Source of the DNA: a virus | Taxonomy: Duplodnaviria; Heunggongvirae; Uroviricota; Caudoviricetes | Virus record (IMG/VR): IMGVR_UViG_2695420380_000015 | Length of the DNA: 39,317 bases | Reading direction: 5' to 3' (one strand) | In this document: one piece after another, positions 1 to 39,317 of the stretch | Numbering within the stretch: the stretch's first letter is position 1 | Layout: every line of letters starts with the position of its first letter | Translations under genes and position numbers: made by a program | Notes under the pieces: generated by a model | What the model saw: the letters and a program-made list of their open reading frames with translations, nothing else | Told to the model about the DNA's origin: nothing | The model's database searches: none

Positions 1-531
1 CTAACCCGCTTTAGATTCTACCGGATTTGATTGCCTACTTGTCTCGGTTTTTTCCAAAATCTCTCTGACGCAATCGTCTGGCATATCTACAATCATCAAC
101 GCAGCCAGGCGCTTCCTGCCTTCTAGTTGTAATAAATCCTGGTTTTCTTTATTCAGCAGTGTCAGAACCGTCTCTACACCTTTGCGAGCAAGGAGATTGG
201 TTAACTGTTCTCGTTCGTCTTTCGTAAGGAATGAAAGCATCTGTGTAAGCTGATCTCCCTTATCACCAGAACAACCAAAATCACCATAAATACCAATATC
301 GTTTGGTAATTCACCCTTGCCCTCTTTAAGCCACTCAAGACTAACGCCTTCACTTTCAGAAATTCGTATAAGGATACTTTCTCTGGGGGCTGGTTGTGTT
401 TGTCCTCCCTTGAAATAGCTGTTTAATGTGTTGATATTGATTCCCCACGCTCTGGCAGCTGCACTTCTTGAAGGGTAGCGCTTTGTAAGCATTCCAATAC
501 GTTCAATAACAGGTTCTTTTCCCTGCGACAT
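1..531 (-). CDS. Phage immunity repressor (Mu c-position, HTH DNA-binding); the ORF track gives 1..657 but the first 42 codons translate the operator repeats
   Basis: Minus-strand ORF ending with TAG at 3..1. Internal ATG at 531..529 has an AAGAGG-like RBS 8 nt upstream. Leftward gene divergent from ner, as in Mu. Product has an HTH-like N-terminus (RSAAARAWGININTLNSYF). Confidence 0.6.
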   Translation of the reverse strand: MSQGKEPVIERIGMLTKRYPSRSAAARAWGININTLNSYFKGGQTQPAPRESILIRISESEGVSLEWLKEGKGELPNDIGIYGDFGCSGDKGDQLTQMLSFLTKDEREQLTNLLARKGVETVLTLLNKENQDLLQLEGRKRLAALMIVDMPDDCVREILEKTETSRQSNPVESKAG

Positions 532-595
532 AAAGATACCTCTTGGTGCTTTTCTAAGGAAAGGTTTCTTTCTATTTATCCAATTGAAAAATAAG

Positions 596-655
596 GATAA
601 AAGCAAAAATACCAAAAATACCAAAAATACCTTGATTTGGTATTTTTGGTGATGC
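596..655. promoter_or_regulatory. Operator-like repeat cluster between repressor and ner: tandem ACCAAAAAT copies plus inverted repeat ACCAAAAATACC (620-631) / GGTATTTTTGGT (639-650)
   Basis: Direct and inverted repeats read from the sequence. Position matches the Mu O1-O3 operator/enhancer region between c and ner. Confidence 0.5.
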
Positions 656-660
656 ATTAT

Positions 661-700
661 TTACCCGTACAGATATCCGCACGAATATCCGCGCGGGTAA
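661..700. promoter_or_regulatory. Dyad element TTACCCG...CGGGTAA enclosing two ATATCCGC direct repeats, just upstream of ner (candidate Ner/repressor site in the early-promoter region)
   Basis: Perfect 7-bp inverted termini at 661-667 and 694-700; ATATCCGC at 673-680 and 685-692; 20 bp upstream of the ner start. Confidence 0.4.
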
Positions 701-720
701 CTTTTTAGAATAGAGGAAGT

Positions 721-969
721 ATGAGTAGAAGAGAAGTTTCAGATCACGATTGGCCGCCTGAAATCATCAAGGCGCGCTTACACATGGCTGGCTTATCACT
801 GCGCTCTTTATCTTTAAAGGCTGGTTACAGCAGGGATTCGCTGAAAAGCGTATTACGTACTCCTTGCCGACCGTATCAGCAAATAATTGCTGATGCTCTT
901 GGGGTATCACCTGAAGAAATCTGGCCCAGTCGATACCAGGTTAAGAGCTATATGAGAAAGGCGTCATGA
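721..969 (+). CDS. ner: Ner-like DNA-binding early regulator (Ner/Nlp family)
   Basis: 82-aa ORF directly after the operator region with RBS AGAGGAAG. Translation contains Ner/Nlp-type motifs (SLRSLSLKAGYS... IIADALGVSPEEIWPSRYQ). Position identical to Mu ner. Confidence 0.85.
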   Translation: MSRREVSDHDWPPEIIKARLHMAGLSLRSLSLKAGYSRDSLKSVLRTPCRPYQQIIADALGVSPEEIWPSRYQVKSYMRKAS

Positions 970-970
970 T

Positions 971-2934
971 ATGTATGTCATTGCAAAAGAACTGATTGGC
1001 GCGCCCGGAATGCCTGCTACAACAAAAGGTATTCGCCAGGCATTACAACGTTACGTACAAGGGAAAAGCTGTTGTTCCCGTCGTCGCTCAGGCTCTAAAG
1101 CAACTGAATACAGCATCGACTGTTTACCTGAAGTGACGCAGCAGGCATTACGTGAACGCTACGCCCTGCAACTGATGACGCAAAAAGCCGATGAATCACC
1201 GGCTCCGGTGGTGACAAAGGCCAGACGCTCACCTGCCGTGGTTGATGCGGTGGAGGCATATCGCGGATCACCCCAACTGATGGTCGAACGCCTCAATGCC
1301 CTGACTGAAAACCAACGTAAAGTGGCAGAGGCACGAATAGCGATCGTCAGCGAGGTGCTGAAAATCGCGCAACAACCCGGCTTTAGTTGCGCTAAGGCTA
1401 TCCGGTTCCTCGTTAACAGCCTGGCACGATCACAACTGGACGAGCGCATTGTGGCAATGGTTGAGACGGCGAACGCCAAAAAGGGAAACAGCCGCGCGTT
1501 GAGTGAAATCACGCTGAAACGCTGGATTGCGGCCTTTAACAAGGCACAGAACGCCGCTGAACGCCTGCTTTTACTGGCACCGGGTAAACGCCAGGAAATA
1601 AAAGCCGAAGATATTAACTGGCTGCCCGAATTTCTGGCGCAGTATCGCCAGTCAAACGGCCGACCAATGACCGAGGCTTACGAGGATTTTGTTGCTGAAT
1701 GGCAGCACCGGCACGCTGATGAGCCTTATATGCTCGATATCATGCCCTCTTATGACACCATTCGCCGCGCAATGAAGAAACTGCCGGAAGTGGTGAAACA
1801 AAAAGGCCGGGTAACTGGCAGTGAATACCGTCAGCTTGAGGGATTCACGCGCCGCGACTGGTCCAGAATGCCGGTGAATTATGTCTGGATTGGTGACGGT
1901 CACGGCATGAAGCTGAAATGCGCGCACCCGGTTCACGGGCGGCCATTCGCACCGGAAGTGACCTTTGTTATCGACGGTGGCACGCGCTTTGTGGTGGGCT
2001 GGAGCCTTGACCTGGCTGAAAATGTTTTCGCCGTAGCCGGTGCCATACAGCACGGTATTCGCCATCATGGCAAACCGTTTCTGTATTACTCGGATAATGG
2101 CTCCGGGGAAACCGCCGACGTCCTGGATAAGGAGATTGTGGGGATACTGCCACGACTGGGGATTAATCACCCGACAGGGATTGCCGGTAATCCGCAGGGA
2201 CGGGGCATTATCGAACGGCTTAACCGCACATTACCGATGCGCATAGCCCGTAAATACCGCACCTATTTCGGGAAAGGAGCAGATCGCGAGACGTTACGTA
2301 AAACCAACCGCGATTTACGCTCGGCATTCAGTGCCCTGCAACAGGGCAAACGGCTGAACGCCCGGCAGCAGTCAGCGATGCGTGATTTACCGTCCTGGTC
2401 TGAACTGATTGATGCCATTCGTGACGGTGTTGAGTGGTACAACAACCGGCCGCACGATGAATTACCCATGAAGCCGAACGGTAAACATTACAGCCCGGCG
2501 GAGTTCAGAAAAAAACGCCTGGCGGAAGAGGACACGGAAATTGAATGGCTGTCCGATGTTGAACTGCGGGATATGTTCCGGCCGATGGTGGAGCGCCCTG
2601 TAAGACGCTGTGAAATACGCTGGCTGAATAATATTTACTACGCGCCCGAGCTGCGTGACGAGCATGGCCGTAAGGTACTTATCAGCTATGACATTCATGA
2701 TGCCGAACGAATTACCGTGCGCCGCCCGGATGGCAGCGTGATTTGCGAGGCGGTATGGGACGGCAATAAACGCGAAGCCTTCCCTGTCAGCGCGGAATAC
2801 TACAAACAGCAGCAGCGCCTTAAAGGCATGCGTAAACGCGCAGAGGAAAAAATCCGTGATGCCGAGGATGAGGTTGTCAACGTGCTGGAGCACAAGCCGC
2901 AGGAGCCCTGGCTGGAAAACATATACCGCCCTGT
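971..2934 (+). CDS. A: DDE transposase, MuA-like; 3' end lost in the N run, so the track's 762-aa read-through to 3259 is not trustworthy
   Basis: Long ORF starting 1 nt after ner. Contains a DDE-type core (WIGDGHG..., YYSDNGSGET..., IIERLNRTL) and sits ner-A-B as in Mu. Confidence 0.85.
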
Positions 2935-3238
2935 NNNNNNNNNNNNNNNNNNNNNNNNNNNNNNNNNNNNNNNNNNNNNNNNNNNNNNNNNNNNNNNNNN
3001 NNNNNNNNNNNNNNNNNNNNNNNNNNNNNNNNNNNNNNNNNNNNNNNNNNNNNNNNNNNNNNNNNNNNNNNNNNNNNNNNNNNNNNNNNNNNNNNNNNNN
3101 NNNNNNNNNNNNNNNNNNNNNNNNNNNNNNNNNNNNNNNNNNNNNNNNNNNNNNNNNNNNNNNNNNNNNNNNNNNNNNNNNNNNNNNNNNNNNNNNNNNN
3201 NNNNNNNNNNNNNNNNNNNNNNNNNNNNNNNNNNNNNN
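2935..3238. other. Run of N (masked or unsequenced) covering the transposase 3' end and the B 5' end
   Basis: 304 consecutive n characters. Confidence 0.99.
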
Positions 3239-4163
3239 TTATTGATGGCGGCGTACTGACGCAGTATGCCATCGCCAGAGAGGCGGGAATTTCCGACGGC
3301 ACATTATCGGCTTTCCGTAAGGGAAAATATAAAGGCGATAACGCTGCTGTGGCTGNNNNNNNNNNNNNNNNNNNNNNNNNNNNNNNNNTTCCCTGCGCTC
3401 CTGGTATGAGAACTGGAATAAACAAAGCGCACTGCCGGAACCGCCGCAGTTTGTGGAAACTCAGACAGTCCAGGAGCTGCGCGCACTGTTTCAGGCGGTT
3501 CGCCTGATGGGCTGTATTAACGTTATTGTGGGCGTACCGGGTGTGGGTAAAACGGCCACTGCCCGTAATTACTGCCAGGAGCAACCAAACACCTGGATGA
3601 TCACCCTGTCACCCGCGCACTCCAGCGTCACGGAGTGTCTGCTGGAGCTGGCCGATGCGCTGGGGATTGATTACACCCGCGCGAACAAAGGGGCATTATC
3701 CCGCGCCATCCGCCGTCGCCTGATGGGAACGCGTGGACTGGTGATTGTGGATGAGGCGGATCATCTTGGTATTGACGGTCTGGAGCAACTCCGGGCAATT
3801 CAGGACGCCACGGGGATCGGGATGGTGCTTATTGGTAACCCGCGCGGATTGTTTAAAGGTGGACGCCGCGCCTTTGATGATTTATCGCGCCTGTTCAGCC
3901 GTCTTGCCCGTACAAAACAACTTCGCAAGGCCAAAAAGGCGGATGTGCTGGCCATTGCCATGGCGTGGGGGATCAGTGGTGAGGCCGAGCTGGCCGTCAT
4001 GCAGGCTATCGCTGAAAAGCCGGGAGCGTTACGCGTTCTGACACATACGCTTAACCAGGCGTGGCTCACCGCCAGCGGTGAAGGCGCGGCGCTGACAGAA
4101 AAACATATTAATGCGGCCTTTAAAGAGGTTTATACCAACCCTGAATTACTCTCACAGGTGTGA
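3239..4163 (+). CDS. B: MuB-like AAA+ ATPase / transposition target-capture protein; true start is inside the N run, and the gene also crosses the 33-nt N run at 3356-3388
   Basis: Frame-0 reading from 3240 gives an HTH-like N-terminus (QYAIAREAGISDGTLSAFRKGKYKGDN). Walker A GVPGVGKT at 3531-3554. Stop at 4161-4163. Follows A as in Mu. Confidence 0.85.
3356..3388. other. Run of N inside the B gene
   Basis: 33 consecutive n characters. Confidence 0.99.
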
Positions 4164-4165
4164 TT

Positions 4166-4387
4166 ATGGCGGTATTTAATATTCCTGATATTTACGGACG
4201 CTTTTACCTGGTTAATTTCGATAACGTGAAGGTGATTTCACTGGCCGAAAATAAAGAATGTGGCGATTTACTTTTTGAATTTAATGACCGCACACGAATG
4301 GTGATATCTGCCGGACTTGATCGCGAAGGTGCGACAGAAGTTTACAGCGGAATATGCCGTTCTGTTGGTGCGAAACAAGTCAGCTAA
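4166..4387 (+). CDS. Hypothetical early protein (74 aa) at the position of Mu kil
   Basis: ATG at 4166 immediately after the B stop. Assignment is positional only. Confidence 0.45.
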   Translation: MAVFNIPDIYGRFYLVNFDNVKVISLAENKECGDLLFEFNDRTRMVISAGLDREGATEVYSGICRSVGAKQVS

Positions 4388-4654
4388 ATGAGGTGTTATA
4401 TGAATATGCAATCCTGCGGTAACAAAATGAATTTATTCGACTCCCTGAACAGCGCGCGCCGTCTGACCGAACTTGCCGGTGCGGTACTGGAACGCAGTAA
4501 GCGCTATCCGCAACGTTTTGCACTGAAAACCACGCCGCCGGTAGGCAACGTGCAGGGAACCGGTGAAATTGAAATCACCATACAGACCAACGGCCTGCGC
4601 CGCCGTGTGAAGGCCACCCGCATCAGCGGCTGCACGGTTTACTGGGAGGTGTGA
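4388..4654 (+). CDS. Hypothetical early protein (more probable start ATG at 4400)
   Basis: ORF tightly packed after the previous gene with a GAGGTG RBS. Confidence 0.45.
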   Translation: MRCYMNMQSCGNKMNLFDSLNSARRLTELAGAVLERSKRYPQRFALKTTPPVGNVQGTGEIEITIQTNGLRRRVKATRISGCTVYWEV

Positions 4655-4655
4655 G

Positions 4656-4937
4656 GTGAAAAAAAATCTCATTGCATGGGCGTGGTCGAGTGGTCTTATT
4701 GAGTTTGGTTACGTCCTGCCGGAAGGTGCATTGCCGATAGTTGCCGGAAAGCCTGCCACGGTACGGCATGTGATTGAGGTTATGGCGCGTCATGGACGTG
4801 ATGAACAGGAGCAGTTACTGGTTCCGGGGATACCGGAAGCGGTGACGGAGGAAGAAGCCTTTAATGCCATGATTCGGTTCTGCCGTGAGGTCAGACGCCG
4901 GGTCAGTTATCCAAACAGAACGAGGACCAGAGGATGA
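4656..4937 (+). CDS. Hypothetical early protein (93 aa, GTG start)
   Basis: GGAGGTG RBS before a GTG start; overlaps the next gene by 4 nt (operon-style coupling). Confidence 0.5.
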   Translation: MKKNLIAWAWSSGLIEFGYVLPEGALPIVAGKPATVRHVIEVMARHGRDEQEQLLVPGIPEAVTEEEAFNAMIRFCREVRRRVSYPNRTRTRG

Positions 4938-5206
4938 GTAAAGTCGTACACATTATTTTCGAATATAAGGAGCACGTTATCCATAAAAACGCTGATGGAA
5001 CAGTGCGCATGGGGGTAAGTCTGGACATACGTTCAACCGGGATAAAGCAGAAAGGTGATGGACCCGCCATGATTTTTGGGGTGGTTATGCTCGCGGAAAG
5101 CAGAAACTTCGCAGAGCTTGTGGCAATGAAAGCCAGTGCATTCATGAAAGACAGGGGCATGGCTTCCGGGGTTATTAACGGTAATGAATTTAATCAGCAG
5201 GGGTAA
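4934..5206 (+). CDS. Hypothetical early protein, paralog 1 of a tandem pair (MSKVVHIIFEYKEH...)
   Basis: 90-aa ORF whose N-terminus closely matches the next gene. Confidence 0.5.
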   Translation: MSKVVHIIFEYKEHVIHKNADGTVRMGVSLDIRSTGIKQKGDGPAMIFGVVMLAESRNFAELVAMKASAFMKDRGMASGVINGNEFNQQG

Positions 5207-5210
5207 TTCC

Positions 5211-5504
5211 ATGAGCAAAGTACGCGTTATTTTTGAATTTAACCACGTAATGCATGAAGTAAAGCCAGCCGGTAATGATAGTCAGGAAATCACGGAGGGG
5301 GTTACTGCCACTGTAAAAATCGAACGTGATACGGAGAACAGACCGACAGGCCCATGTGATGTTTATGCGCAAATTCTTAAATATCACAGCCCCACAATTA
5401 TTCAGTTTCTGACAGATGAACTTCAGGGTTCCATGCAGGCTCTGGGGGTGAAAAGCAGCATTGAGCGCCGCTCCTTGCAGAACGCACCAGATACATTGCA
5501 ATAA
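5211..5504 (+). CDS. Hypothetical early protein, paralog 2 of a tandem pair (MSKVRVIFEFNHVMHE...)
   Basis: ATG at 5211 inside track ORF 5184..5504. N-terminal motif MSKV-x-IIFE(F/Y) shared with 4934..5206. Confidence 0.5.
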   Translation: MSKVRVIFEFNHVMHEVKPAGNDSQEITEGVTATVKIERDTENRPTGPCDVYAQILKYHSPTIIQFLTDELQGSMQALGVKSSIERRSLQNAPDTLQ

Positions 5505-5515
5505 GGAAAAACAAA

Positions 5516-6046
5516 ATGGCAAAACGCGTTACAAAATTAAAGGCTGTAGCCGAGGCCGCACCGCAGACCCGCGAAGAAGTCAGCCGCGATATCCGCACCC
5601 TGGGCGATATTCAGCGAGAGGCGCTGCGCCTGGAAACGGCGATGAATGATGAAGTGGCAGAAATCACCGCCCGTTATACGCCGCAGATTGAAAATCTTAA
5701 AAAGCAAATCAAAGTGCTTTTTAAAGGGATTCAGGACTGGTGTAAAACCAACCGTGATGAGCTGACGAACGGCGGCAAAACCAAAACTGCCAATCTGACC
5801 ACCGGAACGGTGTCATGGCGGCTGGGAACGCCATCATGCAGCGTCAGCCGTGATGTGGAAGGTGTGATTGACACGCTGCGCCGTATGGGGCTTGAGCGAT
5901 TCATCCGCACGAAAGAGGAAGTGAACAAGGAAGCCGTCCTGGCGGAGCCGGATGCGGTGAAAGGCATTGCCGGTATAAAGGTGAATAAAGGCGCTGAAAG
6001 TTTTTATGTCGAGCCTTTTGAACAGGATGCCGGACTGAATAAATAA
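5516..6046 (+). CDS. gam: Gam-like host-nuclease inhibitor / DNA-end-binding protein
   Basis: 176-aa product with Mu Gam-like blocks (RLETAMNDEVAEITARY, NRDELTNGGKTKTANLTTGTVSWR, ERFIRTKEEVNKEA); RBS AAGGAAAAACAAA. Confidence 0.85.
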   Translation: MAKRVTKLKAVAEAAPQTREEVSRDIRTLGDIQREALRLETAMNDEVAEITARYTPQIENLKKQIKVLFKGIQDWCKTNRDELTNGGKTKTANLTTGTVSWRLGTPSCSVSRDVEGVIDTLRRMGLERFIRTKEEVNKEAVLAEPDAVKGIAGIKVNKGAESFYVEPFEQDAGLNK

Positions 6047-6143
6047 CACCGCATTAATTATTTAAATATCACTTCATTTTAATTATGGCGCTCGCGTCAG
6101 GGGACTGCTTGCGCCTGAAAGCTGAAAATAAGGAATCGGAAAT

Positions 6144-6686
6144 ATGGCATATTTTTATTTCAAATTAGACCGTGTGCAGACAAATAAATATTTCACCAAA
6201 TATCAACAGGCTGTTTTACCGCTACGCAACAGTATTCTTCGGACATTACTGAAAAATACAGGCGCTGCCGGATTGCGCTTAAAGCCGTTCGCCATGGACA
6301 GAATCAGTGAGTTTTATTTTGCCGGTGCTCTGCCTGCGGGCTGGCGTAAGCGCGATGATGTGGCTTTTATCGGTGGCGGACAGTGCTTTATAGCCAGACC
6401 TGATGAGTCATGCCCTGAAGGACCGGCGATTGCCGCAATGATTGAAGCCGCTGAACGCGAGTTAAGAAAGCGTCCTGATTTCCTTGTCTGGCTCTGTGAA
6501 AAGCTGGGGGTAATGAGAATCCCCTCCATGTTTAACACGGACTCCTGGTGGACCCCTTCGTTCTCCCGTGATGCCCTGTGCGTGGTGTTTAAAGTGGGCG
6601 CTTATGGCAGGGAAATAAACGGATGTATTCCTGAAGAATGCCAGGAAATTAAACATTCTGAATATGTGGCGCTGACGGAGGAATAA
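6144..6686 (+). CDS. Hypothetical protein (180 aa)
   Basis: ORF with an AAGGA RBS; no recognisable motif. Confidence 0.45.
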   Translation: MAYFYFKLDRVQTNKYFTKYQQAVLPLRNSILRTLLKNTGAAGLRLKPFAMDRISEFYFAGALPAGWRKRDDVAFIGGGQCFIARPDESCPEGPAIAAMIEAAERELRKRPDFLVWLCEKLGVMRIPSMFNTDSWWTPSFSRDALCVVFKVGAYGREINGCIPEECQEIKHSEYVALTEE

Positions 6687-6689
6687 TTC

Positions 6690-7223
6690 ATGATTGATGC
6701 AAAAGTGCTTGAAGGGGTTAAAAACTGGCTGAGTATTTACGGGCGTCTGACCTGCGGCGTACTGGCTGAAAAAATGAATATGCCGCCATCCTCCATGGTT
6801 TATTTTCTGCGTGATGCGGTTGATGCCGGGGTGCTGACGGAATGTAACGGTTTTTATGATATTCCGCGTCCCCGCCCGGTGCAGCCGATTCGTCGCAAAT
6901 GCAGACAGGAATCTGCGGCTGATGATGTTCAGTGGTGCAGCTTCAGAAAATCCCTGCCATGGATTGAGGGGCATGATATTCCGTCGATGGCGTGGGAATT
7001 TGCTCAGGGCGTTCTGACCTGTGAAACCGTTTATGTGGTGGCTGAAGTTGATGAGCAGGCCATGAAAGAAGGCGTGCCCCAGTTTGTGATGGCGTATATC
7101 GACATTCGCCTGGGTGTCATCATCTGCGGTTTAAGCGGCTGGAATATCACCGCGCGTGTTCTGCGCTACCTGATTGTTGACCGGACAGCAGCGCCTGCCG
7201 GGATATCTGCGGAGGTGGCGTAA
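6690..7223 (+). CDS. Hypothetical protein (177 aa)
   Basis: Tightly packed ORF, 4 nt after the previous stop. Confidence 0.5.
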   Translation: MIDAKVLEGVKNWLSIYGRLTCGVLAEKMNMPPSSMVYFLRDAVDAGVLTECNGFYDIPRPRPVQPIRRKCRQESAADDVQWCSFRKSLPWIEGHDIPSMAWEFAQGVLTCETVYVVAEVDEQAMKEGVPQFVMAYIDIRLGVIICGLSGWNITARVLRYLIVDRTAAPAGISAEVA

Positions 7224-7738
7224 TGTTCTTTAAAACATCAAACCCTTCCGCGCTGGCTGCGTGGCAAAAATACCAGCAGGACTGCCAGACGGTAAAAGAT
7301 GAGGCGAAACGCCTTGAGGCCGTGCTGAATGTTGCGTGCCGGTCGGTATTTGAATTCAGTATCAGTGGTTTTTGTTTTAAGGGACTGCGTTTTACGGAGG
7401 ACAAATATCCTTTTCATCGCGACTTATGGCGAAAACCGACTGCGTCGAATGGCTGGAGCTGCACACCGCGCACATCACGTATCCCTAAAGCCCTGCGTGT
7501 TGCCTCTGATGAACTGAACAGTCTGTGGCGTGAATATTCGCCCGTCACGTATGCCAGAACCGATGCCCTGTTGTTCTGGCTGGGTATTGACTTCTCAGCA
7601 ATATTGTATGGTCCCGTGAACTGGTTCTGCGTTGACAATGTGATTTATCTTCAGTGCGAAGATGATTCCGCAAAACGGAAAATGACCGAAATTCTGTCTG
7701 ATGAGTTTTATGCTGCCGAAAAGCGAGTCAGGGGGTGA
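7223..7738 (+). CDS. Hypothetical protein (171 aa)
   Basis: Start overlaps the previous stop (operon-style coupling). Confidence 0.5.
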   Translation: MFFKTSNPSALAAWQKYQQDCQTVKDEAKRLEAVLNVACRSVFEFSISGFCFKGLRFTEDKYPFHRDLWRKPTASNGWSCTPRTSRIPKALRVASDELNSLWREYSPVTYARTDALLFWLGIDFSAILYGPVNWFCVDNVIYLQCEDDSAKRKMTEILSDEFYAAEKRVRG

Positions 7739-7741
7739 TGT

Positions 7742-8293
7742 ATGATGATTTTACAACACATGGGGCGAAAAGGTCGTACACCCGCTCATGTCCGCGCGTG
7801 GACACCTGAAGAAGATGCGCTACTGATTGCGCTTTATTCATCCACCCCGGTTAAGGATATTGCTGCCAGAATAAAAAGAACTGTCTGGGCTGTATATAAC
7901 CGGACTGGTGTATTGCGCAGTTCATACCCGGAGTTACTGAAATATAAACACCCAAGATTTACACCTGATGAAGATAAGTTTATTCGAAAAAATGCCAGAA
8001 CAATGACCTGCCAGCAAATGGGAGAATATCTCGGACGTAATAAAGATTCTGTCAGATGTCGGGCAGGAATGATTGGTGCTGGATTAACAAAGTGCGGAGA
8101 GTTACGCCCCGGCACGCGCATATCTGATGATGATGTACGTCTTATACGTGCGCTGCGTGATTCCGATTACCCACGCCGTCTGTCATTCCGGGAAATTGGC
8201 GAAAAGTTTGGAATATCTGAACATTCTGCTCACGCAGTTTATTACCGTCGCCGGACTGCCGAGGACGCTGTATTACGGGAGTTAACGCCATGA
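7742..8293 (+). CDS. Hypothetical DNA-binding protein with three tandem Myb/SANT-like HTH repeats
   Basis: Three internally repeated segments of about 45 aa, each with a W/F-T-P-(E/D)-E-D motif followed by helix-like basic stretches (RAWTPEEDALLIALY..., RFTPDEDKFIRKN..., RISDDDVRLIRAL...). Confidence 0.5.
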   Translation: MMILQHMGRKGRTPAHVRAWTPEEDALLIALYSSTPVKDIAARIKRTVWAVYNRTGVLRSSYPELLKYKHPRFTPDEDKFIRKNARTMTCQQMGEYLGRNKDSVRCRAGMIGAGLTKCGELRPGTRISDDDVRLIRALRDSDYPRRLSFREIGEKFGISEHSAHAVYYRRRTAEDAVLRELTP

Positions 8294-8619
8294 TAACGAC
8301 CTTATTTGTTGAATCAGATGAACCTCTTGTGTGTGCCGCCGGAATGCCGCTCTGTGGCGGAACGCTGACCGGTGTTTATTTCGGGGATTTACGCGGTTAT
8401 CCCTGGCATTCACTGAATGATGCTTTCCCACCTGATATGGAGGCTGTCGTGCTGATTGTTCAGTATGGTCACCGTCAGGAGCTGCGCATCGGCCATATGG
8501 GGTATGAAGGCTTTTTTGTTGATGAAGAAACCGGAGCCTGCCTTGAAGATGAAGACGGACAGGTGACGCACTGGTGTCATATTTCGGCTTTACCGGAATT
8601 ACGGGAGGTGAATGCGTGA
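8290..8619 (+). CDS. Hypothetical protein (109 aa)
   Basis: ATGA start/stop overlap with the upstream gene. Confidence 0.45.
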   Translation: MITTLFVESDEPLVCAAGMPLCGGTLTGVYFGDLRGYPWHSLNDAFPPDMEAVVLIVQYGHRQELRIGHMGYEGFFVDEETGACLEDEDGQVTHWCHISALPELREVNA

Positions 8620-8966
8620 GAAGTTATATTGATAATGAAAAGCTGGAGACAATAAGCGACTGTCTTAGCTTGCTGGCAAAAATCAAAGAAACTATTGAAG
8701 AGATTAAATTTCAGCTTGAATACGCACCATGTGGCGATGATGCATGGCGTAATGCTGCCAGAAAAGCACTGGCTGTCTTTCAGAAACAACGCCGGGCTGT
8801 TGAATACCGCCTTGCTGTATTGCGCCAGGAGGAAAAGGAAAGAAATATAAGACGTCATGAACGCGTTAATGATTTCCTTGTTCGTGAATTAAAAGAGCGC
8901 GTGCCGGAGTCGGTATTTTTTGAATGTGAGGCTATAGCCCGTAGCAAAGCACTGGAAACAGATTAA
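8613..8966 (+). CDS. Hypothetical coiled-coil protein (GTG start; track ORF 8574..8966)
   Basis: GTG at 8613 preceded by GGGAGG; AT-rich coding sequence; charged heptad-like composition. Confidence 0.4.
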   Translation, partial: CVRSYIDNEKLETISDCLSLLAKIKETIEEIKFQLEYAPCGDDAWRNAARKALAVFQKQRRAVEYRLAVLRQEEKERNIRRHERVNDFLVRELKERVPESVFFECEAIARSKALETD

Positions 8967-8981
8967 GCAGGCAGGTGAATA

Positions 8982-9290
8982 ATGAGTATTGAATTAAGAT
9001 CGTCTTATGAATATCGCAAAATCCTTATCGCCGGAGGCATGAAACCGGAAGATGCAGAGAAATTCGTTTCTTTTATGGATAAAGAATGTGACAAGCGGGA
9101 TATGCCAGAAATTATTATGGATGACATGATTCTGGATTCAGCCGTGGCGTTAAGTCCGTTATGGATTGTGCATACTCTTGCGGAAATAGCTAAAAGAAGT
9201 GACAAGCAGGCGGCTGTCGCCGCCCTGCGATTACTGGCTGAATTAAGTTGTTCAGTCAATCCCAATACGTTCTTTGACGAACCTGGTTAA
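8982..9290 (+). CDS. Hypothetical protein (102 aa), AT-rich
   Basis: ORF with an RBS; its last 39 nt overlap the 3' end of the convergent minus-strand gene. Confidence 0.4.
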   Translation: MSIELRSSYEYRKILIAGGMKPEDAEKFVSFMDKECDKRDMPEIIMDDMILDSAVALSPLWIVHTLAEIAKRSDKQAAVAALRLLAELSCSVNPNTFFDEPG

Positions 9291-9662
9291 CATTGATTTG
9301 GTAACTTCTTTAATTAGATCAAATGGTGCGTCTGTAAACTCCTTTTTGATTCTTTCAAGGATTGGTTTTTTTCTCAGGGCGTTAGCTAAATCATGCCCCT
9401 GCTGGGTAAGCATAATGGGCGTGTTTCTGAAACCAACGCCCAGAGAATGGAAAAAGAAACCAATATATTTGGGTGTTTCTGACTGCATATCACCATTAAC
9501 AATTGAGCCATTATCAGCGAGAAGCATAAGATGAAAAACTTTTTTATCCTTTTCCTCTCCTTCTGCCTCAGCCATGCCCAGATCCTGTAGTGTAAGGAAA
9601 GGTGTTTCAGCATCCTGAAAAGTTGTGAGAATACTTAATACTTCATCGTAATCTATTTTCAT
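9252..9662 (-). CDS. Hypothetical protein (136 aa) on the opposite strand inside the early operon; AT-rich moron-like insert
   Basis: Only sizeable minus-strand ORF in the early region; visibly AT-enriched codon usage; GC-rich dyad GGCGGC-N8-GCCGCC (about 9686-9705) upstream of its start. Confidence 0.5.
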   Translation of the reverse strand: MKIDYDEVLSILTTFQDAETPFLTLQDLGMAEAEGEEKDKKVFHLMLLADNGSIVNGDMQSETPKYIGFFFHSLGVGFRNTPIMLTQQGHDLANALRKKPILERIKKEFTDAPFDLIKEVTKSMLTRFVKERIGID

Positions 9663-9726
9663 ATCGATACCTTTAGTTTTATCCGGGCGGCGTTGCCATG
9701 CCGCCTGTTGTTACGGAGACACGATA

Positions 9727-10311
9727 ATGAATCGCGCTTCCCTGATTACCTTAATACATGTCGCAAAACGCGATCTACAGCTTGACCATGAGACCTACAC
9801 ATCCGTACTACTGGCAGCCACCGGCAAACCCAGTTGCCGGGATATGTCACCGGATGAGTTATCCCGCGTGCTGGATGTTTTCAAAAAACGCGGTTTTAAA
9901 GTGCGTCAGAAGCCGGTTAACCGGGCCTTAAAACCGGGGACGGTGACCGCCAAAATTCGCGCCATCTGGAAAGTGATGCACCGGCAGGGCTTTATCGCTG
10001 ATGGCGGGGNNNNNNNNNNNNNNNNNNNNNNNNNNNNNNNNNNNNNNNNNNNNNNNNNNNNNNNNNNNNNNNNNNNNNNNNNNNNNNNNNNNNNNNNNNN
10101 NNNNNNNNNNNNNNNNNNNNNNNNNNNNNNNNNNNNNNNNNNNNNNNNNNNNNNNNNNNNNNNNNNNNNNNNNNNNNNGGCCTCTGATGTGCTGGAGCGT
10201 CTCAAACGCTGGCACCGCCGCAAAATGCTGGATGTGCTGGGGATGTCAGCGCGTACAGTGATAAGTTATGAGCGCGTTTGCAGGCTGTATGAAAAATCAT
10301 TCCCCCGTTAA
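9727..10311 (+). CDS. GemA-like (Mu gp16-like) early regulatory protein; interior masked by N run 10010-10178
   Basis: Position immediately upstream of the Mor/C-family gene, and N-terminal sequence (MNRASLITLIHVAKRDLQLDHETY...) typical of Mu-like gp16/GemA proteins as remembered. Confidence 0.6.
   Translation: MNRASLITLIHVAKRDLQLDHETYTSVLLAATGKPSCRDMSPDELSRVLDVFKKRGFKVRQKPVNRALKPGTVTAKIRAIWKVMHRQGFIADGGXXXXXXXXXXXXXXXXXXXXXXXXXXXXXXXXXXXXXXXXXXXXXXXXXXXXXXXXXASDVLERLKRWHRRKMLDVLGMSARTVISYERVCRLYEKSFPR
10010..10178. other. Run of N inside the GemA-like gene
   Basis: 169 consecutive n characters. Confidence 0.99.
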
Positions 10312-10315
10312 CTCC

Positions 10316-10347
10316 AAATCCCGCCACAGCGCGGGATTTTTATTTTA
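10316..10347 (+). terminator. Rho-independent terminator: 9-bp perfect stem AAATCCCGC / GCGGGATTT, 6-nt loop, then TTTTTATTTT
   Basis: Read directly from the sequence, 5 nt after the GemA-like stop; a likely end of the early transcript. Confidence 0.6.
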
Positions 10348-10381
10348 AACTTGCCCTGTGTAATGATGACCGGAGGCGGGT

Positions 10382-10804
10382 ATGGCTGAAACACAGATGA
10401 GCATGTTTGGTGACAGCGAACAGCTGCACGCGCTGATTGACCGTCTGGATGATATTCCTGATGATGAGCTGAAAAAGAACTGGCCCGGCACGCTGCGGGA
10501 CCTGGTTGATGTGATCAGTGCTGAACTGCACCGTCAGGGGATTGAACCTGCTCAGGCGGGAATGCTTGCCCGTAAAGTTGCGGCCGCACAGGCCGGGTAC
10601 ATGGGCGGGCGTGGTTATTATCTCCCGGTCGGTGAATCCCTTTTCACCGAACTGCGCAATAATGAGATTTTTTCCCGCTGGAGCCAGGGCGAAAAAATTG
10701 AAACCCTGCGCCGCCACTACCAGATGTCAGAGACGCAGATTTACTCCGTTATCCGTAACCAGCGCCGCCTGCATCAGGAACGCACGCAGCCCCGGCTTTT
10801 CTGA
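10382..10804 (+). CDS. Mor/C-family transcriptional activator of middle/late genes
   Basis: 140-aa product with an acidic N-terminus and a C-terminal HTH-like region (RRHYQMSETQIYSVIRNQRR), matching Mor/C architecture; sits directly upstream of the lysis genes after a terminator. Confidence 0.75.
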   Translation: MAETQMSMFGDSEQLHALIDRLDDIPDDELKKNWPGTLRDLVDVISAELHRQGIEPAQAGMLARKVAAAQAGYMGGRGYYLPVGESLFTELRNNEIFSRWSQGEKIETLRRHYQMSETQIYSVIRNQRRLHQERTQPRLF

Positions 10805-10875
10805 TATTCCGCAAATCCTGCCCACTTTTTCCCACGGTTACGCTGACTCAGAGAACACCATGAGACAGCGTAACA

Positions 10876-11376
10876 ATGCCAAAACTCCCCGCACCCCTGC
10901 GTAAAAAGCTGATTGCCCTTGTTCTGGCCGGAGCCGGGACGTTCACCATTGCCACGCACTACACCGGCTACTGGGAAGGGAAAGAAAACACCACGTACAT
11001 TGATCCCACCGGCACCCCCACCATCTGTTACGGCCATACCGGCCCGGATGTGAAACCGGGGATGACAAAAACTGATGAAGAGTGTCTGGAGCTGCTGGAA
11101 AAGGACATGAAATGGGCCTTTGCGGCTATCGATCGTCATGTTCAGGTGCCGCTTACCCGTGGTCAGACGGTGGCGTTGGCCTCCTGGATTTTCTGGGCCG
11201 GTGAAACGAACTTTCGCAACTCCACGCTCCTGCGCCTTATCAATGCCGGGCAGATGCCCGCGTCCTGTAAGCAGTATATCCGCTGGATTTATTCAAAGGG
11301 GGTGAAACTCCCCGGTCTTGAGGCCCGCCGTTCGGCGGATGAATGGTTATGTCGTTACGACTTGCCGAAAGTCTGA
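10876..11376 (+). CDS. lys: Endolysin, T4-lysozyme-like muramidase (GH24) with an N-terminal signal-anchor (SAR-type) segment
   Basis: Catalytic triad spacing E-x8-D-x5-T (YWEGKENTTYIDPTGTPT) is present; N-terminal hydrophobic stretch LIALVLAGAGTFTIA. Confidence 0.85.
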   Translation: MPKLPAPLRKKLIALVLAGAGTFTIATHYTGYWEGKENTTYIDPTGTPTICYGHTGPDVKPGMTKTDEECLELLEKDMKWAFAAIDRHVQVPLTRGQTVALASWIFWAGETNFRNSTLLRLINAGQMPASCKQYIRWIYSKGVKLPGLEARRSADEWLCRYDLPKV

Positions 11377-11488
11377 ACCGTTTCTGGCGACCGCTCATGA
11401 TTGCGCTGCTGTGTGCTGTTGTGGTGCTGCGGGGTGTGCTGTGGCTGCGGTGAATAATCCCTTACCAGCCCTGATTGCCGGAGGCTGT

Positions 11489-11839
11489 ATGGCGGCGCTG
11501 GGGGTGATGAGTGTGCTGGCTGCCGTGGTATGGGGAATGCACCAGAAGACGCAGCGCCTTGAGGACAATAATCATGTGCTTGTGCGTGAACGGGACGAAG
11601 CCCGTCTGGTGCTGGCAAACCAGCAACGCACCCTGCAACTCATTTCACAAATCAGTAAGGCGGCCACGAATGAAAAACAGCAGAACATGCAGCACAGCGA
11701 GGAACAGCAGAGCATTGTCCGCCGGTCGCTGGCAACGGTGCCTGCGGCCGCTGTTCCTGTGCCTGATGATGTGGCTGACCGGGTGCGGCGGGCCGTCTGT
11801 GAAATACGTGCCGGTGAAGCCGGTGCCGATCCCCGCTGA
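11489..11839 (+). CDS. i-spanin (Rz-like): N-terminal TM helix plus periplasmic coiled coil
   Basis: ATG at 11489 with GGAGG 4-5 nt upstream; N-terminal TM MAALGVMSVLAAVVWG then a charged Q/E/R-rich helix. Track ORF 11318..11839 is the same frame but overlaps lys. Confidence 0.6.
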   Translation: MAALGVMSVLAAVVWGMHQKTQRLEDNNHVLVRERDEARLVLANQQRTLQLISQISKAATNEKQQNMQHSEEQQSIVRRSLATVPAAAVPVPDDVADRVRRAVCEIRAGEAGADPR

Positions 11840-12041
11840 ATGGCTGGCTGACTGTCTGGTCCCTTCTGTGCCGCAGCCGTTCACGTTTGGCGCATCGGTC
11901 ACTTACAACCTGCAACTGCTGGCGGTGATTAAGAACTGCAACGTGGACAAGGCCAGCATCCGCCGTCTGGAGGTACGGCGACAGCATGAATTTACTGATA
12001 TGGCCGGAACGTCTGCTGTTCCGGCAGGAAAGACGAAGTAA
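11670..12041 (+). CDS. o-spanin (Rz1-like outer-membrane lipoprotein), partly embedded in the i-spanin gene in another frame; start uncertain (ATG 11670 or TTG 11715)
   Basis: Lipobox L-T-G-C (LFLCLMMWLTGCGG) after a basic/hydrophobic leader; Pro-rich mature part; overlaps and extends past the i-spanin gene. Confidence 0.6.
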   Translation: MKNSRTCSTARNSRALSAGRWQRCLRPLFLCLMMWLTGCGGPSVKYVPVKPVPIPAEWLADCLVPSVPQPFTFGASVTYNLQLLAVIKNCNVDKASIRRLEVRRQHEFTDMAGTSAVPAGKTK

Positions 12042-12051
12042 GGAAAAAGGT

Positions 12052-12279
12052 ATGGATGATTCAGATTGTGCTCAGGCAGTCATGGAGCGGGCAACAGAAC
12101 GCGCCCTTTGTGACCGGCTGACACGTAAGTGCCGGGTGGAGGATACTCCGGGCAGGCGTGTATGCGCAGACTGCGGGGGTGACATTCCGGCCGCCCGTCT
12201 GGTTGCCGTGCCGGATGCCATCCGTTGTGTGAACTGCCAGAGCATCATGGAGGCCGGTCATGTGGATCAGCATCGTTAA
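12052..12279 (+). CDS. TraR/DksA-family C4 zinc-finger protein
   Basis: ATG at 12052 after AAGGAAAAAGG; CxxC-x17-CxxC pattern (CADCGGDIPAARLVAVPDAIRCVNC). Confidence 0.65.
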   Translation: MDDSDCAQAVMERATERALCDRLTRKCRVEDTPGRRVCADCGGDIPAARLVAVPDAIRCVNCQSIMEAGHVDQHR

Positions 12280-12571
12280 AGATTATGTCGTGCCGATCCT
12301 GTCGGCAACGGCCACGGCCGGGGGGATCTTTATGGCGCTGATGCGCAAAACCTTTGTCCCCCGCGAGGCCTTTGAAAAACTCTCCGACCGGGTTGAGCGG
12401 GTGGAGAGCCGGATTTCCGGCCTGCCCACGCAGCAGGAGGTGAACAGACTCAATATCGAAATCACCACCCTGCGCGGTGAGCTTAAGGCCACCAATGCCA
12501 CCCTGAAATCCGTCTCCCACCAGAACGAACTGCTGCTGGAGCAGGCTGTAAGGAAAAAACACAATGAGTGA
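12260..12571 (+). CDS. Membrane-anchored coiled-coil protein at the position of Mu gp25 (possible endolysin 'releasin' or holin-like lysis factor)
   Basis: N-terminal TM segment (VVPILSATATAGGIFMALM) followed by a coiled-coil region; located at the end of the lysis cassette. Confidence 0.5.
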   Translation: MWISIVKDYVVPILSATATAGGIFMALMRKTFVPREAFEKLSDRVERVESRISGLPTQQEVNRLNIEITTLRGELKATNATLKSVSHQNELLLEQAVRKKHNE

Positions 12572-12854
12572 TTTCATTACTGAAGATCAGCGTCTTGTCA
12601 TTCTGCGGTCGCTGGCGGATTACAACGGCGAACTGGGCGAATCCGTGCTTCAGGACTGCCTGGATGATTACGGCCACCGCGTGTCCCGCGACACCGTGCA
12701 TACCCATATTGCCTGGCTTGCCGAGCAGGGACTGGTGCGTAAGCGCACGCTTGTTAACGGTTATTTCATCGTTGAACTGACCGGCCGGGGTCAGGATGTG
12801 GCGGAAGGCCGCGCCACCGTTCCGGGTGTGAAGAAACCACGCGCAAGGGGGTAA
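12564..12854 (+). CDS. Hypothetical late protein (Mu gp26 position)
   Basis: 96-aa ORF coupled to its neighbours; no motif recognised. Confidence 0.5.
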   Translation: MSDFITEDQRLVILRSLADYNGELGESVLQDCLDDYGHRVSRDTVHTHIAWLAEQGLVRKRTLVNGYFIVELTGRGQDVAEGRATVPGVKKPRARG

Positions 12855-12856
12855 CG

Positions 12857-13438
12857 ATGGATAAGCCAACGCGTGGCCGTGTACGCAAGGTGGATTTGCT
12901 CCCCGACAGCATCCGTAAGCCGCTGCTGGAAATGCTGCGTGAAAAACGCCTGACGCAGGTCCAGATCCGCGAGGAAATCAACCGCCTGATCCGTGAGGCG
13001 GGTCTGCCGGAAGAGCAGCAGCTTTCACCGGCGGCCATCAGCCGGGAGGCCTCCCGTAATGAGCTGATTGCCCGTAACCTGCGTGATTTACGCGAGCAGA
13101 CAAAAGCCATGATGGCCGAACTGGGGGACAAGCCGACCGGTGAAACCACGGCACTGATTCTGGAAATGTCCCGCGCCCTGATGTACCGCCGTCTGCGTGC
13201 TGCCACCGAATCCCTGAACAGCGACAGCGATGTGGATATGCGCCTTATTAAGGACATCCTCCTGTCGGCACAGCGTGCGGAAAGTGCCGCCGAGCGCAGC
13301 ATTAAGCGTGAAAAAGAAATCCGGGCCGCATTTGCTGAAGAGATGGCGAACGCCGTCACCGACGAGTTGCGCGGCGTGGATGGCATGAGCGAGCAGATAG
13401 AATTCCGTATCAGGCAGATGCTGCTTGGTAAGGCGTAG
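12857..13438 (+). CDS. Mu gp27-like protein (putative terminase small subunit)
   Basis: 193-aa basic, helical protein directly upstream of the large terminase; N-terminal motif MDKPTRGRVRKVDLLPDSIRKPLLEMLRE consistent with Mu gp27-like proteins as remembered. Confidence 0.6.
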   Translation: MDKPTRGRVRKVDLLPDSIRKPLLEMLREKRLTQVQIREEINRLIREAGLPEEQQLSPAAISREASRNELIARNLRDLREQTKAMMAELGDKPTGETTALILEMSRALMYRRLRAATESLNSDSDVDMRLIKDILLSAQRAESAAERSIKREKEIRAAFAEEMANAVTDELRGVDGMSEQIEFRIRQMLLGKA

Positions 13439-13448
13439 GAGGTGAATC

Positions 13449-13697
13449 GTGGTAACAGATAACCGCTCACTGATGAGTAGTGCTCATCAGAAGGCATTCA
13501 GTCTTGCAACACAGTTACCTCCTGAAACCATAAAAGCGTGTCGTGAGTTGACTGAACTCAGCATTGCCGGGGAAATATCCCTGGAACAACTGCATTCGCT
13601 GCTGGCAGAGGCTGTCACTGATGAGTTGAGTGGCGTGGACGTGATGACTGAAGAGCTTGAGTTCCGAATCAAAAGCATTCTGACAGGTAAAGCCTGA
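13449..13697 (+). CDS. Small ORF (82 aa) whose C-terminal 28 aa are a diverged duplicate of the gp27-like C-terminus
   Basis: GTG start with AGGAGG 7 nt upstream. C-terminus AVTDELSGVDVMTEELEFRIKSILTGKA versus upstream AVTDELRGVDGMSEQIEFRIRQMLLGKA; stop overlaps the terminase start. Confidence 0.5.
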   Translation: MVTDNRSLMSSAHQKAFSLATQLPPETIKACRELTELSIAGEISLEQLHSLLAEAVTDELSGVDVMTEELEFRIKSILTGKA

Positions 13698-15361
13698 TGA
13701 ACAAAGCCAAAGAAACGTCTCCTTCACTGATACAAATGACGCCTCCCCGCAAAATTGATCTGTCCGGTGAAAAAGCCCTGCTGGGCGTGGATGTGCCGGA
13801 CAGACTTGATTTGCCCGGTGATATGCCGGTGTTTCTGGATTATCAGGCCCGCTGGTTTGAGGATGAAAGTCAGGTCTGCATTGCGGAAAAATCCCGCCGC
13901 ACCGGTCTTACCTGGGCGGAAGCCGGGCGTAACGTCATTACTGCTGCAAAACCGAAGCGTCGTGGTGGCCGCAATGTGTTTTATGTGGGATCAAAGCAGG
14001 AGATGGCGCTGGAATATATTTCTGCCTGCGCCCTGTTCTCCCGCGCCTTTAACCAGCTGGCGGATGCTGATGTGTATGAGCAGACCTTCTGGGATCGGGA
14101 TAAAAAAGAAGAAATTCTGACCTACATGATCCGCTTTCCGAACAGTGGATTCAAAATTCAGGCACTGTCTTCCCGTCCGTCAAACCTGCGCGGCCTTCAG
14201 GGGGATGTGGTGATTGATGAAGCCGCGTTCCACGAGTCACTGGATGAGCTTCTCAAGGCGGCAATGGCGCTCACTATGTGGGGCGCGCGCGTGCGTATTA
14301 TCTCCACGCATAACGGCGTCGATAATCTGTTTAATCAGTACATTCAGGAAGCCCGCGAGGGGCGCAAGGATTACAGCGTCCACCGCATAACCCTGGATGA
14401 TGCCATTGCGGACGGGCTGTACCGTCGTATCTGTTACGTCACCGATCAGGAATGGTCACCGGAAAGCGAGCAGAAATGGCGTGATGATCTCTACAAAAAC
14501 GCCCCGACCCGTGAGGATGCCGACGAGGAATACGGCTGTATCCCGAAAAAATCCGGCGGTGCCTATATTCCTCACGCGCTTATTGAAATGGCGATGATCC
14601 GCGACATCCCGATTCTGACGTTTGAAGCCCCGGACAACTTCATCAGCCGTGCCGCATGGCTGCGTGAATCGGAAGTTTTAACCTGGTGTGAAGAACATTT
14701 AAAACCGCTTTTAGAGAAATTAAATCCCCGTTCCCGCTTCAGCTTCGGGGAAGACTTTGCCCGCACCGGTGACCTGTCCTGCTTTGTGCTGCTGGAAATC
14801 ACCGAATCCCTGGCAAAGCGCGAGGTGTTTCGCGTGGAGCTGCGCAACCTGCCGTATGCCCAGCAGGAACAGGTGATGATGTACATCCTGACCCGCGTTC
14901 CGGCGCTGGTCGGTGCGGCGTTCGACGCCACCGGTAACGGCGGCTATCTGGCAGAAGCCGCACTGCTGGCCTTTGGCCCGGACATCATCGACTGCGTGAT
15001 GTTGTCGCCGAAGTGGTACGGCGAGTGGATGCCAAAACTGAAAGCCGAGTTTGAAGATCAGAATATCCTCGTCGCCCGCCATCAGACCACGCTTGATGAT
15101 TTGCGCCATGTGAAGGTGGTGAATGGTATCCCGCAAATCGACAAGGGGCGCACGAAGGACCAGAACGCAACGGCTGCGAACGCCCGCCGCCATGGTGATT
15201 TTGCCGTGGCACTCTGTATGGCAAACCGGGCGTCATACATGGAGGGATTCATCCTGGATGAATCAGCCTGTCAGGCGCTGCCGGAGCGGTCGCGGGCAAT
15301 GGAGGGCGGTTATCGTGATGACGATGAGGCATATCATGAATTTGAACGGGGGTGCTGGTAG
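13697..15361 (+). CDS. Terminase large subunit (Mu gp28-like)
   Basis: 554-aa ORF with ATPase-like motifs (VFYVGSKQ, VVIDEAAF) and a C-terminal nuclease-like region; conserved position. Confidence 0.85.
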   Translation: MNKAKETSPSLIQMTPPRKIDLSGEKALLGVDVPDRLDLPGDMPVFLDYQARWFEDESQVCIAEKSRRTGLTWAEAGRNVITAAKPKRRGGRNVFYVGSKQEMALEYISACALFSRAFNQLADADVYEQTFWDRDKKEEILTYMIRFPNSGFKIQALSSRPSNLRGLQGDVVIDEAAFHESLDELLKAAMALTMWGARVRIISTHNGVDNLFNQYIQEAREGRKDYSVHRITLDDAIADGLYRRICYVTDQEWSPESEQKWRDDLYKNAPTREDADEEYGCIPKKSGGAYIPHALIEMAMIRDIPILTFEAPDNFISRAAWLRESEVLTWCEEHLKPLLEKLNPRSRFSFGEDFARTGDLSCFVLLEITESLAKREVFRVELRNLPYAQQEQVMMYILTRVPALVGAAFDATGNGGYLAEAALLAFGPDIIDCVMLSPKWYGEWMPKLKAEFEDQNILVARHQTTLDDLRHVKVVNGIPQIDKGRTKDQNATAANARRHGDFAVALCMANRASYMEGFILDESACQALPERSRAMEGGYRDDDEAYHEFERGCW

Positions 15362-16950
15362 TGGGACGCATAATTGATCTTGACGGAAAACCTCTCTCCT
15401 TTGACCCGGAGATGCAGAGTACCGCGCTGGATATTCCGCAGATTGCCAGCCGTTATGTTGAGCATCCCGCCTCGGGTATCACCCCGAACCGGGCGGCGCA
15501 GTGCCTTCGGGGGGCTGAACGTGGCGACCTGATTGCCCAGTCCGATCTGGCGGCTGACATTGAAGAAAAGGACACCCACCTTTTTGCGGAGCTGGGCAAG
15601 CGACGTCTTGCCATTCAGGGGGTGCCATGGAGTATTGAGCCGCCACCGAACGCCAGCGCGAATGAGAAAAAGGACGCGGAAATGCTCGACGAATATCTGC
15701 ATTCCGCAGACTGGTTTGATGCCATGCTGTTTGACGCCACGGATGCCATCCTGAAGGGCTATTCCTGCATGGAAATTGAGCACGGGATGCTCGGTAAAAT
15801 GCACATCATCCGCGCCATCCGCTGGCGTGACAGCGGGCATTTCTGCCTTAACCCGGATGATTTGAGCGAACTGCGGCTGCGTGACGGCAGCCATGCCGGG
15901 GTGGCGTTTCAGCCTTTTGGCTGGATAGTGCATCAGTCACGTTCACGGACCGGTTACGGTGGCGCAACGGGGCTTGTCAGGACGCTTATCTGGCCGTTCA
16001 TTTTCAAAAACTATTCCGTGCGCGATCTGGCCGAATTTCTGGAGGTGTACGGACTGCCGATGAAGGTCGGGAAATACCCGTCCGGGGCAACACCGGAGCA
16101 GAAAAGCGCCCTGATGCGGGCGGTGATGGATATCGGGCGACGTACAGGCGGGATCATCCCGGCCGGGATGTCGCTGGAATTTCAGGCGGCAGCAAACGGT
16201 CAGGCCGATCCATTTGAAACCATGATTTCGTGGGGGGAGCGTTCCATCTCCAAAGCAATACTCGGCGGCACGCTGACCACGGAAGCCGGAGACAAAGGCG
16301 CGCGCTCGCTGGGTGAGGTGCATAACGAGGTGCGCCGGGAAATCAGGGATTCTGATTTACGGCAGCTGGCTGCAACCCTGAACCGCGATCTGGTGTATCC
16401 GCTGTACGCCCTGAACACCACGCACACTATTGATATCCGCCGTCTGCCACGTATCTGCTTCCAGACCAAAGAACCAGGTGATATCACCAAAATCACCAGT
16501 GCGGTGATGCAGCTCAGTACGGGGATGGATATTTCTGATCCCTGGATACGGGAGCAGACCGGTATTCCGCAGCCCACGCCCGGTGAAGCCATATTCCGTG
16601 TCCGTCAGAGTGGCAATGAACCGGCTCAGACCGACAGGGAAACACCACCGGAAAAACAGGAAAAAACAGAGCAGACGGCGCTGTCAGCCAGACTGCCGGA
16701 AGCGAAAAGCACGCCGCGTGATGAACTGGATGATATGGGGGACGCGGTGCCTGCCCGCCGCTTACAGGAGGCCATCGACCCGGTACTGGAGCCGGTCATT
16801 GATGCCATCAGAACGCGGGGGCTGGCGGATGCGCTGGCAGACCTGCCTGCCCTTTATCGTGAAATGGATGATTCCCGCCTGATGACGCTGCTCAGTGATG
16901 CCATGTTCGCTGCGGAAATGAAGGGGATGCTGGATGACACAGGGGATTGA
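15352..16950 (+). CDS. Portal protein (Mu gp29-like)
   Basis: 532-aa ORF overlapping the terminase stop (GTG start); position and size typical of the Mu portal. Confidence 0.8.
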   Translation: MLVVGRIIDLDGKPLSFDPEMQSTALDIPQIASRYVEHPASGITPNRAAQCLRGAERGDLIAQSDLAADIEEKDTHLFAELGKRRLAIQGVPWSIEPPPNASANEKKDAEMLDEYLHSADWFDAMLFDATDAILKGYSCMEIEHGMLGKMHIIRAIRWRDSGHFCLNPDDLSELRLRDGSHAGVAFQPFGWIVHQSRSRTGYGGATGLVRTLIWPFIFKNYSVRDLAEFLEVYGLPMKVGKYPSGATPEQKSALMRAVMDIGRRTGGIIPAGMSLEFQAAANGQADPFETMISWGERSISKAILGGTLTTEAGDKGARSLGEVHNEVRREIRDSDLRQLAATLNRDLVYPLYALNTTHTIDIRRLPRICFQTKEPGDITKITSAVMQLSTGMDISDPWIREQTGIPQPTPGEAIFRVRQSGNEPAQTDRETPPEKQEKTEQTALSARLPEAKSTPRDELDDMGDAVPARRLQEAIDPVLEPVIDAIRTRGLADALADLPALYREMDDSRLMTLLSDAMFAAEMKGMLDDTGD

Positions 16951-18265
16951 TTTAGGTTATGCCGCCACGCTTCCCTCAAAAGAGGCGGTGGCATACTTCC
17001 GCGCCAAAGGGGAGCATATCAGCTGGAACTGGTTCGAAACAGACGCGGATGTTCATGCCCGTTCATTCACGGCGGCAAAAGTGGCACGCCTGGACGTACT
17101 GACCACACTACAGGCGGAAGTGCAGCGTGCTGTTGATGAGGGCATTTCACAGAAAGCATTTATCCGCACGCTGACACCCCGCCTGCAAAAGCTGGGATGG
17201 TGGGGAAAGCAGATTGTGGTGGACAGTGCAGGGAACGCGGAAGAAGTGCAGCTTGGCAGCCCCCGCCGTCTGGCGCTGATTTACAACGTGAACACCCGTG
17301 TGGCTTACAATGCCGGGCGTTACACGCAGATGATGAACAACACGGACACGCATCCGTTCTGGCAGTATGTGGCGGTGATGGACAGCCGCACCCGCCCGGC
17401 ACATTCCGCCCTTAACGGGCTGGTATTCCGCTATGATGATCCGTTCTGGAATACTCACTACCCGCCCAATGGCTGGAACTGTCGCTGCCGTGTGCGGCCA
17501 TTGTCTCAGGCCCGTCTGGATGCAATGGGGTTATCCGTTTCATCCGGTGAGGATCATCTCTCCACCCGCAATGTTGAGGCTGGCGTGGATAAACAGACCG
17601 GAGAAGTCAGAGAAATGCCGGTGACCACATATTCAGATGGCACCAGAACCATGACACCGGATGTGGGCTGGTCATATAACCCCGGCTCGGCAGCGTTCGG
17701 CACAGACCAGGCGCTGATCCGCAAACTGATCGAGGTGAAAAGCCCGGCGTTACGGGAAATGGTGGTTCAGGAGATGAACAACAGCCCGGAGCGGCAGCTG
17801 GCGTTCCGCATCTGGGCAAAAAACATCATGCAGACCCGGCGAGGTGGTAACGATATCCGCACGCTGGGCTTTATGACTGAAAGCATTGCGCAGGCAGTGG
17901 AAAGCCGGACGGGAACGCCACCGGCCCGCCTGCTGGCGATGAGCGGTAAAAATGTGCTCCATGCAGACAGTGTGAAACATCAGAATGACGGCATCGCCCT
18001 GATGCCAGAGGACTTCGGGCGCTTACCGGCAATGCTGGCAAAGCCAAAAGCGGTGCTGTGGGACAAACGGCACAACAATCTGATGTATATCGTGGAAAAT
18101 AAGGATGGCAGTGTGCAGATTGCCGTTAATGCACCGTACAGTCTGAAACGTCAGCCCGACAAACTGGATGTGATTGTGAATGCTTACCGGGTTATCAATA
18201 TGGATAAGCTGAAATCGGATATCCGGGGCGGAATGCTTGAGGTGCTGGAAGGACAAATTGATTAA
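16934..18265 (+). CDS. Head morphogenesis protein (Mu F / gp30-like)
   Basis: 443-aa ORF overlapping the portal gene end; Mu F-like position. Confidence 0.75.
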   Translation: MTQGIDLGYAATLPSKEAVAYFRAKGEHISWNWFETDADVHARSFTAAKVARLDVLTTLQAEVQRAVDEGISQKAFIRTLTPRLQKLGWWGKQIVVDSAGNAEEVQLGSPRRLALIYNVNTRVAYNAGRYTQMMNNTDTHPFWQYVAVMDSRTRPAHSALNGLVFRYDDPFWNTHYPPNGWNCRCRVRPLSQARLDAMGLSVSSGEDHLSTRNVEAGVDKQTGEVREMPVTTYSDGTRTMTPDVGWSYNPGSAAFGTDQALIRKLIEVKSPALREMVVQEMNNSPERQLAFRIWAKNIMQTRRGGNDIRTLGFMTESIAQAVESRTGTPPARLLAMSGKNVLHADSVKHQNDGIALMPEDFGRLPAMLAKPKAVLWDKRHNNLMYIVENKDGSVQIAVNAPYSLKRQPDKLDVIVNAYRVINMDKLKSDIRGGMLEVLEGQID

Positions 18266-18386
18266 CGGTCAGTGGCGGGGGTCGAACCCGCATACATGAT
18301 CCACCCGGAGGCAGGCACCGACTTTACCAGTTAAGCGTACACTGACCGCCTGTTTATTTTATATTCATCTTTTATGCGGAGGCAAT

Positions 18387-18860
18387 ATGTCATCCATTGA
18401 TGCGGCGGTCGTGGTGGACGTTGCGCGTCTCCAGCGGGTCTTTGCCCGGCTTCAGTTTGTGGGAAGCGGAAAAGACCTGGCACGCAGTGTGGCGGAGAGT
18501 CTTCTGTCATCGTCAGAAATGGCATTTGAGCAGGAAAAAGAGCCGGATGGTGAACGCTGGCATGACTGGTCAGATCCTTACCGTGAGTGGCGTACCCGTA
18601 AGGGATACACGCCCGGCAAAATCCTGACGCTGAACGGCGATCTGGCCCGCCGCCTGACCACGGATTATGGCGATACCTGGGCGCTGATTGGATCAAATGA
18701 ACCTTATGCAGCCATTCATCAGTGGGGGGGCCTGCCTGGTATGCCACCGGGACCGGCGGCCATTGGCGCACGTCCGTATATGGGCTTTGATCAGGTGGCA
18801 GAACAGGAGATCATGGACGAAATCAGAAAACGCTTTAAAAAGGCCACAGAAACGCCGTAA
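18387..18860 (+). CDS. Virion morphogenesis protein (Mu G-like)
   Basis: 157-aa ORF with RBS GGAGG; conserved position before the protease/scaffold gene. Confidence 0.7.
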   Translation: MSSIDAAVVVDVARLQRVFARLQFVGSGKDLARSVAESLLSSSEMAFEQEKEPDGERWHDWSDPYREWRTRKGYTPGKILTLNGDLARRLTTDYGDTWALIGSNEPYAAIHQWGGLPGMPPGPAAIGARPYMGFDQVAEQEIMDEIRKRFKKATETP

Positions 18861-19037
18861 TGGTTTAAGGTATACAAACGCATTACCTTACCCTCTTCAG
18901 GCGCGTGTCGTGATTTTCTAACCTGTATTTAACGGGCTTTAAAATCTGCGTGAAGCGCCTTTCTCATTTTTCCCCTGTCAGCACTTTCTGAAGTCCCGCA
19001 AAACCTGCCCCGAAAAACACCGGCTTATGCTGCCGGA

Positions 19038-20162
19038 ATGAAGACGAAAAACACGCCCAAACTTGCTTATGCCATTCTGAATGCCATCAGCCTGTCCGCA
19101 GACGGGGACGGTGACTGGTGTCAGATCATGCCAGCCGGTCGGGTAAAGGCCCGTGACGGTCGCCCGGAAAAACCGGAGGAAGGCTGGCTGATTAACCATG
19201 CGGCCGTTGAGCGTATGGTATCCGGGGTCGTGGCACTCAATCAGCCGGTGAAGATTGACTATAACCACCAGTCACTGATTGAGGGGCATGCGGCACCGGC
19301 TGCCGGTTTTGTCATGGCCTCGCCGGAGAACTTCCGTTTCAGTGAAGAGCGGGGTTTTGAAGTGCGTCCGAAGTGGAACCCTCCGGCCATTGAACACCTG
19401 CGCAATAACGAATTTCCCTGGTTTTCCCCGGTGATTGGTTATGACGAAATCACCGGTGAACCTGTTGAGCTTCGGATGCTGGCTATTACCGGTGACCCCG
19501 GTCTGACTGGCATGAATCCTGTCGCCGCACTGTCGGCGGATGACCTTTATAACGCCTTAAACCCTCCTTTAAAGGACACCTCCATGAATGAGCAATTACG
19601 CCAGTTGCTGACGGCGCTCGGTCTGACCGTGGCCGACGGTGACGAATTTACACCGGAACTGGGCACGGCGGCGCTGTCTGCCCTTACCGGGATCAAAACC
19701 CGTGCGGATGCGCACGACACCCTGAAAACGCAGGTTGCCAGCCTGTCGGCAGAGCTGGAAACCGCAAAAGGCACACCAACTGGCGGCACTATTGATCTGA
19801 CGAAATACGTGCCCGTTGAGACGTATAACGCCCTGCGTACCGAATATGTCGCGCTGTCGGCACAGCACGGCAGCACCACGCTGGAGCAGTTGCTGGATAA
19901 GGCTGAGTCCGAAGGACGCATTTTCAAAAGCGAACGCGGATACATGGAAGGACTCGGACAACAGATTGGCGTTACAGCACTTTCTGCACAGCTTGACGCC
20001 CGCCAGCCGGTTGCGGCTCTGACCACTCTTCAGACCGACACCGTGACCGTGCCGGATAAAAAGACCGCCACTGCTGTGCTGTCGGCTGAAGATATCGCCG
20101 CCGCCCATCTGCTGGGTAAAACCGAAGCCGAGTTCCTGAAAATGAAAGAGGAAATGCAATAA
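19038..20162 (+). CDS. Head maturation protease / scaffold (Mu I-Z-like)
   Basis: 374-aa ORF immediately upstream of the major head gene; acidic, helical C-terminal half typical of a scaffold. Confidence 0.8.
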   Translation: MKTKNTPKLAYAILNAISLSADGDGDWCQIMPAGRVKARDGRPEKPEEGWLINHAAVERMVSGVVALNQPVKIDYNHQSLIEGHAAPAAGFVMASPENFRFSEERGFEVRPKWNPPAIEHLRNNEFPWFSPVIGYDEITGEPVELRMLAITGDPGLTGMNPVAALSADDLYNALNPPLKDTSMNEQLRQLLTALGLTVADGDEFTPELGTAALSALTGIKTRADAHDTLKTQVASLSAELETAKGTPTGGTIDLTKYVPVETYNALRTEYVALSAQHGSTTLEQLLDKAESEGRIFKSERGYMEGLGQQIGVTALSAQLDARQPVAALTTLQTDTVTVPDKKTATAVLSAEDIAAAHLLGKTEAEFLKMKEEMQ

Positions 20163-21109
20163 TGCCTACCCCGATTACACCGGCGATGATCACCGCCCTG
20201 ATGACGGGCTACCGTTCTGATTTTCAGGCCGGGATGTCCATGGCTCCGTCGCAGTACCAGAAAATTGCGATGACCGTACCGTCCACGTCGAAATCCAACA
20301 CCTACGGCTGGCTTGGGCAGTTCCCGCAGTTCCGTGAGTGGATCGGCTCCCGCGTCATCGAGAAGATGAAAGCCTATGGCTACGCCATCGTGAACAAAAC
20401 CTTCGAAGGCACCGTCGCCATTAGCCGCGATGACTTCGAAGACGACAATCTTGGCATCTACTCCCCATTGTTCCAGGAGATGGGGCGCGCTGCGGCGGCA
20501 CAACCGGATGAACTGGTCTTTGCTGCACTGCGTGACGGGATCAGTGCGGCCTGCTATGACGGCCAGAACTTCTTTGATACCGAACACCCGGTTTACCCCA
20601 AAGTGGATGGCTCCGGGGATGCACAGATGGTCAGCAATATGTTTGTGGCAAAAACCGGCTCTGTCGGTGCACAGGCGGATTACAGTGGCCCGGCCTGGTA
20701 TCTGCTCGACTGCTCCCGCGCGGTAAAACCGCTGATTTACCAGGATCGCCGCAAGGCCGAACTGGTTGCCCAGACAAAAGTCGATGAAGGCCGTGCGTTT
20801 ACTGATAACGAGTTTGTGTTCGGTGCTTCCGCCCGTCGCAATGTGGGCTACGGCTTCTGGCAGATGGCCTACATGATGCAGTCACCGCTGACGCTGGATG
20901 CGCTGTGGCACGGCTGGTCAGCCATGCGTGACTTTAAGGCTGACGGTGGCCGCAAACTCGGCATCAAACCCACCCATATTGTTGTCCCCACTTCGCTGGA
21001 AAAACAGGCGGTGCAGCTGCTGGAGCGCGAGCTGTTCGCGGACGGTAACGCCACAGTCTCTAACGAGATGAAGGGCAAGCTGGAGCTGGTTGTCGCGGAT
21101 TATCTGTAA
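20162..21109 (+). CDS. Major head subunit (Mu T-like)
   Basis: 315-aa ORF whose start overlaps the I stop; followed by a GC hairpin; conserved position. Confidence 0.85.
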   Translation: MPTPITPAMITALMTGYRSDFQAGMSMAPSQYQKIAMTVPSTSKSNTYGWLGQFPQFREWIGSRVIEKMKAYGYAIVNKTFEGTVAISRDDFEDDNLGIYSPLFQEMGRAAAAQPDELVFAALRDGISAACYDGQNFFDTEHPVYPKVDGSGDAQMVSNMFVAKTGSVGAQADYSGPAWYLLDCSRAVKPLIYQDRRKAELVAQTKVDEGRAFTDNEFVFGASARRNVGYGFWQMAYMMQSPLTLDALWHGWSAMRDFKADGGRKLGIKPTHIVVPTSLEKQAVQLLERELFADGNATVSNEMKGKLELVVADYL

Positions 21110-21116
21110 ACGGTGA

Positions 21117-21135
21117 GCCGGGCTTACGGCCCGGC
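21117..21135 (+). terminator. GC-rich hairpin (GCCGGGC-ttacg-GCCCGGC) right after the major head gene; possible attenuator or stabiliser, with no U tract
   Basis: Perfect 7-bp stem read from the sequence, 8 nt after the stop codon. Confidence 0.35.
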
Positions 21136-21152
21136 CCCTGCGGAGGGCAAAT

Positions 21153-21512
21153 ATGAATGAACATCACACTGTGGCAGCAACAGATGATTCAGGCCTTCAG
21201 GTCAGTGGTGACAGTCCTGTCACGGTACTGGCAGAAGTGCGTTGCAGTCGTACGCATTTTCGTCGTGCGGGGTTCCTGTTCATGCGGGGACGCCAGCAGG
21301 TTGACGTCACCCCGGAGCAGCTTGCCCGACTGGAAGCGGAGCCATGCCTCACTGTACGAATACTACAGACGCCTGGTGATGATGCGGGAGCCGTGGCGGG
21401 TGTGGTTCATGCAGAGACCGGTGCAGATTTAGCCGAAGCCGAAACCGTACAGGATGCTCCCCGGAAAAAGACCGGCAATAACGCCAGACAGGCAAAAAAG
21501 GCGCGCGCATGA
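21153..21512 (+). CDS. Hypothetical head-associated protein (Mu gp35 position)
   Basis: RBS GGAGGG 6 nt upstream; ATGA overlap with the next gene. The alternative frame 21157..21432 is rejected. Confidence 0.5.
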   Translation: MNEHHTVAATDDSGLQVSGDSPVTVLAEVRCSRTHFRRAGFLFMRGRQQVDVTPEQLARLEAEPCLTVRILQTPGDDAGAVAGVVHAETGADLAEAETVQDAPRKKTGNNARQAKKARA

Positions 21513-21928
21513 ATTACGCCACCGAAACCGATATGCGGGCACGTTACCGCGAGGATTTGCTCAGGCCATTACTGGCCGTGCCCCGTTCGGATGAACCGGA
21601 CACGCGCAAGCTGAACCGGGCACTGACGGACGCGTCTGCCCTTATCGACAGCTATCTGTCTTCCCGTTACACGCTGCCGCTGGCGGTGGTTCCGGCGGTT
21701 CTTGTTCAGCACTGCTGCACGATTGCCTTTTATTACCTGTGCGATCAGCGGGCATCCGATCAGGCGCGTGACCGTTACCGTGAGGCGCTGGCCTGGCTGA
21801 AAGACGTCATGAACGGCAATGTGCCGGTCGGCGTGGATACCGACGGTGCGGCCCCTGAATCCGGGGATTTACCGCAGGTGCAGTCTGATGCGGCGGTGTT
21901 CGGGCGCAACCAGAAGGGCTTTATATGA
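21509..21928 (+). CDS. Head-tail connector / head completion protein (Mu gp36-like)
   Basis: 139-aa ORF in the conserved position, coupled to its neighbours. Confidence 0.6.
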   Translation: MNYATETDMRARYREDLLRPLLAVPRSDEPDTRKLNRALTDASALIDSYLSSRYTLPLAVVPAVLVQHCCTIAFYYLCDQRASDQARDRYREALAWLKDVMNGNVPVGVDTDGAAPESGDLPQVQSDAAVFGRNQKGFI

Positions 21929-22488
21929 TTACGGAAACCGAACAGGCATATATCGCCCGCATCCGTGAGTATTTCGGGAATGAACTGGTGTCTGTTGACA
22001 CCCATCCCGGCGACTGGAGCGACAGCGTGCTGCGCACCATGCTGATTAACGCCCCGGCTATCTATGTTGCCTGGCTGGGTGCCGGTGAAGGGCGTACCCG
22101 TGGGCGTCTGGTCAGTCACTGGGTGTTCTACGTCATCGGCGACATGCTCAATGGCCGTGAGGTCAGCCGTCCGGGACTTTATCAGATTGTGGCCCGCCTG
22201 ATTGCCGTACTGAACGGCTTCAGAACCGAAAAAACCTCACCGCTTTACTTTGAAAAGGCGGTTAACGGTTACACCGAAACGCAGGCCGACAGCGGAGCCG
22301 TGATGTACGCCCTTTATTTCTCATGCGAGGAAATGATCGACCCGCTGACGGATATCAGCTCGCTGGATGATTTCCTGCGCCATTACGAAACCTTCACCGA
22401 ACCGGAAGGCACACCGGAATTTAAGGCGCACATCAGCCTGCCAGGTGCAACCGCCGCCGGTGAAAAAGCCGGACCGTCAGAGGAATAA
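21925..22488 (+). CDS. Virion structural protein (Mu gp37-like)
   Basis: 187-aa ORF in the conserved position. Confidence 0.6.
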   Translation: MITETEQAYIARIREYFGNELVSVDTHPGDWSDSVLRTMLINAPAIYVAWLGAGEGRTRGRLVSHWVFYVIGDMLNGREVSRPGLYQIVARLIAVLNGFRTEKTSPLYFEKAVNGYTETQADSGAVMYALYFSCEEMIDPLTDISSLDDFLRHYETFTEPEGTPEFKAHISLPGATAAGEKAGPSEE

Positions 22489-22491
22489 CAG

Positions 22492-22779
22492 ATGACAACC
22501 ATTTTTATCAAACCCGCGCCGGGATGCCTGATCCGCGATCCGGACACCATGAAACCGCTGGCGCAGGAGGGAGAGGAAAAACCCTTCACCCCGTTCTGGT
22601 GCCGCCGTCTTAATGACGGGGACGTCATTGTGGTGGAAAAAGCGGCTGAAGCAGCACCGGCAGCAGCGTCTGCAACGACTGATGCCGCCGGAAAACCCGC
22701 GGGAGCGGCAGCAGAAAAACCTGCGACTGAAAAACCCGCGACTGAAAAACCCGCAGCATCAGACAAGGGGACGTCCTGA
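22492..22779 (+). CDS. Small protein with Ala/Pro/Glu-rich low-complexity C-terminus (Mu gp38 position)
   Basis: 95-aa ORF; C-terminus contains KPATEKPATEKPA encoded by a tandem 15-bp repeat. Confidence 0.5.
   Translation: MTTIFIKPAPGCLIRDPDTMKPLAQEGEEKPFTPFWCRRLNDGDVIVVEKAAEAAPAAASATTDAAGKPAGAAAEKPATEKPATEKPAASDKGTS
22714..22756 (+). repeat. Tandem 15-bp repeat GAAAAACC(T/C)GCGACT, about 2.9 copies, in frame
   Basis: Read directly from the sequence. Confidence 0.7.
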
Positions 22780-24281
22780 TGATTAACTTTGATTATATCG
22801 GCGATAACAATCGCATTCCGCTGGTACAGATTGAAATCAATAATTCAATGGCCGTGACCGGCACTCCACCACAGCGTCAGGCGGTACTGTTGTTTGGTCA
22901 GGCTGCAATGAAAGACACCACCATTCAGGGGCGCGGTCAGCTTGATGTACCAGTACGTATTACCCGAGCTTCACAAGCAAGAGAACTCTGGGGGCGAGGT
23001 TCCATGATTGCACTGATGGTAGAGGAATTTATCGCCATTAACCCTGACACAGAGTTATATGCCATTGCACAGGGGGCTGGAACAGGTCAGTCCAGGGCAT
23101 GCGTGATGAATATCATTGGAACAGCATTGGCAGACGGGGTGTTAAGTGTTTACATCGGCGGTCGCCGTTACCTCCTGCCCGTCAGTAAGGGGAAAAAAGG
23201 TAAAGAGCTTGTGGAAGAGCTGGCTAAGGTCATTAACGCTGACACTGATGCGCCATTCACTGCTATCGCAGCTGAAGTCAGTGGTGATAATGCTGAAGGA
23301 CTTAAAGGGAGCATGGGGGTTAACGCCCGCTTTATCGGTGAATGCTCAGCTCATGATTTACGGGTGAACTATTATGACGGTGAAACTACACCGGCCGGTC
23401 TTACGCTGGAGCTCGTCGCGCCAACACAGAAGGCAACAAACCCCGATATCACCCGTAGCGTCTCAGGGATGGGGAATCGTCAGTACAACTACATCGTCAT
23501 GCCCTATAAGGATGCGGCAAATCTCAAAATTCTGGCGGATGAACTGCTGAAACGCTGGGGACCGGTAAAAATGTCGGACGGTATGGTCTGGATGGCGCAT
23601 ACCGGCACCTTCGGTACGGCAACCAGTTTTGGTGAATCCCGTAATGACTTCCTGTTTACCTGCACTTCTATTCCTAAAGCACCAGAGCCGGATTATGTCT
23701 GGGCGGCCTCCATTTGTGCGGTCTGTGCGCCCTCCCTGTCAACGGATCCGGCCCGACCATTACAGACACTGGCGCTGCCTGCCCGTATGGCACCTGAAGC
23801 ACCGGCTCGTCTGACGCGGGAAGAGCGAAACAGCCTGCTTTATACCGGCATGTCCACGGTGACCGTTGCGGCCGCTGATGTGGTGCAGATTGAACGTCAG
23901 GTGACGATGTACCGTCAGAATGCATACGGCGAAAGCGATCCCAGCTATCTGGATGTAGAAACCATCTACACCCTGTCATATCTGCGTTATTCCCTGCGCA
24001 CCTTTATCACGCAGCGTTTCCCGCGCCACAAACTGGCCGATAACGGTACTCCCGTCCGGCCCGGTCAGAATATCGTGACGCCGGAGATTATGACGCTCCA
24101 GCTGATTGCACTGGGGGAAGAATGGGTGGAACTCGGGCTGGTCGAAAATCTGGACACCTTTAAAAAGAATCTGCTCGTGGAGCGCAACACAAAAGACCGT
24201 AACCGTCTGGATGTGATGTGTACACCGGATCTGGTTAACCAGTTCCGCTTCATGGCCGCGCAGATCCGTTTCATTTTGTGA
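22779..24281 (+). CDS. Contractile tail sheath protein (Mu L-like)
   Basis: 500-aa ORF followed by a tail-tube-sized gene; conserved order. Confidence 0.85.
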   Translation: MINFDYIGDNNRIPLVQIEINNSMAVTGTPPQRQAVLLFGQAAMKDTTIQGRGQLDVPVRITRASQARELWGRGSMIALMVEEFIAINPDTELYAIAQGAGTGQSRACVMNIIGTALADGVLSVYIGGRRYLLPVSKGKKGKELVEELAKVINADTDAPFTAIAAEVSGDNAEGLKGSMGVNARFIGECSAHDLRVNYYDGETTPAGLTLELVAPTQKATNPDITRSVSGMGNRQYNYIVMPYKDAANLKILADELLKRWGPVKMSDGMVWMAHTGTFGTATSFGESRNDFLFTCTSIPKAPEPDYVWAASICAVCAPSLSTDPARPLQTLALPARMAPEAPARLTREERNSLLYTGMSTVTVAAADVVQIERQVTMYRQNAYGESDPSYLDVETIYTLSYLRYSLRTFITQRFPRHKLADNGTPVRPGQNIVTPEIMTLQLIALGEEWVELGLVENLDTFKKNLLVERNTKDRNRLDVMCTPDLVNQFRFMAAQIRFIL

Positions 24282-24289
24282 GGTAAGGC

Positions 24290-24655
24290 ATGAGCGGAAA
24301 ACAGCATCAGGGCACGGCCACCATCCGTGTGAACGGACAGGAGTACGCCACCCTTGAGGGAGCCACGTTCTCCCCGTCCGGCTTTGAGCGTGAAGTGGTG
24401 AAAGGCGCGAAAGTCTATGGCTATCGTGAGAAACCCCGTGAGGCGACGCTGGACTGTAAATTTCCGGCTGGCGGAGAAGGTTCACCGGCTGCCGATGAAA
24501 TCAACACCTGGACTGCGGTCACGATTGAGTTCGTGGCCGATACCGGTGAAGTCCATATGATGACGAAGGCCTGGAGCAGTGAACCGGCCTCGCTTGACGG
24601 TGGCGGTGATATCTCCGCGAAGTTCGCCAGCGCCACCAGTACCCGTGTCCAGTAA
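24290..24655 (+). CDS. Tail tube protein (Mu M-like)
   Basis: 121-aa ORF directly after the sheath gene. Confidence 0.75.
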   Translation: MSGKQHQGTATIRVNGQEYATLEGATFSPSGFEREVVKGAKVYGYREKPREATLDCKFPAGGEGSPAADEINTWTAVTIEFVADTGEVHMMTKAWSSEPASLDGGGDISAKFASATSTRVQ

Positions 24656-24669
24656 TCAGGAAAAATGCA

Positions 24670-25149
24670 ATGACCACACGTAAGAAAAAAACGGCGGTTT
24701 CTGACGAGGCCGTGATGGAGGCTATCCGGGATGTACTTGAAGACGGCGATCCCCGCACCGCCGGGCTGGCTGAACAGCTGGCGAACGGCTATGTGGATCT
24801 GCTCGACGGTCTGCCGTTCGGGGAATCCCGTGAATACCGCGTCACCTTCCGCGAACTGACGGCGAAAGACAGCATTGACGCGGAAACCGAGGCCGAGCGT
24901 CTTATGGAAACCCGAAATGGCGGCCCGGTTCTGATAGCCTCGCCGGCACTGCGCGGCATTGCACTGCTGCGCCGTCAGATTGCCGCTGTTGGCCAGATTG
25001 AGGGGCCATTGTCTCCGCGTCAGATCGGACAGCTCAGCGAGCGCGATCTCTCCCGTCTGATGGCGGCGGTAAGCCTGCTTGATTCCGCGATGGCAGGAAA
25101 GCTGGTCGCTGAACGGGGGCGACCAGATGCAGTGCCGGGATCAGATTGA
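24670..25149 (+). CDS. Tail assembly chaperone-like protein (Mu gp41 position)
   Basis: 159-aa acidic protein between the tube and tape-measure genes. Confidence 0.55.
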   Translation: MTTRKKKTAVSDEAVMEAIRDVLEDGDPRTAGLAEQLANGYVDLLDGLPFGESREYRVTFRELTAKDSIDAETEAERLMETRNGGPVLIASPALRGIALLRRQIAAVGQIEGPLSPRQIGQLSERDLSRLMAAVSLLDSAMAGKLVAERGRPDAVPGSD

Positions 25150-25273
25150 AGAAGCCGCAATTGTGCTGGGGATGGTGACAAAAAGCGGCCCGGAGTGGGC
25201 GCTTAACCTCCCTTTATCGCAGCTTTACCGGCACTGCCGACAGACCGAAAAAATTCTCAGAACGAAGCAGTAA
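25127..25273 (+). CDS. Small overlapping ORF (48 aa) just upstream of the tape-measure gene; possible second chaperone gene or frameshift extension
   Basis: ATG at 25127 inside track ORF 25079..25273, offset +1 from the upstream frame and overlapping it by about 70 nt. Confidence 0.3.
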   Translation: MQCRDQIEEAAIVLGMVTKSGPEWALNLPLSQLYRHCRQTEKILRTKQ

Positions 25274-25276
25274 CCC

Positions 25277-27334
25277 ATGGCAAAAAACCTGAAAGCCTCC
25301 CTGATTGTCGATTTACTCGGCAATATTTCCGCCAAATCCCGCCAGTGGTCACAGGAGCTGGGGGCGTTCTCCCGTTCCGGCAGGACAGGCCTGGGTGGTC
25401 TTGGAAATGCAGCCCGCCGGGCCGGTCAGGAAACAGAACTTGTCGGCTCCCGTATGCAGCGAACGCTTGCCGGTGTTCGTGGCAGCATCCGCACGGTAAC
25501 GTCAGATTTTGACCGCCTGCAGGGCAGCATTACCGGCACCATCGGGCGGATAAGCAACCTTTACGGGATGCTGGCGGGAGGGGCTGCGGTCTACGGTTTT
25601 AATAAAGCCTTTATCCGCCCGGCCGCAGAGATGGAGAACTATATTCTGCGTCTCAACGCCATTAATCATGGCGATACGGCAAAAACGGAAGCAGTGAAAG
25701 CCTGGGCAGTACAGAACGCCAAAGACACCACCTGGGGGCTGGCGGGGGTTATGCAGGAATACGCCTCCAGTCGCGGGTTTGGCATGAGTGACAGGGAAGC
25801 CCGTCGCTTTATTACCATGCTTCAGGATCAGGGCGGCTATCACGGCTGGTCACTGTCAGATGCACAGGGTGCGTCCCTGCAACTCAAACAGATGTTTGCC
25901 CGCCAGAGTATCCAGGCAGCGGACGCCAATATTCTGACCGGATACGGGATTAACGTTTACCAGTTACTGGCCGATAAGCTGGGCGTAAACCAGAAGATCA
26001 TCCGTGAGAAAGGCGAAAAAGGAAAACTGGGGCCGGACAGCATTCGCCTGTTATTTCAGGTGATGGCCGAACAGGCAAAAGGTGCCCAGAAAAACGCCAT
26101 GAATTCCTGGACGGGAATGACGTCCATGATGGGCGATGTCTGGGACGGATTTGCCCGCGAGGTGATGGCAAAGGGACCGTTTGATAGCCTGAAAAAGAGC
26201 CTGAAAGGCTTCCTGGATTATGCCGATGCGGCACAGAAAAGCGGCTTACAGGATAAGCTGGCCACACAGACGGCCTTAGCTCTGAATCAGGGATTTGAGT
26301 ATGCCAGAGACGCTGCGACCGGCTTTTACCGGGTCATTCAGAAAGTCAGGGAAACGCTTCAGGCACTGCGCGACGCCGGTTATGGCGATGCGCTGGATCG
26401 TATTGGTCAGGGTGCGCAGACCGCCGCAAAGTACCTGATGTATATGTATCTCGCCTCCCGTGCGCTGAAGGTGCTCAGGTTTGCGGGGACGGGGGCATTA
26501 CGTCTCGGCGCAACCCCCTTACGCTATGGCATGGCGATGACCTCCGTGCTGACGTCGCCCTTCCGCAAACCGCAGACCACTGTACCGGGAACGCAGCCCG
26601 GACGCGCTGGCCGGTTCCTGAATTTCCTTACCGGGGTAAATCCGGCTGCCGTTCAGCCCGTGCTGGTCACCAACTGGCCTGCGGGTGGCCTGGCCTCAGG
26701 TGGCGGGGATGTGGTGGTCAGCGGTGACGGCAAAACCGTGCGCGGCCGTAAAAAACGCGGCCCCGGACGTGGACGGGGTGTCACGACCGTCGTGACTGCC
26801 GGTGAGCAACTGGCGGAGAGTGCCGGTAAACAGGGCTTCTTCGGTCGTATGATGAGCCGTGCCGGTGGTCTGCTAACGGCGGCCGGAAACCGCATGGGGC
26901 TGGGGCGTTTTGCCGGGCTGTTCCGTGGTGCCGGTCGGCTGGGTGGTGGTGCCCTGTGGGCCGGTGCCATGGCGGCTCCTGTACTGCTGGACAGCAGCGC
27001 CAGTGCAGCCGATAAAGCCGGTGCCGTGGGTTCTCTTGCCGGAAGTATCGCCGGTGGCGCGCTGGGGGCGGCTGCCGGTCCGGTCGGGGTTGCCATTGGT
27101 TCCACGGTGGGCAGCTATCTCGGTGATTATCTGGGGGGCTGGCTGACGCAGGCCTGGCAGAAACTGCGTGGCAGCAGTGACGAAAACGGCGGACAGGCCA
27201 CCGCGAAAACCGCCGCACGGGTGGAGCTTGTGGCCCCTGAAGGCTGGCGGGCGCGCAGTATTGATGTGGATGATACCGCACAGCATGGCCTGGATGTGAA
27301 CGTCTGGAACGGAGGGAACTATGGCCTCTACTGA
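25277..27334 (+). CDS. Tail tape measure protein (Mu Y-like)
   Basis: 685-aa ORF, helical N-terminal half and Gly/Ala-rich C-terminal part; conserved position. Confidence 0.8.
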   Translation: MAKNLKASLIVDLLGNISAKSRQWSQELGAFSRSGRTGLGGLGNAARRAGQETELVGSRMQRTLAGVRGSIRTVTSDFDRLQGSITGTIGRISNLYGMLAGGAAVYGFNKAFIRPAAEMENYILRLNAINHGDTAKTEAVKAWAVQNAKDTTWGLAGVMQEYASSRGFGMSDREARRFITMLQDQGGYHGWSLSDAQGASLQLKQMFARQSIQAADANILTGYGINVYQLLADKLGVNQKIIREKGEKGKLGPDSIRLLFQVMAEQAKGAQKNAMNSWTGMTSMMGDVWDGFAREVMAKGPFDSLKKSLKGFLDYADAAQKSGLQDKLATQTALALNQGFEYARDAATGFYRVIQKVRETLQALRDAGYGDALDRIGQGAQTAAKYLMYMYLASRALKVLRFAGTGALRLGATPLRYGMAMTSVLTSPFRKPQTTVPGTQPGRAGRFLNFLTGVNPAAVQPVLVTNWPAGGLASGGGDVVVSGDGKTVRGRKKRGPGRGRGVTTVVTAGEQLAESAGKQGFFGRMMSRAGGLLTAAGNRMGLGRFAGLFRGAGRLGGGALWAGAMAAPVLLDSSASAADKAGAVGSLAGSIAGGALGAAAGPVGVAIGSTVGSYLGDYLGGWLTQAWQKLRGSSDENGGQATAKTAARVELVAPEGWRARSIDVDDTAQHGLDVNVWNGGNYGLY

Positions 27335-28679
27335 CACGCCGGGGCGTGGCTCCTTTCGTGGCGTACCGTTCCTGGTTTATCAGGAGCAGCGGGAACGGGG
27401 CGGACGTAACATTGTGCGCCGTGAATACCCACTGCGTGAAAGCGGCGGTGCGGATGATCTGGGGCCAAAACTCCCGGAGTTCACATTCACGGTTCTAGTG
27501 ACCGGAGACGATCTTCAGACACAGCGAAGCCGCCTGCGTGATGCGCTGCGTGCACCCGGTGCCGGTGAACTGATGCACCCGGATTACGGCACGTTAAACG
27601 TGCTGATAAACAGCTTTGAAAGCCGTTATAACGCCAGCGAGCAGGGAACGGTTGAGTTCACGATCAACGTGATCCCCGCCAGTGACGATACCGCCCCTTC
27701 GGTGGCAGAAGATACGGCAGCTGCGCTGGAGCAGAAAAGCGGCTCAGCAATGAATCAGCTGTTTAACACACTTTCAGACGGCTGGACGGTGATTTCAGAC
27801 GGTCTGCATGATGTACAGGCCATGACCGACACCATCAGCGATAAAATTGATGCGCTGGAGAATGCCGTTTCAGGGATGGGGATTGTGCAGGATATCAGTG
27901 CCTTTACGGCCAGTTTTACTGCCCTGAAAGGGAATGCCGCCGCCCTGATTAATGCGCCCCGTCGCATGGCTGAATCGCTGGCCGGAATGTTTGCCGTGCT
28001 GGCGGGGCTGCCCGGCGATCCTTCCCTGTCGCTGACCGGAAAAGCCGGAACGCCGTCCGGCAGCCTGACCACAAACCGTGACAGCACGACAGAGCAGGCC
28101 ATGCCGCAGCTGTACCGCACACTTTCTTCCCTGCGTTACACCCTCAGCGAACAGGATGATCCGCAGCGCCTGATTGGTCTGACGCCTGCGGCACAGAACA
28201 ATATCCGTCTGCTGCGGAGCGTCATGCAGAGTGCAGCCCTGGTGTCGCAGGCGCAGACGGTCGGAAAACTGCTGGATCAGGTCATCCGGCAGAATACGAC
28301 GCACGTTCAGGATACTGACCGTGCGGGCGGACTGGCCTGGCTGGAAAGTTCTGCTGATGTGCAGCGTATCAACCGGGATTTGAGCGATGCCATGGAACAA
28401 CAGGTGCTGGATCTGTCCGCACAGGGCCATACCGGCACCGCCCTTGCATTACGTGATGCAGGGCTTGCGCTGACAGAAGATTTAACCACGCGGAGCGTGC
28501 ATCTTCCCGGTGCTTTTCAGGTCATGGTGCGAACCACCGAACCGGCACTGGTCACGCTGTACCGTGCCACCGGTAACAGCCGCCGCTGGCAGTATTTTGT
28601 CCGCAGAAACAATATCCCCGATCCGGTTTTTGTTCCGGGTGGCCGCCGCGTGGAGGTGATCAGTGAGCAGCAGGATTGA
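27321..28679 (+). CDS. DNA circularisation protein N-like tail/baseplate protein (Mu gp43-like)
   Basis: 452-aa ORF directly after the tape-measure gene. Confidence 0.7.
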   Translation: MASTDTPGRGSFRGVPFLVYQEQRERGGRNIVRREYPLRESGGADDLGPKLPEFTFTVLVTGDDLQTQRSRLRDALRAPGAGELMHPDYGTLNVLINSFESRYNASEQGTVEFTINVIPASDDTAPSVAEDTAAALEQKSGSAMNQLFNTLSDGWTVISDGLHDVQAMTDTISDKIDALENAVSGMGIVQDISAFTASFTALKGNAAALINAPRRMAESLAGMFAVLAGLPGDPSLSLTGKAGTPSGSLTTNRDSTTEQAMPQLYRTLSSLRYTLSEQDDPQRLIGLTPAAQNNIRLLRSVMQSAALVSQAQTVGKLLDQVIRQNTTHVQDTDRAGGLAWLESSADVQRINRDLSDAMEQQVLDLSAQGHTGTALALRDAGLALTEDLTTRSVHLPGAFQVMVRTTEPALVTLYRATGNSRRWQYFVRRNNIPDPVFVPGGRRVEVISEQQD

Positions 28680-29787
28680 ACTGTATATCGGCGGCAGTAT
28701 TTTTTCCGGCTGGCTGACGGTCAGCGTCCGTCGCTCGCTGGAGCATCTGGCCGGGTCGTTTGAACTGGGGCTGATGCTGCCCGGTGAGCGCATCCCCTCA
28801 GCCCTGCGGACCGGTCAGTCCCTGACGCTCAGAATTAACGGGCAGACGGTCATCAGTGGCTGGCTGGATCAGGTCAGTCAGCGGATCAGTGCAACCCGTC
28901 ATCAGATCAGCATCAGCGGTCGGGATAAAACCGGCGACCTGGTGGACTGTGCCGCCATCCATCCCGGCAGCCAGTGGCGCAACCGGACGCTGGCACAGAT
29001 TGCCGCAGATTTATGTGCGCCCTTCGGGATAGCCGTGCGCTGGCAGGTTAACGACGACACGGCTGCACGCCCCTTCAGCTCTTTTACGCTGGAAAACTCA
29101 GAAACCGTGGCGGATGCGCTGACCCGTGCTGCCCGGCATCGCGGGGTGCTGGTGACCAGTAATGCTGACGGCGATCTGGTGTTCACCCAGGCAGGAAGCC
29201 AGCAGACGGACAGACTGGTGCTGGGAGATAACCTGCTTGATGCCGATTACAACACGGACTGGCGAGGACGATACAGCGAATACCGTGTCCGGGGACACGG
29301 GCGCGGTGGTGGCAAACGGGGAGACAGCGAATCCGCCGCCCGTCTGGCAGCACCTGTGGGCGTCATCAGTGATGAGCAGATCGGCCGCTACCGGCCGAAA
29401 ATCATCCTCGCCGATCAACAGACAGACATCACCGGTGCACGGCAGCGTGCCCTGCGTGAAATGCGCCGTGCGATTGCCCGTTCAGAACGGTTTTCTGCCA
29501 CCGTGCGTGGCTGGTTCCGGGATGATGGCCGGTTATGGGATGTCAATCTGCTGACCGGTGTTTCAGCCCTGCGTTTCGGTATAGAACAGACTGAACTGCT
29601 GGTCTGTCAGGTGGAGTTTTTACTTGATGAGCATAACGGGGAAGTCACCCGGCTGGTACTGGCACCGCGTGACGGCTTTATCGTTCCGGCAGAGCCGGAC
29701 AGTAAGGGCCGGGGTGGTTCCGGTGACGATGTTGATGCCTTTATTCGCCAGCAGATGAAAAAACAGGGGATCAGCTTTGATGAATGA
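28663..29787 (+). CDS. Baseplate hub protein (Mu P / gp44-like)
   Basis: 374-aa ORF in the conserved baseplate order. Confidence 0.7.
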   Translation: MSSRIELYIGGSIFSGWLTVSVRRSLEHLAGSFELGLMLPGERIPSALRTGQSLTLRINGQTVISGWLDQVSQRISATRHQISISGRDKTGDLVDCAAIHPGSQWRNRTLAQIAADLCAPFGIAVRWQVNDDTAARPFSSFTLENSETVADALTRAARHRGVLVTSNADGDLVFTQAGSQQTDRLVLGDNLLDADYNTDWRGRYSEYRVRGHGRGGGKRGDSESAARLAAPVGVISDEQIGRYRPKIILADQQTDITGARQRALREMRRAIARSERFSATVRGWFRDDGRLWDVNLLTGVSALRFGIEQTELLVCQVEFLLDEHNGEVTRLVLAPRDGFIVPAEPDSKGRGGSGDDVDAFIRQQMKKQGISFDE

Positions 29788-30391
29788 TGAAGTGTTCAGC
29801 CGCCTGATTGCCCCGGTAACGCGCGGTATTCGCCTGTTGTTTGGCCGGGGCGTTCTGACCGGCACACATGACGAACTGAAAATGCAGAATGTGCAGCTCA
29901 CCGGCATGGACGGCGAAACCTTTGATGATGTGGAGCGTCCCCAGCAGTACGGGCAGATCAGCGTTCCCCTGCCGGGTGCGGAAACCTTTTTTGCCTGTCT
30001 GGGCGGACAGCGGGATCAGACTGTGGTGCTTGTGGTGGAAGACCGGCGCAGCCGCCCGACCGGACTCACAGCCGGAGATACGGGGGTGTATCACCATGAG
30101 GGGCACCGGATACGGTTAACAAAGGATGGCCGCATTATTGTGACATGCAAAATGCTGGAGATTTACGCCGACGAGGGGATGCGGGTGGATACGCCGGAAG
30201 CCACCTTTACGGGCAATGTGACGGTGGATAAGAACCTGCATGTTAAGGGTAATTTCGCGCTTGAGGGTACGGGGAAATCTCAGGGACTGTTCACAATGTC
30301 GGATGCCGTTATTGCAGGGATACGGTATTCCGGCCATGTGCATCATGATAACGGCGAAGGCAGTAAGACAGGAGTGCCGGAGAATGGCTGA
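29777..30391 (+). CDS. Baseplate assembly/spike protein (Mu gp45, gpV-like)
   Basis: 204-aa ORF in the conserved position. Confidence 0.65.
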   Translation: MMNDEVFSRLIAPVTRGIRLLFGRGVLTGTHDELKMQNVQLTGMDGETFDDVERPQQYGQISVPLPGAETFFACLGGQRDQTVVLVVEDRRSRPTGLTAGDTGVYHHEGHRIRLTKDGRIIVTCKMLEIYADEGMRVDTPEATFTGNVTVDKNLHVKGNFALEGTGKSQGLFTMSDAVIAGIRYSGHVHHDNGEGSKTGVPENG

Positions 30392-30821
30392 TATTGCAAT
30401 TGTGTGGGATCAGGGATGCGGTTCGCTGCAACTGAACGGTGCCGACCTGCTGACGGATGACAGTCTGCTGACGGCCGTTCTGATTTCGCTGTTTACTGAC
30501 CGCCGGGCGCTGGCATCGGATGAAATCCCTGACGGTACGCGCGACCGCCGGGGATGGTGGGGAGACAGTTTTCGCCCGCGCCCCATTGGCTCCCGTCTGT
30601 GGCTTCTCAGCCGGGAAAAAACGCTGGCCTCGGTGATAAGCCGTGCCCGTGCTTACGCGGATGAGGCGCTGGGCTGGCTCAGTCAGGATGGCGTGGCGTC
30701 ATCCGTGGTCTGTCATGCAGAACGTGTGGGACACGCGCGGCTGGCGCTTTCGGTGCGCATAACCCTGCCTGATGGTTCAGTGAGGCCCATGATTTTTTAT
30801 GCTGATCTTAAGGGGGAGTAA
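30384..30821 (+). CDS. Baseplate protein (Mu gp46-like)
   Basis: ATG at 30384 (MADIAIVWDQG...) overlapping the previous stop. The upstream part of track ORF 30240..30821 is rejected. Confidence 0.65.
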   Translation: MADIAIVWDQGCGSLQLNGADLLTDDSLLTAVLISLFTDRRALASDEIPDGTRDRRGWWGDSFRPRPIGSRLWLLSREKTLASVISRARAYADEALGWLSQDGVASSVVCHAERVGHARLALSVRITLPDGSVRPMIFYADLKGE

Positions 30822-31903
30822 TGCCTTATCAGCCTTTACCGCTGGCACAGTTAATCACGCAGACACAGCAGGATATCAGCCAGCGCCTGCCCGGCTCGCA
30901 GCCGGGTGTGAATGAAACCACCCTGAATGCCATTGCTTACGCTCAGGCAGGGTTATCTGCTCAGGAGCATGAGCATCTGGCCTGGATTGCGCGTCAGATC
31001 ATCCCGACCGAAGCCGATGAAGCCGAACTGCTGAAACACTGTGCATTCTGGGGCGTCATGCGTAAGCCTGCCTCTCGGGGGGACGGGCCGGTTCAGCTGA
31101 TGCTGACCACGGATGCGGGGATCAAGGAAGGTGTGCTTCTCCAGCGAAGTGATGGCGTGGTTTACCGTATCACCACCTCCCTGACCGGTAAGGCCGGTAC
31201 GCTGAATGTCAGTGTGGAAGCCGAAAGTGCCGGTCGTGCGGGGAATGCCCCGGCAGGGACAAAACTGACATTTATCACACCGCAGGCGGGGATCAACCAG
31301 ACGGCCACGGTGACCGGAACGGGGATCACCGGTGGTGCGGATGTGGAAACCGTGCCGGAGCTGCTTTCCCGTCTGGTTTTCCGGGTGCAGAATCCACCGT
31401 CCGGCGGCACGCAGTATGATTTTGAACGCTGGGCGCGTGAAGTGCCGGGCGTGACGCGGGCATGGTGCCGCCCGGAATGGCCGCAGGCGGGCAGCGTGGG
31501 GGTAACGTTTGTTCAGGATAATAACCCGGATATTTTCCCCGGTGACGGTGATGTTCAGCGGGTGGCGGATTATATCCGCAGTCATGATGATCCGGCGACC
31601 GGCCAGCCTGTCGGACAGCCTCTGGGGCCGACGGTGACCGTGTTTAAACTGACCAATAAGCCGGTGCCCTTCAGCATCAGGATCATCCCGAAAACACCGG
31701 AGAATCAGGCGGCCGTAAAACAGGCGCTGACCGACCTGTTGTATAACGAATCCCGGCCCGGCGGTCTGGTTCTGCCGTCGTCTTTCTGGCGGGCGGTGGC
31801 AGGGGTGAAAAATCTGGAGGATTTTGAAGTGCGCAGTCCGCTGACGTCAGTTCAGGCGGGAGACAGTGAGCTGCTGACGGTAGGAGAAATCACATGGCTG
31901 TAA
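30821..31903 (+). CDS. Baseplate wedge protein, gpJ-like (Mu gp47-like)
   Basis: 360-aa ORF in the conserved position. Confidence 0.8.
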   Translation: MPYQPLPLAQLITQTQQDISQRLPGSQPGVNETTLNAIAYAQAGLSAQEHEHLAWIARQIIPTEADEAELLKHCAFWGVMRKPASRGDGPVQLMLTTDAGIKEGVLLQRSDGVVYRITTSLTGKAGTLNVSVEAESAGRAGNAPAGTKLTFITPQAGINQTATVTGTGITGGADVETVPELLSRLVFRVQNPPSGGTQYDFERWAREVPGVTRAWCRPEWPQAGSVGVTFVQDNNPDIFPGDGDVQRVADYIRSHDDPATGQPVGQPLGPTVTVFKLTNKPVPFSIRIIPKTPENQAAVKQALTDLLYNESRPGGLVLPSSFWRAVAGVKNLEDFEVRSPLTSVQAGDSELLTVGEITWL

Positions 31904-32454
31904 CCCTGACCCCGCATCAGCGCGCCCTGTTGCAGTTACTGCCTGACGGGCTGGCATGGGACAAGCGTCCGTCATCCGTACTGGCATCATTATGTCTGGG
32001 CCTCAGTCATTCGACAGCGCGTGTATCCTGGACGGGTAAACAGCTGCTTGCCGAGCGTTTCCCTGACACGTCGCGCCTGCTGCTGGAAGACTGGGAGCGT
32101 TATCTCGGGCTTCCCGAGTGTGATATGGCCGGAGCCACCCTCACGGAGCGACAGCGTTATGCCGGAAATAAATACCGGATGAAGCCCTCGCTGAACCGTG
32201 AATTTTATATCCGGTTTGCGGCGGAGTTTGGTTATCAGATTGACATTCAGCCCTCACCGGATTCGCAGTGGGTCAGTATTGTCACGATTAACAGTGAAAC
32301 CGGCTACCGGAATATGAATGTGCTGGATGATATTCTCACGCCGCTGCGTATTTATGAAGGCGGTGCGCTGGAATGTATTCTGAACCGTTATAAGCCTGCA
32401 TGGCAGACGTTTATTTACGTTTATGCAAACAGCCATGAAGAGGAGACTATTTAA
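31894..32454 (+). CDS. Baseplate/tail protein (Mu gp48-like)
   Basis: 186-aa ORF coupled between the wedge and tail-fibre genes. Confidence 0.7.
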
Positions 32455-33335
32455 TGTTTCATGTTGATAATAATTCCGGCGTGGCGAATATGCCTGCGCT
32501 GGCACCGGCGCAGAGTAATACCACCACCTGGTTTACCGAAGGTGACGGACAAAAAGGTATCAGCTGGATTGGTCAGGACTGGCTGAATATTCTCCAGGCC
32601 GAACTGCTGAATATTCTGGCTGAAGCCAGTATTCAGCCGGATAAGGCGCAGTTAAACCAGCTTACGCTGTCCATTAAAGCCATTATCGCTGCGAATGCCT
32701 TTTCCCGGAAAAATAACCTGAAAGAAATTGCTGATGCCGGTGCGGAGGCCCAGCGTCTGGCCCGTGGTTATCTTGGTCTGGGGACGCTTGCCACAAAAAA
32801 CAGTCTTGGTCCCGCTGACGTTAATGCCCTGGCGAAGGATCAGAATCTCGCCGACCTGGAGAATAAGGGAACCGCCCGTAATAATCTGGATGTTTACAGC
32901 AAAAGCGAAGGTGATAACCGTTACCTGCGCAGGGAGCAGAACGGCGCAGACATTCCGGATAAAGGGGCTTTTATCGATAACGTCGGTTTACGGGAAACGG
33001 TAAACAGGGCGGCGAATGCCCTGCCATCGGACGGCACCGCCGTTGCCGCGAACAGGCTGGCAAATGCCCACACAATTAATGGTGTTCCCTTTGACGGGAC
33101 GCAGGATATCACTATCTCATCAGGAACAGTAACCGCCATAAGACTGGGGTCGGTGACCGCACATATGCCCGGAACATGGGAAAGCTGGGATCTGAATCTG
33201 GGGGGCGGCAATGTTCTTACCGGAATTAAAGTACAGGATGTCGGTAAGAATACGGCAGATAACGTCGGCGGCGTGTATTACCGGCCGTTGCAGTATCTGT
33301 TAAATGGAGCATGGGTGACGGCTGCAAGTATATAA
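32454..33335 (+). CDS. Tail fibre protein (Mu S-like): constant N-terminal part, then a C-terminal part inside the invertible segment
   Basis: 293-aa ORF; N-terminus [22 protein letters not shown]...[16 protein letters not shown] is tail-fibre-like; the gix-like site and the inverted repeat lie inside the gene. Confidence 0.8.
32970..32995. promoter_or_regulatory. gix-like recombination site (left): TTATCGATAACG TC GGTTTACGGGAA
   Basis: Resembles the Gin crossover-site half-sites (GGTTTAC-GGAA) and is mirrored by the right site. Confidence 0.55.
32983..33106. repeat. Left inverted repeat (about 124 bp) of the invertible tail-fibre segment
   Basis: Reverse complement aligns with 34178-34292 at high identity, apart from a roughly 25-bp diverged patch. 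Confidence 0.85.
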
Positions 33336-33366
33336 TGATATTCAGAAGGCCTTCCGGCCTTCTTTA

Positions 33367-33888
33367 TTACTGTGGCTGCTCAGGCCATTTAATGGCGTTA
33401 AATTCAGCTTCTGTTTTAATGGCGGGTAGTTCCATTTTCTTCACCTGACTGATGTATGCCATCCATTGGGTAAGTGCTGCTCTGTCTTCATCGCTGATGG
33501 TGCCCAGTTGTAGCTCCGTTCTCCAGTCATTAATTTTTTCATATGCCTGATTAAGATATGACTGGCGCATTGCTTCCAGTTTTCTTGCGTAGTTAACCGG
33601 AATACGGGAGATTATGCCATTATCAAACTTCCAGTTTCCTGAAATATCCGTGCCTTCAGGGAGTTCATCGACCTCAACCACAGAAAACCCCGCAGGATAC
33701 AGCGCCGAGGCGTCCTGTGATATTGAGCAGATAACGCCGCTGTCAGGTGTTATGCAAAGTTTATATTTTTTGGTGAATAATGGCAGGGATTCGTAGAAAT
33801 CCTTACCATCTTCACTCTGGAAATACTGAACATTATTACCATATGGCATATTTTCAGGATAATAACGGGTTATATTTTTTAGTTCCAT
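33367..33888 (-). CDS. Tail fibre assembly protein (Mu U/U'-like), currently on the minus strand
   Basis: 173-aa ORF with RBS AGGAGG, directly downstream (on the minus strand) of the alternative tail-fibre C-terminal cassette. Confidence 0.8.
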   Translation of the reverse strand: MELKNITRYYPENMPYGNNVQYFQSEDGKDFYESLPLFTKKYKLCITPDSGVICSISQDASALYPAGFSVVEVDELPEGTDISGNWKFDNGIISRIPVNYARKLEAMRQSYLNQAYEKINDWRTELQLGTISDEDRAALTQWMAYISQVKKMELPAIKTEAEFNAIKWPEQPQ

Positions 33889-33939
33889 AAAATCCTCCTG
33901 GAAATAAATCTGTTTTAAAATATATTATTTACTGACTAT

Positions 33940-34332
33940 TTATAACTGAGATACCGTAATCCATGTACCTCCGACTAATTTTTGCAGGGGTCTGAATGCT
34001 ATAAAATCGTTTGAAGCATCAACTTTACTGTCAATCTGCAGGCCTGCCATAACATTACCGTACGCAGAGTAATATGCCCCACCGTACATTACCTGCCTGT
34101 TCTCTGCTCCCAGCCTGATATCCTGGATATATCGGGAATCCGCATCCTGCTGTGTTATACCAGAAGTGATGTTTATGTCCTGCGTCCCGTCAAAGGGAAC
34201 CCCATTAATATTTCTTGGGGTGGCGAGTCTATTCGCGGCAACGGCGGTGCCGTCCGATGGCAGAGCATTCGCCGCCCTGTTTACCGTTTCCCGTAAACCG
34301 AGGTTTTCAGGAAAGCCAGGATTAACTCTGTT
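33940..34332 (-). CDS. Start-less alternative tail-fibre C-terminal cassette (S'v-like), silent in this orientation; would fuse to the constant S part after inversion
   Basis: Open frame on the minus strand with no start codon. Begins with the same about 40 aa as S ([26 protein letters not shown]...[11 protein letters not shown]), then diverges; stop at 33942..33940. Confidence 0.7.
   Translation of the reverse strand, partial: NRVNPGFPENLGLRETVNRAANALPSDGTAVAANRLATPRNINGVPFDGTQDINITSGITQQDADSRYIQDIRLGAENRQVMYGGAYYSAYGNVMAGLQIDSKVDASNDFIAFRPLQKLVGGTWITVSQL
34178..34292. repeat. Right inverted repeat of the invertible segment
   Basis: Inverted copy of 32983-33106. Confidence 0.85.
34276..34303. 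promoter_or_regulatory. gix-like recombination site (right): TTTCCCGTAAACC GA GGTTTTCAGGAAA
   Basis: Mirror of the left site, with the same central dinucleotide in inverted orientation; 75 bp upstream of the invertase gene. Confidence 0.55.
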
Positions 34333-34378
34333 TTATTCCTCATGCGACAATTCCGGCTTTTTATAATAAGGAAATCGT

Positions 34379-34951
34379 ATGCTGATTGGGTATATCAGGG
34401 TGTCAACAAATGACCAGAATACGGCGCTACAAAGAAATGCGCTGGAATGTGCAGGATGTGAGCTGTTTTTCGAAGACAGAATAAGCGGTAAGACAAGGGA
34501 GCGTCCCGGACTTAAACGCGCATTAAAGCGACTCCGGCCAGGGGATACCCTGCTGGTCTGGAAACTGGATCGCCTTGGACGCAGTATGCAGCACCTTGTC
34601 CTTTTAACAGAAGAACTCCGGCAACGCGGCGTTAACTTCCGCAGCATTACGGACAATATTGATACATCCACTCCCATGGGACGTTTCTTTTTCCATATAA
34701 TGGGCGCGCTGGCGGAAATGGAGCGGGAACTCATTATTGAACGTACACGCGCGGGTCTTGCTGCTGCCCGTGCTCAGGGGCGTCATGGCGGCAGACCTCA
34801 GAAACTGACAGAGAAAGAGCGGGAGCAAATCGCCCGTTTGCTGGCTAATGGCGAGTCCCGTAAACAAATCGCACTGATATTTGATATTGGCCTTTCCACC
34901 CTTTATCGTTATTTTCCTGCCTCACCAGCTCCGTCACCAAAAGTACCGTGA
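34379..34951 (+). CDS. gin: Serine recombinase DNA invertase (Gin/Hin/Pin/Cin family)
   Basis: 190-aa product with MLIGYIRVSTNDQNT (catalytic Ser), LVWKLDRLGRSM, MGRFFFHIMGALAEMERELIIERT and a C-terminal HTH, as in Gin. Confidence 0.9.
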   Translation: MLIGYIRVSTNDQNTALQRNALECAGCELFFEDRISGKTRERPGLKRALKRLRPGDTLLVWKLDRLGRSMQHLVLLTEELRQRGVNFRSITDNIDTSTPMGRFFFHIMGALAEMERELIIERTRAGLAAARAQGRHGGRPQKLTEKEREQIARLLANGESRKQIALIFDIGLSTLYRYFPASPAPSPKVP

Positions 34952-35036
34952 CGCTTTTTTGAATTTCCGCAAAACACATATTTTTCAGCGGTCGCTATTC
35001 TGACTCTGTTTAATTCAGAAACAGGCAGAAAAGACG

Positions 35037-37091
35037 ATGTCAGACTCCAAGTGGAAAATGCTCTCCGCCATGCCCGGAGAGTTTTCAGTCAAGGTTGCCG
35101 GTGGCACGGTGGCATTTATTGAAAGCCCTTTCCGCCCTTCGGGTAATAAAGGGGGGATCACCTTCGCAGACTGCGTGATCCGCTTCAGCACGAAAGAGCC
35201 ATTATGGGTAATGCCGGTATCCGGTAATCCCAGTGCAGAAATCACCAGTTCAGGCGTGACTGGCATCATTCCAATCACATCTGACGTGGCCGGAACGCTC
35301 ACGCCCTCCGACTGGAATGCACCGGATAACGCCGGGCCTTCCGGTAGCACGAATGGCAGCAGTTCAGAGCCGGAATATTACTTTGTTGTCATTCTCGCGG
35401 GTCAGTCAAATGGCATGGCCTACGGCGAGGGGCTGCCGTTACCGGATTCGTTTGACCGCCCGGACCCACGCATTAAGCAACTGGCACGCCGCAGTACGGT
35501 AACGCCCAACGGTACGTCGTGTACATACAACGACATCATTCCGGCAGACCACTGCCTGCATGATGTTCAGGATATGAGCGGGATAAACCACCCGAAAGCT
35601 GATCTGGCAAAAGGCCAGTACGGGACTGTCGGTCAGGGGTTGCATATTGCCAAAAAACTGCTTCCCTATATCCCACAGAATGCCGGGATACTTCTGGTGC
35701 CCTGTTGTCGTGGCGGGTCAGCATTCACCACTGGAGCCGACGGCTCATTCAGTGAGGCCAGCGGTGCTTCCGCTGATTCTTCACGCTGGGGGGCCGGTAA
35801 ACCTCTGTATCAGGACCTGGTAAGCCGCACCAAAGTCGCGCTGGCGAAAAACCCGAAAAACAAACTTCTGGCTGTGGTCTGGATGCAGGGAGAGGCAGAC
35901 CTTGCCTCAGGAAGCCAGCAGCATAATAGTTTATTCACGGCCATGGTTCAGCAGTTCAGAACTGACCTGGCTCCGCTTGCTGCGCAGTGCGTGAGTGGAA
36001 ATGCCACCACGGTGCCGTGGATTTGCGGTGATACCACGTATTACTGGAAAAACGCTGGCACCGATAAATATGAGGCAGTATACGGTGGCTACAAAGGCAA
36101 GGAAGCACAGAAAATTTTCTTTGTACCGTTCCTGACGGATGAGAATGGACAGAGCACGCCAACGAATGCTCCGGCGGAAGACCCGGATATTGTGGCTGTC
36201 GGGTATTACGGTGCAGCATCCCGAACCCAGGGCAGTTTTGTTTCGACACAGCGTGACAGCCATTTCAGCTCATGGGCACGCAGGGGCGTCATTTCAGACC
36301 GTCTGGCCTCAGCTATTATGCTCCATGCAGGGCGCACGGCTGAACTGATGCGCGGGCAGACCGTGACACCACCGGATGAGAAGCCGTCACCTGATACACC
36401 ATCAAAACCGTCCACGCCACCCGCAGACACCACGACGATGAGTACGCTATTTGCTTACCGGGCATCTGAGTCTGAAGGACGGTTGACACCACAGGGTTGG
36501 GCTGCCGGAGGTGGCAAGGCTCAAATCGTGGATGATGCCGGAGCCAGCGGGGGTAAGGCAATGAAACTGACCAAGGAAACAGGAAGAGCCCCCTGGTACC
36601 TTGAGCATGATGCTGGTAATGGTGCGGACCTGCTGGGTAAAGGTGGTCTTGTCAGTTGTCGTTTTAAACTCGATGGCGCGCTTACGGCTAATCAGTACGC
36701 ACTGGCGCTGTACTGGCCGGTTTCTGCCCTGCCGCAAGGGGTTACTCTGGAAGGAAATGCCGGTCATAACCTGCTGGCATCGTTCTACGTACAGAGCGAT
36801 GCCACAGACCTTAACGTGATGTATCACAAAGGAAACACGGCGCAGAACACGAAGCTGGGGTCATTCGGCGCATTTAATAACGAATGGCATACGCTGGGCT
36901 TCCGTTTTGCCGGTAACAACAGTATTGAGGTGACGCCGGTCATTGATGGTAAGGACGGGACACCATTCATGCTGTCGCAGTCTCCGGTCGGCACGTTTAC
37001 GGCAGACAAGTTGCGCGTGACCGATATCACTAAAAATGCGACTTACCCGGTACTGATTGACAGTATCGTGGTGGAAGTGAATAACGCGTAA
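35037..37091 (+). CDS. SASA-family (SGNH-like) O-acetylesterase resembling NanS / prophage NanS-p sialate O-acetylesterase, with extra N- and C-terminal domains
   Basis: 684-aa ORF. Core motifs YYFVVILAGQSNGMAYGEGLPLPD, GQYGTVGQGLHIAKKLLP, VPCCRGGSAFT, WMQGEADL resemble E. coli NanS (YjhS) as I remember it. Flanked by an about 120-aa N-terminal domain and an about 250-aa C-terminal domain. Confidence 0.7.
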   Translation: MSDSKWKMLSAMPGEFSVKVAGGTVAFIESPFRPSGNKGGITFADCVIRFSTKEPLWVMPVSGNPSAEITSSGVTGIIPITSDVAGTLTPSDWNAPDNAGPSGSTNGSSSEPEYYFVVILAGQSNGMAYGEGLPLPDSFDRPDPRIKQLARRSTVTPNGTSCTYNDIIPADHCLHDVQDMSGINHPKADLAKGQYGTVGQGLHIAKKLLPYIPQNAGILLVPCCRGGSAFTTGADGSFSEASGASADSSRWGAGKPLYQDLVSRTKVALAKNPKNKLLAVVWMQGEADLASGSQQHNSLFTAMVQQFRTDLAPLAAQCVSGNATTVPWICGDTTYYWKNAGTDKYEAVYGGYKGKEAQKIFFVPFLTDENGQSTPTNAPAEDPDIVAVGYYGAASRTQGSFVSTQRDSHFSSWARRGVISDRLASAIMLHAGRTAELMRGQTVTPPDEKPSPDTPSKPSTPPADTTTMSTLFAYRASESEGRLTPQGWAAGGGKAQIVDDAGASGGKAMKLTKETGRAPWYLEHDAGNGADLLGKGGLVSCRFKLDGALTANQYALALYWPVSALPQGVTLEGNAGHNLLASFYVQSDATDLNVMYHKGNTAQNTKLGSFGAFNNEWHTLGFRFAGNNSIEVTPVIDGKDGTPFMLSQSPVGTFTADKLRVTDITKNATYPVLIDSIVVEVNNA

Positions 37092-37097
37092 GCAGGA

Positions 37098-37139
37098 TAA
37101 AAAAATGCCGCCGGTAAGGGAAAACAAGAAACCGGCGGC
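37098..37139 (-). terminator. Rho-independent terminator oriented for leftward transcription: stem GCCGCCGGT / ACCGGCGGC with a T tract on the minus strand (A run 37098-37106 on plus)
   Basis: 9-bp perfect stem read from the sequence; the U tract follows the hairpin only when read on the minus strand. Confidence 0.5.
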
Positions 37140-37235
37140 AAAAAGATCGTTATATCCAAAGCAAAAAATGCAGTGCACCTTTTTACCTAACAGATATTAC
37201 CGGTGTCAACACCATGTCAATAATTGGGAGGGATA

Positions 37236-37418
37236 ATGACATTTTTACAGCTTATTTTATTGTATTTCTGCACGGCAGTATGTGCGTTATATCTGGTGAG
37301 TGGTGGTTATAAGGCCATCAGAAATTATGTTCGCCGCAAAATTGAGGACGCAGCAGCTGAAAAACTCAGTAAAACAGCGCAGGTAACTCCGCTCCCAAAA
37401 GACCCGACCCAGCCCTGA
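37236..37418 (+). CDS. Small membrane protein (60 aa, single TM)
   Basis: ATG at 37236 with GGGAGG 4 nt upstream; hydrophobic N-terminus FLQLILLYFCTAVCALYLV. Confidence 0.45.
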   Translation: MTFLQLILLYFCTAVCALYLVSGGYKAIRNYVRRKIEDAAAEKLSKTAQVTPLPKDPTQP

Positions 37419-37453
37419 TTGCAGGGCTTTATTCCCGCATAAGGAGGATATAC

Positions 37454-37708
37454 ATGCCAGAAATTAAAGGCACCGTCACTGAAGACCTGGTAAAACAGGC
37501 ACTGTATTCCGGTGAAGTAAATAAGTTGCTGAAAGCGCAGGTCCGCAAGGATTTTGAGGCACAAATCGACACTTACGTTGATGAAGTGCTGGCAAAACTT
37601 ATTGGGCCAGCAGTTGCGGCCAGTGATGCTGATAATGAGCCGAAAACCGACGCGCAGCCAGAGCAACCAGACCCGGCTCAGCCCGGAACTGACAGTACCA
37701 TGATGTAA
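37454..37708 (+). CDS. Small acidic hypothetical protein (84 aa)
   Basis: Strong RBS AAGGAGG 7 nt upstream of the ATG. Confidence 0.5.
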   Translation: MPEIKGTVTEDLVKQALYSGEVNKLLKAQVRKDFEAQIDTYVDEVLAKLIGPAVAASDADNEPKTDAQPEQPDPAQPGTDSTMM

Positions 37709-37875
37709 CAATACAAACCGGTGGTGTCCTCTGCCGGTTTGACACTAATGAAAACATCTTTGCCGCTATCCAGCCATATGTAATCGCTGGATAGTATTTC
37801 GTATTCAGAAATATAGCTGCTTATGGAGCAGTCAATCCTGCTTCCCCATCCGGGCAGGCAAATGAACCGGTATCA

Positions 37876-38169
37876 TTAGTCCGATTCACGCTTTTGTAGA
37901 ATCGTTCCCAGAATGCTATACAGCTCATTAGCCTGTTGCTCCATCATTGAGACGGAGGCTATACGGTGCAAAGTGATTTCAGGAGGTGGCACACCTCCAT
38001 CTTCTTGCTGTGGAGGAAAAACATAAGATTTAATAAAAAAGTTGAAGCATATGAACTCTCCCGCACTCGAACTGTATTTGCAGGCATCTGAATAATCGGA
38101 AAAATAATCATTATAGATTTCCGCATTTTCAATCATTTTTCGATTTCTCGTCGTTACATGATTGTCCAT
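37876..38169 (-). CDS. Hypothetical protein (97 aa) in AT-rich DNA, antisense to the neighbouring genes
   Basis: Minus-strand ORF in a clearly AT-rich segment between the esterase module and the mom promoter region. Confidence 0.4.
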   Translation of the reverse strand: MDNHVTTRNRKMIENAEIYNDYFSDYSDACKYSSSAGEFICFNFFIKSYVFPPQQEDGGVPPPEITLHRIASVSMMEQQANELYSILGTILQKRESD

Positions 38170-38357
38170 AGCAGCCTCTTACGCTGGCAATTAACCAATT
38201 GACTTCTATAAATTAGTTGATTTGTTTGCTTTGCGGTATTCAAATGTACAATCATTCAGCACTTATGCGTTACAGCACCGTTTAAAATTAGTGATCAAAC
38301 TCATAAATTTTCGCTAATGACATTTCGTGTTATTTGTTGTATCAATTAAATAAATCA

Positions 38358-38382
38358 AATCGATCGTTTTTGTCGATCGATT
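38358..38382. promoter_or_regulatory. Perfect dyad AATCGATCG-N7-CGATCGATT carrying two GATC sites, upstream of com-mom (candidate C-activator and/or Dam/OxyR-controlled operator of the mom promoter)
   Basis: 9-bp inverted repeat read from the sequence; a third GATC lies at about 38295. The Mu mom promoter is regulated through upstream GATC sites and a dyad C-binding site. Confidence 0.45.
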
Positions 38383-38425
38383 GAGTGATAAAGATATCAA
38401 CAACAAAGCAGGAGGTTATGCGGCC

Positions 38426-38626
38426 ATGTATCGAAACATACGGTGCCGACATTGTAACAAGCTACTGGCACGAGCCAGCTTCAGTTATCTGGAAGTTAAA
38501 TGTCCGCGCTGTAAAACCCTCAATCAAATCACATCTCAGAGCGCCACAGAGCACCCCACATACACAAGGAAATCCTGTCGTGGGGAACAGAAAGCAAGTT
38601 ACATCCCGTATCATCAGCACGCCTGA
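38426..38626 (+). CDS. com: Com-like zinc-finger translational activator of mom
   Basis: ATG at 38426 with AGGAGG 10 nt upstream. CxxC...CxxC motif ([10 protein letters not shown]...VKCPRCKTL) as in Mu Com; overlaps the 5' end of the mom frame. Confidence 0.75.
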
Positions 38627-39317
38627 ACTTATTCACTATAACGACAATATCGTCGGTTATGGCTCCCGTGAGTTACGGGTTGAGACAATAAGTTGCTGGC
38701 TGGCCCGGCTGGTCGTCGTCAATAAACATTACAGCCATCGTTTCGTAAATAATTCCTACCTTCATCTGGGCATATTTTCAGAACGGGAGCTGGTTGGCGT
38801 AATGCAATGGGGTTATGCCCTTAATCCAAACAATGGTGCACGCGTCGTAACTGGCACGCAGAACCGCGAATATATGGAGCTTAACCGGTTATGGCTGCAT
38901 GACTGTATGCCGAGAAACTCCGAATCAAGGGCAATCAGTTACGCGCTCAAACTAATCAGACAACTTTATCCGCAGGTGCAGTGGGTTCAGTCGTTTGCAG
39001 ATGAGCGTTGTGGCTGTCTTGGTGTCGTGTACCAGGCAAGCAATTTTGATTATGTAGGCAGTCATGAAACAACATTCTATGAACTTGATGGCGAGTGGTA
39101 TCACGAGATTTGCAAGAATGCAATCAAACGAGGAGGACAGCGAGGTGAACATCTGCGGGCTAATATCGATAGAGCCAGTGTTCATAAATTCCGTCAGTTT
39201 CGTTACATCCGGTTTCTGGACAAGAGAGCCAGAAAACGCCTTAACACAAAGCTATTCAAAGTCCAGCCTTACCCAAAACCACAAACAGTTAAAACTGGTT
39301 TGAAAGAGAGTGAATGA
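38580..39317 (+). CDS. mom: Mom-like DNA modification protein (anti-restriction); start uncertain, GTG at 38580 is the nearest in-frame start before the com stop
   Basis: Long ORF ending at the window edge, overlapping com in another frame; com-mom arrangement at the right end as in Mu. Confidence 0.7.

Follow-up and report, generated by a model that had tools for sequence, protein, structure and literature searches.

Gene content of the early block downstream of gam

The window analysed here is a 39,317-nt stretch of viral DNA, and we focused on the ORFs that follow its gam gene. This gene (5516..6046, + strand) encodes a host-nuclease inhibitor and serves as the upstream landmark; its product matches PF07352 (E 7e-42) and phrog_491 (E 5e-69) and is 57% identical to Mu Gam. 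The five ORFs placed after gam by the first-pass annotation, all on the + strand, are confirmed as annotated CDSs in a prophage of E. coli JKHS016, which is 100% identical over positions 6000-9700 of the window. They encode a 180-aa protein related to DUF5420 (6144..6686), a 177-aa homologue of Mu gp11 (6690..7223), a 171-aa homologue of Mu gp12 in the Phage_Mu_Gp12 family (7223..7738), a basic 183-aa protein of the D5/gp9 family with three tandem Myb/GcrA-DBD-like HTH units (7742..8293; here referred to as the Myb-like protein) and a 109-aa protein (8290..8619). The ORFs are closely packed, either separated by 3 nt or overlapping as ATGA; a GGGGG Shine-Dalgarno sequence precedes position 7742, and no excess of promoter-like or terminator-like sites was found inside the five-ORF block. 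Moreover, the order gam-(DUF5420)-gp11-gp12-...-gemA-mor/C is preserved, as in the semi-essential early region of Mu. Of 5426 complete E. coli genomes, 233 carry this region, and a scan of the genome contigs returned one locus only. The block is best explained as an accessory ("semi-essential early") segment of a Mu-like E. coli prophage and a part of its early-operon transcript.

The ORFs had been described as having no recognisable function. For the four ORFs other than 7742..8293 this stands as far as function is concerned, since none could be assigned in Pfam, PHROGs, NCBIfam, PADLOC or the PDB, but not as far as identity is concerned: two are clear homologues of Mu gp11 (67% identity to Mup11) and gp12 (52% identity to Mup12), and one is a divergent DUF5420 member. 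None of the five ORFs was recognised by PADLOC or NCBIfam, and sequence and profile searches of the PDB found no relatives of these four, the DUF5420-like and gp12 proteins included. The product of 6144..6686 matches phrog_2260 (E 2e-73) and reaches DUF5420 (PF17457) directly at E 0.18 only. Salmonella Mu-like prophages have ORFs in the corresponding place that resemble it over its full length (29-36% identity, E 1e-16 to 4e-33); PF17457 is present in two of these ORFs, at 29 and 28% identity. It has no counterpart in Mu. The gp11 homologue is predicted to consist of an N-terminal winged-helix domain, a linker and the Gp11_C domain; its structure prediction is weak (pLDDT 58.8), and the usable part is the N-terminal winged-helix resemblance only. 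The gp12 homologue matches phrog_2314 (E 1.5e-80), and its positional homologues carry PF26885. Motifs picked out by eye at the N and C termini had raised the idea that the DUF5420-like and gp12 proteins are paralogues, which was rejected (BLAST E 0.9, hhalign probability 0.3%). The last ORF, a member of phrog_6925 whose start overlaps the stop codon of the Myb-like gene (ATGA), is an orphan. Its product retains 82-86% identity in prophages where the Myb-like protein shows only 51-63%, and it is missing from several prophages with allele B of the Myb-like gene.

Repeats, fold and family of the Myb-like protein

The three internal repeats proposed for 7742..8293 are present, and they are far above chance. 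Unit 1 spans residues 19-62 (7796..7927, + strand; helices 22-32, 37-44 and 48-61), unit 2 residues 72-112 (7955..8077, +; helices 75-84, 90-97 and 101-110) and unit 3 residues 126-170 (8117..8251, +; helices 129-140, 149-156 and 160-169). They are followed by a C-terminal tail conserved in 38 orthologues (8252..8290, +), R-x-T-A-x-D-A-x-x-R-E-L-L-P, with a helix at 173-181. The W/F-TP-(E/D)-ED signature given for the repeats is exact in units 1 (W20-TPEED) and 2 (F73-TPDED) and degenerate in unit 3 (R-I-S-D-D-D). Self-alignment, the check suggested at first pass, finds the repeats weakly in the single sequence (z 3.2 for unit 1 versus unit 2, 2.0 and -0.2 for the others), so that profiles were needed to reveal them clearly. 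With a profile of 12 sequences, hhalign joins units 1 and 2 at a probability of 97% (E 2.5e-11). With the profile of 38 orthologues the values are 98.9% (E 3e-17) for units 1 and 2, 93% (E 3e-7) for units 2 and 3, in register with F73-T-P-D-E-D over I127-S-D-D-D, and 85.5% (E 6e-6) for units 1 and 3. The AlphaFold2 model (pLDDT 78.7) likewise contains three 3-helix bundles, at 22-61, 75-110 and 129-169, and a C-terminal helix. The top fold matches are the GcrA DNA-binding domain, SANT and c-Myb, and sigma factors appear only as generic HTH. Foldseek with the whole model returned nothing at E<0.1, which is attributed to the undefined geometry between the units (pTM 0.45). The protein is basic (pI 10.0, net charge +13), consistent with the DNA-binding regulator suggested at first pass. 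A Zn site, considered for an N-terminal "CPAH" motif, was dismissed: the Cys is Thr in the window protein.

The protein belongs to phrog_323 ("transcriptional regulator, D5-like"; E 5.8e-52, residues 5-182 on profile positions 82-256 of 319), a family with 8170 cluster representatives at E<=1e-3, and RefSeq/PGAP labels it SANT/Myb-like. The Myb/SANT profile PF00249 lies marginally above its cut-off (E 1.7e-5, 25.2 bits against 24.4), with residues 19-33 only as the best stretch, while PF13921 stays under its own (17.5 bits against 22.9). A PDB profile search retrieved c-Myb R2R3 at E 1.7e-4, and relatives such as P0026 match PF00249 at E 2e-41. Each unit has the Myb/SANT form of a three-helix bundle of about 50 residues, with the HTH made by helices 2 and 3. 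The core of a Myb repeat is built from three regularly spaced tryptophans or other aromatic residues. Here only the first position is aromatic (W20, F73), with I127 in unit 3, and all orthologues have aliphatic residues (I40/V51-type) at the second and third. The resemblance to GcrA concerns the fold of one unit only, as PF07750 did not match the protein at E<=1; multi-repeat relatives do match Pfam GcrA (E 2.6e-8). Unit 3 alone matches HTH_AsnC-type (E 7e-4; 19.8 bits, below the cut-off of 27) and also HTH_10. Assignment to the AsnC/Lrp family was rejected, because this HTH is under the cut-off, the RAM domain is absent and the whole protein consists of three HTH units and the tail; the RefSeq name "AsnC family protein", borne by an allele of 72% identity (the other E. 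coli allele is WP_000973019.1), is thus a misnomer. The comparison with sigma region 4 proposed at first pass came out negative (PF04545 E 0.14, 12.1 bits with the cut-off at 24.1), and neither PF04545 nor PF08281 matches the protein above its cut-off.

The architecture had been considered unusual for a Mu-like early protein. This cannot be maintained: the three-repeat architecture is real but already catalogued in PHROG 323, which includes T5 D5 with the same three units and Mu gp9 with two. D5 (T5.118, YP_006946.1) matches this PHROG at E 1.2e-71, and hhalign aligns the two proteins collinearly over the three units (residues 18-170 versus D5 72-231, 95.8%, E 8e-9), including the W-TPE and F-TPD signatures. 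Both proteins are expressed early, but identity is only about 25%, and D5 is longer by some 70 residues at its N terminus and ends in an Ala/Lys-rich tail, neither of which has a counterpart in the window protein. Moreover, D5 comes from a virulent phage and is required there, whereas the phage of the window gene is temperate and transposable and has this gene in its dispensable accessory region. According to the T5 record, D5 binds DNA (dsDNA) and is needed for replication and late transcription. PMC12630848, citing McCorquodale 1979, likewise gives dsDNA binding and states that replication, late transcription and early shut-off need D5, properties known within this family for D5 only. Mu gp9 (Mup09, E8; 99 aa) matches PHROG 323 at E 5e-29 and aligns with units 2 and 3 (hhalign 97%, E 4e-11). 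Both genes belong to the early operon of a Mu-type phage, but gp9 lacks the N-terminal motif and the C-terminal tail, and it lies upstream of gam in Mu whereas the window gene follows gp12. Pairwise BLAST of the 183-aa protein against Mu proteins gave no significant counterpart, gp9 being seen by profile comparison only, and none of the five small ORFs that precede gam in the window was related to gp9 by BLASTP.

Against the eukaryotic c-Myb R2R3/SANT repeats (PF00249), the window protein keeps only the first of the three spaced tryptophans, its unit 3 is nearer to generic bacterial HTHs (AsnC-type, HTH_10, sigma region 4), and it originates from a prokaryotic virus. Caulobacter GcrA (PDB 5yiu) has a single DBD and a C-terminal domain that interacts with sigma-70, in contrast to the three units here. 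The archaeal CRISPR-repeat-binding proteins Cbp1/Cbp2 (PDB 2lvs) are also among the closest known systems. In the literature on Mu gp9, gp11 and gp12, Myb-like phage proteins and "D5-like" we found no functional study, and the DRT4/ORF55 paper seems unrelated.

Sequence constraint and movement between phages

The Myb-like gene is a real gene under selection. Two E. coli alleles could be compared. The dS between them is uniform at about 0.6; omega is lowest in helices 1 and 2 (0.10), rises to 0.75-0.96 across the three helix-3 segments and stands at 0.25 elsewhere. Amino-acid differences fall on 21 of the 34 helix-3 positions and on 31 of the 149 others (Fisher p 9e-6). The 38 orthologues (28-97% identity) are uniformly about 180 aa long, and their termini are conserved. 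In them the buried helix-3 positions are conserved, the exposed ones reach 2.8-3.7 bits of entropy, so that the exposed face is hypervariable in all three units, and conservation is highest in helices 1 and 2 of unit 3 and in the C-terminal tail. The hypervariable faces suggest that target specificity differs between alleles, and the conservation of unit 3 and the tail suggests that all members share a partner or a structural role. In sequence-specific HTH proteins, however, orthologues usually differ least in the recognition helix. Here helix 3 is the least conserved and its omega is below 1, which relaxed constraint fits as well as diversifying specificity does; such relaxation may mean non-specific binding or a surface of no importance.

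The Myb-like gene moves between Mu-like, P2/186-like and lambdoid prophages, and in all of them it lies in early operons. It follows gp12, or lies between gam and gemA, in Mu-like prophages; it is just upstream of replication gene A in P2/186-like ones, overlapping A in some; and it occupies early-left regions in lambdoid/Rac-like ones. In addition, two sharply different alleles (72% amino-acid identity) occur in prophages that are otherwise 88-98% identical. In P2/186-like prophages the gene comes after a Dam-type methyltransferase, directly or one small ORF later, and the P2-like neighbours include D12 N6-adenine methyltransferase, C5 methyltransferase and PAPS-reductase-like genes. Further neighbours are a Lar restriction alleviation gene and a dATP/dGTP pyrophosphohydrolase gene, and a Tad2-like gene lies directly downstream with an Acb2/Tad1-like gene further on. 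Adjacency to DNA methyltransferase, Lar or Tad2-like genes is thus frequent. Such free movement between unrelated phages makes the regulation of phage-specific promoters by this protein unlikely.

Possible roles and their meaning

The Myb-like protein is most likely an accessory DNA-binding early protein. What we infer about its DNA binding, site specificity and biological role is as follows. A monomer-sized, very basic protein with three tandem HTH units and a short conserved tail would bind dsDNA in the manner of c-Myb R2R3: the third helices of its units would occupy successive major grooves, and the few base pairs contributed by each unit would make up a single long, asymmetric site. Early in lytic growth it would modulate transcription and/or replication without being indispensable, as is described for T5 D5. 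This reading, a putative dsDNA binder of the D5/gp9 family that modulates phage DNA transactions from the accessory early block, is the one we consider reasonably probable. Against it stands the fact that the best-conserved surfaces lie outside helix 3, as might be the case if the protein had another protein as its partner instead of DNA. The role of a host-takeover factor, also raised at first pass, is possible.

Several other readings have to be weighed against it. The protein may belong to a counter-defence island, either as an Aca-like HTH regulator of the neighbouring genes or as an anti-defence or anti-host-locus factor itself. The neighbours typical of anti-defence and anti-restriction, which recur in independent phage backgrounds and include gam in Mu-like prophages, speak for it, as do the movement of the gene on its own among Mu-like, P2-like and lambdoid phages and the allele replacement in nearly identical prophages. 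Yet this is guilt by association in early accessory regions that carry many unrelated genes; there is no PADLOC match, no conserved partner gene travels with the Myb-like gene, and omega of helix 3 does not exceed 1. We regard it as rather unlikely. A cofactor of the GcrA kind, in which one or more units would read DNA, possibly marked by N6-methyladenine, and unit 3 with the tail would contact RNA polymerase or sigma-70, so that transcription would be skewed toward methylated phage or host promoters, seems very unlikely to us. GcrA itself binds DNA in a methylation-dependent manner and is a sigma-70 cofactor (PMC3667746, PMC4647560). The GcrA DNA-binding domain is the best structural match, the multi-repeat relatives match Pfam GcrA, a Dam-type methyltransferase precedes the gene in P2/186-like prophages, and a variable DNA-reading face is combined with a conserved C-terminal module, but the single DBD of GcrA and the absent PF07750 match remain differences.

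A SANT-like protein-protein adaptor without specific DNA binding, whose HTH units would be scaffolds for a host or phage protein, was also considered. It has a slim chance, given the net charge of +13, the conserved Arg residues flanking each helix 3 (R46, R54, R99, R170), which are typical of DNA-backbone contacts, and the dsDNA binding of T5 D5, a characterised relative. Related units do occur in HNH-endonuclease PHROGs (phrog_1891, E 1.7e-3) and inside a split C5 methylase of Mycobacterium phages, as would suit a DNA-binding module left over from a homing endonuclease or methyltransferase and now without function. The strong purifying selection on the helix cores, the fixed length with conserved termini and the number of E. 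coli genomes that carry the region all go against this reading, which is disfavoured and whose probability we put close to nil.

More speculatively, the protein could be a portable "programmable reader", in which three HTH units with rapidly diversifying recognition faces are joined to one conserved effector module, made of unit 3 and the tail, and whose gene spreads singly through Mu-like, P2/186-like and lambdoid prophages in the company of DNA-modification and anti-defence genes. We hold this to be decidedly unlikely. If true, the alleles would follow different DNA targets, and the protein might be a GcrA-like methylation-sensitive sigma cofactor or a counter-defence specificity factor or regulator; instead of one more generic D5-like DNA binder, it would represent a new class of accessory regulators in phages.

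Current understanding is not overturned by these results, since PGAP and PHROGs already recognise the architecture. What is new relative to the annotation is the helix-3 hypervariability combined with a conserved unit 3 and tail, the movement between phages and the methyltransferase, Lar and Tad2-like neighbours; the database label of the 72% allele is also corrected. The repeated adjacency to these neighbours marks such early segments for counter-defence searching, and the constraint pattern gives targets for mutagenesis, namely the hypervariable helix-3 faces versus the conserved unit 3 and tail. For decades little could be said about the accessory early region of Mu-type phages, largely a black box. 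The D5/gp9 assignment provides a concrete hypothesis for it, that of a multi-HTH DNA binder which may affect replication or transcription, and the same applies to Mu gp9.

The early block downstream of gam

The Mu-like prophage in the window is essentially complete and extends from the c repressor as far as com/mom. Segment 6000-9700 is 100% identical to the E. coli JKHS016 chromosome, and of 5426 complete E. coli genomes 233 contain related segments. The late region is intact in the window; in the otherwise near-identical JKHS016 prophage (NZ_CP147059.1) two segments, 16825-19940 and 27586-32047, are missing, 19941-25942 is inverted, and several late genes are annotated as truncated pseudogenes. 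Because of three masked N runs (2935-3238, 3356-3388 and 10010-10178), the ORFs of the transposase/B region and of gp16 (GemA) are only partly readable.

Behind gam (5516-6046; PF07352, E 7e-42), the first-pass annotation had placed five plus-strand ORFs exactly where we find them, at 6144-6686, 6690-7223, 7223-7738, 7742-8293 and 8290-8619, and all five are annotated CDSs in RefSeq. They lie 3 nt apart or overlap by ATGA, and gene 7742-8293 has the Shine-Dalgarno sequence GGGGG. Across 5400-10900, shuffled sequence yields promoter- and terminator-like sites at least as often, and the gaps between the five ORFs hold none. On this packing and this lack of excess sites, we read the block as part of the early polycistronic operon.

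All five had been described as without recognisable function; relatives can be named for the first three. The products of 6690-7223 and 7223-7738 are homologues of Mu gp11 (67% identity; Pfam Gp11_C, E 5e-40) and Mu gp12 (52% identity), respectively. For 6144-6686 no Mu counterpart was found, and its product is 29–36% identical over the full length to same-position ORFs of Salmonella Mu-like prophages; since Pfam DUF5420 is present in two such ORFs (29 and 28% identical), we assign the product to DUF5420/phrog_2260 as a divergent member. The product of 8290-8619 belongs to phrog_6925. The gp11 homologues have conserved cysteines: 16 sequences all keep C22, C83 and C111, to which a 5-sequence alignment adds C52. 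The N-terminal domain of the homologue at 6690-7223 is probably a winged helix, and a metal- or redox-linked role in DNA binding is conceivable for these proteins.

Further downstream, the early accessory genes are separated from gp16 by a DUF2513-like gene on the minus strand (9252-9662; phrog_585), whose PF10711 match (E 6.6e-5) is under the Pfam cut-off. This gene matches Mu gp15 in place and orientation, and no sequence similarity to Mu gp15 was detected. Directly 3' of gp16/GemA stands a strong intrinsic-terminator-like hairpin (10316-10339, plus strand), AAATCCCGC...GCGGGATTT followed by TTATTTT, and then gene 10382-10804, immediately 5' of the lysozyme gene. As this is the sole Mor/C-family gene in the stretch examined, and its product resembles Mu C (40%) more than Mu Mor (28%), the prophage may use a one-activator cascade in place of Mu's Mor-then-C cascade.

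Repeats, fold and family of the 183-aa protein

The 183-aa product of 7742-8293 had been described as three Myb/SANT-like repeats of unusual architecture. The repeats are weak in single-sequence self-alignment but clear in profile comparison, and by this measure they are real. Units 1 (aa 19-62) and 2 (aa 72-112) matched in hhalign with a probability of 97% (E 2.5e-11) for a 12-sequence alignment and 98.9% (E 3e-17) for 38 orthologues; the same 38 gave 93% (E 3e-7) for unit 2 against unit 3 (aa 126-170) and 85.5% (E 6e-6) for unit 1 against unit 3. Units 2 and 3 align in register, with F-T-P-D-E-D opposite I-S-D-D-D and a 5-residue insertion in unit 3. The AlphaFold2 model (pLDDT 78.7) consists of three three-helix bundles (22-61, 75-110 and 129-169) and a C-terminal helix, with inter-unit geometry that is not fixed (pTM 0.45).

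Profile matches likewise uphold the HTH assignment. The Pfam Myb_DNA-binding match lies narrowly above the cut-off (25.2 against 24.4 bits), unit 3 has sub-threshold Pfam matches to AsnC-type HTH, HTH_10 and sigma-region-4, and in a PDB profile search c-Myb R2R3 aligns in register over units 1-2 (E 1.7e-4). Unlike c-Myb, with its three canonical Myb aromatic residues, the units retain only the first, and "prokaryotic Myb/GcrA-DBD-like HTH" describes them best. With a pI of 10.0 and a net charge of +13, the protein is strongly basic.

Its architecture is known and its family already catalogued: RefSeq names it "SANT/Myb-like DNA-binding domain-containing protein", and PHROGs places it in phrog_323, "transcriptional regulator, D5-like" (E 5.8e-52). 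Phage T5 D5 belongs there too (E 1e-71) and is collinear with all three units (95.8%, E 8e-9); the T5 record describes it as a DNA-binding protein that replication and late transcription require and that takes part in early shut-off (McCorquodale 1979, via PMC12630848). Mu has a two-unit member of its own, gp9 (Mup09), which aligns with units 2 and 3 (97%, E 4e-11), its gene lying upstream of gam, unlike 7742-8293. An exhaustive profile search returned 8170 cluster representatives at E<=1e-3, many with 4–11 tandem units and some fused to helicases. An architecture of this kind is thus nothing out of the ordinary in phages, Mu included.

Among the relatives, P0023, P0026, P0031 and others are long tandem arrays (4–11 matched stretches, 300–1340 aa), and in one of them about nine copies are joined to a ResIII/Helicase_C helicase; the annotation of T5.108, the origin-binding protein of T5, likewise pairs a SANT/Myb domain with a helicase domain. 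HNH-endonuclease PHROGs contain related units as well, and so does a split C5 methylase of Mycobacterium phages. In phage Bombitas gp109-gp110 (locus L030, 2004-3887) this methylase is in two pieces: gp109 carries the methylase motifs to about profile position 172, then Myb-like units and about 200 more residues, and gp110 holds the C-terminal end of the methylase. The insert in related phages is annotated as an HNH endonuclease.

Conservation and genomic contexts of the orthologues

Orthologues of about 180 aa (28–97% identity) share features beyond the generic repeat, namely an N-terminal motif L-x-P-M-G-x-P-G-x-C-P-A-H-x-R-x-W, a linker motif K-C-G-D, strongly conserved helices 1 and 2 of unit 3 (D-D-D-V-x-L-I-R-x-L-R-D / F-R-E-I-G-E-K-F) and a tail motif R-x-T-A-x-D-A-x-x-R-E-L-L-P. 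By weighted entropy these two helices, the second linker and the tail are best conserved, and helix 3 of every unit combines conserved buried positions with hypervariable exposed ones (2.8–3.7 bits). This contrast recurs between two E. coli alleles, whose proteins are 72% identical, against 88–98% for flanking prophage genes. Between them dS is uniform at about 0.6, and omega (dN/dS) is 0.10 in helices 1 and 2, 0.25 elsewhere and 0.75–0.96 in the three helix-3 segments; helix 3 holds 21 differences in 34 residues, compared with 31 in the other 149 (Fisher p 9e-6). This variability fits diversification of DNA-recognition faces and, since omega stays below 1, relaxed constraint equally well. The 72%-identical allele and Salmonella orthologues (P0002, P0004 and relatives) are named "AsnC family protein" in RefSeq, which is misleading because these proteins lack an AsnC ligand-binding domain, and their AsnC-type HTH match, in unit 3, stays below threshold.

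In Mu-like prophages of E. coli and Salmonella the Myb-like gene stays 3' of gp12, in one case directly after gp11, and a more distant Mu-like phage has it between gam and gemA. The copies in P2/186-like prophages come after a D12 N6-adenine methyltransferase gene, directly or one small ORF away (L017 4698-6520; L019 5060-7544; L021 4993-7471; L031 3646-5540), and have on their 3' side either translationally coupled replication gene A, or a PAPS-reductase-like or C5-methyltransferase gene and then A. One further P2-like contig has the Myb-like gene 5' of gene A and no recorded methyltransferase. Lambdoid/Rac-like prophages have it in the early-left region, adjoining Lar and Ash/pRha genes or near exonuclease VIII. 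These Mu-like, P2/186-like and lambdoid backgrounds indicate a single-gene cassette moving between unrelated temperate phages. A metagenome phage contig (L033 4653-9596, ERR12726268) has a Tad2-like gene (anti-Thoeris family) behind an orthologue of 36% identity and, further down, a Phage_Mu_Gp12 homologue and a weak Acb2/Tad1-hairpin gene. This operon is an apparent anti-defence island, and its gp12 homologue means that gp12 also travels outside Mu-like phages.

Possible roles

Of the first-pass interpretation, the repeats, the HTH units and likely DNA binding stand, while the unusual architecture and the wholly unrecognisable neighbours do not. We infer both DNA binding and the biological role of the 183-aa protein. 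On balance, we lean towards a D5/gp9-family multi-HTH DNA-binding protein that would modulate DNA transactions at an early stage of lytic growth and be dispensable; each unit would touch DNA through its helix 3, and the conserved unit 3 and tail would have a shared role.

In every phage context above the Myb-like gene is an early one, and it often keeps company with DNA-modification or anti-defence genes; there is some chance that its product is a counter-defence-associated regulator or effector. The GcrA-DBD-like units bring to mind a GcrA-like sigma cofactor, possibly sensitive to methylation, which we consider unlikely; a SANT-like protein adaptor is just as doubtful. A degenerate endonuclease module, for all the related units in HNH-endonuclease families, is very improbable. 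Slightly added interest comes from the hypervariability of helix 3 and from the recurrent methyltransferase and anti-defence neighbours, and both are open to experiment.

Follow-up and report, generated by a model that had tools for sequence, protein, structure and literature searches.

A convergent gene pair with a DUF2513-family member in a mosaic slot before gemA of Mu-like prophages

Comparison with related phages indicates that the AT-rich DNA between the Myb-like gene and gemA of an E. coli/Shigella Mu-like prophage forms a mosaic slot, of which E. coli has at least four alleles, all AT-rich. What sets the allele studied here apart is a convergent pair, an early 'p102-like' gene and an opposite-strand gene of the DUF2513/PHROG 585 family, which appears to be an old accessory module and the distinctive part of the stretch. 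The reading we prefer, to which we give a probability of roughly 0.5, is an accessory slot with a two-gene convergent module, in which the DUF2513 gene would be expressed outside the early operon and would encode a small accessory binder.

The DNA analysed (39,317 nucleotides, hereafter the window) is a complete Mu-like prophage that runs from the c repressor to mom. The transposase gene is followed by genes for Gam, gp11- and gp12-like and Myb-like proteins and by gemA, mor and the lysis genes; after these come the genes for head and tail, an invertible tail-fibre segment together with a Gin-type resolvase and, last, mom (Table 1). Within the window, gemA is partly masked by Ns (roughly 10010-10178). 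The studied stretch is 100% identical in E. coli JKHS016, for which RefSeq annotates the same three genes with the same boundaries and names the minus-strand product 'DUF2513 domain-containing protein'. The exact 136-aa protein is indexed in 4252 blocks of an assembly collection, where one source names Shigella sonnei.

Table 1. Features of the window that bear on the slot before gemA (positions are those of the window).
Feature	Position	Strand	Remarks
Repressor-like ORF	1-657	leftward
Transposase	971-3259
Block differing from the 600029 allele	8606-9707		almost exactly the island of the sequence-only reading
116-aa helical/coiled-coil early gene	8616-8966	+	PHROG 6158, function unknown
102-aa 'p102-like' early gene	8982-9290	+	PHROG 1988; motifs LIAGG, DKxAAVAAL
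Block differing from the Sp18-like allele	9227-9753		tail of the 102-aa gene, DUF2513 gene, hairpin, first 9 gemA codons
Antisense overlap of the 102-aa and 136-aa gene 3' ends	9252-9290		39 nt
136-aa DUF2513/PHROG 585 gene	9252-9662	-
GC hairpin followed by TTGTT	9684-9712	+	ahead of the gemA RBS (GGAG, 9715-9718); 10-bp stem, 9684-9693/9698-9707
gemA	9727-10311	+	gp16 family, PHROG 286; ATG at 9727
Canonical terminator-like hairpin with T-run	10316-10339	+	gemA/mor gap
mor	10382-10804	+	middle-transcription activator

The sequence-only reading had described three ORFs in visibly AT-rich DNA. The base composition was borne out, as 8613-9662 has 41.3% G+C, whereas the whole window averages 53.8% and its early region 49.8%, and is the G+C minimum among all 1050-nt segments of the 39.3 kb. 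Two of the ORFs have the lengths given there (102 and 136 aa), while the first, put at 117 aa from 8613, is one codon shorter, with 116 aa from 8616. A GTG at this position is its most likely start; it overlaps the upstream stop in a GTGA and is preceded by GGAGG. The 116-aa gene is present in some slot alleles, is missing from Sp18 of Sakai and has homologues at ~41% identity in lambdoid early-left regions, and the last 21 codons of the 102-aa gene are part of a swapped module. Both are ordinary plus-strand early genes, shared or swapped independently. The 136-aa gene is separated from gemA by a spacer of 64 bp and is, among prophage ORFs of at least 110 aa, the sole plausible minus-strand gene besides the c repressor and the invertible tail-fibre segment. 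As noted earlier, it runs into the 102-aa gene at its 3' end; the overlap of 39 nt is kept in both homologues that were checked exactly (L016 and L017, 49-50% identical). Sequence searches of the three proteins against Pfam, NCBIfam, PADLOC and PDB yielded no usable match of known function, and tblastn found no Mu homologue of any of them. The suggestion that such genes are of a defence or anti-defence type drew no match to known defence families in PADLOC-DB 2.0, where the 136-aa and 116-aa proteins had no match at E ≤ 1 and the 102-aa protein matched only PDC-S72 at E = 0.068.

The minus-strand protein matched the PHROG 585 profile over its full length (E = 7.1 × 10−18, residues 1-134 on profile positions 1-126 of 128). 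Against Pfam DUF2513 (PF10711) it scored 23.6 bits (E = 6.6 × 10−5, profile positions 1-96 of 100), which does not reach the gathering threshold of 29.6 bits; 69 of the 91 aligned relatives match PF10711 at E ≤ 0.01, and the Kluyvera and Klebsiella homologues also match PHROG 585. A profile search of 1.84 billion representatives returned 256 cluster representatives at E ≤ 10−3, nearly all of them stand-alone proteins of 130-146 aa. Near-invariant positions of the family are H44, G68, R84 and G89, within the motif RLTxxGHDFA; Arg84 occurs in 88 of the 91 members and is replaced by Met in the window protein and the Citrobacter homologue. The window protein is therefore like DUF2513/PHROG 585 in its full-length profile match, its stand-alone form of about 135 aa and its RefSeq name, and unlike it in falling below the Pfam threshold and in carrying Met at the near-invariant Arg84. 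The family itself has no assigned function: no paper on its function was found in the literature under DUF2513 or the RefSeq accession, the supplement of an integron-defence preprint has no mention of DUF2513, and in the DefensePredictor supplement the family appears only in a CasR-like HHpred row.

Structure prediction, which had been proposed as a check on the three proteins, gave a winged helix for the minus-strand protein. An AF2 model based on the 91-sequence alignment reached a pLDDT of 97.1 and superseded a weak model from a run with only 3 sequences (pLDDT 68.8). It comprises helices at 5-17 and 35-50, a four-stranded wing region and helices at 87-96, 99-108 and 114-133, so that the protein is predicted to consist of a winged-helix core with N- and C-terminal helices, in a MarR/PadR/TubR-like architecture. 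The wing is followed by an LTxxG turn, which we take to be a MarR-like motif. Foldseek against the PDB returned almost exclusively MarR-type regulators as top matches, all of them weak (E = 0.01-0.2, TM about 0.4), and a BFVD fold search returned uncharacterised viral proteins only. The predicted winged-helix core with its flanking helices is shared with MarR, PadR, HxlR and TubR proteins; in contrast, the sequence has no match to their Pfams (none of MarR type at E ≤ 0.1), and a PDB profile search reached MarR only at E = 0.24. According to the supplement of PMC13092281, Pfam assigns DUF2513 to the HTH clan CL0123. Family members are acidic (median net charge -5), and the putative recognition helix (helix 3) is hydrophobic/acidic, not basic; for these reasons DNA binding by DUF2513 is not assured.

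All homologues at 45-54% identity (from IMG/VR and Logan contigs, Citrobacter braakii, Edwardsiella anguillarum and Pantoea rodasii) lie in Mu-like phages and show the same order, with a rightward p102-like gene, the leftward DUF2513 gene and rightward gemA and mor. The arrangement recurs in about nine diverged Mu-like lineages, in which DUF2513 is 31-54% and GemA 45-67% identical and the DUF2513 gene is always antisense to the early operon, convergent with the p102-like gene and adjoining gemA. Klebsiella phage Kp4866-3, for example, carries a 31%-identical homologue in the same layout, together with MuB-like, GemA and Mor genes, and in a Kluyvera type (homologue 30-32% identical) the p102-like/DUF2513 pair is found just downstream of gemA instead. 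A census of 80 GemA-bearing viral contigs gave a consistent picture: DUF2513 was present in 16 and antisense to gemA in all 16, and each of the 15 untruncated loci had a convergent p102-like neighbour. The p102-like gene occurred without DUF2513 in 11 contigs, at least 13 carried a different pair, p95/p79, with p79 always leftward, and 53 had neither DUF2513 nor a p102-like gene. Homology between the two pairs was looked for and none was found. Since the order of p102-like gene, DUF2513 gene and gemA recurs at 31-54% identity, the module is old and syntenic and not a recent moron.

Outside Mu-like phages, family members are 29-38% identical to the window protein, and no conserved neighbours were found for these distant members. 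Two Vibrio genomes carry them as single-gene integron cassettes with attC-like repeats on both sides. A Klebsiella lambdoid phage has its copy between lysis genes and terminase, and in Thiopseudomonas the gene is located between hsdR/YgjP and a PDC-S06 (AAA_13, PrrC-like) gene in a type I R-M island. The Salinimonas gene adjoins a Tn3 transposase, and in Alcanivorax and Sulfurimonas genes nearby match PADLOC candidate models. Such varied contexts without common neighbours argue that the family works alone and travels as cargo.

The sequence-only reading had credited the minus-strand gene with its own upstream GC dyad. A 10-bp hairpin is indeed present at 9684-9707 (about -17 kcal/mol, with a z-score versus shuffles of only -1.6), but read along the early operon it has the shape of an intrinsic terminator placed directly ahead of the gemA RBS, and it is common to loci with p79 cargo. 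The window has a weakened version of a conserved element composed of GGCGGTG, 4-8 nt, CACCGCC, a T-run, GGAGG, ~6 nt and the gemA ATG. This element was detected in all nine loci with leftward p79 that were inspected, even with p79 only 37-53% identical, and in one class of loci with leftward DUF2513; loci with plus-strand cargo lack it, as do the DUF2513 loci, found in many relatives, with a 30-bp spacer to gemA. The DUF2513-gemA spacers fall into three unrelated classes, the 30-bp spacer being one. The dyad was also considered as a DUF2513-specific operator and was rejected, since many DUF2513 loci lack it and it accompanies the unrelated minus-strand p79 cargo as well. A consensus scan found no promoter for the minus-strand gene, and the best sigma-70-like PWM score upstream of it was 4.2 versus a background median of 5.0, in a scan that covers activator-independent promoters of the sigma-70 type. 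No terminator-like site was found on the minus strand in 8200-10400. With no promoter above background and a 30-bp spacer in many relatives, we infer independent expression of the gene from its orientation alone.

The constant position next to gemA raises the question of whether the protein is a local regulator of gemA-mor, that is, a MarR-like repressor or autoregulator, divergent from gemA, that would bind close to the start of gemA and adjust the passage to middle/late transcription or gem expression in the prophage state. We consider this unlikely, though not far-fetched. In every Mu-like locus DUF2513 adjoins gemA, mostly on its upstream side and in the Kluyvera type immediately downstream; its divergence roughly parallels that of GemA, and its predicted fold is MarR-like. 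In the classic MarR layout the regulator faces away from its target, and the divergent placement next to gemA matches it. Furthermore, Mu gem has been reported to be active even in lysogens (PMC3820752). These points are opposed by family members in integron cassettes, in a lambdoid phage and in an R-M island, where gemA is missing, and by the unrelated genes that most E. coli relatives carry in place of DUF2513. Three unrelated spacer classes, one of only 30 bp, leave no common operator, the GC palindrome also accompanies unrelated p79 cargo, and the acidic protein has a helix 3 that is not basic and, in the window, no Arg84.

The recurrent pairing allows another view, in which the minus-strand gene (DUF2513 or p79) would encode a prophage-state effector, for example of exclusion or defence, that is neutralised by an induced partner (p102-like or p95), with the 3' overlap providing mutual antisense control. 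The slot may then hold alternative lysogeny-versus-lysis pairs, each with a leftward prophage-state gene and a rightward induced counteractor, insulated by the hairpin before gemA. We regard this as doubtful. It would account for the convergent and overlapping p102-like partner in 15/15 untruncated Mu-like DUF2513 loci, for the Kluyvera type, in which the pair sits downstream of gemA as though both genes had moved together, for the p102 tail swapped along with DUF2513, and for the unrelated rightward p95 and leftward p79, which have the same architecture in the same slot in at least 13 of the 80 loci. There is also a precedent, as opposite-strand overlapping genes with exclusion activity have been documented in a Pseudomonas Mu-like phage (PMC9936078). 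On the other hand, p102-like genes stand without DUF2513 in 11/80 loci, outside Mu-like phages DUF2513 lacks a p102-like partner, the two pairs show no homology, and the adjacency may only mirror a hotspot of recombination where a backbone gene ends. The likeness to the precedent, olg1/olg2 and gene 10 of Fc02, lies in opposite-strand overlapping genes of a transposable phage; there, the lysogen transcribes one overlapping gene and the lytic operon includes the other, with a role in exclusion (PMC9936078). The Fc02 genes differ in adjoining the repressor and ner instead of gemA, in overlapping more extensively, in having no sequence relationship to those studied here and in that their expression and phenotype have been measured.

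The comparative alignment of Mu-like prophages that had been proposed earlier defined the boundaries of the slot and four E. coli alleles by BLAST breakpoints at ~8296, 8605, 8968, 9226 and 9708/9754. Allele (i) is the window form, with the rightward 116-aa and 102-aa genes and the leftward 136-aa DUF2513 gene; the whole stretch is carried by 6 of the 232 matching E. coli genomes. Allele (ii), the common Sp18-like form, has the 116-aa and about-110-aa genes as in the window, followed by plus-strand genes of 65 and 98 aa, and its DNA is 89-96% identical over the 116-aa and 102-aa genes common to both. Allele (iii), Sp18 of Sakai, is without the 109-aa and 116-aa genes, and allele (iv), of E. 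coli strain 600029, carries the unrelated convergent pair of rightward p95 and leftward p79. Every cargo of the slot is AT-rich, with 39-46% G+C compared to 50-54% in the flanks, and this is also the case in phages down to 45% protein identity. Because the slot is AT-rich whatever its cargo, also in distant phages, low G+C is a standing property of the slot and no sign of recency. Low-GC regions of plasticity have been established in Pseudomonas Mu-like phages (PMC4378225); the DUF2513 gene is accessory to a transposable phage and sits in a plastic slot of the early region, and such slots are already known. Like these plasticity regions and the morons of lambdoid phages, the locus presents a fixed left-arm slot with alternative cargo, a low-GC valley and patchy genes of unknown function, whereas it differs from them in that the window gene has no recognisable promoter or terminator of its own and overlaps its neighbour, and in that the arrangement is deeply conserved and not sporadic.

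These data bear directly on a view that follows the sequence-only reading, a recently acquired three-gene moron island with a defence or anti-defence function, which we now regard as very improbable. The stretch is compositionally atypical, being the G+C minimum of the window, and it varies among prophages, but its AT-richness belongs to the slot and is kept in all lineages at 31-54% identity, so that it does not indicate a recent arrival. An island of three genes is seen only when the whole block 8606-9707 is compared with the 600029 allele; compared with the Sp18-like allele, only 9227-9753 differs, and the three genes assort independently among alleles. The designation as a moron fits the atypical composition, the patchy presence (6/232 genomes) and the occurrence of the family as single-gene cargo elsewhere, in some distant members near defence candidates. 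It does not fit the promoter and terminator, which were not found, the old synteny of the p102/DUF2513 pair or the lack of a PADLOC match. Taken together, the comparative data have largely refuted this view. The reading of the 136-aa ORF as a chance antisense ORF is practically excluded by the PHROG 585 match (E = 7 × 10−18), the 256 clusters, the pLDDT of 97, a dN/dS of 0.1-0.47 among close relatives and the RefSeq annotation, although long antisense ORFs do exist and Kp4866-3 has one of 149 aa, without family match, opposite its DUF2513 homologue. The 136-aa ORF is a real gene under purifying selection with a stand-alone product, and the possibility raised at the outset that it lacks conservation did not hold.

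We therefore return to the preferred reading, an accessory slot with a two-gene convergent module. The slot would be a flexible, persistently AT-rich part of the semi-essential early region. It corresponds to the semi-essential early region and gem operon of Mu in its position (from the gam and gp11-12 homologues to gemA-mor) and in being dispensable and variable, and differs in its three proteins, which tblastn did not find in Mu. Mu is not known to carry a leftward gene here. The forward p102-like gene would belong to the early (lytic) operon, and the backward DUF2513 gene would meet it in the 3' overlap. As the latter is antisense in every lineage and otherwise only the repressor and the invertible segment are leftward, it is most likely transcribed independently of Pe; with all lytic genes rightward, only a leftward gene could be expressed without the early promoter. 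Judging from its orientation, the gene is probably transcribed in the prophage state, and on induction convergent early transcription would shut it off. Its product, probably a small dimer that works on its own and binds nucleic acid or protein, might provide lysogen or phage with exclusion of or immunity to other mobile elements, or modulate gene expression. The deep co-divergence with GemA and the constant adjacency to gemA are as compatible with a phage-intrinsic role as with one as cargo.

Overall, the region is an ordinary accessory region with one well-characterised predicted fold; it goes beyond the ordinary in two respects, the hairpin conserved ahead of gemA and the p102-like gene that is the constant antisense partner of DUF2513. 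For annotation, an apparent foreign three-gene island becomes a defined mosaic slot with known breakpoints, and DUF2513/PHROG 585 is singled out as mobile single-gene cargo of Mu-like and lambdoid phages, integron cassettes and an R-M island. If the slot did hold lysogeny-versus-lysis pairs, these would represent a prophage accessory or defence function with built-in self-release, and a first function for DUF2513. Should the protein prove to be an exclusion, defence or regulatory factor, DUF2513 would explain a recurrent feature of the Mu-like prophages often found in enterobacteria such as E. coli and Shigella.

In many Mu-like phages the slot before gemA is occupied by a second convergent pair, p95 on the plus strand and p79 on the minus strand, which is unrelated to the convergent pair formed by the 102-aa early gene and the DUF2513 gene. 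Besides the E. coli 600029 locus L065, this second pair was found at the comparison loci L075, L076, L079-L081, L094, L097, L101, L102, L105, L106, L142 and L143. At every one of these p95/p79 loci p79 points leftward, and its identity across loci falls as low as 37-53%. Coordinates are compiled in the table.

Features in the window and at comparison loci (L numbers)
Feature	Location	Remarks
p95 (+)/p79 (-) convergent pair, E. coli 600029	L065:1161-1668	PHROG 6075 (p95), PHROG 32893 (p79)
149-aa ORF, Klebsiella phage Kp4866-3	L005:3925-4374	exactly antisense to the DUF2513 homologue
DUF2513-family cassettes, Vibrio qingdaonensis	L050:4366-5004 and 7145-7755	two copies within 3 kb
DUF2513-family cassette, Vibrio aquaticus	L059:3538-4166	
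DUF2513-family gene with its neighbours, Thiopseudomonas MAG	L060:1806-8730	restriction/defence-candidate setting
Codon 84, minus-strand DUF2513 gene	window 9411-9413	Met
GC hairpin element before gemA	window 9684-9712; L065:1696-1726	terminator form on the early strand
gemA-mor interval hairpin	window 10316-10339	AAATCCCGC...GCGGGATTT, then T-run
Gin-type invertase gene	window 34379-34951	
684-aa gene	window 35037-37091	SASA-type carbohydrate esterase domain, DUF6645
mom	window 38385 to end	

Within the DUF2513 family, position 84 is occupied by Arg in 88 of 91 members, as part of an RLT motif following the wing. The Met found instead in the window protein is shared with the Citrobacter braakii homologue and is a lineage-specific change at the most conserved basic residue of the family. 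Members of the family were also detected outside Mu-like phages. In Vibrio chromosomal integron arrays they form single-gene cassettes with attC-like repeats on both flanks, and in Thiopseudomonas the gene is flanked on one side by genes for the R subunit of a type I restriction system and for a YgjP-like metallopeptidase, and on the other by a PDC-S06 candidate defence gene (725 aa, AAA_13/PrrC-like). The antisense ORF of Kp4866-3 has no family match, and its neighbours abut it neatly; as a probable spurious shadow ORF, it could mislead automatic annotation.

At the right end of the window, the 684-aa gene between the invertase gene and mom is likely another cargo gene, the putative product of which possibly modifies surface sugars. 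The neighbouring stretch (~37.4-38.9 kb; ~42% G+C) is close in AT-richness to the studied region.

In the window 506 bases are masked as N, from ~2935 onward and including one run within gemA (~10010-10178); the complete gemA sequence used is that of E. coli JKHS016, whose locus is identical. The gemA ribosome-binding site is directly preceded by a conserved element (GGCGGTG-N4-8-CACCGCC, then a T-run) that is terminator-like on the early strand. The same element just upstream of gemA was found in L042, L017, L093, L094, L105, L142 and L143, and it was seen only at loci in which a minus-strand gene precedes gemA. A strong terminator-like hairpin is also present in the gemA-mor interval; if this hairpin is functional, mor would not be simply cotranscribed with gemA.

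What the first reader, a model, noticed from the sequence alone, without database searches (positions are those of the whole stretch)
13380..13697. Extra small gene duplicating the C-terminal tail of the gp27-like putative small terminase
An 82-aa ORF with an excellent RBS lies between the gp27-like gene and the large terminase gene. Its last 28 residues are a diverged copy of the gp27-like C-terminus (about 70 percent nucleotide identity by eye). If that tail is what contacts the large terminase, the small protein could act as an adaptor or competitor in packaging, or it may be a duplication remnant.
Basis: partly seen in the sequence, partly recalled or inferred. Interest (0 to 1): 0.6.

Follow-up and report, generated by a model that had tools for sequence, protein, structure and literature searches.

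The report
Small phage gene with borrowed terminase tail
The 82-codon gene between the small and large terminase genes of this Mu-like E. coli prophage is real and does end in a copy of the small terminase tail, but it looks like a weakly constrained accessory gene that picked up the tail by recombination, not a proven packaging regulator.

Summary
ORF 13449-13697 (GTG start, AGGAGG 6 nt upstream) ends in 31 residues that copy the gp27 C-terminus (20/31 identical, E 1e-12; 63/96 nt).

The ORF is not a simple duplication. Residues 1-55 belong to an independent family of 57-67 aa helical proteins. That family sits between gp27 (TerS) and TerL in Salmonella, Citrobacter, Mixta/Apirhabdus and some E. 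coli Mu-like prophages, and those members have no tail. Only the E. coli 82-aa form carries it.

The tail copy is closer to the gp27 tail of prophages without the insert than to the gp27 tail next to it. It also brings the usual overlapping stop/start junction with terL (TGATG). I read it as a recombination scar that keeps terL translationally coupled.

- The ORF is absent from about 90% of related E. coli prophages and from Mu, D108 and SfMu.
- It evolves almost neutrally: omega 0.49 against 0.02 for gp27, with variable sites 13/16/21 by codon position against 4/3/54.
- Its tail has lost 3 of 16 residues invariant among Mu-type gp27 tails.

A decoy or adaptor role on TerL is not excluded but is disfavoured. 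Interest is low to moderate.

The parts
12857..13438 (+). gp27-like putative small terminase (TerS) gene, 193 aa
   Evidence: PF11985 E 3e-33 and phrog_426 'terminase small subunit' E 9e-55. The AF2 model shows N-terminal short helices, long central helices, a loop at 172-178 and a terminal helix at 179-189. Omega is 0.02.
13343..13438 (+). Tail copy 1: gp27 codons 163-193 plus the TAG stop. This is the most conserved stretch of the Mu-type gp27 subfamily.
   Evidence: Alignment A3 with Mu, Vibrio phage and Salmonella relatives shows 16 invariant positions in the tail. Omega is 0.02; variable sites by codon position are 2/1/13.
13437..13442 (+). Shine-Dalgarno AGGAGG for ORF82, overlapping the gp27 stop codon
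   Evidence: Read directly from the sequence. It is conserved in other alleles and in the Salmonella-type junction (TGAGGTGG).
13449..13697 (+). ORF82, the small chimeric gene (82 aa plus stop)
   Evidence: Full-length match to phrog_30922, E 1e-55. Annotated as a hypothetical protein CDS in RefSeq. Intact in 20 loci representing 12 alleles.
13449..13613 (+). Core of ORF82 (codons 1-55): member of the 57-67 aa small-protein family found between gp27 and terL. Predicted three helices.
   Evidence: Profile search E 1e-12 to 1e-24 against the Salmonella, Mixta and E. coli L' members. The same genomic slot is occupied in L017, L021 and L070-73. AF2 helices at 5-21, 25-39 and 45-60, pLDDT 72-84.
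13602..13697 (+). Tail copy 2: ORF82 codons 52-82 plus the TGA stop, derived from a gp27 3' end. The join to the core lies near codons 53-56 (A-x-A|V).
   Evidence: establish the repeat. It is closest to the canonical S-type tail (72/93) rather than tail 1 (62/93). Omega is 0.35; variable sites by codon position are 4/6/6. R172S, G176V and S178T are fixed.
13695..13699 (+). TGATG: the ORF82 stop overlaps the terL start by 1 nt (putative translational coupling). It is the same junction as gp27-terL in prophages without the insert.
   Evidence: In the survey, 44 of 57 loci have the upstream ORF stop overlapping the terL start.
13697..15361 (+). Large terminase (TerL) gene, 554 aa
   Evidence: phrog_2 'terminase large subunit' E 2e-43. 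Omega is 0.07.
13470..13490 (+). Local hairpin CTGATGAG-TAGTG-CTCATCAG inside the 5' part of ORF82. Significance is uncertain.
   Evidence: The z-score is only -1.6. Other alleles carry a different palindrome at the same place.

Best explanation
ORF82 is a chimeric late-operon accessory gene. Codons 1-55 are the E. coli version of a small three-helix protein family of unknown function. That family has settled between the small (gp27) and large terminase genes in a subset of enterobacterial Mu-like prophages.

In this lineage, recombination between a phage carrying the small gene and a canonical phage (gp27 directly abutting terL) joined the small gene in frame, at a short A-x-A|V microhomology, to the last ~27-31 codons of the canonical phage's gp27. 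It also brought the canonical overlapping stop/start (TGATG) with terL.

The tail copy is therefore mainly a recombination scar. It persists because it carries the terL translation-initiation context: ribosomes finishing ORF82 terminate on the terL start codon, just as ribosomes finishing gp27 do in phages without the insert. The tail peptide itself is largely a passenger under relaxed constraint. The gene is dispensable for packaging.

Shown here: the repeat, the family membership of the core, the distribution, the relaxed selection, and the conserved stop/start overlap.
Inferred: the recombination route, the functional importance of coupling, and the passenger status of the tail peptide.
For: - The repeat is real.
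- The core belongs to an independent family. Tail-less 57-67 aa homologues occupy the same slot in Citrobacter (L017), Apirhabdus (L021), Salmonella (L070-73) and an E. coli variant (L010). The tail-less family has no detectable similarity to gp27 (hhalign probability 0.1%). With the tail the match is 95.8%, E 8e-9.
- Tail 2 matches the canonical S-type tail at 72/93 nt and its downstream junction at 24/34 nt. It matches tail 1 at only 62/93 and 9/34, no better than tails from other genera.
- Canonical organisation: the gp27 stop overlaps or abuts the terL start in Mu, a Vibrio phage and most of 53 genomes. When another small ORF is inserted, its stop overlaps the terL start instead. Overall 44/57 loci overlap and 8 more lie within 1-7 nt.
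- Dispensability: the unique part of ORF82 is present in 25 of 5426 complete E. coli genomes, against 230 that carry the locus. Most of those lack exactly 259 bp. No sequenced phage in the phage collection has the ORF.
- Relaxed constraint: omega is 0.49 for ORF82 and 0.35 for its tail, against 0.02 for gp27, 0.02 for the gp27 tail and 0.07 for terL in the same genomes. Variable sites by codon position are 13/16/21 against 4/3/54. Three of 16 invariant tail residues are lost in all alleles and more are polymorphic, including one L-to-P change.
- AF2 places the tail as a low-confidence loop plus a terminal helix appended to a three-helix core.
Against: - All 12 alleles seen in 20 loci keep the full 82-codon frame. 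Omega is below 1, with Fisher p = 0.007-0.014 for the most diverged pairs. Some selection on the protein therefore cannot be excluded.
- The tail keeps 13 of 16 invariant residues and its helix-forming pattern, so residual binding to TerL is plausible.
- Coupling is inferred only from gene overlap. One variant (L010) has a 119-nt gap before terL and presumably still works.
- The recombination route is a reconstruction. No donor with a near-identical tail was found.
- An open frame across 53 substitution events has a 15% chance under neutrality. Intactness therefore proves neither a protein function nor coupling.
Confidence: 0.55

Rival explanations
1. TerS-tail decoy or adaptor. The C-terminal loop and helix copied from gp27 still dock on TerL. 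ORF82 would then either compete with TerS for TerL or tether the three-helix accessory domain to the terminase, tuning packaging initiation.
For: - In lambda and P22 the TerS C-terminal region binds the N-terminal part of TerL (review PMC9611059).
- The gp27 tail is the most conserved part of the Mu-type subfamily.
- The ORF82 tail keeps 20/31 residues and 13/16 invariant positions.
- The predicted shape, a flexible loop plus a terminal helix, is the same in both proteins.
- The ORF is open in all 12 alleles and has a strong ribosome-binding site.
- The core family always sits between the two terminase genes.
Against: - The tail copy evolves about 17 times less constrained than the gp27 tail in the same genomes (omega 0.35 against 0.02; variable sites 4/6/6 against 2/1/13).
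- R172, G176 and S178 are lost in every allele. G173, A193 and V167 are polymorphic, and one allele has a proline in the helix.
- The tail is absent from every family member outside E. coli. The whole gene is absent from about 90% of the closest prophages.
- That the gp27 tail binds TerL is itself only an analogy and was not tested for Mu-like phages.
Confidence: 0.22
2. In-place tandem duplication remnant. A segment spanning the gp27 tail and the first ~50 codons of terL was duplicated in tandem, so ORF82 would be a decayed TerL N-terminus fused to tail copy 2, with no function of its own.
For: - There is weak similarity between ORF82 residues 9-39 and TerL residues 1-31 (9/31 identical; shuffle p = 0.02 at protein level and 0.009 at nucleotide level).
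- Tail 1 and some tail 2 alleles share the unusual F in 'EFRI'.
- Evolution is near-neutral.
Against: - The core is homologous to tail-less small genes in Salmonella, Citrobacter, Mixta and E. coli L' (E down to 1e-24).
- The offset of the weak TerL match (224 nt) does not fit the repeat period (259 nt).
- Tail 2 is nearer to S-type tails than to tail 1.
- The Salmonella small gene shows omega 0.33 and a conserved 65-aa length across about 15 clusters.
Confidence: 0.08
3. The core family is a genuine third packaging factor or another late-acting accessory protein. Its function lies in the three-helix domain, and the tail is a recent, selectively favoured addition only in E. coli.
For: - The family position is conserved between TerS and TerL, and it is coupled to terL in several genera.
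- Length is conserved and omega is below 1 in Salmonella.
- Herpesvirus terminases have a small third subunit (PMC9611059).
Against: - No family annotation, Pfam, NCBIfam or structural match gives any functional clue.
- The gene is absent from Mu itself and from most relatives.
- Sequence turnover is fast.
Confidence: 0.12

Closest known systems
TerS C-terminal region binding the TerL N-terminus (lambda gpNu1-gpA; P22 gp3 residues 140-162 with gp2 residues 1-58)
   Same: The duplicated segment is the C-terminal end of the putative TerS. It is encoded directly next to the TerL N-terminus and predicted as a flexible loop plus a short helix (PMC9611059).
   Different: No binding data exist for Mu gp27. 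There is no sequence relationship to lambda or P22 TerS. Here the peptide sits on a second, unrelated small protein and is decaying.
Phage mosaic junctions and moron-like insertions between conserved late genes
   Same: The gene shows presence/absence polymorphism between near-identical flanks. Unrelated small ORFs occupy the same slot in other Mu-like prophages, with sharp identity breaks at the tail-coding stretch.
   Different: Classical morons bring their own promoter and terminator. None was found here. The inserted ORF is instead translationally chained into the operon and is fused to a piece of its neighbour.
Satellite-encoded terminase interference proteins (SaPI Ppi, PICI Rpp, satellite TerS variants); recalled from general knowledge, not tested here
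   Same: These are small proteins that act on the TerS-TerL partnership. ORF82 would resemble them if it were a decoy.
   Different: Those proteins are encoded by satellites, not by the phage itself. They target TerS or replace it, and they share no sequence with ORF82. No interference has been shown here.
phrog_30922 / RefSeq hypothetical protein WP_000255658.1
   Same: This is the same protein family: a full-length match, E 1e-55.
   Different: The catalogue entry carries no function and does not note the chimeric origin or the TerS tail.

Membership tests
Phage_Mu_Gp27 (PF11985, putative TerS) | Match to the full-length family profile, including the N-terminal DNA-binding region and the long central helices | tested here: not met
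   ORF82 has no Pfam hit at E <= 1. Only residues 52-82 align to gp27. Residues 1-51 against the gp27 body give p = 0.59.
Phage_Mu_Gp27 (PF11985, putative TerS) | Conserved C-terminal motif A-x-AV(T/S)(D/E)ELRGxDG(M/I)SE-LE-RI---LLGKA of the Mu-type subfamily | tested here: inconclusive
   13 of 16 invariant positions are kept. R172S, G176V and S178T are fixed in all ORF82 alleles.
phrog_30922 (unknown function) | Full-length match to the profile | tested here: met
   E 1.1e-55, positions 1-82 of 82.
Unnamed 57-67 aa small-protein family of enterobacterial Mu-like prophages (P0012, P0135-P0151) | Sequence homology over the ~55-residue core | tested here: met
   A profile built from the cores finds the Salmonella, Mixta and E. 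coli L' members at E 1e-12 to 1e-24. Alignment A6. P0012 and P0135 also hit phrog_30922.
Unnamed 57-67 aa small-protein family of enterobacterial Mu-like prophages (P0012, P0135-P0151) | Position immediately downstream of gp27 and upstream of terL | tested here: met
   Window; L010; L017 and L021; L070-73.
Unnamed 57-67 aa small-protein family of enterobacterial Mu-like prophages (P0012, P0135-P0151) | Protein ends after the third helix, with no TerS tail | tested here: not met
   ORF82 and its E. coli alleles carry about 27 extra residues from gp27. This is the variant feature.
Moron (autonomous insertion in a phage late region) | Own promoter and terminator flanking the inserted gene | tested here: not met
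   No sigma-70-like promoter was found in 12500-14200, and no terminator-like site flanks ORF82.
TerS mimic / terminase interference protein | Physical binding to TerL or TerS and an effect on packaging | not testable with these tools
   Only single-chain structure prediction was available. No experiments were possible.

The most novel reading that the evidence does not exclude
A fast-evolving three-helix accessory protein of Mu-like phages has captured the TerL-docking peptide of the small terminase. This would create a phage-encoded TerS-tail decoy or adaptor that competes with TerS on TerL, for example to tune packaging initiation or to handicap co-resident related prophages. The TerS tail would then be a portable docking module.
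Probability: 0.15. Interest if true: 0.55.

Novelty: new variant of a known kind. Interest (0 to 1): 0.3.

Why it matters
If the favoured reading holds, this is a clean small-scale example of how phage mosaicism builds chimeric genes. The most conserved coding stretch at a gene boundary, the TerS tail, also carries the start context of the next gene, and it gets copied along when a cassette is exchanged. The apparent need to keep terL chained to an upstream reading frame may shape which recombinants survive.

It also gives the TerS-TerL junction of Mu-like phages a catalogue of inserted small genes that nobody has characterised.

If the minority reading holds, the tail would be a transferable TerL-docking peptide. 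ORF82 would then be a natural tool for mapping the unknown TerS-TerL interface of Mu-like phages.

Tried and rejected
- Tandem duplication of [tail + terL 5' end]. There is only weak similarity between the ORF82 core and the TerL N-terminus (p about 0.02 protein, 0.009 nucleotide). The offset of 224 nt does not fit the 259-nt period, and the core has clear tail-less homologues elsewhere. Treated as chance.
- Core derived from the gp27 region upstream of the tail. BLASTP and shuffles give p = 0.59. hhalign of the tail-less family against gp27 gives probability 0.1%. The upstream extension seen (residues 33-51) depends on the tail.
- gp27-ORF82 fusion by frameshift or read-through. ORF82 is in the +1 frame relative to gp27, and an in-frame TGA lies two codons before its start. 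Rejected.
- P0016 (291 aa) is an upstream-gene-gp27 fusion and is unrelated to ORF82.
- P0013 and P0014 from the representative search are repeat proteins and spurious hits.
- RNA element: no Rfam match in 13200-13900. The 13470-13490 hairpin and its counterparts give fold z-scores of only -0.2 to -2.2 and are absent from Salmonella-type genes.
- Foldseek of the ORF82 model against the PDB gave nothing with E < 3. NCBIfam gave nothing. A phrog_220 hit of P0135 (E 3e-5 to a 1338-position profile) was not interpretable.
- A literature search on Mu gp27 found nothing specific.
- P0008 could not be located to inspect one of the apparently truncated alleles. P0009 was not looked up.
- Deletion between the two tails as the routine source of the short form is doubtful. 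The longest exact match between them, read by eye from the sequences, is about 8 nt.

Full report
**1. What is there**

The window carries a Mu-like late operon. Close E. coli copies are annotated Mor, lysozyme, LysC, TraR/DksA, DUF2730, gp26-like, gp27 family, two hypothetical proteins, then the DUF935 portal.
- The gp27-like gene is 12857-13438 (PF11985, E 3e-33; phrog_426 'terminase small subunit').
- TerL is 13697-15361 (phrog_2).
- Between them lies an 82-codon ORF, 13449-13697. It starts with GTG here and with ATG in most other alleles. AGGAGG at 13437-13442 overlaps the gp27 TAG stop and lies 6 nt before the start.
- The ORF's TGA stop shares its A with the terL ATG (TGATG at 13695-13699).

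**2. The repeat**

ORF82 residues 52-82 align without gaps to gp27 residues 163-193: 20/31 identical, 26/31 similar, E 1e-12. None of 2000 shuffles reached the score. At the nucleotide level 63/96 positions match, again beyond all shuffles. Nothing upstream of the tail is shared: ORF82 1-51 against gp27 1-162 gives p = 0.59.

**3. Distribution**

Among 5426 complete E. coli genomes, 230 carry this gp27-terL locus.
- Only about two dozen align over the whole 1044-nt query.
- Every listed record in the 90-95% identity band (207 records in all) aligns in two pieces spanning 785 nt, so 259 nt are missing. That is the repeat period.
- The unique part of the ORF (13439-13601) is found in 25 genomes (29 places), always under a CDS annotated as a hypothetical protein.

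In the short form, gp27 ends ...GGTAAAGCCTGATG and runs directly into terL. Mu has a 7-nt gap, and the Vibrio phage vB-Vv-ZX4290 has the overlap. D108 and SfMu match only through the gp27 tail and have no ORF82.

In a survey of gp27 loci from 53 genomes plus the reference loci, 44 of 57 have the upstream ORF stop overlapping the terL start (-1, -4 or -8). Eight more lie within 1-7 nt. The short form is therefore the canonical state and ORF82 is an insertion.

**4. The core of ORF82 is an independent gene family**

Searches with ORF82 alone found only E. coli proteins, plus a 67-aa protein, P0012. P0012 shares residues 1-34 with ORF82, then differs and lacks the tail. Its locus (L010) has a 119-nt spacer and a different TerL N-terminus.

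The genome survey then showed small ORFs in the same slot in Citrobacter braakii (65 aa) and Apirhabdus (57 aa) that align with ORF82 residues 1-~60. A profile of these cores retrieved about 17 further clusters at E 1e-12 to 1e-22: 65-aa hypothetical proteins from Salmonella enterica and a 57-aa protein from Mixta. In Salmonella the gene sits 7 nt after gp27, and its stop overlaps the terL start (ATGA).

The tail-less family has no detectable similarity to gp27 (hhalign probability 0.1%). With the E. coli tails included, the match is 95.8%, E 8e-9, and is driven by the tail. AlphaFold2 predicts three helices for the core (5-21, 25-39, 45-60; pLDDT 72-84). These are followed by a low-confidence loop (59-65 below pLDDT 50) and a terminal helix (68-79). 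The gp27 model ends in the same way, with a loop at 172-178 and a helix at 179-189. No structural or family annotation gives a function.

**5. Where the tail came from**

Tail 2 matches tail 1 at 62/93 nt. That is no better than tail 1 or tail 2 matches tails from Vibrio or Salmonella (60-68/93). Tail 2 matches the canonical E. coli short-form tail at 72/93, and the sequence just downstream at 24/34 against 9/34. The tail 2-terL junction (GGTAAAGCCTGATGAA) is the canonical one. Forms that carry the small gene end gp27 with GGTAAGGCG-TAG/TGA followed by a Shine-Dalgarno sequence.

The family-derived part of ORF82 can be followed to ...QLHSLLAEA (compare P0012...QLQTLVAHA). The gp27-derived part starts at AVTDEL. 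Both parents have A-x-A at the join.

The region is strongly mosaic. The short form L001 and the L' form L010 are 99.4-99.8% identical through gp27 up to about nt 24 of the tail, then drop to roughly 75%. The terL bodies of all E. coli forms are 97-98% identical, while the first 15-20 TerL residues differ.

The simplest history is recombination between a phage bearing the small gene and a canonical phage. This fused the small gene in frame to the canonical gp27 tail. It is a reconstruction; no near-identical donor was found.

**6. Selection**

Values come from eight loci analysed pairwise and 12 distinct alleles from 20 loci.

| Region | Omega | Variable sites by codon position (1/2/3) |
|---|---|---|
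| gp27 | 0.02 | 4/3/54 |
| gp27 tail | 0.02 | 2/1/13 |
| terL | 0.07 | not measured |
| ORF82 whole | 0.49 | 13/16/21 |
| ORF82 core | 0.57 | 9/10/15 |
| ORF82 tail | 0.35 | 4/6/6 |

- The gp27 protein is identical in many of these genomes, while every ORF82 allele differs.
- The ORF82 tail has lost R172, G176 and S178 in all alleles. These residues are invariant from E. coli to Mu and a Vibrio phage. G173, V167 and A193 are polymorphic, and one allele has L-to-P in the helix.
- All 12 alleles keep the frame open, but with 53 substitution events the neutral probability of no stop is 0.15.
- A few truncated or frameshifted database entries exist (P0008-P0011).
- The most diverged pairs still show pS > pN (Fisher p = 0.007-0.014). 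The Salmonella gene has omega 0.33 and a conserved 65-aa length. The family therefore looks like a weakly constrained accessory gene rather than noise.

**7. Mechanism**

The most likely reading (about 0.55) is as follows. The tail on ORF82 is a recombination scar. It is retained because it carries the canonical terL start context and keeps terL translation chained to an upstream reading frame. Almost every relative preserves that arrangement, whichever ORF precedes terL. The peptide itself is mostly a passenger.

It is also supported by the 13/16 retained invariant residues. It is weakened by the relaxed constraint, the lost invariant residues, the absence of a tail in every other family member, and the absence of the gene from about 90% of sister prophages.

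An in-place tandem duplication of tail plus terL 5' end (about 0.08) has only a weak p of about 0.02 behind it, and the family evidence contradicts it. A real but unknown function of the three-helix core (about 0.12) is compatible with either reading of the tail.

**8. Novelty and verdict**

The protein is already catalogued, without function, as phrog_30922 and as a RefSeq hypothetical protein. Its chimeric make-up, the wider tail-less family and the insertion hot spot at the TerS-TerL junction were not noted in any source I could search. It is a new variant of a known kind, namely a phage mosaic-junction or accessory gene. It is of modest interest unless binding to TerL is demonstrated.

Noticed in passing
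L031:3561-3972; L034:3570-3764; L065:3558-3765; L066:3555-3806 (gp27-terL gaps in Shewanella, Marinobacterium, Marinomonas, Endozoicomonas prophages): The gp27-terL junction holds unrelated small ORFs in several distant Mu-like prophages (a membrane-like protein of about 110 aa, and ORFs of 63, 62 and 84 aa). In most, the stop still overlaps the terL start. The junction looks like a recurrent insertion hot spot with coupling preserved.
   Followed up: partly
L010:4100-4330 (variant E. coli-type locus from Logan SRR34397675): The L' variant has a 67-aa tail-less small gene, a 119-nt spacer and a different TerL N-terminus. The spacer and the 3' end of the small gene hold a possible minus-strand 39-aa ORF preceded by GGAGAG.
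   Followed up: no
window 13470-13490: There is an 8-bp hairpin, CTGATGAG-TAGTG-CTCATCAG, in the 5' part of ORF82. Other alleles have a different palindrome at the same spot (GGGCGCTGAT-T-ATCAGCGCCC in L010; GGGCGCT-AATAATC-AGCGCCC in L003 and L004). Fold z-scores are only -0.2 to -2.2, and the hairpin is absent from Salmonella-type genes.
   Followed up: partly
window 13343-13370 and 13697-13760; L001, L010: There are sharp mosaic boundaries. The short form and the L' form are 99.4-99.8% identical up to about nt 24 of the tail-coding stretch, then about 75%. The first 15-20 TerL residues are hypervariable between forms, while the rest of terL is 97-98% identical.
   Followed up: partly
window 13473-13565 vs 13697-13789: ORF82 residues 9-39 show weak similarity to TerL residues 1-31 (9/31 identical, including SL....PP..I; shuffle p about 0.02). 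This is probably chance but is unexplained.
   Followed up: partly
L015 (Mu NC_000929) 1601-3090: The Mu RefSeq record labels gp28 'putative portal protein'. tblastn with the window's TerL, which matches the large-terminase family phrog_2, hits that CDS from about TerL residue 10. The record's product name looks outdated.
   Followed up: no
L002 (E. coli JE86-ST05, 100% identical to window 12857-13900): This genome holds three copies of the ORF82-specific segment. In the copy fetched, terL and the lysozyme gene are annotated as frameshifted, whereas the window's terL is intact.
   Followed up: no
window 12564-12854: The gene upstream of gp27 (the Mu gp26 equivalent, 'VpaChn25_0724 family') gives weak winged-helix/ArsR-like Pfam hits and is annotated as an ArsR regulator in the Vibrio phage. 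A second DNA-binding protein may therefore sit next to the putative TerS.
   Followed up: no

Follow-up and report, generated by a model that had tools for sequence, protein, structure and literature searches.

The stretch of DNA considered here, termed the window in the following (39,317 nucleotides), carries a Mu-like E. coli prophage. The head genes include a Mu-type portal gene and the genes of a MuF-like head morphogenesis protein (F) and a gpG-like virion morphogenesis protein (G); a protease gene and the gpT major head gene are also found around the junction of F and G, and all are located on the plus strand. F and G are separated by a spacer of 121 bp, which lies between the stop of F (18265) and the start of G (18387) and had been counted as 122 bp in the first-pass annotation. 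The region is 94–97 % identical to Mu-like prophages of many E. coli genomes and to two Stx-phage records. In phage Mu, F and G overlap by 4 nt without any spacer, and the family model described below has no match there; the element in the spacer is therefore an insertion in this phage lineage. Within the spacer, the only small open reading frames (ORFs) are frames of 20–32 aa. The spacer between G and the protease gene (18861–19037, 177 bp) is the positional counterpart of the Mu G–I spacer, which bears the central gyrase cut site in the annotation of the Mu record. The features of the locus are the following:

15352–16950, plus strand: portal gene, Mu-type
16934–18265, plus strand: upstream neighbour F, MuF-like head morphogenesis protein (Pfam Phage_Mu_F and MuF_C)
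18264–18274, minus strand: closing (acceptor-like) helix, 3' strand CACUGACCGUU, without CCA; positions 73–76 pair with −1 to −4
18275–18291, minus strand: T arm GCGGG-UUCGACC-CCCGC, perfect stem
18292–18295, minus strand: variable loop GUAU; its last U (equivalent of position 48) can pair with A15
18296–18318, minus strand: central arm GUGCCUGCCUCCGGGUGGAUCAU in place of an anticodon arm; irregular hairpin with a UCCG tetraloop cap and no 7-nt anticodon loop
18319–18337, minus strand: D arm CGCUU / AACUGGUA / AAG(U)CG, from the Rfam alignment; 5-bp stem with one bulge, loop AACUGGUA with G18 and G19
18339–18338, minus strand: UA, equivalent to U8 and A9
18340–18350, minus strand: closing helix, 5' strand GGCGGUCAGUG; tRNA positions 1–7 and four extra paired bases (−4 to −1)
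18356–18361, minus strand: predicted −10 hexamer TAAAAT, ending 5 nt upstream of the first paired base
18380–18385, minus strand: predicted −35-like hexamer TTGCCT (promoter scan)
18387–18860, plus strand: downstream neighbour G, gpG-like virion morphogenesis protein (Pfam Phage_tail_S; 54 % identity to Mu G)

Fold of the minus-strand RNA

The minus strand from 18264 to 18350 folds as a cloverleaf that is composed of a closing helix, a D arm and a T arm and contains the bases responsible for tertiary contacts in tRNAs. The plus strand reads CGGTCAGTG at 18266–18274, GCGGGGGTCGAACCCGC at 18275–18291 and CACTGACCG at 18340–18348; on the minus strand, GCGGG-UUCGACC-CCCGC is immediately followed by CACUGACCG. 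The T-arm-like hairpin and the acceptor-like inverted repeat noticed on the minus strand in the first-pass annotation are both present, exactly where they had been placed. The helix, which had been given as 7–9 bp, comprises 9–11 bp and runs to 11 pairs (18340–18350 with 18264–18274), the outer ones extending over the final two bases of the stop codon of F. The 3' flank of the element is C-G-U-U and not CCA. The same annotation had recognised neither a canonical D arm nor a canonical anticodon arm; a D arm can be assigned to 18319–18337, and the anticodon arm is indeed absent. Taken as a single sequence, the element has an unremarkable fold energy compared with shuffled sequences (z = −1.8), and its support comes from comparative data, not from this energy.

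The position of the anticodon arm is occupied by a hairpin in all 23 distinct variants of the central arm; it starts immediately behind the D stem, measures 17–34 nt and has a mean z of −2.0 against shuffles. The apex loop comprises 3–5 nt in 16 of the 23 variants, many of them with stable tetraloops (UUCG, UCCG, GUAA), and its sequence is unrelated between lineages. A 7-nt loop with U33 occurs in none of the 23. Judged from sequence, the RNA cannot decode and possesses no conserved single-stranded seed. The apex in the window (UGCCUCCG, 18305–18312, minus strand) is perfectly complementary over 8 nt to the Shine-Dalgarno sequence of G (CGGAGGCA, 18377–18384, plus strand). As a candidate anti-Shine-Dalgarno seed this match was rejected; it is absent in other lineages (L013, L031), and the complementarity is therefore probably a coincidence.

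Conservation and covariation among relatives

The comparison covers 34 distinct sequences, the sources of which are Mu-like prophages and an integrative satellite. With the G protein as query, 35 loci were obtained from viral contigs, and all loci whose G protein is at least 61 % identical carry the element in the F–G spacer on the opposite strand, with the sole exception of L037 (64 %); it is also absent from the three most distant loci (L039–L041), in which G identity is 25–34 %. Further distant members were collected from viral and metagenome contigs by pattern scans with a family-specific D-arm signature and the T loop. A scan of genome contigs with the G protein gave 2 loci only, as its peptide patterns were unspecific. 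When 50,697 phage records were searched with the element by blastn, it was found only in two Stx-phage records with an inserted Mu-like phage, the remaining matches being T arms of real tRNAs; a match in a Salmonella phage, for example, was discarded as an ordinary tRNA-Glu inside a cluster of 22 tRNAs.

In a MAFFT alignment of 27 distinct sequences (A2), which is gap-free outside the central arm, 91.5 % of the cells of the proposed pairs hold standard pairs, compared with 78.6 % after shuffling (none of 500 shuffles reached the observed value) and 37–58 % in slid controls, and 13 pairs are changed on both sides. In a model-fitted alignment of the 34 distinct sequences, 97.2 % of the cells pair and 105 cells are compensatory, values to be read with the leaning of this alignment towards the structure of the model. 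Compensatory changes are present in 13 of 19 pairs; in the model-fitted alignment, changes on both sides affect 8 of the 9 closing-helix pairs, 3 pairs of the D stem and 2 of the T stem. Covariation also extends to the two pairs that lie outside a normal 7-bp acceptor stem, −1:73 being seen as GC, UA, AU, GU or UG and −2:74 as AU, CG, GC, GU or UG. Pair 18:34 of the D stem (numbering of alignment A3) is UG, GC or UA, and T-stem pairs alternate between GC and GU, CG and UA, and GC and AU. The paired positions, the conservation of which had been proposed as a check in the first-pass annotation, are consequently kept with compensatory changes in homologous prophages.

The stem cells also reveal the strand. 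Read on the minus strand they contain 37 G-U pairs versus 4 A-C combinations, and the minus strand is therefore the selected RNA strand, since G-U pairs of this strand become mismatches in a plus-strand RNA or in DNA cruciforms. This asymmetry bears on an alternative in which the structure belongs to the late mRNA of the plus strand and acts between the cistrons F and G, either stabilising the message or partially terminating transcription. The plus strand does fold (−29.9 kcal/mol), and the fold is followed by a U-rich stretch; however, a plus-strand RNA would have many mismatches, the U-rich stretch corresponds to the −10 box read on the opposite strand, the Rfam tRNA match is confined to the minus strand, and members occur in either orientation relative to the neighbouring genes. 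We consider this alternative very improbable.

The bases that shape the tRNA core are nearly invariant: U8, A9, A14, A15, G18, G19 and A21 as well as U54, U55, C56 and R57 are found in 34 of 34 sequences, A58 in 32 and U48, the partner of A15, in 33. The core, which comprises U8 to the end of the D arm together with the variable loop and the T arm, is 83–95 % identical to that of the window in loci where the fourfold degenerate sites of G are only 29–43 % identical. Conservation of the core where the synonymous sites of G are saturated argues for purifying selection on the element and not for decay. Together with the Rfam match described below, the covarying stems bear out the initial reading as a tRNA-like structured element on the minus strand, and we are highly confident that it constitutes a functional tRNA-like RNA gene.

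Several members deviate in details. The T loop carries A58C (UUCGC), which would break U54-A58, in six viral contigs (L007, L008, L010, L016, L017, L020), and G57A (UUCAA) in the O157 type (L003, L024, L025). In L004 and L013, G is 97–98 % identical to that of the window, yet the element allele and the 3' end of F differ, and in L031, where G is only 74 % identical, the element is nearly identical; the 3' end of F and the element appear to be exchanged together as a recombination module. Two short contigs contain two separated copies each, L085 (1198–1284 and 1536–1626) and L079 (115–200 and 749–836), and the duplication in L085 includes, besides the element, its promoter and the beginning of the G gene. 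A distant member (L094, 635–721) encodes ACCA right after a 7-position acceptor stem with an A1/C72 mismatch and may be closer to an ancestral real tRNA.

The first-pass annotation had offered a degenerate tRNA and a fragment of a former integration target among its explanations. A functionless, decaying tRNA pseudogene or integration-site scar would account for the lack of an anticodon loop and of CCA, the blank ARAGORN result and the T-loop changes A58C (L007-type contigs) and G57A (O157 type), but it would have to be reconciled with compensatory changes in all stems, a core conserved far above neutral sites, a conserved promoter and a complete cloverleaf in place of a 3' fragment. The term degenerate applies in so far as the RNA is unable to decode; decay is contradicted by the signs of purifying selection. 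The integration-target explanation finds no support: the cloverleaf is complete and has its own conserved predicted promoter, the G-U pairs show selection on RNA, and the element is located within the head operon, where the corresponding genes of Mu adjoin without a spacer. Overall, we see scarcely any room for a functionless relic.

Annotation and comparison with known RNAs

Standard detectors largely pass over the element. A sensitive Rfam scan of 601 nt (18000–18600) gave a match to the tRNA family RF00005 on the minus strand (18267–18346) with 31.0 bits (threshold 29, E = 1.6e-4), so that this check named in the first-pass annotation turned out in favour of a tRNA relationship. The alignment covers the acceptor, D and T arms and skips the anticodon arm as a 24-nt insertion. 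The default scan of the whole window (standard filters, gathering thresholds) returned no Rfam match, and with ARAGORN neither a tRNA nor a tmRNA was called at the element, be it in the window or in about 30 related loci. With E values of up to 10, cmscan of 18000–18600 added to the tRNA match only two others, STnc480 and saliva-tongue-1, which were dismissed as chance-level matches.

In many E. coli genomes, RefSeq lists a minus-strand 'tRNA-OTHER' whose coordinates are exactly the homologous ones, with no isotype at the F–G site; the O157-type variant (G57A) is left without a tRNA annotation. The Mu-like-prophage version is present in about 220 complete E. coli genomes, in many of which it is labelled only 'tRNA-OTHER'; about 90 E. 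coli genomes match a query made from a satellite array, of which only 14 cover most of the query. Array units are annotated as tRNA-OTHER, except for one unit named 'tRNA-Tyr', a label that is probably wrong. The locus is thus already known in the sense that annotation pipelines flag it as a tRNA of undetermined type; a literature search that included exact sequence strings found no description of the element, and a paper in which Sp18, a prophage of E. coli O157 Sakai, is mentioned turned out to be unrelated. Our family model separates members (60–95 bits, except for a weak second copy in L079 with 41 bits) from genuine phage tRNAs (at most 38 bits).

A genuine decoding tRNA with an unusual anticodon arm would be in line with the Rfam score above the gathering threshold and with the 'tRNA-Tyr' call on one array unit. 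It would require an anticodon loop, but a 7-nt loop with U33 is missing from all 23 distinct central arms, whose loops have unrelated sequences; the 3' end is engaged in pairing, and the annotation of the F–G site names no isotype. A decoding function is hardly conceivable. The asymmetry between the strands, covariation and the lack of an anticodon loop disfavour three readings, namely the plus-strand structure, the pseudogene or scar and the true tRNA.

The element shares with canonical tRNA genes including those of phages (RF00005) a 7-bp acceptor core, a D arm with G18 and G19, a T arm with UUCGA, and U8, A14, A15-U48, A58 and G53-C61. It differs from them in the absence of an anticodon loop, in a 5-bp D stem that contains a bulge and comes after an extra C following A9, and in an acceptor helix extended to 8–18 bp, in which positions 73 and 74 are paired and no CCA is present. 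The tRNA genes of E. coli all encode CCA. Since two defining features, the anticodon arm and a free CCA end, were tested and found to be absent, the element is best filed with non-decoding tRNA-like RNAs and not with the decoding tRNA family.

Several such RNAs are known. Bacillus cereus tRNA-Other, mammalian mascRNA and the vtRNAs of gammaherpesvirus 68 are uncharged tRNA-like RNAs with a defective or shortened anticodon arm, which are released by RNase P or RNase Z and possess a free 3' end that receives CCA. The element resembles them in being tRNA-shaped and non-decoding, and it differs in its paired end, in the coincidence of the predicted transcription start with the helix start, and in host and genomic setting. 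The C4 RNA of phages P1 and P7, for which Rfam has a family, and the CI RNA of satellite P4 are RNase P-processed antisense immunity RNAs. Like the element, they are small structured RNAs of phages or satellites with tRNA-like features that act untranslated; unlike them, the element has no Rfam C4 match (18000–18600, E up to 10) and no conserved exposed seed complementary to a target, its apex loops being mostly stable unrelated tetraloops. The bacterial Y RNA YrlA contains a non-decoding tRNA-like domain that mimics the elbow formed by the D and T loops, and its 5' and 3' ends form a Ro60-binding helix in place of an anticodon stem. The element is likewise a non-coding mimic of the tRNA elbow without a decoding function; its ends, in contrast, form an acceptor-like helix, its anticodon arm is replaced by a capped hairpin, and no Rfam match to Y RNA was obtained. 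We know of no Ro60 ortholog in E. coli. A tmRNA was not reported by ARAGORN, and the Rfam clan scan keeps tRNA as the best match.

Transcription unit, genomic contexts and proposed role

The promoter scan predicts a sigma-70-like site on the minus strand (TTGCCT-N18-TAAAAT, 18385–18356) with 9 of 12 matches. The −35 hexamer is the reverse complement of part of the Shine-Dalgarno region of G (GGAGGCAA) and is also constrained by the ribosome-binding site of G, so that its conservation is ambiguous. The −10 box overlaps neither this ribosome-binding site nor either of the two reading frames. In all single-unit members, a −10 box with 5–6 of 6 matches, in some cases with an extended TG, ends 3–9 nt and mostly 5–6 nt upstream of the start of the closing helix, which varies from 8 to 18 bp. 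This conserved spacing places the predicted transcription start at the base of the closing helix, at about 18349–18350. A scan of the window found no terminator after the element, and the transcript may therefore run antisense into F; the antisense read-through RNA could itself be the functional part.

The element is not confined to the F–G junction. An integrative element of about 11 kb, a satellite inserted between yicC and dinD in E. coli, has at its end two to three units of the tRNA-like family, which differ in their central arms, are arranged in tandem and are separated by U-rich spacers. The satellite encodes an integrase, an antirepressor (Ant), Icd-like proteins, a toprim protein, a DUF927 protein and regulators of the PerC and Mor families, and the Mor-family activator hints that the satellite may parasitise Mu-like helper phages. 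A terminator read by eye after the array was left unconfirmed by the terminator scan. In a second group of gpT-type Mu-like phages, the element is located directly upstream of variable cargo ORFs on the same strand. These contexts are:

L102, 6025–6339 (= NZ_AP045179.1, about 75.5–75.8 kb): tandem array
L097, 1126–1440: tandem array
L087, L091 and L095: tandem arrays
L051: element 13250–13336, cargo ORF 11859–13040
L063: element 423–509, cargo ORF 561–1055
L101: element 316–403, cargo ORF 581–1444

The satellite arrays and the same-strand cargo contexts show that the element is bound neither to the F–G junction nor to an antisense position.

Both observations bear on a regulatory role in cis. 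A strong minus-strand promoter firing against the late head operon might reduce the leaky expression of head genes in a lysogen; the RNA itself, or a longer product of read-through, would pair with the F–G junction mRNA or interfere with late transcription, and the tRNA shape would only be a stabilising 5' cap. At all F–G sites the element lies antisense to the late operon, its promoter overlaps the ribosome-binding site of G, antisense transcription into F is likely given the missing terminator, and in the window the apex UGCCUCCG could pair with the Shine-Dalgarno sequence CGGAGGCA. A stabilising cap, however, would not require invariant D-loop, T-loop and tertiary bases, the complementarity of the apex is missing in L013 and L031, and the family also occurs in intergenic arrays of a satellite and ahead of cargo genes on its own strand, settings in which it has no antisense partner. 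A cis-antisense regulator is in our opinion unlikely.

The cargo contexts in turn suggest that the element might be a 5' leader or expression module for accessory genes (morons), i.e. a promoter combined with a tRNA-like processing or stability element, the cargo of which is missing at the F–G site. In L051, L063 and L101 it directly precedes the cargo ORF, one of the cargo ORFs being a DUF2971 protein that matches the PADLOC candidate defence system PDC-S31, and L051 and L063 have the element in common and diverge about 25 nt downstream of it. The F–G version, on the other hand, is followed on its own strand by no ORF that is conserved in any lineage (an antisense ORF of 77 aa at 18023–18256, minus strand, is interrupted by stops in other lineages), it is kept with covariation although synonymous sites of G are saturated, and the arrays of two to three units end without any cargo gene. 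This explanation appears less probable still than a regulator in cis.

The reading that we prefer, to which we give about an even chance, is that of a stand-alone gene for a stable, non-decoding tRNA mimic, which was inserted in the fashion of a moron between the MuF-like and gpG-like genes on the opposite strand. The gene is tRNA-derived; both working ends of a tRNA are gone, and the L-shaped body has been retained. Phage morons are independent transcription units inserted between late genes, and the element corresponds to them in occupying a junction that is spacerless in Mu, in its own predicted promoter and in an orientation independent of the late operon; it differs in encoding an RNA and not a protein and in having no detected terminator. 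The primary transcript of such a gene would need little or no 5' processing, and its paired 5'-triphosphate end together with the recessed 3' end could confer resistance to decay. As both working ends of a tRNA would be sealed, the RNA could be neither charged nor used for decoding, leaving the L-shaped body and its elbow as the functional surface presumably kept by selection. The units of the arrays resemble ordinary RNase P substrates (U at −1), and the argument from sealed ends is therefore not valid for every member; L094, with its encoded ACCA, likewise speaks against it.

Because the body and the elbow seem to be what selection has kept, the mimic would most likely act in trans by occupying a factor that recognises the shape of tRNA. 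Candidate targets are RNase P, an enzyme acting on T loops, or a nuclease or toxin that is directed at tRNA and belongs to the host or to a competitor, and the RNA expressed by the prophage would then be a decoy or sponge. The tandem arrays in the satellite, which are antisense to no gene, argue for a trans-acting and dose-dependent role that fits a sponge. Against it, no defence or toxin gene was found to be consistently linked to the element. The decoy mechanism is inferred, and we put it forward as a tentative and rather doubtful proposal.

Nucleases that target tRNAs play a major part in defence against phages and in competition between bacteria, and the known viral answer to them consists of replacement tRNAs carried by the virus. 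On a more speculative note, which we think improbable as a whole, the family might represent an undescribed class of RNAs of mobile elements: tRNA 'body doubles' with sealed ends, present in Mu-like prophages and a Mor-encoding satellite and sometimes in tandem, which would serve as decoys for a factor recognising the tRNA elbow, for example by neutralising a tRNA-cleaving immune nuclease or toxin or by modulating RNase P. Standard tools miss such an element (ARAGORN, default Rfam scan) or mislabel it ('tRNA-Tyr'). A strongly conserved RNA that consists of the tRNA body only and is shared by a satellite and prophages would suggest another strategy, for example a decoy or sponge, or a novel way of using the tRNA shape in regulation.

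Follow-up and report, generated by a model that had tools for sequence, protein, structure and literature searches.

The window, by which we mean the whole 39,317-nt stretch that was analysed, carries a prophage whose gene content assigns it to the Mu-like transposable myophage type, with the Sp18-like prophages. Using Mu proteins as tblastn queries, we obtained colinear matches at 28-78% identity, with the genes arranged in the Mu-type order Gam, Mor/C, lys, I, T, L, N, P, gp45-48, S, gin, com and mom, and Pfam matches in the window included Phage_Mu_Gp48 and Baseplate_J. In RefSeq, the annotation given to an identical copy is in agreement with this Mu-type gene set, and the gene that precedes S carries a YmfQ-family annotation (an e14 name).

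At the locus of interest, the tail-fibre gene S, two alternative C-terminal cassettes (X and Y), a single tail-fibre assembly gene (tfa) and a DNA invertase gene lie close to one another (Table 1). As it stands in the window, S (32454-33335) encodes 293 residues and is open to its stop codon; residues 1-191 of its product match Mu S (PDB 5yvq and 8ju3, E 1e-46), and a tblastn search with Mu S gave 47% identity at 32454-33047. Two 26-bp gix-type sites, in inverted orientation and with an identical central dinucleotide TC, flank a segment that measures 1,317 bp between the crossover dinucleotides (32984-34300). An earlier note on this DNA, made from the sequence letters only, had proposed such sites around a segment of about 1.3 kb and had named a failure to align with known sites as an outcome that would speak against them; we found that both sites can be aligned position by position to Mu gixL and gixR, the right one matching Mu gix at 21 of 26 positions. 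The inverted repeats that the same note had described are also present, but they are longer than the roughly 120 bp and 40 residues that it gave, since they extend over about 150 bp and code for about 45-48 residues common to both tips. They consist of a first part of 86 nt (32976-33061 and 34223-34308, 93% complementary), continued by a second part of 50 nt (33075-33124 and 34160-34209, 84%), and the remaining inverted repeats within the same 5.5 kb are all of 25 nt or less.

Table 1. Features of the invertible segment and of its immediate surroundings, in window positions.
Feature	Position	Strand	Remarks
Constant part Sc of S	32454..32983	+	176-177 codons up to the crossover; Mu S homology
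Left crossover site (gixL-like)	32971..32996	.	TTATCGATAACG-TC-GGTTTACGGGAA; central TC at 32983-32984; matches Mu gixL at 22 of 26 positions
Inverted repeat, left arm	32976..33124	.	From the inverted-repeat search and the shared residues encoded
Cassette X (Sv), type A tip	32984..33335	+	116 aa and stop; fused to Sc in the window state; without tfa on its own strand
GC-rich hairpin	33344..33363	.	AGAAGGCCTTCCGGCCTTCT, then TTATT; between the convergent Sv and tfa; terminator-like on the + strand
tfa	33367..33888	-	173 aa; ribosome-binding site AGGAGG; Pfam Caudo_TAP (PF02413), 4.8e-19
Spacer from Y stop to tfa start	33889..33939	-	51 nt; 78% A+T
Cassette Y (S'v), type B tip	33940..34300	-	119 aa and stop; start-less; tfa next on the same strand
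Inverted repeat, right arm	34160..34308	.	From the inverted-repeat search
Right crossover site (gixR-like)	34288..34313	.	Reverse complement TTCCTGAAAACC-TC-GGTTTACGGGAA; central GA at 34300-34301
Serine DNA invertase (Gin/Cin/Pin/Hin family)	34379..34951	+	190 aa; catalytic Ser9 present
Candidate recombinational enhancer	34379..34483	.	First ~35 invertase codons; suppressed synonymous-site variation

The invertase shares 74% identity with Mu Gin and matches Pfam Resolvase (1.6e-51), with a C-terminal HTH_7 domain (4.9e-15), as well as the PHROG family 'DNA invertase' (1.9e-94). Its gene is intact here and in most copies of the prophage, and it is frameshifted in DLI.5a, AST46 and STEC2017-197. 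In Gin and Hin systems, the Fis-dependent enhancer lies in the 5' portion of the invertase gene, and a candidate for such an element was found at the same place: among 14 distinct invertase genes, third-position entropy was 0.4-0.6 in codons 1-35 and 0.9-1.1 in the rest, and in an alignment the DNA of codons 1-35 closely resembles the beginning of Mu gin.

When the segment was flipped in silico, S kept its frame and remained open to a stop codon, now with 296 residues, bearing out the earlier suggestion that Sv and the start-less S'v cassette are alternative C-termini. About 20 complete E. coli genomes have the window orientation, the flipped form found an unbroken match at 99.7-99.9% identity in 4 complete E. 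coli genomes, and both states are represented among about 25 near-identical copies of the prophage. After 32984-34300 has been flipped, two near-identical Korean genomes, FORC_029 (5,189,944 bp) and NCCP 13983 (5,189,943 bp), have 0 mismatches along 8,601 bp; the inversion alone sets this clonal pair apart, and arm-specific SNPs bound the natural crossover to 32983-33001. DLI.5a and TOE17 each contain two copies in opposite states. Altogether, inversion within a clone occurs naturally, and a single fixed orientation, which the earlier note had listed as evidence that would count against it, is not what these genomes display. Assemblies show the window's (X) state more often than the Y state, with an X:Y ratio of about 4:1, which we set aside as a sign of selection because the genomes are not independent.

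It is extremely improbable that there is no active inversion, the repeats being relics or the opposite orientations being artefacts of assembly across repeats. Several of the prophage assemblies are indeed messy, with the invertase frameshifts mentioned above and with scrambled copies in JKHS016 and DLI.5a, but most copies, including the one studied here, have an intact invertase, the flip begins and ends precisely at the gix cores and arm-specific SNPs travel with the segment. In addition, a repeat of about 150 bp around 1.3 kb is spanned by the long reads of complete genomes, and mixed reads would themselves point to inversion. We propose that the invertase would recombine the two inverted 26-bp sites, one of which is located inside S, at their common central TC, and that the 1,317-bp flip would join Sc (about 177 residues) in frame to X or to Y, two putative receptor-binding tips of about 117 residues. 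A lysogen population in which the segment flips would thus release two particle types, presumably with a different host range.

Judged by sequence similarity, both tips are members of the Mu S / P1 S / P2 H tip family. The relatives of X are the P1 S, SfMu, P2 H and Mu S' tips, with matches to P1 (51%, 7e-19), SfMu (47%, 2e-16) and P2 (45%, 1e-15), while Y matches P2-like, Yersinia and P7 Sv' tips at 44-47%, with E values down to 2e-12; both X and Y also align weakly to the C-terminal ~70 residues of Mu S and S'. Outside the 45 shared residues, X and Y are only about 30% identical, a divergence that is compatible with different receptors, and the two tips would presumably differ in receptor specificity. 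Family membership also suggests that the tips would depend on Tfa. X cassettes were intact in all the clean assemblies examined, and purifying selection acts on this cassette, which has no tfa of its own, with a dN/dS of 0.08-0.15: the value was 0.148 against STEC2017-197 (24.5 synonymous and 12.5 non-synonymous changes) and 0.075 in a second comparison (61.8 synonymous and 31.2 non-synonymous changes).

The Tfa protein matches PHROG 136 (4.7e-56) and, over residues 18-153, Mu U (PDB 5yvq chain B, E 4e-16). Its identity is 32% with Mu U' and 28% with Mu U, a difference that is not informative as to which of the two is closer. In the window state, tfa is antisense to S, and it is co-oriented with Y only. 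We found no second tfa homologue in the whole 39-kb window, in agreement with the earlier observation that such a gene follows the minus-strand cassette only. A remnant of a second tfa was also ruled out: the gap between the Sv stop and the tfa stop is only 31 nt long, hairpin included, leaving no room for one.

Taking these observations together, we consider it very likely that the segment is a miniature homologue of the Mu G segment and works as an active Gin/gix inversion switch in a Mu-like (Sp18-like) E. coli prophage. Besides the type of prophage backbone and the homologous N-terminus of S, the two systems share the point of the S protein at which crossover occurs (GL[RQ]ETVN), crossover sites with a common TC core and with 21-22 identical positions out of 26, an invertase gene at the same place and in the same orientation to the right of the segment, tips with the C-terminal motif RPxQ..NGxW of Mu S and S', and a Tfa homologous to U and U'. 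They differ in that the segment is 1,317 bp long here and 3,058 bp long in Mu; the layout is smaller and more asymmetric than the G segment, as the earlier note had stated. The variable parts comprise 116-119 residues here and about 318-334 in Mu, the shaft portion being absent here, whereas the inverted repeat (about 150 bp, about 45 shared residues) is longer than the 34 bp of Mu. Only one tfa gene is present here, when Mu has two (S-U and S'-U'), and the spacer that precedes it has 51 AT-rich nucleotides, compared with 2 nt in Mu and about 14 nt in non-invertible relatives. The hairpin between the convergent genes and the esterase, DUF1378 and DUF826 genes between the invertase and com/mom also distinguish this prophage from Mu.

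The C segments of P1/P7 and the P segment of e14, inverted by Cin and Pin, belong to the same class of serine invertases and crossover sites, and their inverted repeats also reach into coding sequence. The tips of P1/P7 are of the same family as those described here, the P1 tail fibre being the best phage match to X and P7 Sv' a match to Y. In both the P1 C and the e14 P segments, either orientation has its own tfa gene, and these segments are longer, with about 4.2 kb for P1 C and about 1.8 kb for e14 P. A two-tfa layout was also seen in four IMG/VR loci (L085, L086, L095 and L099). A tfa gene for each cassette is typical of the classic examples, but it is not required by the recombination mechanism. 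The locus is a compact variant of a well-known system with one odd feature, which is that its two tips come with a single chaperone gene.

The closest system with a name is Sp18 of E. coli O157:H7 Sakai, whose invertible region was already on record in 2009 (Asadulghani et al.). Sp18 is of the same family and architecture: the parts common to both regions are 85% identical in DNA, and it too has a single tfa, the two gix sites, an invertase gene and the DUF6645 gene. It differs in its tips, which are of types C and D rather than B and A, and in its Tfa allele, which is about 60-75% identical to the one described here. In our literature search, we found no paper on the single-chaperone layout or on the chaperoning of the second tip. 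Carriers of this prophage family, O157:H7 included, amount to 237 of 5,426 complete E. coli genomes (~4%), and a search with the S protein against one genome per species gave 8 loci, none of them with the segment. All relatives within the Sp18-like family have one tfa per segment, and this single-tfa layout is kept in the O157 Sp18 type, STEC2017-197, STEC299 and about 30 IMG/VR loci. Five tip types (A, B, C, D and E) exist in the family, two of which (A and D) are X types that have both been maintained, and Tfa alleles assort freely with the tip types, with no co-variation. In one locked lineage, the loss of Y and of the invertase gene has left X as the only state, and S is intact; the antisense tfa gene is still intact in several haplotypes of this lineage.

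Since tfa is antisense to S in the window state, a generalist Tfa would have to be transcribed there independently of the late operon, and the outcome of several searches for such a route speaks against it. A scan with the sigma-70 consensus found no promoter for tfa on the minus strand, and a relaxed scan gave 8 weak sites (8-9 of 12 matches), which is not above the 6.5 +/- 2.6 obtained in shuffled sequences. The best candidate, AGGACA-16-TATAAC with a TG motif inside Y (34181-34154), was rejected: its -10 element is lost in relatives, and its region is deleted in the locked lineage. Promoter-like matches within the spacer at 33889..33939 were weak (8 of 12) and not above chance, and we found no conserved element upstream of tfa, the spacers of the window, O157 and STEC299 types not being homologous. 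The Mu late-promoter box CATAACCCC is not in use by this phage. Perfect copies of its own late box CCGCAAAnCCTGCCC were found only upstream of lys and I, on the plus strand. The esterase gene is preceded by a weaker, diverged copy at 34967, which points away from tfa. With all three copies on the plus strand, a late promoter near the segment was discarded as a source of tfa transcription.

The earlier note had suggested that the current orientation may be the chaperone-less state. The gene order is indeed the one that it described, but the X fibre is probably served by the same Tfa as Y, and we lean towards one generalist Tfa serving both tips. The purifying selection on X, the free assortment of Tfa alleles and the existence of Tfa homologues that are cognate to X-like tips together make a shared chaperone likelier than a chaperone-free fibre. 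Concerning these homologues, a tblastn census showed that D-like tips of non-invertible phages (IMG/VR loci L055-L066 and L083), 57-72% identical to the X tip of type D (62-70% in the aligned loci), are directly followed by a co-oriented tfa gene, and the fibre-binding N-domains of these Tfa proteins are 63-66% identical to that of the Tfa described here; unlike the segment studied here, these loci have a single tip and neither an invertase gene nor gix sites. A functional asymmetry, with Tfa for Y only and with an X tip that would fold and trimerise without phage Tfa or would borrow one from another resident prophage, seems unlikely to us; inversion would then decide whether the fibre is Tfa-assisted, perhaps even Tfa-capped, or free of Tfa. 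Such an asymmetry is consistent with the co-orientation of tfa with Y only, with the 31-nt gap and hairpin that separate the X and tfa stops, with the lack of an X-state tfa promoter in our scans, with the excess of the X state in assemblies and with the recognisable subgroup that the X-type tips A and D form through their shared ...ADN[VI]GGVYYRP[LV]Q; X is also clearly functional from its dN/dS and must therefore fold by some route. Against it, members of the Mu S' / P1 S / P2 H tip family, to which X belongs, come with a Tfa, the nearest X-like tips outside the prophage family each have, directly downstream, a tfa gene whose product is related to the Tfa described here as a member of its family, and the X-locked lineage retains an intact tfa, which is weak evidence as the tfa divergence may be older than the deletion and may have come in through recombination.

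A variant of the shared-chaperone reading is that tfa would be expressed in both states and serve both tips, with heavy read-through from the late operon in the Y state and a weak promoter of its own in the X state, so that Tfa capping would vary; we regard it as unlikely. In Mu, Tfa remains on the fibre tip in the virion (PMC9608196). If this variant were true, inversion would alter both the tip sequence and the amount of Tfa capping, a second layer of receptor specificity, and its extreme form would be an alternation between Tfa-capped and Tfa-free fibres. That X is instead an OFF or defective state, either through a fibre misfolded without its chaperone, which would make the segment an on/off switch of infectivity, or through decay after the loss of its own tfa, we find very doubtful. 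As classic segments such as those of Mu and the four IMG/VR loci have two tfa genes, the present layout does look like a classic one minus one tfa, and tfa is antisense in the X state; however, all the clean assemblies examined have an intact X, purifying selection on it is strong and its synonymous changes are numerous, the family has kept two X types, the lineage without the invertase has an intact S locked in the X state, and the O157 relative Sp18 was reported as predicted intact, with its DNA efficiently packaged (PMC2669165).

Invertible tail-fibre segments are a textbook case of programmed host-range variation, and beyond the chaperone question this one is an ordinary member of a long-known mechanism. 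It is also the smallest complete version that we found, with cassettes of about 117 residues, one chaperone gene and 1.3 kb in total. If X folds without Tfa, this would contradict what is expected for its tip family. If one Tfa serves at least five interchangeable tips, the family would be a compact natural chassis to retarget Mu-type fibres and a clean system for studying what a Tfa recognises.

The switch lies in the tail-fibre gene S, whose product matches Mu S over residues 1-191 (PDB 5yvq and 8ju3, E about 1e-46). Cassette X (Sv) is joined to the constant N-terminal part Sc in the window's state and cassette Y (S'v) after inversion; tfa, the tail-fibre assembly (chaperone) gene, lies behind Y, antisense to S in the X state. 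The left and right gix-like sites align column for column with Mu gixL and gixR (22/26 and 21/26 positions identical, respectively) and have the TC core in common with them. The crossover site falls at the protein point GL[RQ]ETVN, which is also the boundary of the Mu G segment, and from one crossover dinucleotide to the other the segment measures 1,317 bp, compared with 3,058 bp for its Mu counterpart. When the segment was flipped in silico, the frame was kept and the S product became 296 aa. No second tfa homologue was found in the whole window. The layout described in the earlier note (gix-like sites, about 1.3 kb, two alternative C-termini and a single tfa) was thus correct in every particular; the inverted repeats were also present and encode the same residues (about 45), except that they extend inward from the sites for about 150 bp rather than the 120 bp announced (86 nt at 93% plus 50 nt at 84% complementarity). 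The surrounding 5.5 kb contained no further inverted repeat longer than 25 nt.

Features of the invertible segment and of neighbouring regions (window coordinates)
Feature	Position	Strand	Details
Putative late promoter	10809-10850	+	upstream of lys
Putative late promoter	18996-19040	+	upstream of protease I
Gene S	32454-33335	+	293 aa in the window's state
Left gix-like site	32971-32996		inside S; TTATCGATAACG-TC-GGTTTACGGGAA
Cassette X (Sv)	ends 33335	+	116 aa
GC-rich hairpin	33344-33363		between X and tfa
tfa	33888 down to 33367	-	173 aa; Pfam Caudo_TAP 4.8e-19; Mu U (5yvq) 4e-16
Spacer	between tfa and Y		51 nt; 78% A+T
Cassette Y (S'v)	right of spacer	-	119 aa, start-less
Right gix-like site	34288-34313		inverted partner; reverse complement TTCCTGAAAACC-TC-GGTTTACGGGAA
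Serine invertase	right of segment		190 aa; 74% identical to Gin
Candidate enhancer	34379-34483		roughly half as variable at third codon positions as the remainder of the invertase gene (14 genes)
Diverged late-promoter copy	34967-35010	+	TTCCGCAAAACACAT...CTATTCTGACTC; upstream of esterase gene
Esterase gene	35037-37091	+	684 aa; sialate O-acetylesterase (SASA) domain and DUF6645; PHROG 143, 1.7e-296
DUF1378 gene	37224-37418		downstream of esterase gene
DUF826 gene	37454-37708		downstream of esterase gene

About 17-20 complete E. coli genomes carry the window's arrangement at ≥99% identity, and the in silico flipped sequence gave one uninterrupted match (99.7-99.9%) in DLI.5a, TOE17, NCCP 13983 and FORC_043. 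Two Korean stool isolates, FORC_029 (5,189,944 bp) and NCCP 13983 (5,189,943 bp), differ as deposited at 819 positions over 8,601 bp round the locus, and become identical there once 32984-34300 is inverted in one of the two. In this lineage, three SNPs that mark one repeat arm move with the segment, placing the crossover within 32983-33001, a range beginning at the TC core. DLI.5a and TOE17 each carry two copies in opposite states. Both orientations, the test of activity proposed in the earlier note, were therefore seen, and the pair of isolates together with the opposite-state copies excludes a relic. Altogether, these results show that a Gin-type switch joins a constant fibre shaft to either of two tips and that it is active in natural populations.

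Among deposited assemblies, which are non-independent genomes, the tfa-antisense state is about four times commoner (about 17-20 versus 4-5 in RefSeq; about 12 versus 3-5 in IMG/VR). Several complete genomes also carry scrambled or internally deleted prophage copies (JKHS016, L001; DLI.5a, L004 and L005; AST46, L010), with tail and head genes inverted or truncated, two copies per genome and, in some, a frameshifted invertase; these could reflect real Mu-type rearrangement or assembly or sequencing error.

The window is a Mu-like E. coli prophage, with colinear homologues (28-78% identity) of Mu GemA, C/Mor, Lys, G, I, T, L, N, P, gp45, S, Gin, Com and Mom, S being preceded by homologues of gp47 (Baseplate_J) and gp48; Gam, Mor-family, gpT-family and Com-family genes are annotated in an identical RefSeq copy. 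There is a single Mor/C homologue (10394-10801). While the interval from invertase to com/mom has only Pmom in Mu, it holds three genes here (SASA/DUF6645 protein, DUF1378 and DUF826), an arrangement that we take to resemble the NanS-p esterase cassettes known in Stx phages. G+C is uneven inside 32984-34300 (X 54%, like the phage backbone; tfa 43%; Y 49%), a hint of separate acquisition for the module made up of the Y tip and tfa.

In Gin and Hin systems, a Fis-bound enhancer is located in the 5' end of the invertase gene. Across 14 distinct invertase genes, codons 1-35 had a third-codon-position entropy of 0.4-0.6, compared with about 1.0 over the remaining codons. This is an indirect sign of a DNA element overlapping the 5' end of the gene, a candidate for the recombinational enhancer.

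Diverged relatives have the two gix sites, a segment of 1.32-1.39 kb and a single tfa. Among them are an O157:H7 strain (type of Sp18, a prophage of O157:H7 Sakai), STEC2017-197 and STEC299, which differ in the two tip cassettes and show 11-42% divergence in Tfa. The same layout recurs in some 30 IMG/VR loci from this prophage family, and classic two-tfa segments occur in L085, L086, L095 and L099, with more distant Tfa homologues. As read from these comparisons, the single-chaperone layout is a conserved design and no accident. Five C-terminal tip types (A-E) were found: the tfa-less position X has A (as in the window) or D, which have ...ADN[VI]GGVYYRP[LV]Q in common, and the tfa-side position Y has B (as in the window), C or E, the last resembling the Mu S tip.

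By gene order, the window's state is indeed chaperone-less, as the earlier note had suggested, but X is probably not deprived of a chaperone, considering the selection on it, its tip family, Tfa assortment, non-invertible relatives and, as a supporting line, a lineage locked in the X state. X can be expressed solely in the tfa-antisense state, and that state might be an OFF state; we regard this as improbable, since it is contradicted by selection on X, with dN/dS of 0.148 for the window against STEC2017-197 (24.5 synonymous, 12.5 non-synonymous differences) and 0.075 for O157 against STEC299 (61.8 and 31.2). X is, by this measure, functional. Its tip could instead fold without phage Tfa, or with Tfa borrowed from another prophage, which we consider rather unlikely: X and Y tips both belong to the Mu S/S', P1 S and P2 H family, whose members come with Tfa. 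The N-domain of Mu Tfa attaches to the distal fibre and is retained in the virion; trimerisation is driven by the conserved C-domain (PMC9608196).

Near-identical Tfa proteins accompany tips A/E in STEC2017-197 and D/C in STEC299, O157 and STEC299 have the same D/C tips with Tfa only about 60-75% identical, and in IMG/VR loci the D/E combination occurs with either Tfa allele. Since Tfa does not track the neighbouring tip, broad specificity is implied. Moreover, non-invertible phages (L055-L066, L083) have a D-like tip, 57-72% identical to X type D in a tblastn census and 62-70% in aligned loci, and about 14 nt behind it a Tfa in the same orientation, with an N-domain 63-66% identical to the window's; types B, C and E reach only 20-36% against the fibres of such phages. 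Judged by homology, the natural partner of X-like tips would be the window's Tfa family, and we lean towards one generalist Tfa serving both tips.

How tfa might be transcribed in the X state was also considered. A consensus scan gave no minus-strand promoter for tfa, and a relaxed scan gave weak matches at chance level. The putative late-promoter box is CCGCAAAnCCTGCCC followed by TTACGCT or TTATGCT (at lys and I, CCGCAAA[TA]CCTGCCC and, about 18-20 nt later, either heptamer); all copies are on the plus strand, and the box is unlike the Mu C-box CATAACCCC. Spacers upstream of tfa measure 51-125 nt, compared with 2 nt for Mu and about 14 nt for non-invertible relatives; this length is suggestive, but the spacers show no conservation among relatives.

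Seven complete genomes (M3, L009 2990-3294; M1, M18, CI5, JE86-ST05, JE86-ST02 and S1-CAM-01-A) and seven IMG/VR loci (L032, L036-L041) form one lineage in which most of Y is missing, together with almost the entire invertase gene. All have the same deletion junction, which links the final ~60 nt of Y to window position 34885. The lineage is fixed in the X state, with S and tfa intact in at least four haplotypes representing both X types. Intact tfa in this locked lineage is supportive of a shared Tfa, and goes no further because recombination could have imported alleles.

Among characterised systems, the Mu G segment comes closest. The window's segment has the recombinase, sites, in-frame fusion and natural inversion of the Gin/gix class, and lacks its usual one tfa per cassette. 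Surveys of programmed inversion list Mu-type fibre inversions in prophages (PMC9881135; PMC4272514), and in open-access text we found no paper noting a single shared chaperone or the antisense problem. The mechanism is textbook, and the chaperone point is narrow but easily testable. For the phage, we infer that the two states differ in host range.

Follow-up and report, generated by a model that had tools for sequence, protein, structure and literature searches.

What does a predicted sialate O-acetylesterase gene do between gin and com-mom of a Mu-like prophage, and how did it come to be there? NanS-p esterases have been studied as fitness or virulence accessories of Shiga-toxin phages. In the searchable published descriptions, NanS-p is always a lambdoid-phage protein composed of DUF1737, SASA and a C-terminal domain, and our literature searches for nanS-p with Mu-like prophages, Sp18 or ECs4993 found nothing. 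We analysed the gene, its neighbours and its relatives in a 39,317-nucleotide viral sequence (IMG/VR record IMGVR_UViG_2695420380_000015), referred to here in its entirety as the window.

The gin-com interval

The prophage backbone is that of a complete Mu-like phage (MuA, MuB, GemA, Mu portal, MuF, protease I, the major head protein gpT and sheath), and all traits of the Sp18 family of Mu-like prophages are present, namely transposase A/B, head genes, a contractile tail, an invertible fibre segment with gin, and com-mom. An earlier note, made from the sequence alone, took as its baseline that gin is followed directly by com-mom in Mu. This is correct, as gin of reference Mu ends 94 bp before com. 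In the window the same gap spans 3474 bp (3.47 kb). The cargo ORF, which starts with ATG, has the coordinates that were given in the note, and its location between gin and com-mom stands; the description of a single 2-kb gene as the insert does not, as the gap holds a four-gene block consisting of the esterase gene, a DUF1378 gene, a DUF826 gene and an unrelated ORF on the minus strand (Table 1). The esterase gene lies directly 3′ of the tail-fibre inversion module and is not adjoined by a holin or endolysin gene; its slot is the gin-com gap and not the lambdoid late region (Q/stx to holin S). On either side of the block, the gin product is 81% identical in amino acid sequence to ECs_4992 of Sp18, and the com-mom products are 95-97% identical to those of Sp18, with Mom being 78% identical to Mu Mom. 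Genome-wide, Sp18 genes show about 75-100% amino acid identity to the window.

Table 1. Coordinates of features in and around the gin-com interval of the window
Feature	Position	Strand	Basis or remark
gin-type DNA invertase	34379..34951	+	Pfam Resolvase 1.6e-51 and HTH_7; PHROG_125 DNA invertase 1.9e-94
gin-esterase spacer, 85 bp	34952..35036	+	no terminator, no convincing sigma-70 promoter
Predicted NanS-p-type sialate O-acetylesterase gene, 684 aa, three modules	35037..37091	+	homology searches
N-domain, aa 1-92, Mu-lineage-specific, predicted all-beta, in place of DUF1737	35037..35312	+	predicted fold, distribution
Linker 1, aa 93-110, Ser/Gly/Asn/Pro-rich; lambdoid homology breakpoint at its end	35313..35366	+	alignments
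SGNH/SASA catalytic core, aa 111-433	35367..36335	+	3PT5 match
Stretch 87.8% DNA-identical to a lambdoid late region (L007)	35369..37370		blastn
Ser124 codon (predicted nucleophile)	35406-35408	+	GQSNG block
His409 codon (predicted base)	36261-36263	+	RDSHFS block
Linker 2, aa 434-467, Pro/Ser/Thr-rich	36336..36437	+	alignment
C-terminal lectin-like jelly-roll domain (DUF6645), the NanS-p C-terminal region	36438..37088	+	6YP6, Pfam
DUF1378 gene, 60 aa, cassette gene 2	37236..37418	+	Pfam DUF1378 1.2e-31; RefSeq start
DUF826 gene, 84 aa, cassette gene 3	37454..37708	+	Pfam DUF826 6.4e-16; PHROG_311 4.9e-28
Orphan ORF, 97 aa (RefSeq 86 aa)	37876..38169	-	variable low-GC slot
com-mom, prophage right end, right neighbour of the cargo block	38426..39317	+	Pfam
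com	38426-38626	+	Pfam Zn_ribbon_Com 1.3e-12
mom	38580-39317	+	Pfam Mom 1.6e-77

The two small plus-strand genes accompany the esterase gene elsewhere as well, as the order esterase-DUF1378-DUF826 is also found in phi24B and in one non-Stx lambdoid prophage. The DUF1378 product has one N-terminal TM helix (KD hydrophobicity of 2.27 at residues 7-25) and is 52-74% identical to the lambdoid and Sp18 copies, while the DUF826 product is 39-70% identical to its counterparts in the same elements. The minus-strand ORF is outside the esterase cassette. It has its own promoter-like and terminator-like sites, the sole moron-like layout in the block, and its slot in Sp18 holds an unrelated ORF. Searches of Pfam, PHROGs, NCBIfam and PADLOC returned zero matches for this ORF, and a search for defence-system or other annotation of all three small genes gave nothing significant.

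No convincing promoter was identified for the esterase gene, with promoter-like sites across the sequence occurring at a frequency that matches chance expectation, and no plus-strand terminator was found 3′ of it. One promoter-like site upstream of the gene (34881-34909) was rejected, as it is not conserved in M3 and CI5, two Mu-like prophages that have no gin. The sequence of the 85-bp spacer is itself kept in these two relatives and partly kept in Sp18. We also searched for TTAT-N6-ATAA as a Mu C-dependent late promoter motif; counts were near chance with none upstream of mom, and this search was set aside as unreliable. In the strict sense, the moron named in the earlier note would have its own promoter and terminator and be expressed from the repressed prophage; in expression data, Sp18 figures as a per-prophage count of differentially expressed genes. 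Mu-like phages are not SOS-inducible.

Domain composition of the esterase

Homology identifies the core and C-terminal parts of the protein at levels far above chance. The protein matches PHROG_143 (E 1.7e-296), the crystal structure of NanS (3PT5) aligns with residues 110-428 at E 1.8e-117 (315 residues aligned, 58% of them identical), and Pfam matches are found to SASA (1.5e-13) and DUF6645 (7.4e-68). All four catalytic blocks of 3PT5, as tabulated in PMC10792757, are retained: GQSNG at residues 122-126, RGGSAF at 225-230, MQGEAD at 283-288 and RDSHFS at 406-411. The block positions are invariant in alignments of homologs, and Ser124 of GQSN and His409 of SHFS, the residues that the earlier note had singled out for such a check of its SASA/NanS-like esterase, are both kept. 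Towards the C-terminus, residues 469-683 match the lectin-like C-domain of NanS-p (6YP6; E 7e-98, 69% identity over 215 residues), for which, in the account given in PMC8065619, Franke et al. 2020 proposed a carbohydrate-binding role. Identical or near-identical proteins of E. coli and Shigella sonnei fall into clusters with the names ‘sialate O-acetylesterase’ or ‘DUF6645 domain-containing protein’. The assignment to the NanS-p-type sialate O-acetylesterases, judged by homology, is supported and correct.

Two groups of known enzymes can be set beside the window protein. The chromosomal 9-O-acetyl-Neu5Ac esterase of E. coli, NanS/YjhS (3PT5), has the GQSN, RGGSAF, (M)QGE and SHFS motifs in common with it, but is a single domain of ~326-337 aa belonging to the nan/yjhBC sialic-acid regulon, whereas the window protein is prophage-borne and has three modules in 684 aa. 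Lambdoid NanS-p (L0105/z1466 of 933W; vb_24B_21, or gp84, of phi24B) has a SASA/SGNH core with identical catalytic blocks, the DUF6645/6YP6 C-domain, the DUF1378 and DUF826 partners and no signal peptide; much like it, the window protein gave no hydrophobic leader or signal peptide when searched. Overall identity to NanS-p of the phi24B/933W type is ~62-66%. The closest lambdoid alleles reach 88-91% in the core and, as far as established, none of them is itself characterised. Esterase activity on Neu5,9Ac2 and mucin is reported for NanS-p from EDL933 and O104:H4 (PMC8065619; PMC8319020). The lambdoid genes occupy the Q-stx-lysis late region, in contrast to the gap between gin and com in a transposable, Mu-like myovirus, and their products begin with DUF1737 (a capsid anchor in phi24B), in contrast to an unrelated 92-aa domain here.

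Extra domains on both sides of the core had been noticed in the earlier note, and both are real, with the C-terminal one being the standard lectin-like domain of NanS-p. The N-terminal one is not the DUF1737 that the note suggested looking for. The proteins of the window, Sp18 and M3 all failed to match PF08410, which did match the lambdoid and P2-like controls, and a BLASTP comparison with the N-terminus of phi24B NanS-p gave an E-value of 1.1. DUF1737 of phi24B NanS-p has one helix and three beta strands (bioRxiv 10.64898/2026.04.10.717836), whereas structure prediction for the Mu-specific domain, based on a 3-sequence alignment, gave a folded all-beta model of moderate confidence. Neither structural nor sequence similarity to known decoration or adaptor proteins was detected, and no paralog of the domain was found elsewhere in the prophage. 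A match to the protein P0127 (E 6.5e-4) was treated as spurious, this being a low-complexity protein on a 1.3-kb contig. A full-length AF2 model built with 25 close homologs aligned reached a pLDDT of 37 and was discarded as unusable.

Distribution, recombination and selection

The location had been described as unusual, which is accurate only relative to Mu, D108 and SfMu. These phages have their prophage organisation, gin and com-mom in common with the window (Mom 76-78% identical), but only ~94 bp between gin and com and no esterase cassette; the E. coli Mu-like prophage L047 is likewise without the cassette. Beyond these, the same layout is present in Sp18 of E. coli O157:H7 Sakai (ECs_4993-4996), where gin, an N-domain esterase gene, DUF1378, DUF826, a minus-strand ORF, com and mom follow as they do here, and in approximately 233 of 5426 complete E. 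coli genomes (~4%). The cargo block is kept in Sp18 (ECs_4993-4995), in M3 and CI5 and at 34 of 34 IMG/VR loci, and Mu-like elements located inside Stx phages (LC727881, LC727895) have the gene order, N-domain family and Mu-like backbone of the window. The esterase gene is present across E. coli, Shigella and Salmonella. Mu-like prophages of the Sp18 family have the cassette as standard, and it is not rare. ECs_4993 is annotated as hypothetical in the Sakai genome, sequenced in 2001, and no mention of it was found in searchable papers.

The N-domain is confined to Mu-like backbones, in 34 of 34 viral contigs, in E. coli genomes and at one Salmonella locus (L008), with a host range of E. coli, Shigella and Salmonella. 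It was found in ~28 + 205 complete E. coli genomes, against ~226 that carry this com-mom type, and a scan of species-representative genomes gave zero confirmed matches. P2-like phages (e.g. vB_EcoM-569R5), like the window, carry a NanS-p-like esterase as cargo of a non-lambdoid myovirus, but theirs has retained DUF1737 and follows the lysis genes of P2, whereas the window gene adjoins gin and mom.

Domain-wise identities reveal the mosaicism of Mu-type esterase alleles. Among these alleles the N-domains are 95-100% identical and the cores 81-99.7%, while for lambdoid alleles identity to the window protein is as high as 90.7% (core) and 92.6% (C-domain). DNA homology to the lambdoid late region listed in Table 1, which contains Q...nanS-p, DUF1378, DUF826, holin and lysozyme genes, is limited to the tabulated stretch and begins at the junction of linker 1 and core. 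Recombination with lambdoid alleles affects the core and C-domain, and the N-domain remains on the Mu backbone. All modules of the esterase are under purifying selection, the N-domain included: the core and C-domain give dN/dS of ~0.1-0.2, and in the N-domain pS far exceeds pN.

The esterases of the window and Sp18 are 59% identical in the N-domain, 70% in the core and 73% in the C-domain, and the head genes are 96-99% identical (gpT 98.7%) with tail genes at only 74-80%. Divergence of the N-domain tracks the diverged tail and right-end module. Co-evolution of the N-domain with the capsid was considered and rejected on the contrast with the head genes.

Site of action and significance

The product of the ORF is probably a functional sialate 9-O-acetylesterase of the NanS-p type, which a Mu-like prophage of the Sp18 family carries as cargo. 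The protein is built from three modules (Mu-specific N-domain, SGNH/SASA core with the nucleophile, base and oxyanion-hole blocks of NanS, and lectin-like C-domain) joined by low-complexity linkers, and its gene heads a three-gene cassette with DUF1378 and DUF826, the same trio as just upstream of lambdoid lysis genes. Since no signal peptide is found, the protein is expected to build up in the cytoplasm and be set free at phage lysis. It could then deacetylate Neu5,9Ac2, whether free or bound to mucin, in the manner of characterised lambdoid NanS-p, and the deacetylated sialic acid would become usable by E. coli. The catalytic and C-terminal domains appear to have been repeatedly swapped with those of lambdoid nanS-p alleles that share their hosts; the left breakpoint is at the linker-core junction, and the N-domain may have an attachment or oligomerisation role.

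One possible alternative, which we regard as fairly unlikely, is drawn by analogy with phi24B and makes the N-domain a counterpart of DUF1737 that anchors a mucin-modifying or mucin-binding esterase to capsid, tail or baseplate. In phi24B, the DUF1737 hexamer of gp84 binds hexon centres, and virions contain the esterase (bioRxiv 10.64898/2026.04.10.717836). In the Mu-type protein a folded domain, itself under purifying selection, takes the place of DUF1737 exactly up to the linker-core junction, both linkers are of low complexity, and the SSS(E)P motif of linker 1 resembles the proposed cleavage site of gp84. The N-domain also occurs only on Mu-like backbones and remains linked there while the other modules recombine, but this linkage could merely mirror the position of the recombination breakpoint. 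A virion anchor analogous to DUF1737 is possible, although the domain resembles no known decoration or adaptor protein and the capsid co-variation test was negative, as gpT and the N-domain differ so widely in their conservation between the window and Sp18. Likewise, DUF1737-type esterases are found in P2-like myoviruses, so DUF1737 is not strictly tied to one capsid type. Display on the virion is compatible with the esterase identity and differs in where, and for whom, the enzyme acts. The wider proposal that NanS-p proteins are modular enzymes for display on virions, with an N-terminal anchor exchanged to suit each particle, DUF1737 in lambdoid and P2 phages and a cupin-like 92-aa beta-domain in Mu, strikes us as rather unlikely. 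Under it, the partner of the N-domain would most plausibly be a tail or baseplate component because the domain has diverged in step with the tail module, which the capsid has not.

The position of the gene immediately 3′ of the tail-fibre inversion module, together with an N-domain that diverges along with tail and fibre genes, could also suggest a receptor-modifying tail enzyme. Such an enzyme would act at adsorption on O-acetylated O-antigen, capsule or K1-type polysialic acid and not on mucin sialic acids. This reading is modelled on SGNH esterases that serve as tailspikes, which are known from phage G7C or the Vi phages. The idea has been raised for NanS-p (PMC8065619). It is nevertheless improbable, as the protein has no tailspike-like adaptor or trimeric beta-helix domain, its core is 58% identical to catabolic NanS, its core and C-domain are interchangeable with lambdoid alleles of the late/lysis region that have sialate-esterase activity, and the gene is retained in gin-less relatives whatever their fibre state. 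Least probable is a non-functional passenger, a relic of recombination without selected function in the Mu context. The variable neighbouring slot and the failure to identify a promoter would fit this reading, but selection and conservation already speak largely against it: the ORF of 684 codons is intact with all catalytic residues invariant, substitution is constrained in every module, and conservation of the gene extends to ~233 complete genomes and to E. coli, Shigella and Salmonella alike.

For the hosts, an esterase of this type carried as prophage cargo means an uncounted nanS-p copy in many STEC and commensal genomes, which bears on deletion and growth studies with Neu5,9Ac2. For the phages, it shows active domain-level recombination between Mu-like and lambdoid prophages, and an entire transposable Mu-like family, including Sp18 of the O157:H7 reference strain, that has the cassette with a different, lineage-locked N-terminal module. 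If the N-domain is merely a neutral linked leader, the finding is that of an ordinary mosaic cargo gene. If instead anchors are swapped between particles, esterase-DUF1378-DUF826 would be a portable ‘mucus-interaction’ cassette among unrelated temperate phages of gut Enterobacteriaceae. Given the 2026 report of DUF1737 as a capsid anchor, the Mu-type N-domain offers a natural ‘anchor-swap’ experiment on whether these enzymes serve the phage particle or the lysogen.

An esterase cassette between gin and com

The window holds a complete Mu-like prophage, with repressor, ner, MuA, MuB, GemA, late activator C and lysis genes, Mu-type portal, F, protease and major head gpT, a contractile tail and a baseplate, and with gin and com-mom following an invertible fibre segment. 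As the earlier note had it, gin lies directly before com in reference Mu, with 94 bp between them; the gap in the window is 3474 bp. The ORF that the note had proposed, with its ATG start, was recovered at the same position. The esterase gene does intervene between gin and com, though not as a lone 2-kb gene, since the gap has four genes.

Features of the window (active-site blocks in residues of the esterase)
Feature	Position	Strand	Description
Segment at MuA end and MuB start	~2935-3390		no match in Sakai Sp18
Fibre-segment inverted repeats	32976-33061 / 34223-34308		86 nt, 93% complementary
Content of invertible fibre segment	33367-34314		a single fibre-assembly gene (minus strand) and a truncated alternative fibre C-terminus
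gin	34379-34951		left neighbour of esterase
Esterase	35037-37091	+	684 aa
GQSNG (GQSNA in 3PT5)	122-126		Ser124
RGGSAF (RGGSAF in 3PT5)	225-230
MQGEAD (MQGEFD in 3PT5)	283-288
RDSHFS (R-x-SHFS in 3PT5)	406-411		His409
Hairpin	37107-37139		GCCGCCGGT...ACCGGCGGC
DUF1378 gene	37236-37418		60 aa, one TM helix
TTAT-N6-ATAA site	37429-37442		TTATTCCCGCATAA
DUF826 gene	37454-37708
Terminator-like site of orphan ORF	37831-37817
Orphan ORF	37876-38169	-	97 aa (RefSeq 86 aa); unrelated to cassette
Promoter-like site of orphan ORF	38190-38161
Palindrome	38358-38382		25 bp; two CGATCG (Dam GATC) sites
com	38426-38626		right neighbour
mom	38580-39317		right neighbour

Residues 110-428 of the esterase match the crystal structure of E. 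coli NanS/YjhS (3PT5; E 1.8e-117, 58% identity over 315 aligned positions), and residues 469-683 that of the NanS-p C-terminal domain (6YP6; E 7e-98, 69% identity). The protein also matches Pfam SASA (1.5e-13) and DUF6645 (7.4e-68), and PHROG_143 over residues 71-684 (1.7e-296). All four active-site blocks described for 3PT5 (PMC10792757) are kept and are invariant across homologs. The earlier proposal of a NanS-like SASA/SGNH esterase retaining the catalytic Ser and His of a GQSN-type site is thus borne out, and on sequence grounds we assign the protein as a NanS-p-type sialate O-acetylesterase in a cassette that is real and intact and almost certainly functional.

NanS-p proteins of EDL933 and O104:H4 remove O-acetyl groups both from Neu5,9Ac2 and from mucin glycans, and support growth on Neu5,9Ac2 (PMC8065619; PMC8319020), and by analogy with these characterised homologs the window esterase would have the same enzymatic role. 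No signal peptide or TM segment was found in its sequence and, for want of an export signal, the enzyme would presumably be released via phage lysis. No terminator was found between gin and the esterase gene, promoter-like sites are no commoner than expected by chance, and the one promoter candidate upstream of the esterase is not conserved in relatives without gin. Directly 3′ of the esterase stop codon, inside the lambdoid-homologous stretch, lies a strong hairpin with a T-run on the minus strand only, which would therefore terminate antisense transcription, not the esterase transcript. The only exact TTAT-N6-ATAA palindrome-like site of the window falls within the 35-bp DUF1378-DUF826 spacer.

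Complete E. coli genomes from human, animal and environmental sources contain the identical 5-kb region. The window-type N-terminal domain occurs in 28-32 complete genomes and the Sp18 type (after Sakai prophage Sp18) in 205, against window-type com-mom in ~226 of 5426, so the cassette (esterase, DUF1378 and DUF826 genes) is carried by essentially all Sp18-family Mu-like prophages. In Sp18 itself, gin (ECs_4992) is followed by ECs_4993 (679 aa, annotated 'hypothetical protein'), ECs_4994, ECs_4995 and the minus-strand ECs_4996, with com and mom next. The relatives M3 and CI5, without gin, keep the cassette directly 3′ of the fibre-assembly gene, whereas it is absent from Mu, D108, SfMu and a further E. 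coli Mu-like prophage (L047). The placement, earlier called unusual, is so relative to Mu and is standard in the Sp18-family lineage. M3 and CI5 also have the window's fibre orientation frozen, with the assembly gene antisense to the fibre gene.

An N-terminal domain confined to Mu-like prophages

The published NanS-p domain scheme comprises DUF1737, SASA and a C-terminal region (PMC10462455). Residues 1-92 of the window esterase match no Pfam family and are not similar to the phi24B DUF1737 region (BLASTP E 1.1). Among 50,697 phage records, the sole tblastn matches to this N-domain were in two Mu-like elements that lie within Stx phages, and an exhaustive phmmer search of 1.84 billion cluster representatives returned its own fragments and a single true relative, P0126 (30% identity), an esterase start at the contig end of a Salmonella enterica Mu-like prophage. 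Its locus runs through Mu Gp45/46/J/48 baseplate genes, fibre, invertible segment, resolvase and two small ORFs to the N-domain, a Pro-rich linker and 'PEYYFVIPVAGQSN'. P0128 and P0138 are other divergent Salmonella partials with the N-domain. In IMG/VR, Mu-like markers accompany 34 of 34 N-domain loci wherever flanking sequence exists, and DUF1737 none of the 34. The domain is under purifying selection (pN 0.23 and pS 0.78 between the window and Sp18; 0.014 and 0.31 between the window and CI5).

The S. enterica genes with a Mu-type N-domain (P0126, P0128, P0130 and P0138; locus L008) are all incomplete, each being cut off where its contig ends. Short-read assemblies seem to break at nanS-p when it is present in several copies, and the variant is therefore probably under-counted in draft genomes.

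In phi24B, the NanS-p gp84 is reported to be a capsid decoration protein whose DUF1737 binds hexon centres, the esterase being cleaved off after binding (bioRxiv 10.64898/2026.04.10.717836, preprint). One hypothesis is that the Mu-type N-domain, a lineage-locked domain under selection that precisely replaces DUF1737 where gp84 carries it, serves as an alternative virion anchor. We regard this as possible but rather unlikely, as the fold of the domain suggests no such role, DUF1737-type esterases also occur in P2-like phages, and the window and Sp18 capsid proteins are 98.7% identical against 59% for their N-domains. The divergence of the N-domain tracks not the capsid but the diverged tail and right-end module (sheath 77%, tape measure 75%, fibre 80% and fibre assembly 61% identical to Sp18). 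A tail component would be the likelier partner if the N-domain binds the virion at all.

Domain exchange with lambdoid prophages

The gene order in phi24B and in the non-Stx lambdoid prophage L007 is nanS-p, DUF1378, DUF826, holin and endolysin; the window has the same trio but without the lysis genes. Its DNA identity to L007 (87.8%) is limited to 35369-37370, with the left breakpoint at codon ~111, exactly at the junction of linker 1 and the catalytic core, and the right one within DUF1378. Taken domain by domain, 85 full-length homologs show a mosaic pattern. For alleles with the Mu-type N-domain, identity to the window is 95-100% in that domain but only 81-99.7% in the core and 81-100% in the C-domain (100, 81 and 92% for P0026). 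The highest values among lambdoid DUF1737-type alleles are 90.7% for the core and 92.6% for the C-domain, and the Sp18 allele shows 59, 70 and 73%. These module-wise identities indicate that the catalytic and lectin-like modules are shuffled between Mu-like and lambdoid prophages, with the N-domain staying on the Mu backbone. In four Sp18-lineage esterases (L039, L040, L042 and L043), the C-domain is just 40-46% identical to that of the window, suggesting a swap to another group of C-terminal domains. On two IMG/VR contigs (L011 and L016), a Mu-type N-domain esterase is followed by lambdoid-type DUF1378 (57%), holin (99-100%) and endolysin (89-92%). Either the two contigs record genuine Mu-lambdoid recombination across the esterase gene common to both phage types, or the repeat has led to chimeric assembly.

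The backbone is itself a sharp mosaic relative to Sp18. Early and head genes are 95-100% identical (gpT 98.7%), late activator C 84%, and sheath, tape measure, DNA-circularisation protein and gpP 74-77%, with com-mom back up to 95-97%. The match to Sp18 ends in MuA at 2935 and resumes in MuB at 3390 (residue 54 on); GC falls to 0.36 in 2501-3500, suggesting that an AT-rich stretch was substituted or inserted at the junction of A and B. Between DUF826 and com, a low-GC (~42%) slot holds the orphan ORF, which has no match in Pfam, PHROGs, NCBIfam or PADLOC; since Sp18 carries the unrelated ECs_4996 here, this interval is a putative variable moron slot. The palindrome directly upstream of com resembles the mom promoter region of Mu, which is under Dam/OxyR control.

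The Sp18-family arrangement entered GenBank with the Sakai genome, and in the literature searched no paper connects nanS-p with Mu-like phages, Sp18 or ECs4993. What is new is the architecture, with an N-terminal module that is specific to Mu-like phages and is not DUF1737, and with a clear exchange of domains with lambdoid alleles.

Follow-up and report, generated by a model that had tools for sequence, protein, structure and literature searches.

Between a NanS-p-type sialic-acid esterase gene and the com-mom gene pair of this Mu-like prophage lies an interval (37098-38380) in which two small plus-strand genes, a minus-strand ORF and a hairpin with the polarity of a leftward terminator stand side by side, which raises the question of what this "backwards" terminator ends and whether the interval arrived as one piece. 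The original prediction had taken the interval for a single, separately acquired AT-rich module, with leftward transcription running convergently or antisense into the esterase gene. Our analysis of the window, that is the whole stretch of 39,317 nt, suggests that the interval is probably a mosaic of three units placed in the gin-com spacer of an Sp18-type Mu-like E. coli prophage, the first including an EcOnc33-type sRNA gene, the second being a swappable cassette and the third the mom control region. The elements found here are new copies of known kinds and do not constitute a new system.

That the interval is accessory DNA is upheld by the gin-com distance, which is 3474 bp in this prophage and only 94 bp in phage Mu. 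The predicted AT-richness was also borne out by windowed GC analysis, with 42.5% GC in the interval against 53.8% in the whole window and a lower value in only 0.1% of equal-sized segments. It is patchy, with 50% GC in the DUF826 gene, 45% in the DUF1378 gene and 33-40% in 37800-38425, where the lowest 300-nt GC values of the whole sequence fall. All three predicted genes were recovered, namely a small transmembrane (TM) protein gene (DUF1378), a small acidic protein gene with a strong ribosome-binding site (RBS) 6 nt before its ATG (DUF826) and the minus-strand 97-aa ORF, here called orf97 (Table 1). Unit 1 (about 35365-37745) would be the right-hand part of a lambdoid late-region block, running from the catalytic and C-terminal esterase domains through the antisense sRNA gene to DUF1378, DUF826 and the hairpin that closes it; unit 2 (37746-~38310) would be a moron-type cassette with orf97, exchangeable and divergent from com-mom; and unit 3 would be the mom control region.

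Table 1. Coordinates and supporting evidence of the features in and around the interval.
Feature	Position	Strand	Basis
NanS-p-type sialate O-acetylesterase (SASA + DUF6645)	35037-37091	+	Pfam, PDB matches, blastn
Predicted ~75-nt Hfq-type sRNA, EcOnc33 homologue	37099-37174	-	Homology, fold, stem covariation
Predicted terminator hairpin of the sRNA	Arms 37106-37115 and 37131-37140; U7 37105-37099	-	Perfect 10-bp arms, 15-nt loop
Predicted sigma-70-type sRNA promoter	37209-37180	-	-35 TTGACA 37209-37204, 18-nt spacer, -10 TAAAAA 37185-37180; from sequence
DUF1378 gene	37236-37418	+	Pfam PF07125 E=9e-32; PHROG 494; PGAP name; hydropathy
Small hairpin over the DUF1378 stop codon	37411-37428	+	CAGCCCTG-ATTG-CAGGGCT, then TTATT; -12.1 kcal/mol, z=-2.4
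DUF826 gene	37454-37708	+	Pfam PF05696 E=6e-16; PHROG 311; RBS AAGGAGG 37441-37447
Closing hairpin	37714-37741	both	8-bp perfect arms; fold z=-3.7 (+), z=-2.9 (-)
Variable cargo cassette	37746-38310		Region annotation, translations, alignment boundaries
orf97, orphan 97-aa acidic protein	37876-38169	-	RBS AAGAGG 38180-38175, 5 nt before ATG; 39.8% GC
Conserved mom control region	38312-38425	+	Alignment with Mu and relatives
Palindrome AATCGATCG-N7-CGATCGATT	38358-38382	+	Inverted repeat, two GATC sites
Candidate Pmom TTGTCG-19-TATCAA	38370-38400	+	Promoter scan
com	38426-38626	+	Pfam Zn_ribbon_Com, PGAP name
mom, overlapping com	38580-39317	+	PGAP name; PF25680 Mom in relatives

A predicted antisense sRNA gene behind the esterase gene

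The hairpin that follows the esterase gene folds at -23.5 kcal/mol (z=-4.7), a value matched by 0/200 shuffles. Its A7 run on the plus strand is U7 on the minus strand, and the stem read on the plus strand is followed by AAAAAGAUCG. Because the U-tract is present on the minus strand alone, the hairpin can be read as an intrinsic terminator for leftward transcription only; a simple terminator scan overlooked it because its 15-nt loop exceeds 8 nt. On the same strand, in the spacer between the esterase and DUF1378 genes, the table's sigma-70-type promoter is accompanied by a second TTGACA at 37220-37215, its -10 has no T at position -7, where one is usual, and the loop of the terminator is above typical size. 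The RNA specified by these signals has a U-rich single-stranded 5′ part (37174-37141), the stem and a U7 tail, and it contains an Hfq-type module of CUUUUU, a 10-bp GC-rich stem and then AUUUUUUU. From its sequence, the hairpin is predicted to provide a ~75-nt sRNA with its Rho-independent terminator and its poly(U) module for Hfq binding; this sRNA would be transcribed leftward from its own promoter between the hairpin and the DUF1378 ribosome-binding site and would end about 8 nt before the esterase stop codon. The leftward-only orientation of the terminator and leftward transcription at this site, as originally predicted, are thus retained, whereas antisense transcription into the esterase gene is not, since a short sRNA would end ahead of its stop codon.

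Published data on homologues in E. coli O157:H7 point in the same direction. EcOnc33 in Sakai prophage Sp6 lies on the minus strand, has an Hfq-CRAC peak in 5 datasets and a flagged terminator, and was detected by Northern blotting at ~71 nt, and EcOnc37 is listed in the Sakai Mu-like prophage Sp18 (Tree et al. 2014, Mol Cell 55:199, Table S2; PMC4104026). The published EcOnc33 Northern probe matched exactly the plus strand of the Sp6 esterase-DUF1378 spacer (NC_002695.2 1557239-1557273), and the window sRNA is 83% identical to this Sp6 locus (68/82 aligned columns), with 88% (29/33) in the 5′ part. EcOnc37 maps to the ECs_4993/4994 spacer after a genome-version shift of ~128 nt that was calibrated indirectly on EcOnc33; provided that this shift holds, EcOnc37 lies in the equivalent esterase-DUF1378 spacer of Sp18, where it would cover 5077478-5077570 on the minus strand of NC_002695.2. 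Hfq binding and in vivo accumulation were shown for the O157 homologues only (PMC4104026). EcOnc33 and EcOnc37 are absent from Rfam and from the main texts, and the literature gives neither of them a target or function. No Rfam match at the gathering score was found anywhere in the window, and RefSeq annotates no feature under the 355 genome matches of the sRNA. An Rfam match to Esr41 (37097-37179, minus strand; 22 bits against a gathering score of 102, E=0.67) was rejected as an identity because Esr41 is encoded on SpLE1 beside iha; the match is useful only as a hint of sRNA-like architecture.

The conservation of these signals was then assessed across 23 distinct esterase-DUF1378 spacers, collected from 65 IMG/VR loci and E. 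coli genomes. The motif TT[GT]AC[ATG]-N17/18-TAAAAA together with a GC hairpin and a U5-8 tail is kept in 22 of the 23, giving predicted RNAs of 72-104 nt, while the spacers and transcribed bodies fall into at least four mutually unalignable sequence types. The A7/U7 polarity lies on the antisense side in all variants. In the terminator stem, three pairs are altered on both sides, and 86% of cells are paired compared with 22-60% in slid controls. The sRNA type of the window is present in 355 of 5426 complete E. coli genomes, and E. coli JKHS016 and DLI.5a have a copy with 100% identity. One related Mu-like prophage (L012) has an intact DUF1378 gene and no sRNA, so the neighbouring genes do not depend on the sRNA.

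Judging from its homology to EcOnc33 and EcOnc37, the sRNA is most likely produced in the lysogen and bound by Hfq, and its U-rich first 33 nt would probably base-pair with mRNAs transcribed from other loci; we infer both the expression of the window copy and its targets. As it is perfectly complementary to any rightward esterase-DUF1378-DUF826 transcript, a local antisense effect is also possible. A reduced target scan returned the com leader as a weak lead (-22.2 kcal/mol, where the lowest of 400 background windows gave -21.7), by an AU-rich pairing with large internal loops that was scored for the window allele.

The lambdoid block, the orf97 cassette and the mom control region

The esterase gene and the two plus-strand genes behind it are parts of one lambdoid block. 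The esterase matches NanS (3PT5, E=2e-117) and NanS-p (6YP6, E=7e-98) in the PDB, and nucleotide homology to lambdoid nanS-p spans 35365-37115 (blastn, query 2066-3816); its residues 1 to ~110 are specific to Mu-like prophages and carry no DUF1737, a domain present in the Sp6 and E2348/69 esterases and absent from those of the window and Sp18. In Stx-type prophages the order esterase-DUF1378-DUF826 immediately precedes the genes for holin, YdfR and lysozyme, the same block order was found in L006, L007 and L087, and the published Stx/lambdoid order is Q, stx, nanS-p, the DUF1378/DUF826 ORFs and the S holin (PMC10462455). The sRNA terminator hairpin and both plus-strand genes were assigned to the lambdoid block because they accompany the esterase in lambdoid phages; the hairpin is not taken to be a product of the Mu context. 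This block is retained in every Sp18-type Mu-like prophage inspected, and the conservation among Mu-like prophages stops just past the closing hairpin, with divergence immediately downstream, a hairpin that is likely a bidirectional terminator between the convergent DUF826 and orf97 genes.

The DUF1378 protein (60 aa, pI 9.3) has hydrophobic residues 3-21 that form an N-terminal TM helix, followed by a basic C-terminal part, and the DUF826 protein (84 aa, pI 4.2) has a helical N-terminal region of ~57 aa and a Pro/Gln/Asp-rich tail, with no relative of DUF826 in the PDB. The two genes are probably co-transcribed with the esterase, because the terminator hairpin of the sRNA has no U-tract in that direction; the small hairpin over the DUF1378 stop codon may act as a weak attenuator or stabiliser. 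PADLOC HMM searches of four proteins gave no defence-system match above threshold, and the sole sub-threshold match, PbeC for DUF826 (E=0.0076, 12.9 bits), was dismissed. In the literature DUF1378 and DUF826 appear only as uncharacterised ORFs between nanS-p and S, and that on ybcW/ynfO holds nothing functional. As a low-confidence guess, the two proteins could form a membrane-associated pair that partners the esterase rather than lysis.

Downstream of the closing hairpin, the slot occupied here by orf97 holds at least four different contents among otherwise collinear prophages; the cargo in other Sp18-type prophages is unrelated, being a gene for 154 aa, one for 175 aa, or a 66-aa gene with a pseudogene. 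Hairpins at 37714-37741, 37766-37794 and 37817-37831 lie about the cassette. The expectation that the block would be variable among Mu-like prophages accordingly holds for the orf97 cassette and fails for esterase-DUF1378-DUF826. The orf97 product may be a cytoplasmic, lysogen-expressed factor that interacts with host or phage. Beyond the cassette, GATC sites were located at 38293, 38362 and 38375, the latter two within the palindrome of the mom control region.

Alternative readings of the locus

Reading the interval as one AT-rich, separately acquired cargo module, with convergent transcription entering the esterase gene, draws on its 42.5% GC (lowest 0.1%), its absence from Mu and its mixed strands. 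We consider it very unlikely, since the esterase is accompanied by both plus-strand genes and the hairpin while the orf97 cassette alone varies, the composition of DUF826 is ordinary at 50% GC, and leftward transcription would be halted ahead of the esterase gene; what survives of the single-module claim is that part of the interval, the cassette, varies between related prophages. A related doubt concerns orf97 itself, namely that it is not a gene and that the AT-rich stretch from DUF826 to com serves the mom promoter as non-coding regulatory or spacer DNA. Homologues of orf97 were found in E. coli and Shigella only (word-indexed search and full HMMER search of 1.8 billion representatives), no match was obtained in Pfam, PHROG, PADLOC, NCBIfam or PDB, the AlphaFold2 model from seven near-identical sequences shows three helices at a pLDDT of 50.7, too low to base a fold search on, the promoter scan gave no sigma-70 consensus promoter, and PGAP annotates a shorter version of 86 aa from an internal start. 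Against this, the frame is uninterrupted for 97-100 codons in a copy whose dS is 0.29, with a dN/dS of 0.34, whereas each of the other five has a ratio of 0.6-1.2 and contains 3-9 stops; AAGAGG stands 5 nt before the ATG; and across prophages at 8 different, independent insertion sites the ORF is retained, always with DUF826 and com on either side. We therefore regard a non-coding orf97 as rather unlikely and retain it as a gene.

For the hairpin, the competing view gives it a purely structural role in the rightward mRNA, whether by stabilising the 3′ end of the esterase message, by blocking processing or as the remnant of a former terminator, with no sRNA arising from this copy. The imperfect -10 TAAAAA would fit, as would the position of the hairpin 14 nt past the esterase stop codon, a common place for mRNA-stabilising stem-loops. 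This view does not account for an A7/U7 polarity that is antisense-sided in every variant or for promoter hexamers that outlast, at fixed spacing, a full turnover of the surrounding sequence, and for the Sp6 homologue it is the minus-strand RNA that was crosslinked to Hfq and that gave the ~71-nt band with the matching probe (PMC4104026); we judge it to have little probability. About equally improbable is a more elaborate proposal that accepts the sRNA and pairs it with DUF1378 as a type I toxin-antitoxin-like or "lysis guard" system, in which the sRNA would pair with the 5′ leader of read-through transcripts to block DUF1378 in lysogens and, in lambdoid phages, restrain the downstream holin genes. 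DUF1378 is indeed a 60-aa single-pass membrane protein with the sRNA gene immediately upstream and divergent, an arrangement that the tisB/istR-1 and zorO/orzO layouts resemble, and the EPEC sRNAs PasA and PasC occupy the equivalent site directly upstream of the holin gene. The pairing is not obligatory, however, as L012 has DUF1378 without the sRNA and E2348/69 has PasA/PasC without DUF1378; PasA/PasC have many RIL-seq partners encoded elsewhere; and the sRNA is complementary only to a leader starting upstream of 37174, which leaves the DUF1378 RBS uncovered. A broader speculation, improbable though slightly less so, is that the esterase, antisense sRNA and DUF1378/DUF826 form one functional unit moving between lambdoid and Mu-like phages, in which the sRNA would act locally on esterase-DUF1378 read-through as a guard or type I antitoxin-like brake on the membrane protein (and on the holin in lambdoid phages), with host regulation as an addition, and that, separately, the mom-adjacent slot is a hotspot for lysogen-expressed defence or counter-defence genes, of which orf97 would be an example. 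We thus keep to the mosaic with its predicted EcOnc33-type sRNA.

Relation to known prophage elements

In the mosaic reading, the "backwards" terminator marks an sRNA gene that is unannotated in RefSeq and Rfam, though its homologue is Hfq-bound in O157:H7, and that would have moved, together with the sialic-acid esterase gene, out of lambdoid phages and into transposable Mu-like prophages. Such a gene broadens the emerging view that prophage sRNAs (Pas, AsxR/AgvB) gather near nanS-p genes, and its RNA is a defined candidate for target mapping. The mosaic also associates DUF1378 and DUF826 with the esterase and not with lysis genes, and it places a site of cargo exchange immediately before the mom promoter in this phage group.

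At the right end, the order gin ... com-mom and the com/mom overlap agree with phage Mu (G segment - gin - com - mom), and the GATC palindrome upstream of com is conserved (AATCGATC...GATCGATT), although it stands about 26 bp nearer to the com start codon here. The orf97 cassette resembles phage morons (Juhala et al. 2000, as cited in PMC4104026) in being AT-rich, opposite in strand to its neighbours, hairpin-bounded and swapped for unrelated genes, and differs from them in that the scan found no promoter of its own. With the Stx/lambdoid nanS-p region, the window shares one order of elements, from the catalytic and C-terminal esterase domains through the sRNA spacer to DUF1378 and DUF826, at a nucleotide identity of about 70-88%; unlike there, the flanks are gin and com-mom, no Q, stx, holin or endolysin gene adjoins, and the DUF1737 N-terminus of the esterase is swapped for an unrelated ~110 aa.

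Among characterized sRNAs, PasA and PasC are Hfq-dependent prophage sRNAs of EPEC E2348/69 (Pearl Mizrahi et al. 2021, PMC8550237; Zhu, Shabalina & Storz 2026, bioRxiv 10.64898/2026.05.13.724894). Like the predicted sRNA, they are antisense RNAs (79-85 nt) encoded just downstream of a prophage sialic-acid esterase gene, PasC ending 2 nt from the esterase stop codon, and, again like it, they combine a TTGACA -35 and an A-rich -10 with a large-looped GC hairpin and U7. Unlike it, they adjoin the holin gene in lambdoid prophages without DUF1378/DUF826, and their terminator stem is GCCAGCG where that of the window sRNA is GCCGCCGG. Pairwise identity is 50-53%, a level at which 1-3% of shuffles score equally high, and an nhmmer comparison gave E=0.024, confined to the promoter of the esterase-proximal unit. 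Since position and architecture agree and sequence homology is unestablished, membership in the PasA/PasC group was not adopted, and these sRNAs are regarded as analogues or possible distant relatives.

The closest counterparts are EcOnc33 and EcOnc37. The window copy differs from EcOnc33 in a U for G at position 7, a shorter terminator loop and another pre-stem sequence, and the body of the Sp18 (EcOnc37) allele is unalignable to it (47% identity). It shares with both the position and strand between a NanS-p-type esterase gene and DUF1378, the promoter hexamers, the terminator and the U-tail; its predicted length of 75 nt compares with the ~71-nt Northern band of EcOnc33, and its host prophage is of the same Mu-like kind as that of EcOnc37.

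A lambdoid block and a variable slot at the prophage right end

The window is a Mu-like prophage of E. coli whose right end carries, in order, the tail fibre gene, the invertible-segment genes, gin, an esterase gene, two small plus-strand genes, a minus-strand ORF (orf97), com and mom. The segment 37000-38450 was present with 100% identity in 14 complete E. coli genomes, where the RefSeq names are DUF6645 protein, DUF1378, DUF826, hypothetical protein and Com. The original prediction had described 37098-38380 as an AT-rich cargo module with a leftward terminator, and the features it listed, namely the genes, the minus-strand ORF, the hairpin and the low GC, were all found and the observation was confirmed. 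Windowed GC gave 42.5% for the interval vs. 53.8% for the window, with only 0.1% of equal-sized windows lower; the low GC is uneven, being concentrated in 37800-38425, while the DUF826 gene has 50% GC. At 33700-33900, the second AT-richest spot of the window (33-36% GC) coincides with the minus-strand gene for tail-fibre assembly in the invertible segment. Three masked N runs in the early region (2935-3238, 3356-3388 and 10010-10178) skew composition statistics unless left out.

Features of the prophage right end and contents of the variable slot in compared prophages (L002, L003 and L086 are compared loci from other genomes)
Feature	Coordinates	Strand	Description
gin	34379-34951		
esterase gene	35037-37091	+	684 aa
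DUF1378 gene	37236-37418	+	60 aa, basic, one N-terminal transmembrane helix; Pfam E=9e-32
DUF826 gene	37454-37708	+	84 aa, acidic, pI 4.2; Pfam E=6e-16
orf97	37876-38169	-	97 aa; AAGAGG precedes start
com	38426-38626	+	
mom	38580-39317	+	
slot, window, M3 and CI5			97-100-aa ORF
slot, O157 Sp18	L086 4627-5091	-	ECs_4996, 154 aa, unrelated to orf97, C-terminal CxxC pairs
slot, M18	L003 4330-4857	-	175 aa, zinc ribbon and transmembrane segment
slot, FORC_069 and HCP4S3	L002 4285-4485 (66-aa gene)	+	66-aa ORF and pseudogene

The interpretation as separately acquired cargo was partly supported. The region is accessory, the gin-com gap being 94 bp in phage Mu and 3474 bp here, and it contains a variable slot, but the two plus-strand genes are conserved together with the esterase. 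Esterase, DUF1378 and DUF826 genes occur in identical order in Stx-type and other lambdoid prophages, directly upstream of class II holin, YdfR and endolysin genes, and a survey of Stx2a phages noted ORFs for both DUF proteins in the interval from nanS-p to S, with no function assigned (PMC10462455). Judged from sequence comparison, both plus-strand genes are thus part of a lambdoid block; the DUF826 start is preceded by AAGGAGG 6 nt 5′ of the ATG. Over residues 110-428 the esterase matches the NanS structure 3PT5 (E=2e-117); it also matches 6YP6, the C-terminal domain of NanS-p (E=7e-98), and nucleotide homology to lambdoid nanS-p starts near 35365, at about codon 110. Its first ~110 aa (35037-35366), common to the Mu-like versions including that of the Mu-like Sakai prophage Sp18, are unrelated to the DUF1737 N-terminus that lambdoid esterases carry and Mu-like ones lack, indicating a swap of the N-terminal domain, with the left recombination joint within the gene.

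The block was present in all Sp18-type Mu-like prophages inspected, including Sakai Sp18 and eight chromosomal insertion sites, and conservation among them stops just past a hairpin at 37714-37741. Only 37746-~38310, with boundaries set by alignments, differs among the otherwise collinear prophages. In this slot, orf97 looks like a real gene on sequence grounds: a copy at dS 0.29 keeps the frame open, its dN/dS is 0.34 vs. 0.6-1.2 in other frames, and it was always found in this slot. A full HMMER search against 1.8 billion representatives found homologues in E. coli and Shigella only; orf97 had no match among families, defence models or solved structures, its AlphaFold model was of low confidence, and the promoter scan found no convincing promoter for it. 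PADLOC models did not match the 154-aa, 175-aa or 66-aa slot proteins. The moron-like features of the orf97 cassette are the sole clue to the function of orf97.

Rightward of ~38312 the compared prophages no longer differ, and their sequence can be aligned with that of the Mu mom control region. A palindrome with two GATC sites, AATCGATCG-N7-CGATCGATT, is part of this common stretch; it lies 43 bp from the com start codon vs. 69 bp in Mu, i.e. ~26 bp closer. Mu has three clustered GATC sites, whereas two are kept here and a third is 69 bp upstream at 38293. The mom control architecture may differ from that of Mu. The best Pmom-like match, TTGTCG-19-TATCAA (38370-38400), overlaps the palindrome.

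Two side observations concern the prophage group. Near-identical right ends (L088-L095, L001-L005) adjoin many different host genes, including flhDC, lptFG, eut, mntP, elf fimbrial genes, flgL and an hsdR-type gene, the pattern to be expected if a transposable phage was active recently. In the M18, M3 and CI5 prophages (L003, L005 and L008), the annotation shows no gin recombinase gene in the stretch from the tail-fibre assembly gene to the esterase; some members of the group may have lost the invertible-segment system.

A predicted sRNA gene 3′ of the esterase

Three units thus meet in the region: a lambdoid nanS-p block, a moron slot with exchangeable contents, and the control region of mom. 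The nanS-p block here includes a predicted, unannotated EcOnc33-type sRNA gene. The terminator had been read as a sign of convergent or antisense transcription into the esterase; instead, it is the end of this predicted gene. The hairpin has perfect 10-bp arms (37106-37115/37131-37140), a 15-nt loop and a fold of -23.5 kcal/mol (z=-4.7). On the plus strand A7 precedes the stem, so that on the minus strand U7 follows it, and the lambdoid copies keep the hairpin in antisense polarity every time. In the stretch that separates the hairpin from the DUF1378 ribosome-binding site, the minus strand carries TTGACA (37209-37204), an 18-nt spacer and TAAAAA (37185-37180), and promoter and terminator together predict a ~75-nt minus-strand RNA, 37174-37099. 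Of 5426 complete E. coli genomes, 355 contain the window-type gene, and none of the listed matches overlaps an annotated feature. No family reached its Rfam gathering score anywhere in the window. The sole Rfam match over the exact sRNA span was a sub-threshold one to the EHEC sRNA Esr41 (22 bits, E=0.67), which was rejected because Esr41 sits on SpLE1.

Sixty-five IMG/VR loci with related esterases and the E. coli genome copies yielded 23 distinct esterase-DUF1378 spacers. All but one (22/23) keep TT[GT]AC[ATG], a 17- or 18-nt spacer and TAAAAA, and a GC-rich hairpin with U5-8 closes the 72-104 nt that follow. The promoter spacers and the transcribed bodies are of at least four types that do not align with one another, one of them from a module with an esterase of only 44% identity. 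Three pairs of the terminator stem are changed on both sides (G-C to C-G, G-C to A-U and U-A to A-U), and 86% of stem cells are paired vs. 22-60% with the partner column slid as a control. This conservation of promoter and terminator argues for function. The useful result is that the sRNA gene and the cargo slot are recognised and delimited; both kinds of element were already known.

Proposed action of the sRNA

The sRNA would be transcribed from its own sigma-70-type promoter and could therefore be made in the lysogen, independent of late transcription. It has a U-rich stretch, a hairpin and poly(U), an arrangement typical of Hfq-binding sRNAs, and the homologue EcOnc33 binds Hfq. The U-rich 5′ 33 nt would most probably pair with mRNAs made elsewhere. 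Since the hairpin has no U-tract rightward, transcription of the esterase should continue past it into DUF1378 and DUF826. The resulting transcripts would be fully complementary to the sRNA, which makes a local antisense effect possible. Such an RNA next to a gene for a small membrane protein could also suggest a type I toxin-antitoxin pair with DUF1378, but this reading is weakened because the two kinds of gene occur apart: the Mu-like prophage L012 keeps DUF1378 without the sRNA element, and EPEC prophages carry PasA and PasC without DUF1378. Separately, the sRNA 5′ part (37141-37174, minus strand) was predicted to pair with the com leader and start (38386-38445, plus strand) at -22.2 kcal/mol, below all 400 random background windows (minimum -21.7 kcal/mol); the duplex is rich in AU, contains large internal loops and was computed for the window allele, the 5′ bodies of other alleles being different.

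Comparison with EcOnc33, EcOnc37 and PasA/PasC

EcOnc33 lies on the minus strand of Sakai prophage Sp6, with Hfq crosslinking in five datasets, a flagged terminator and a Northern band of ~71 nt, and EcOnc37 is listed in Sp18, the Mu-like prophage (Tree et al. 2014 Table S2, PMC4104026). The published EcOnc33 probe, AAATGTCGTTATATCCAAAGCAAAACATGCAGGAC, is an exact match, on the plus strand, to the spacer that separates the Sp6 esterase and DUF1378 genes and thus detects a minus-strand RNA of the kind predicted here; the window RNA is 83% identical to this locus, and 88% in the single-stranded 5′ part. Coordinates published for EcOnc33 differ by 105-137 nt from those of the current genome version, in agreement with the 128-nt length difference between the two versions. 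Calibrated in this way, EcOnc37 would lie at ~5077468-5077538, over the terminator and body of the ECs_4993/ECs_4994 element. Neither RNA is named in any main text of the searchable literature.

PasA and PasC of EPEC are Hfq-dependent, Northern-validated RNAs of 79-85 nt, encoded on the opposite strand immediately 3′ of prophage sialic-acid esterase genes (PMC8550237; bioRxiv 10.64898/2026.05.13.724894), and the PasC 3′ end lies 2 nt from the esterase stop codon. In E2348/69 PP2 (L013 2460-2760, NC_011601 743259-743559), the esterase is followed by two tandem antisense sRNA-like units, one of them PasA and the other, directly next to the stop codon, PasC-like; each has its own TTGACA box and terminator. 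This arrangement may account for the minor PasA species of 236 nt that has been published. Sequence evidence linking PasA/PasC to the window sRNA is marginal, with pairwise identity of 50-53% and an nhmmer match (E=0.024) only over the promoter of the esterase-proximal unit. They are alike in position, strand, size and promoter/terminator architecture, and PasA and PasC are treated here as positional analogues, and possibly distant relatives, of the window sRNA.
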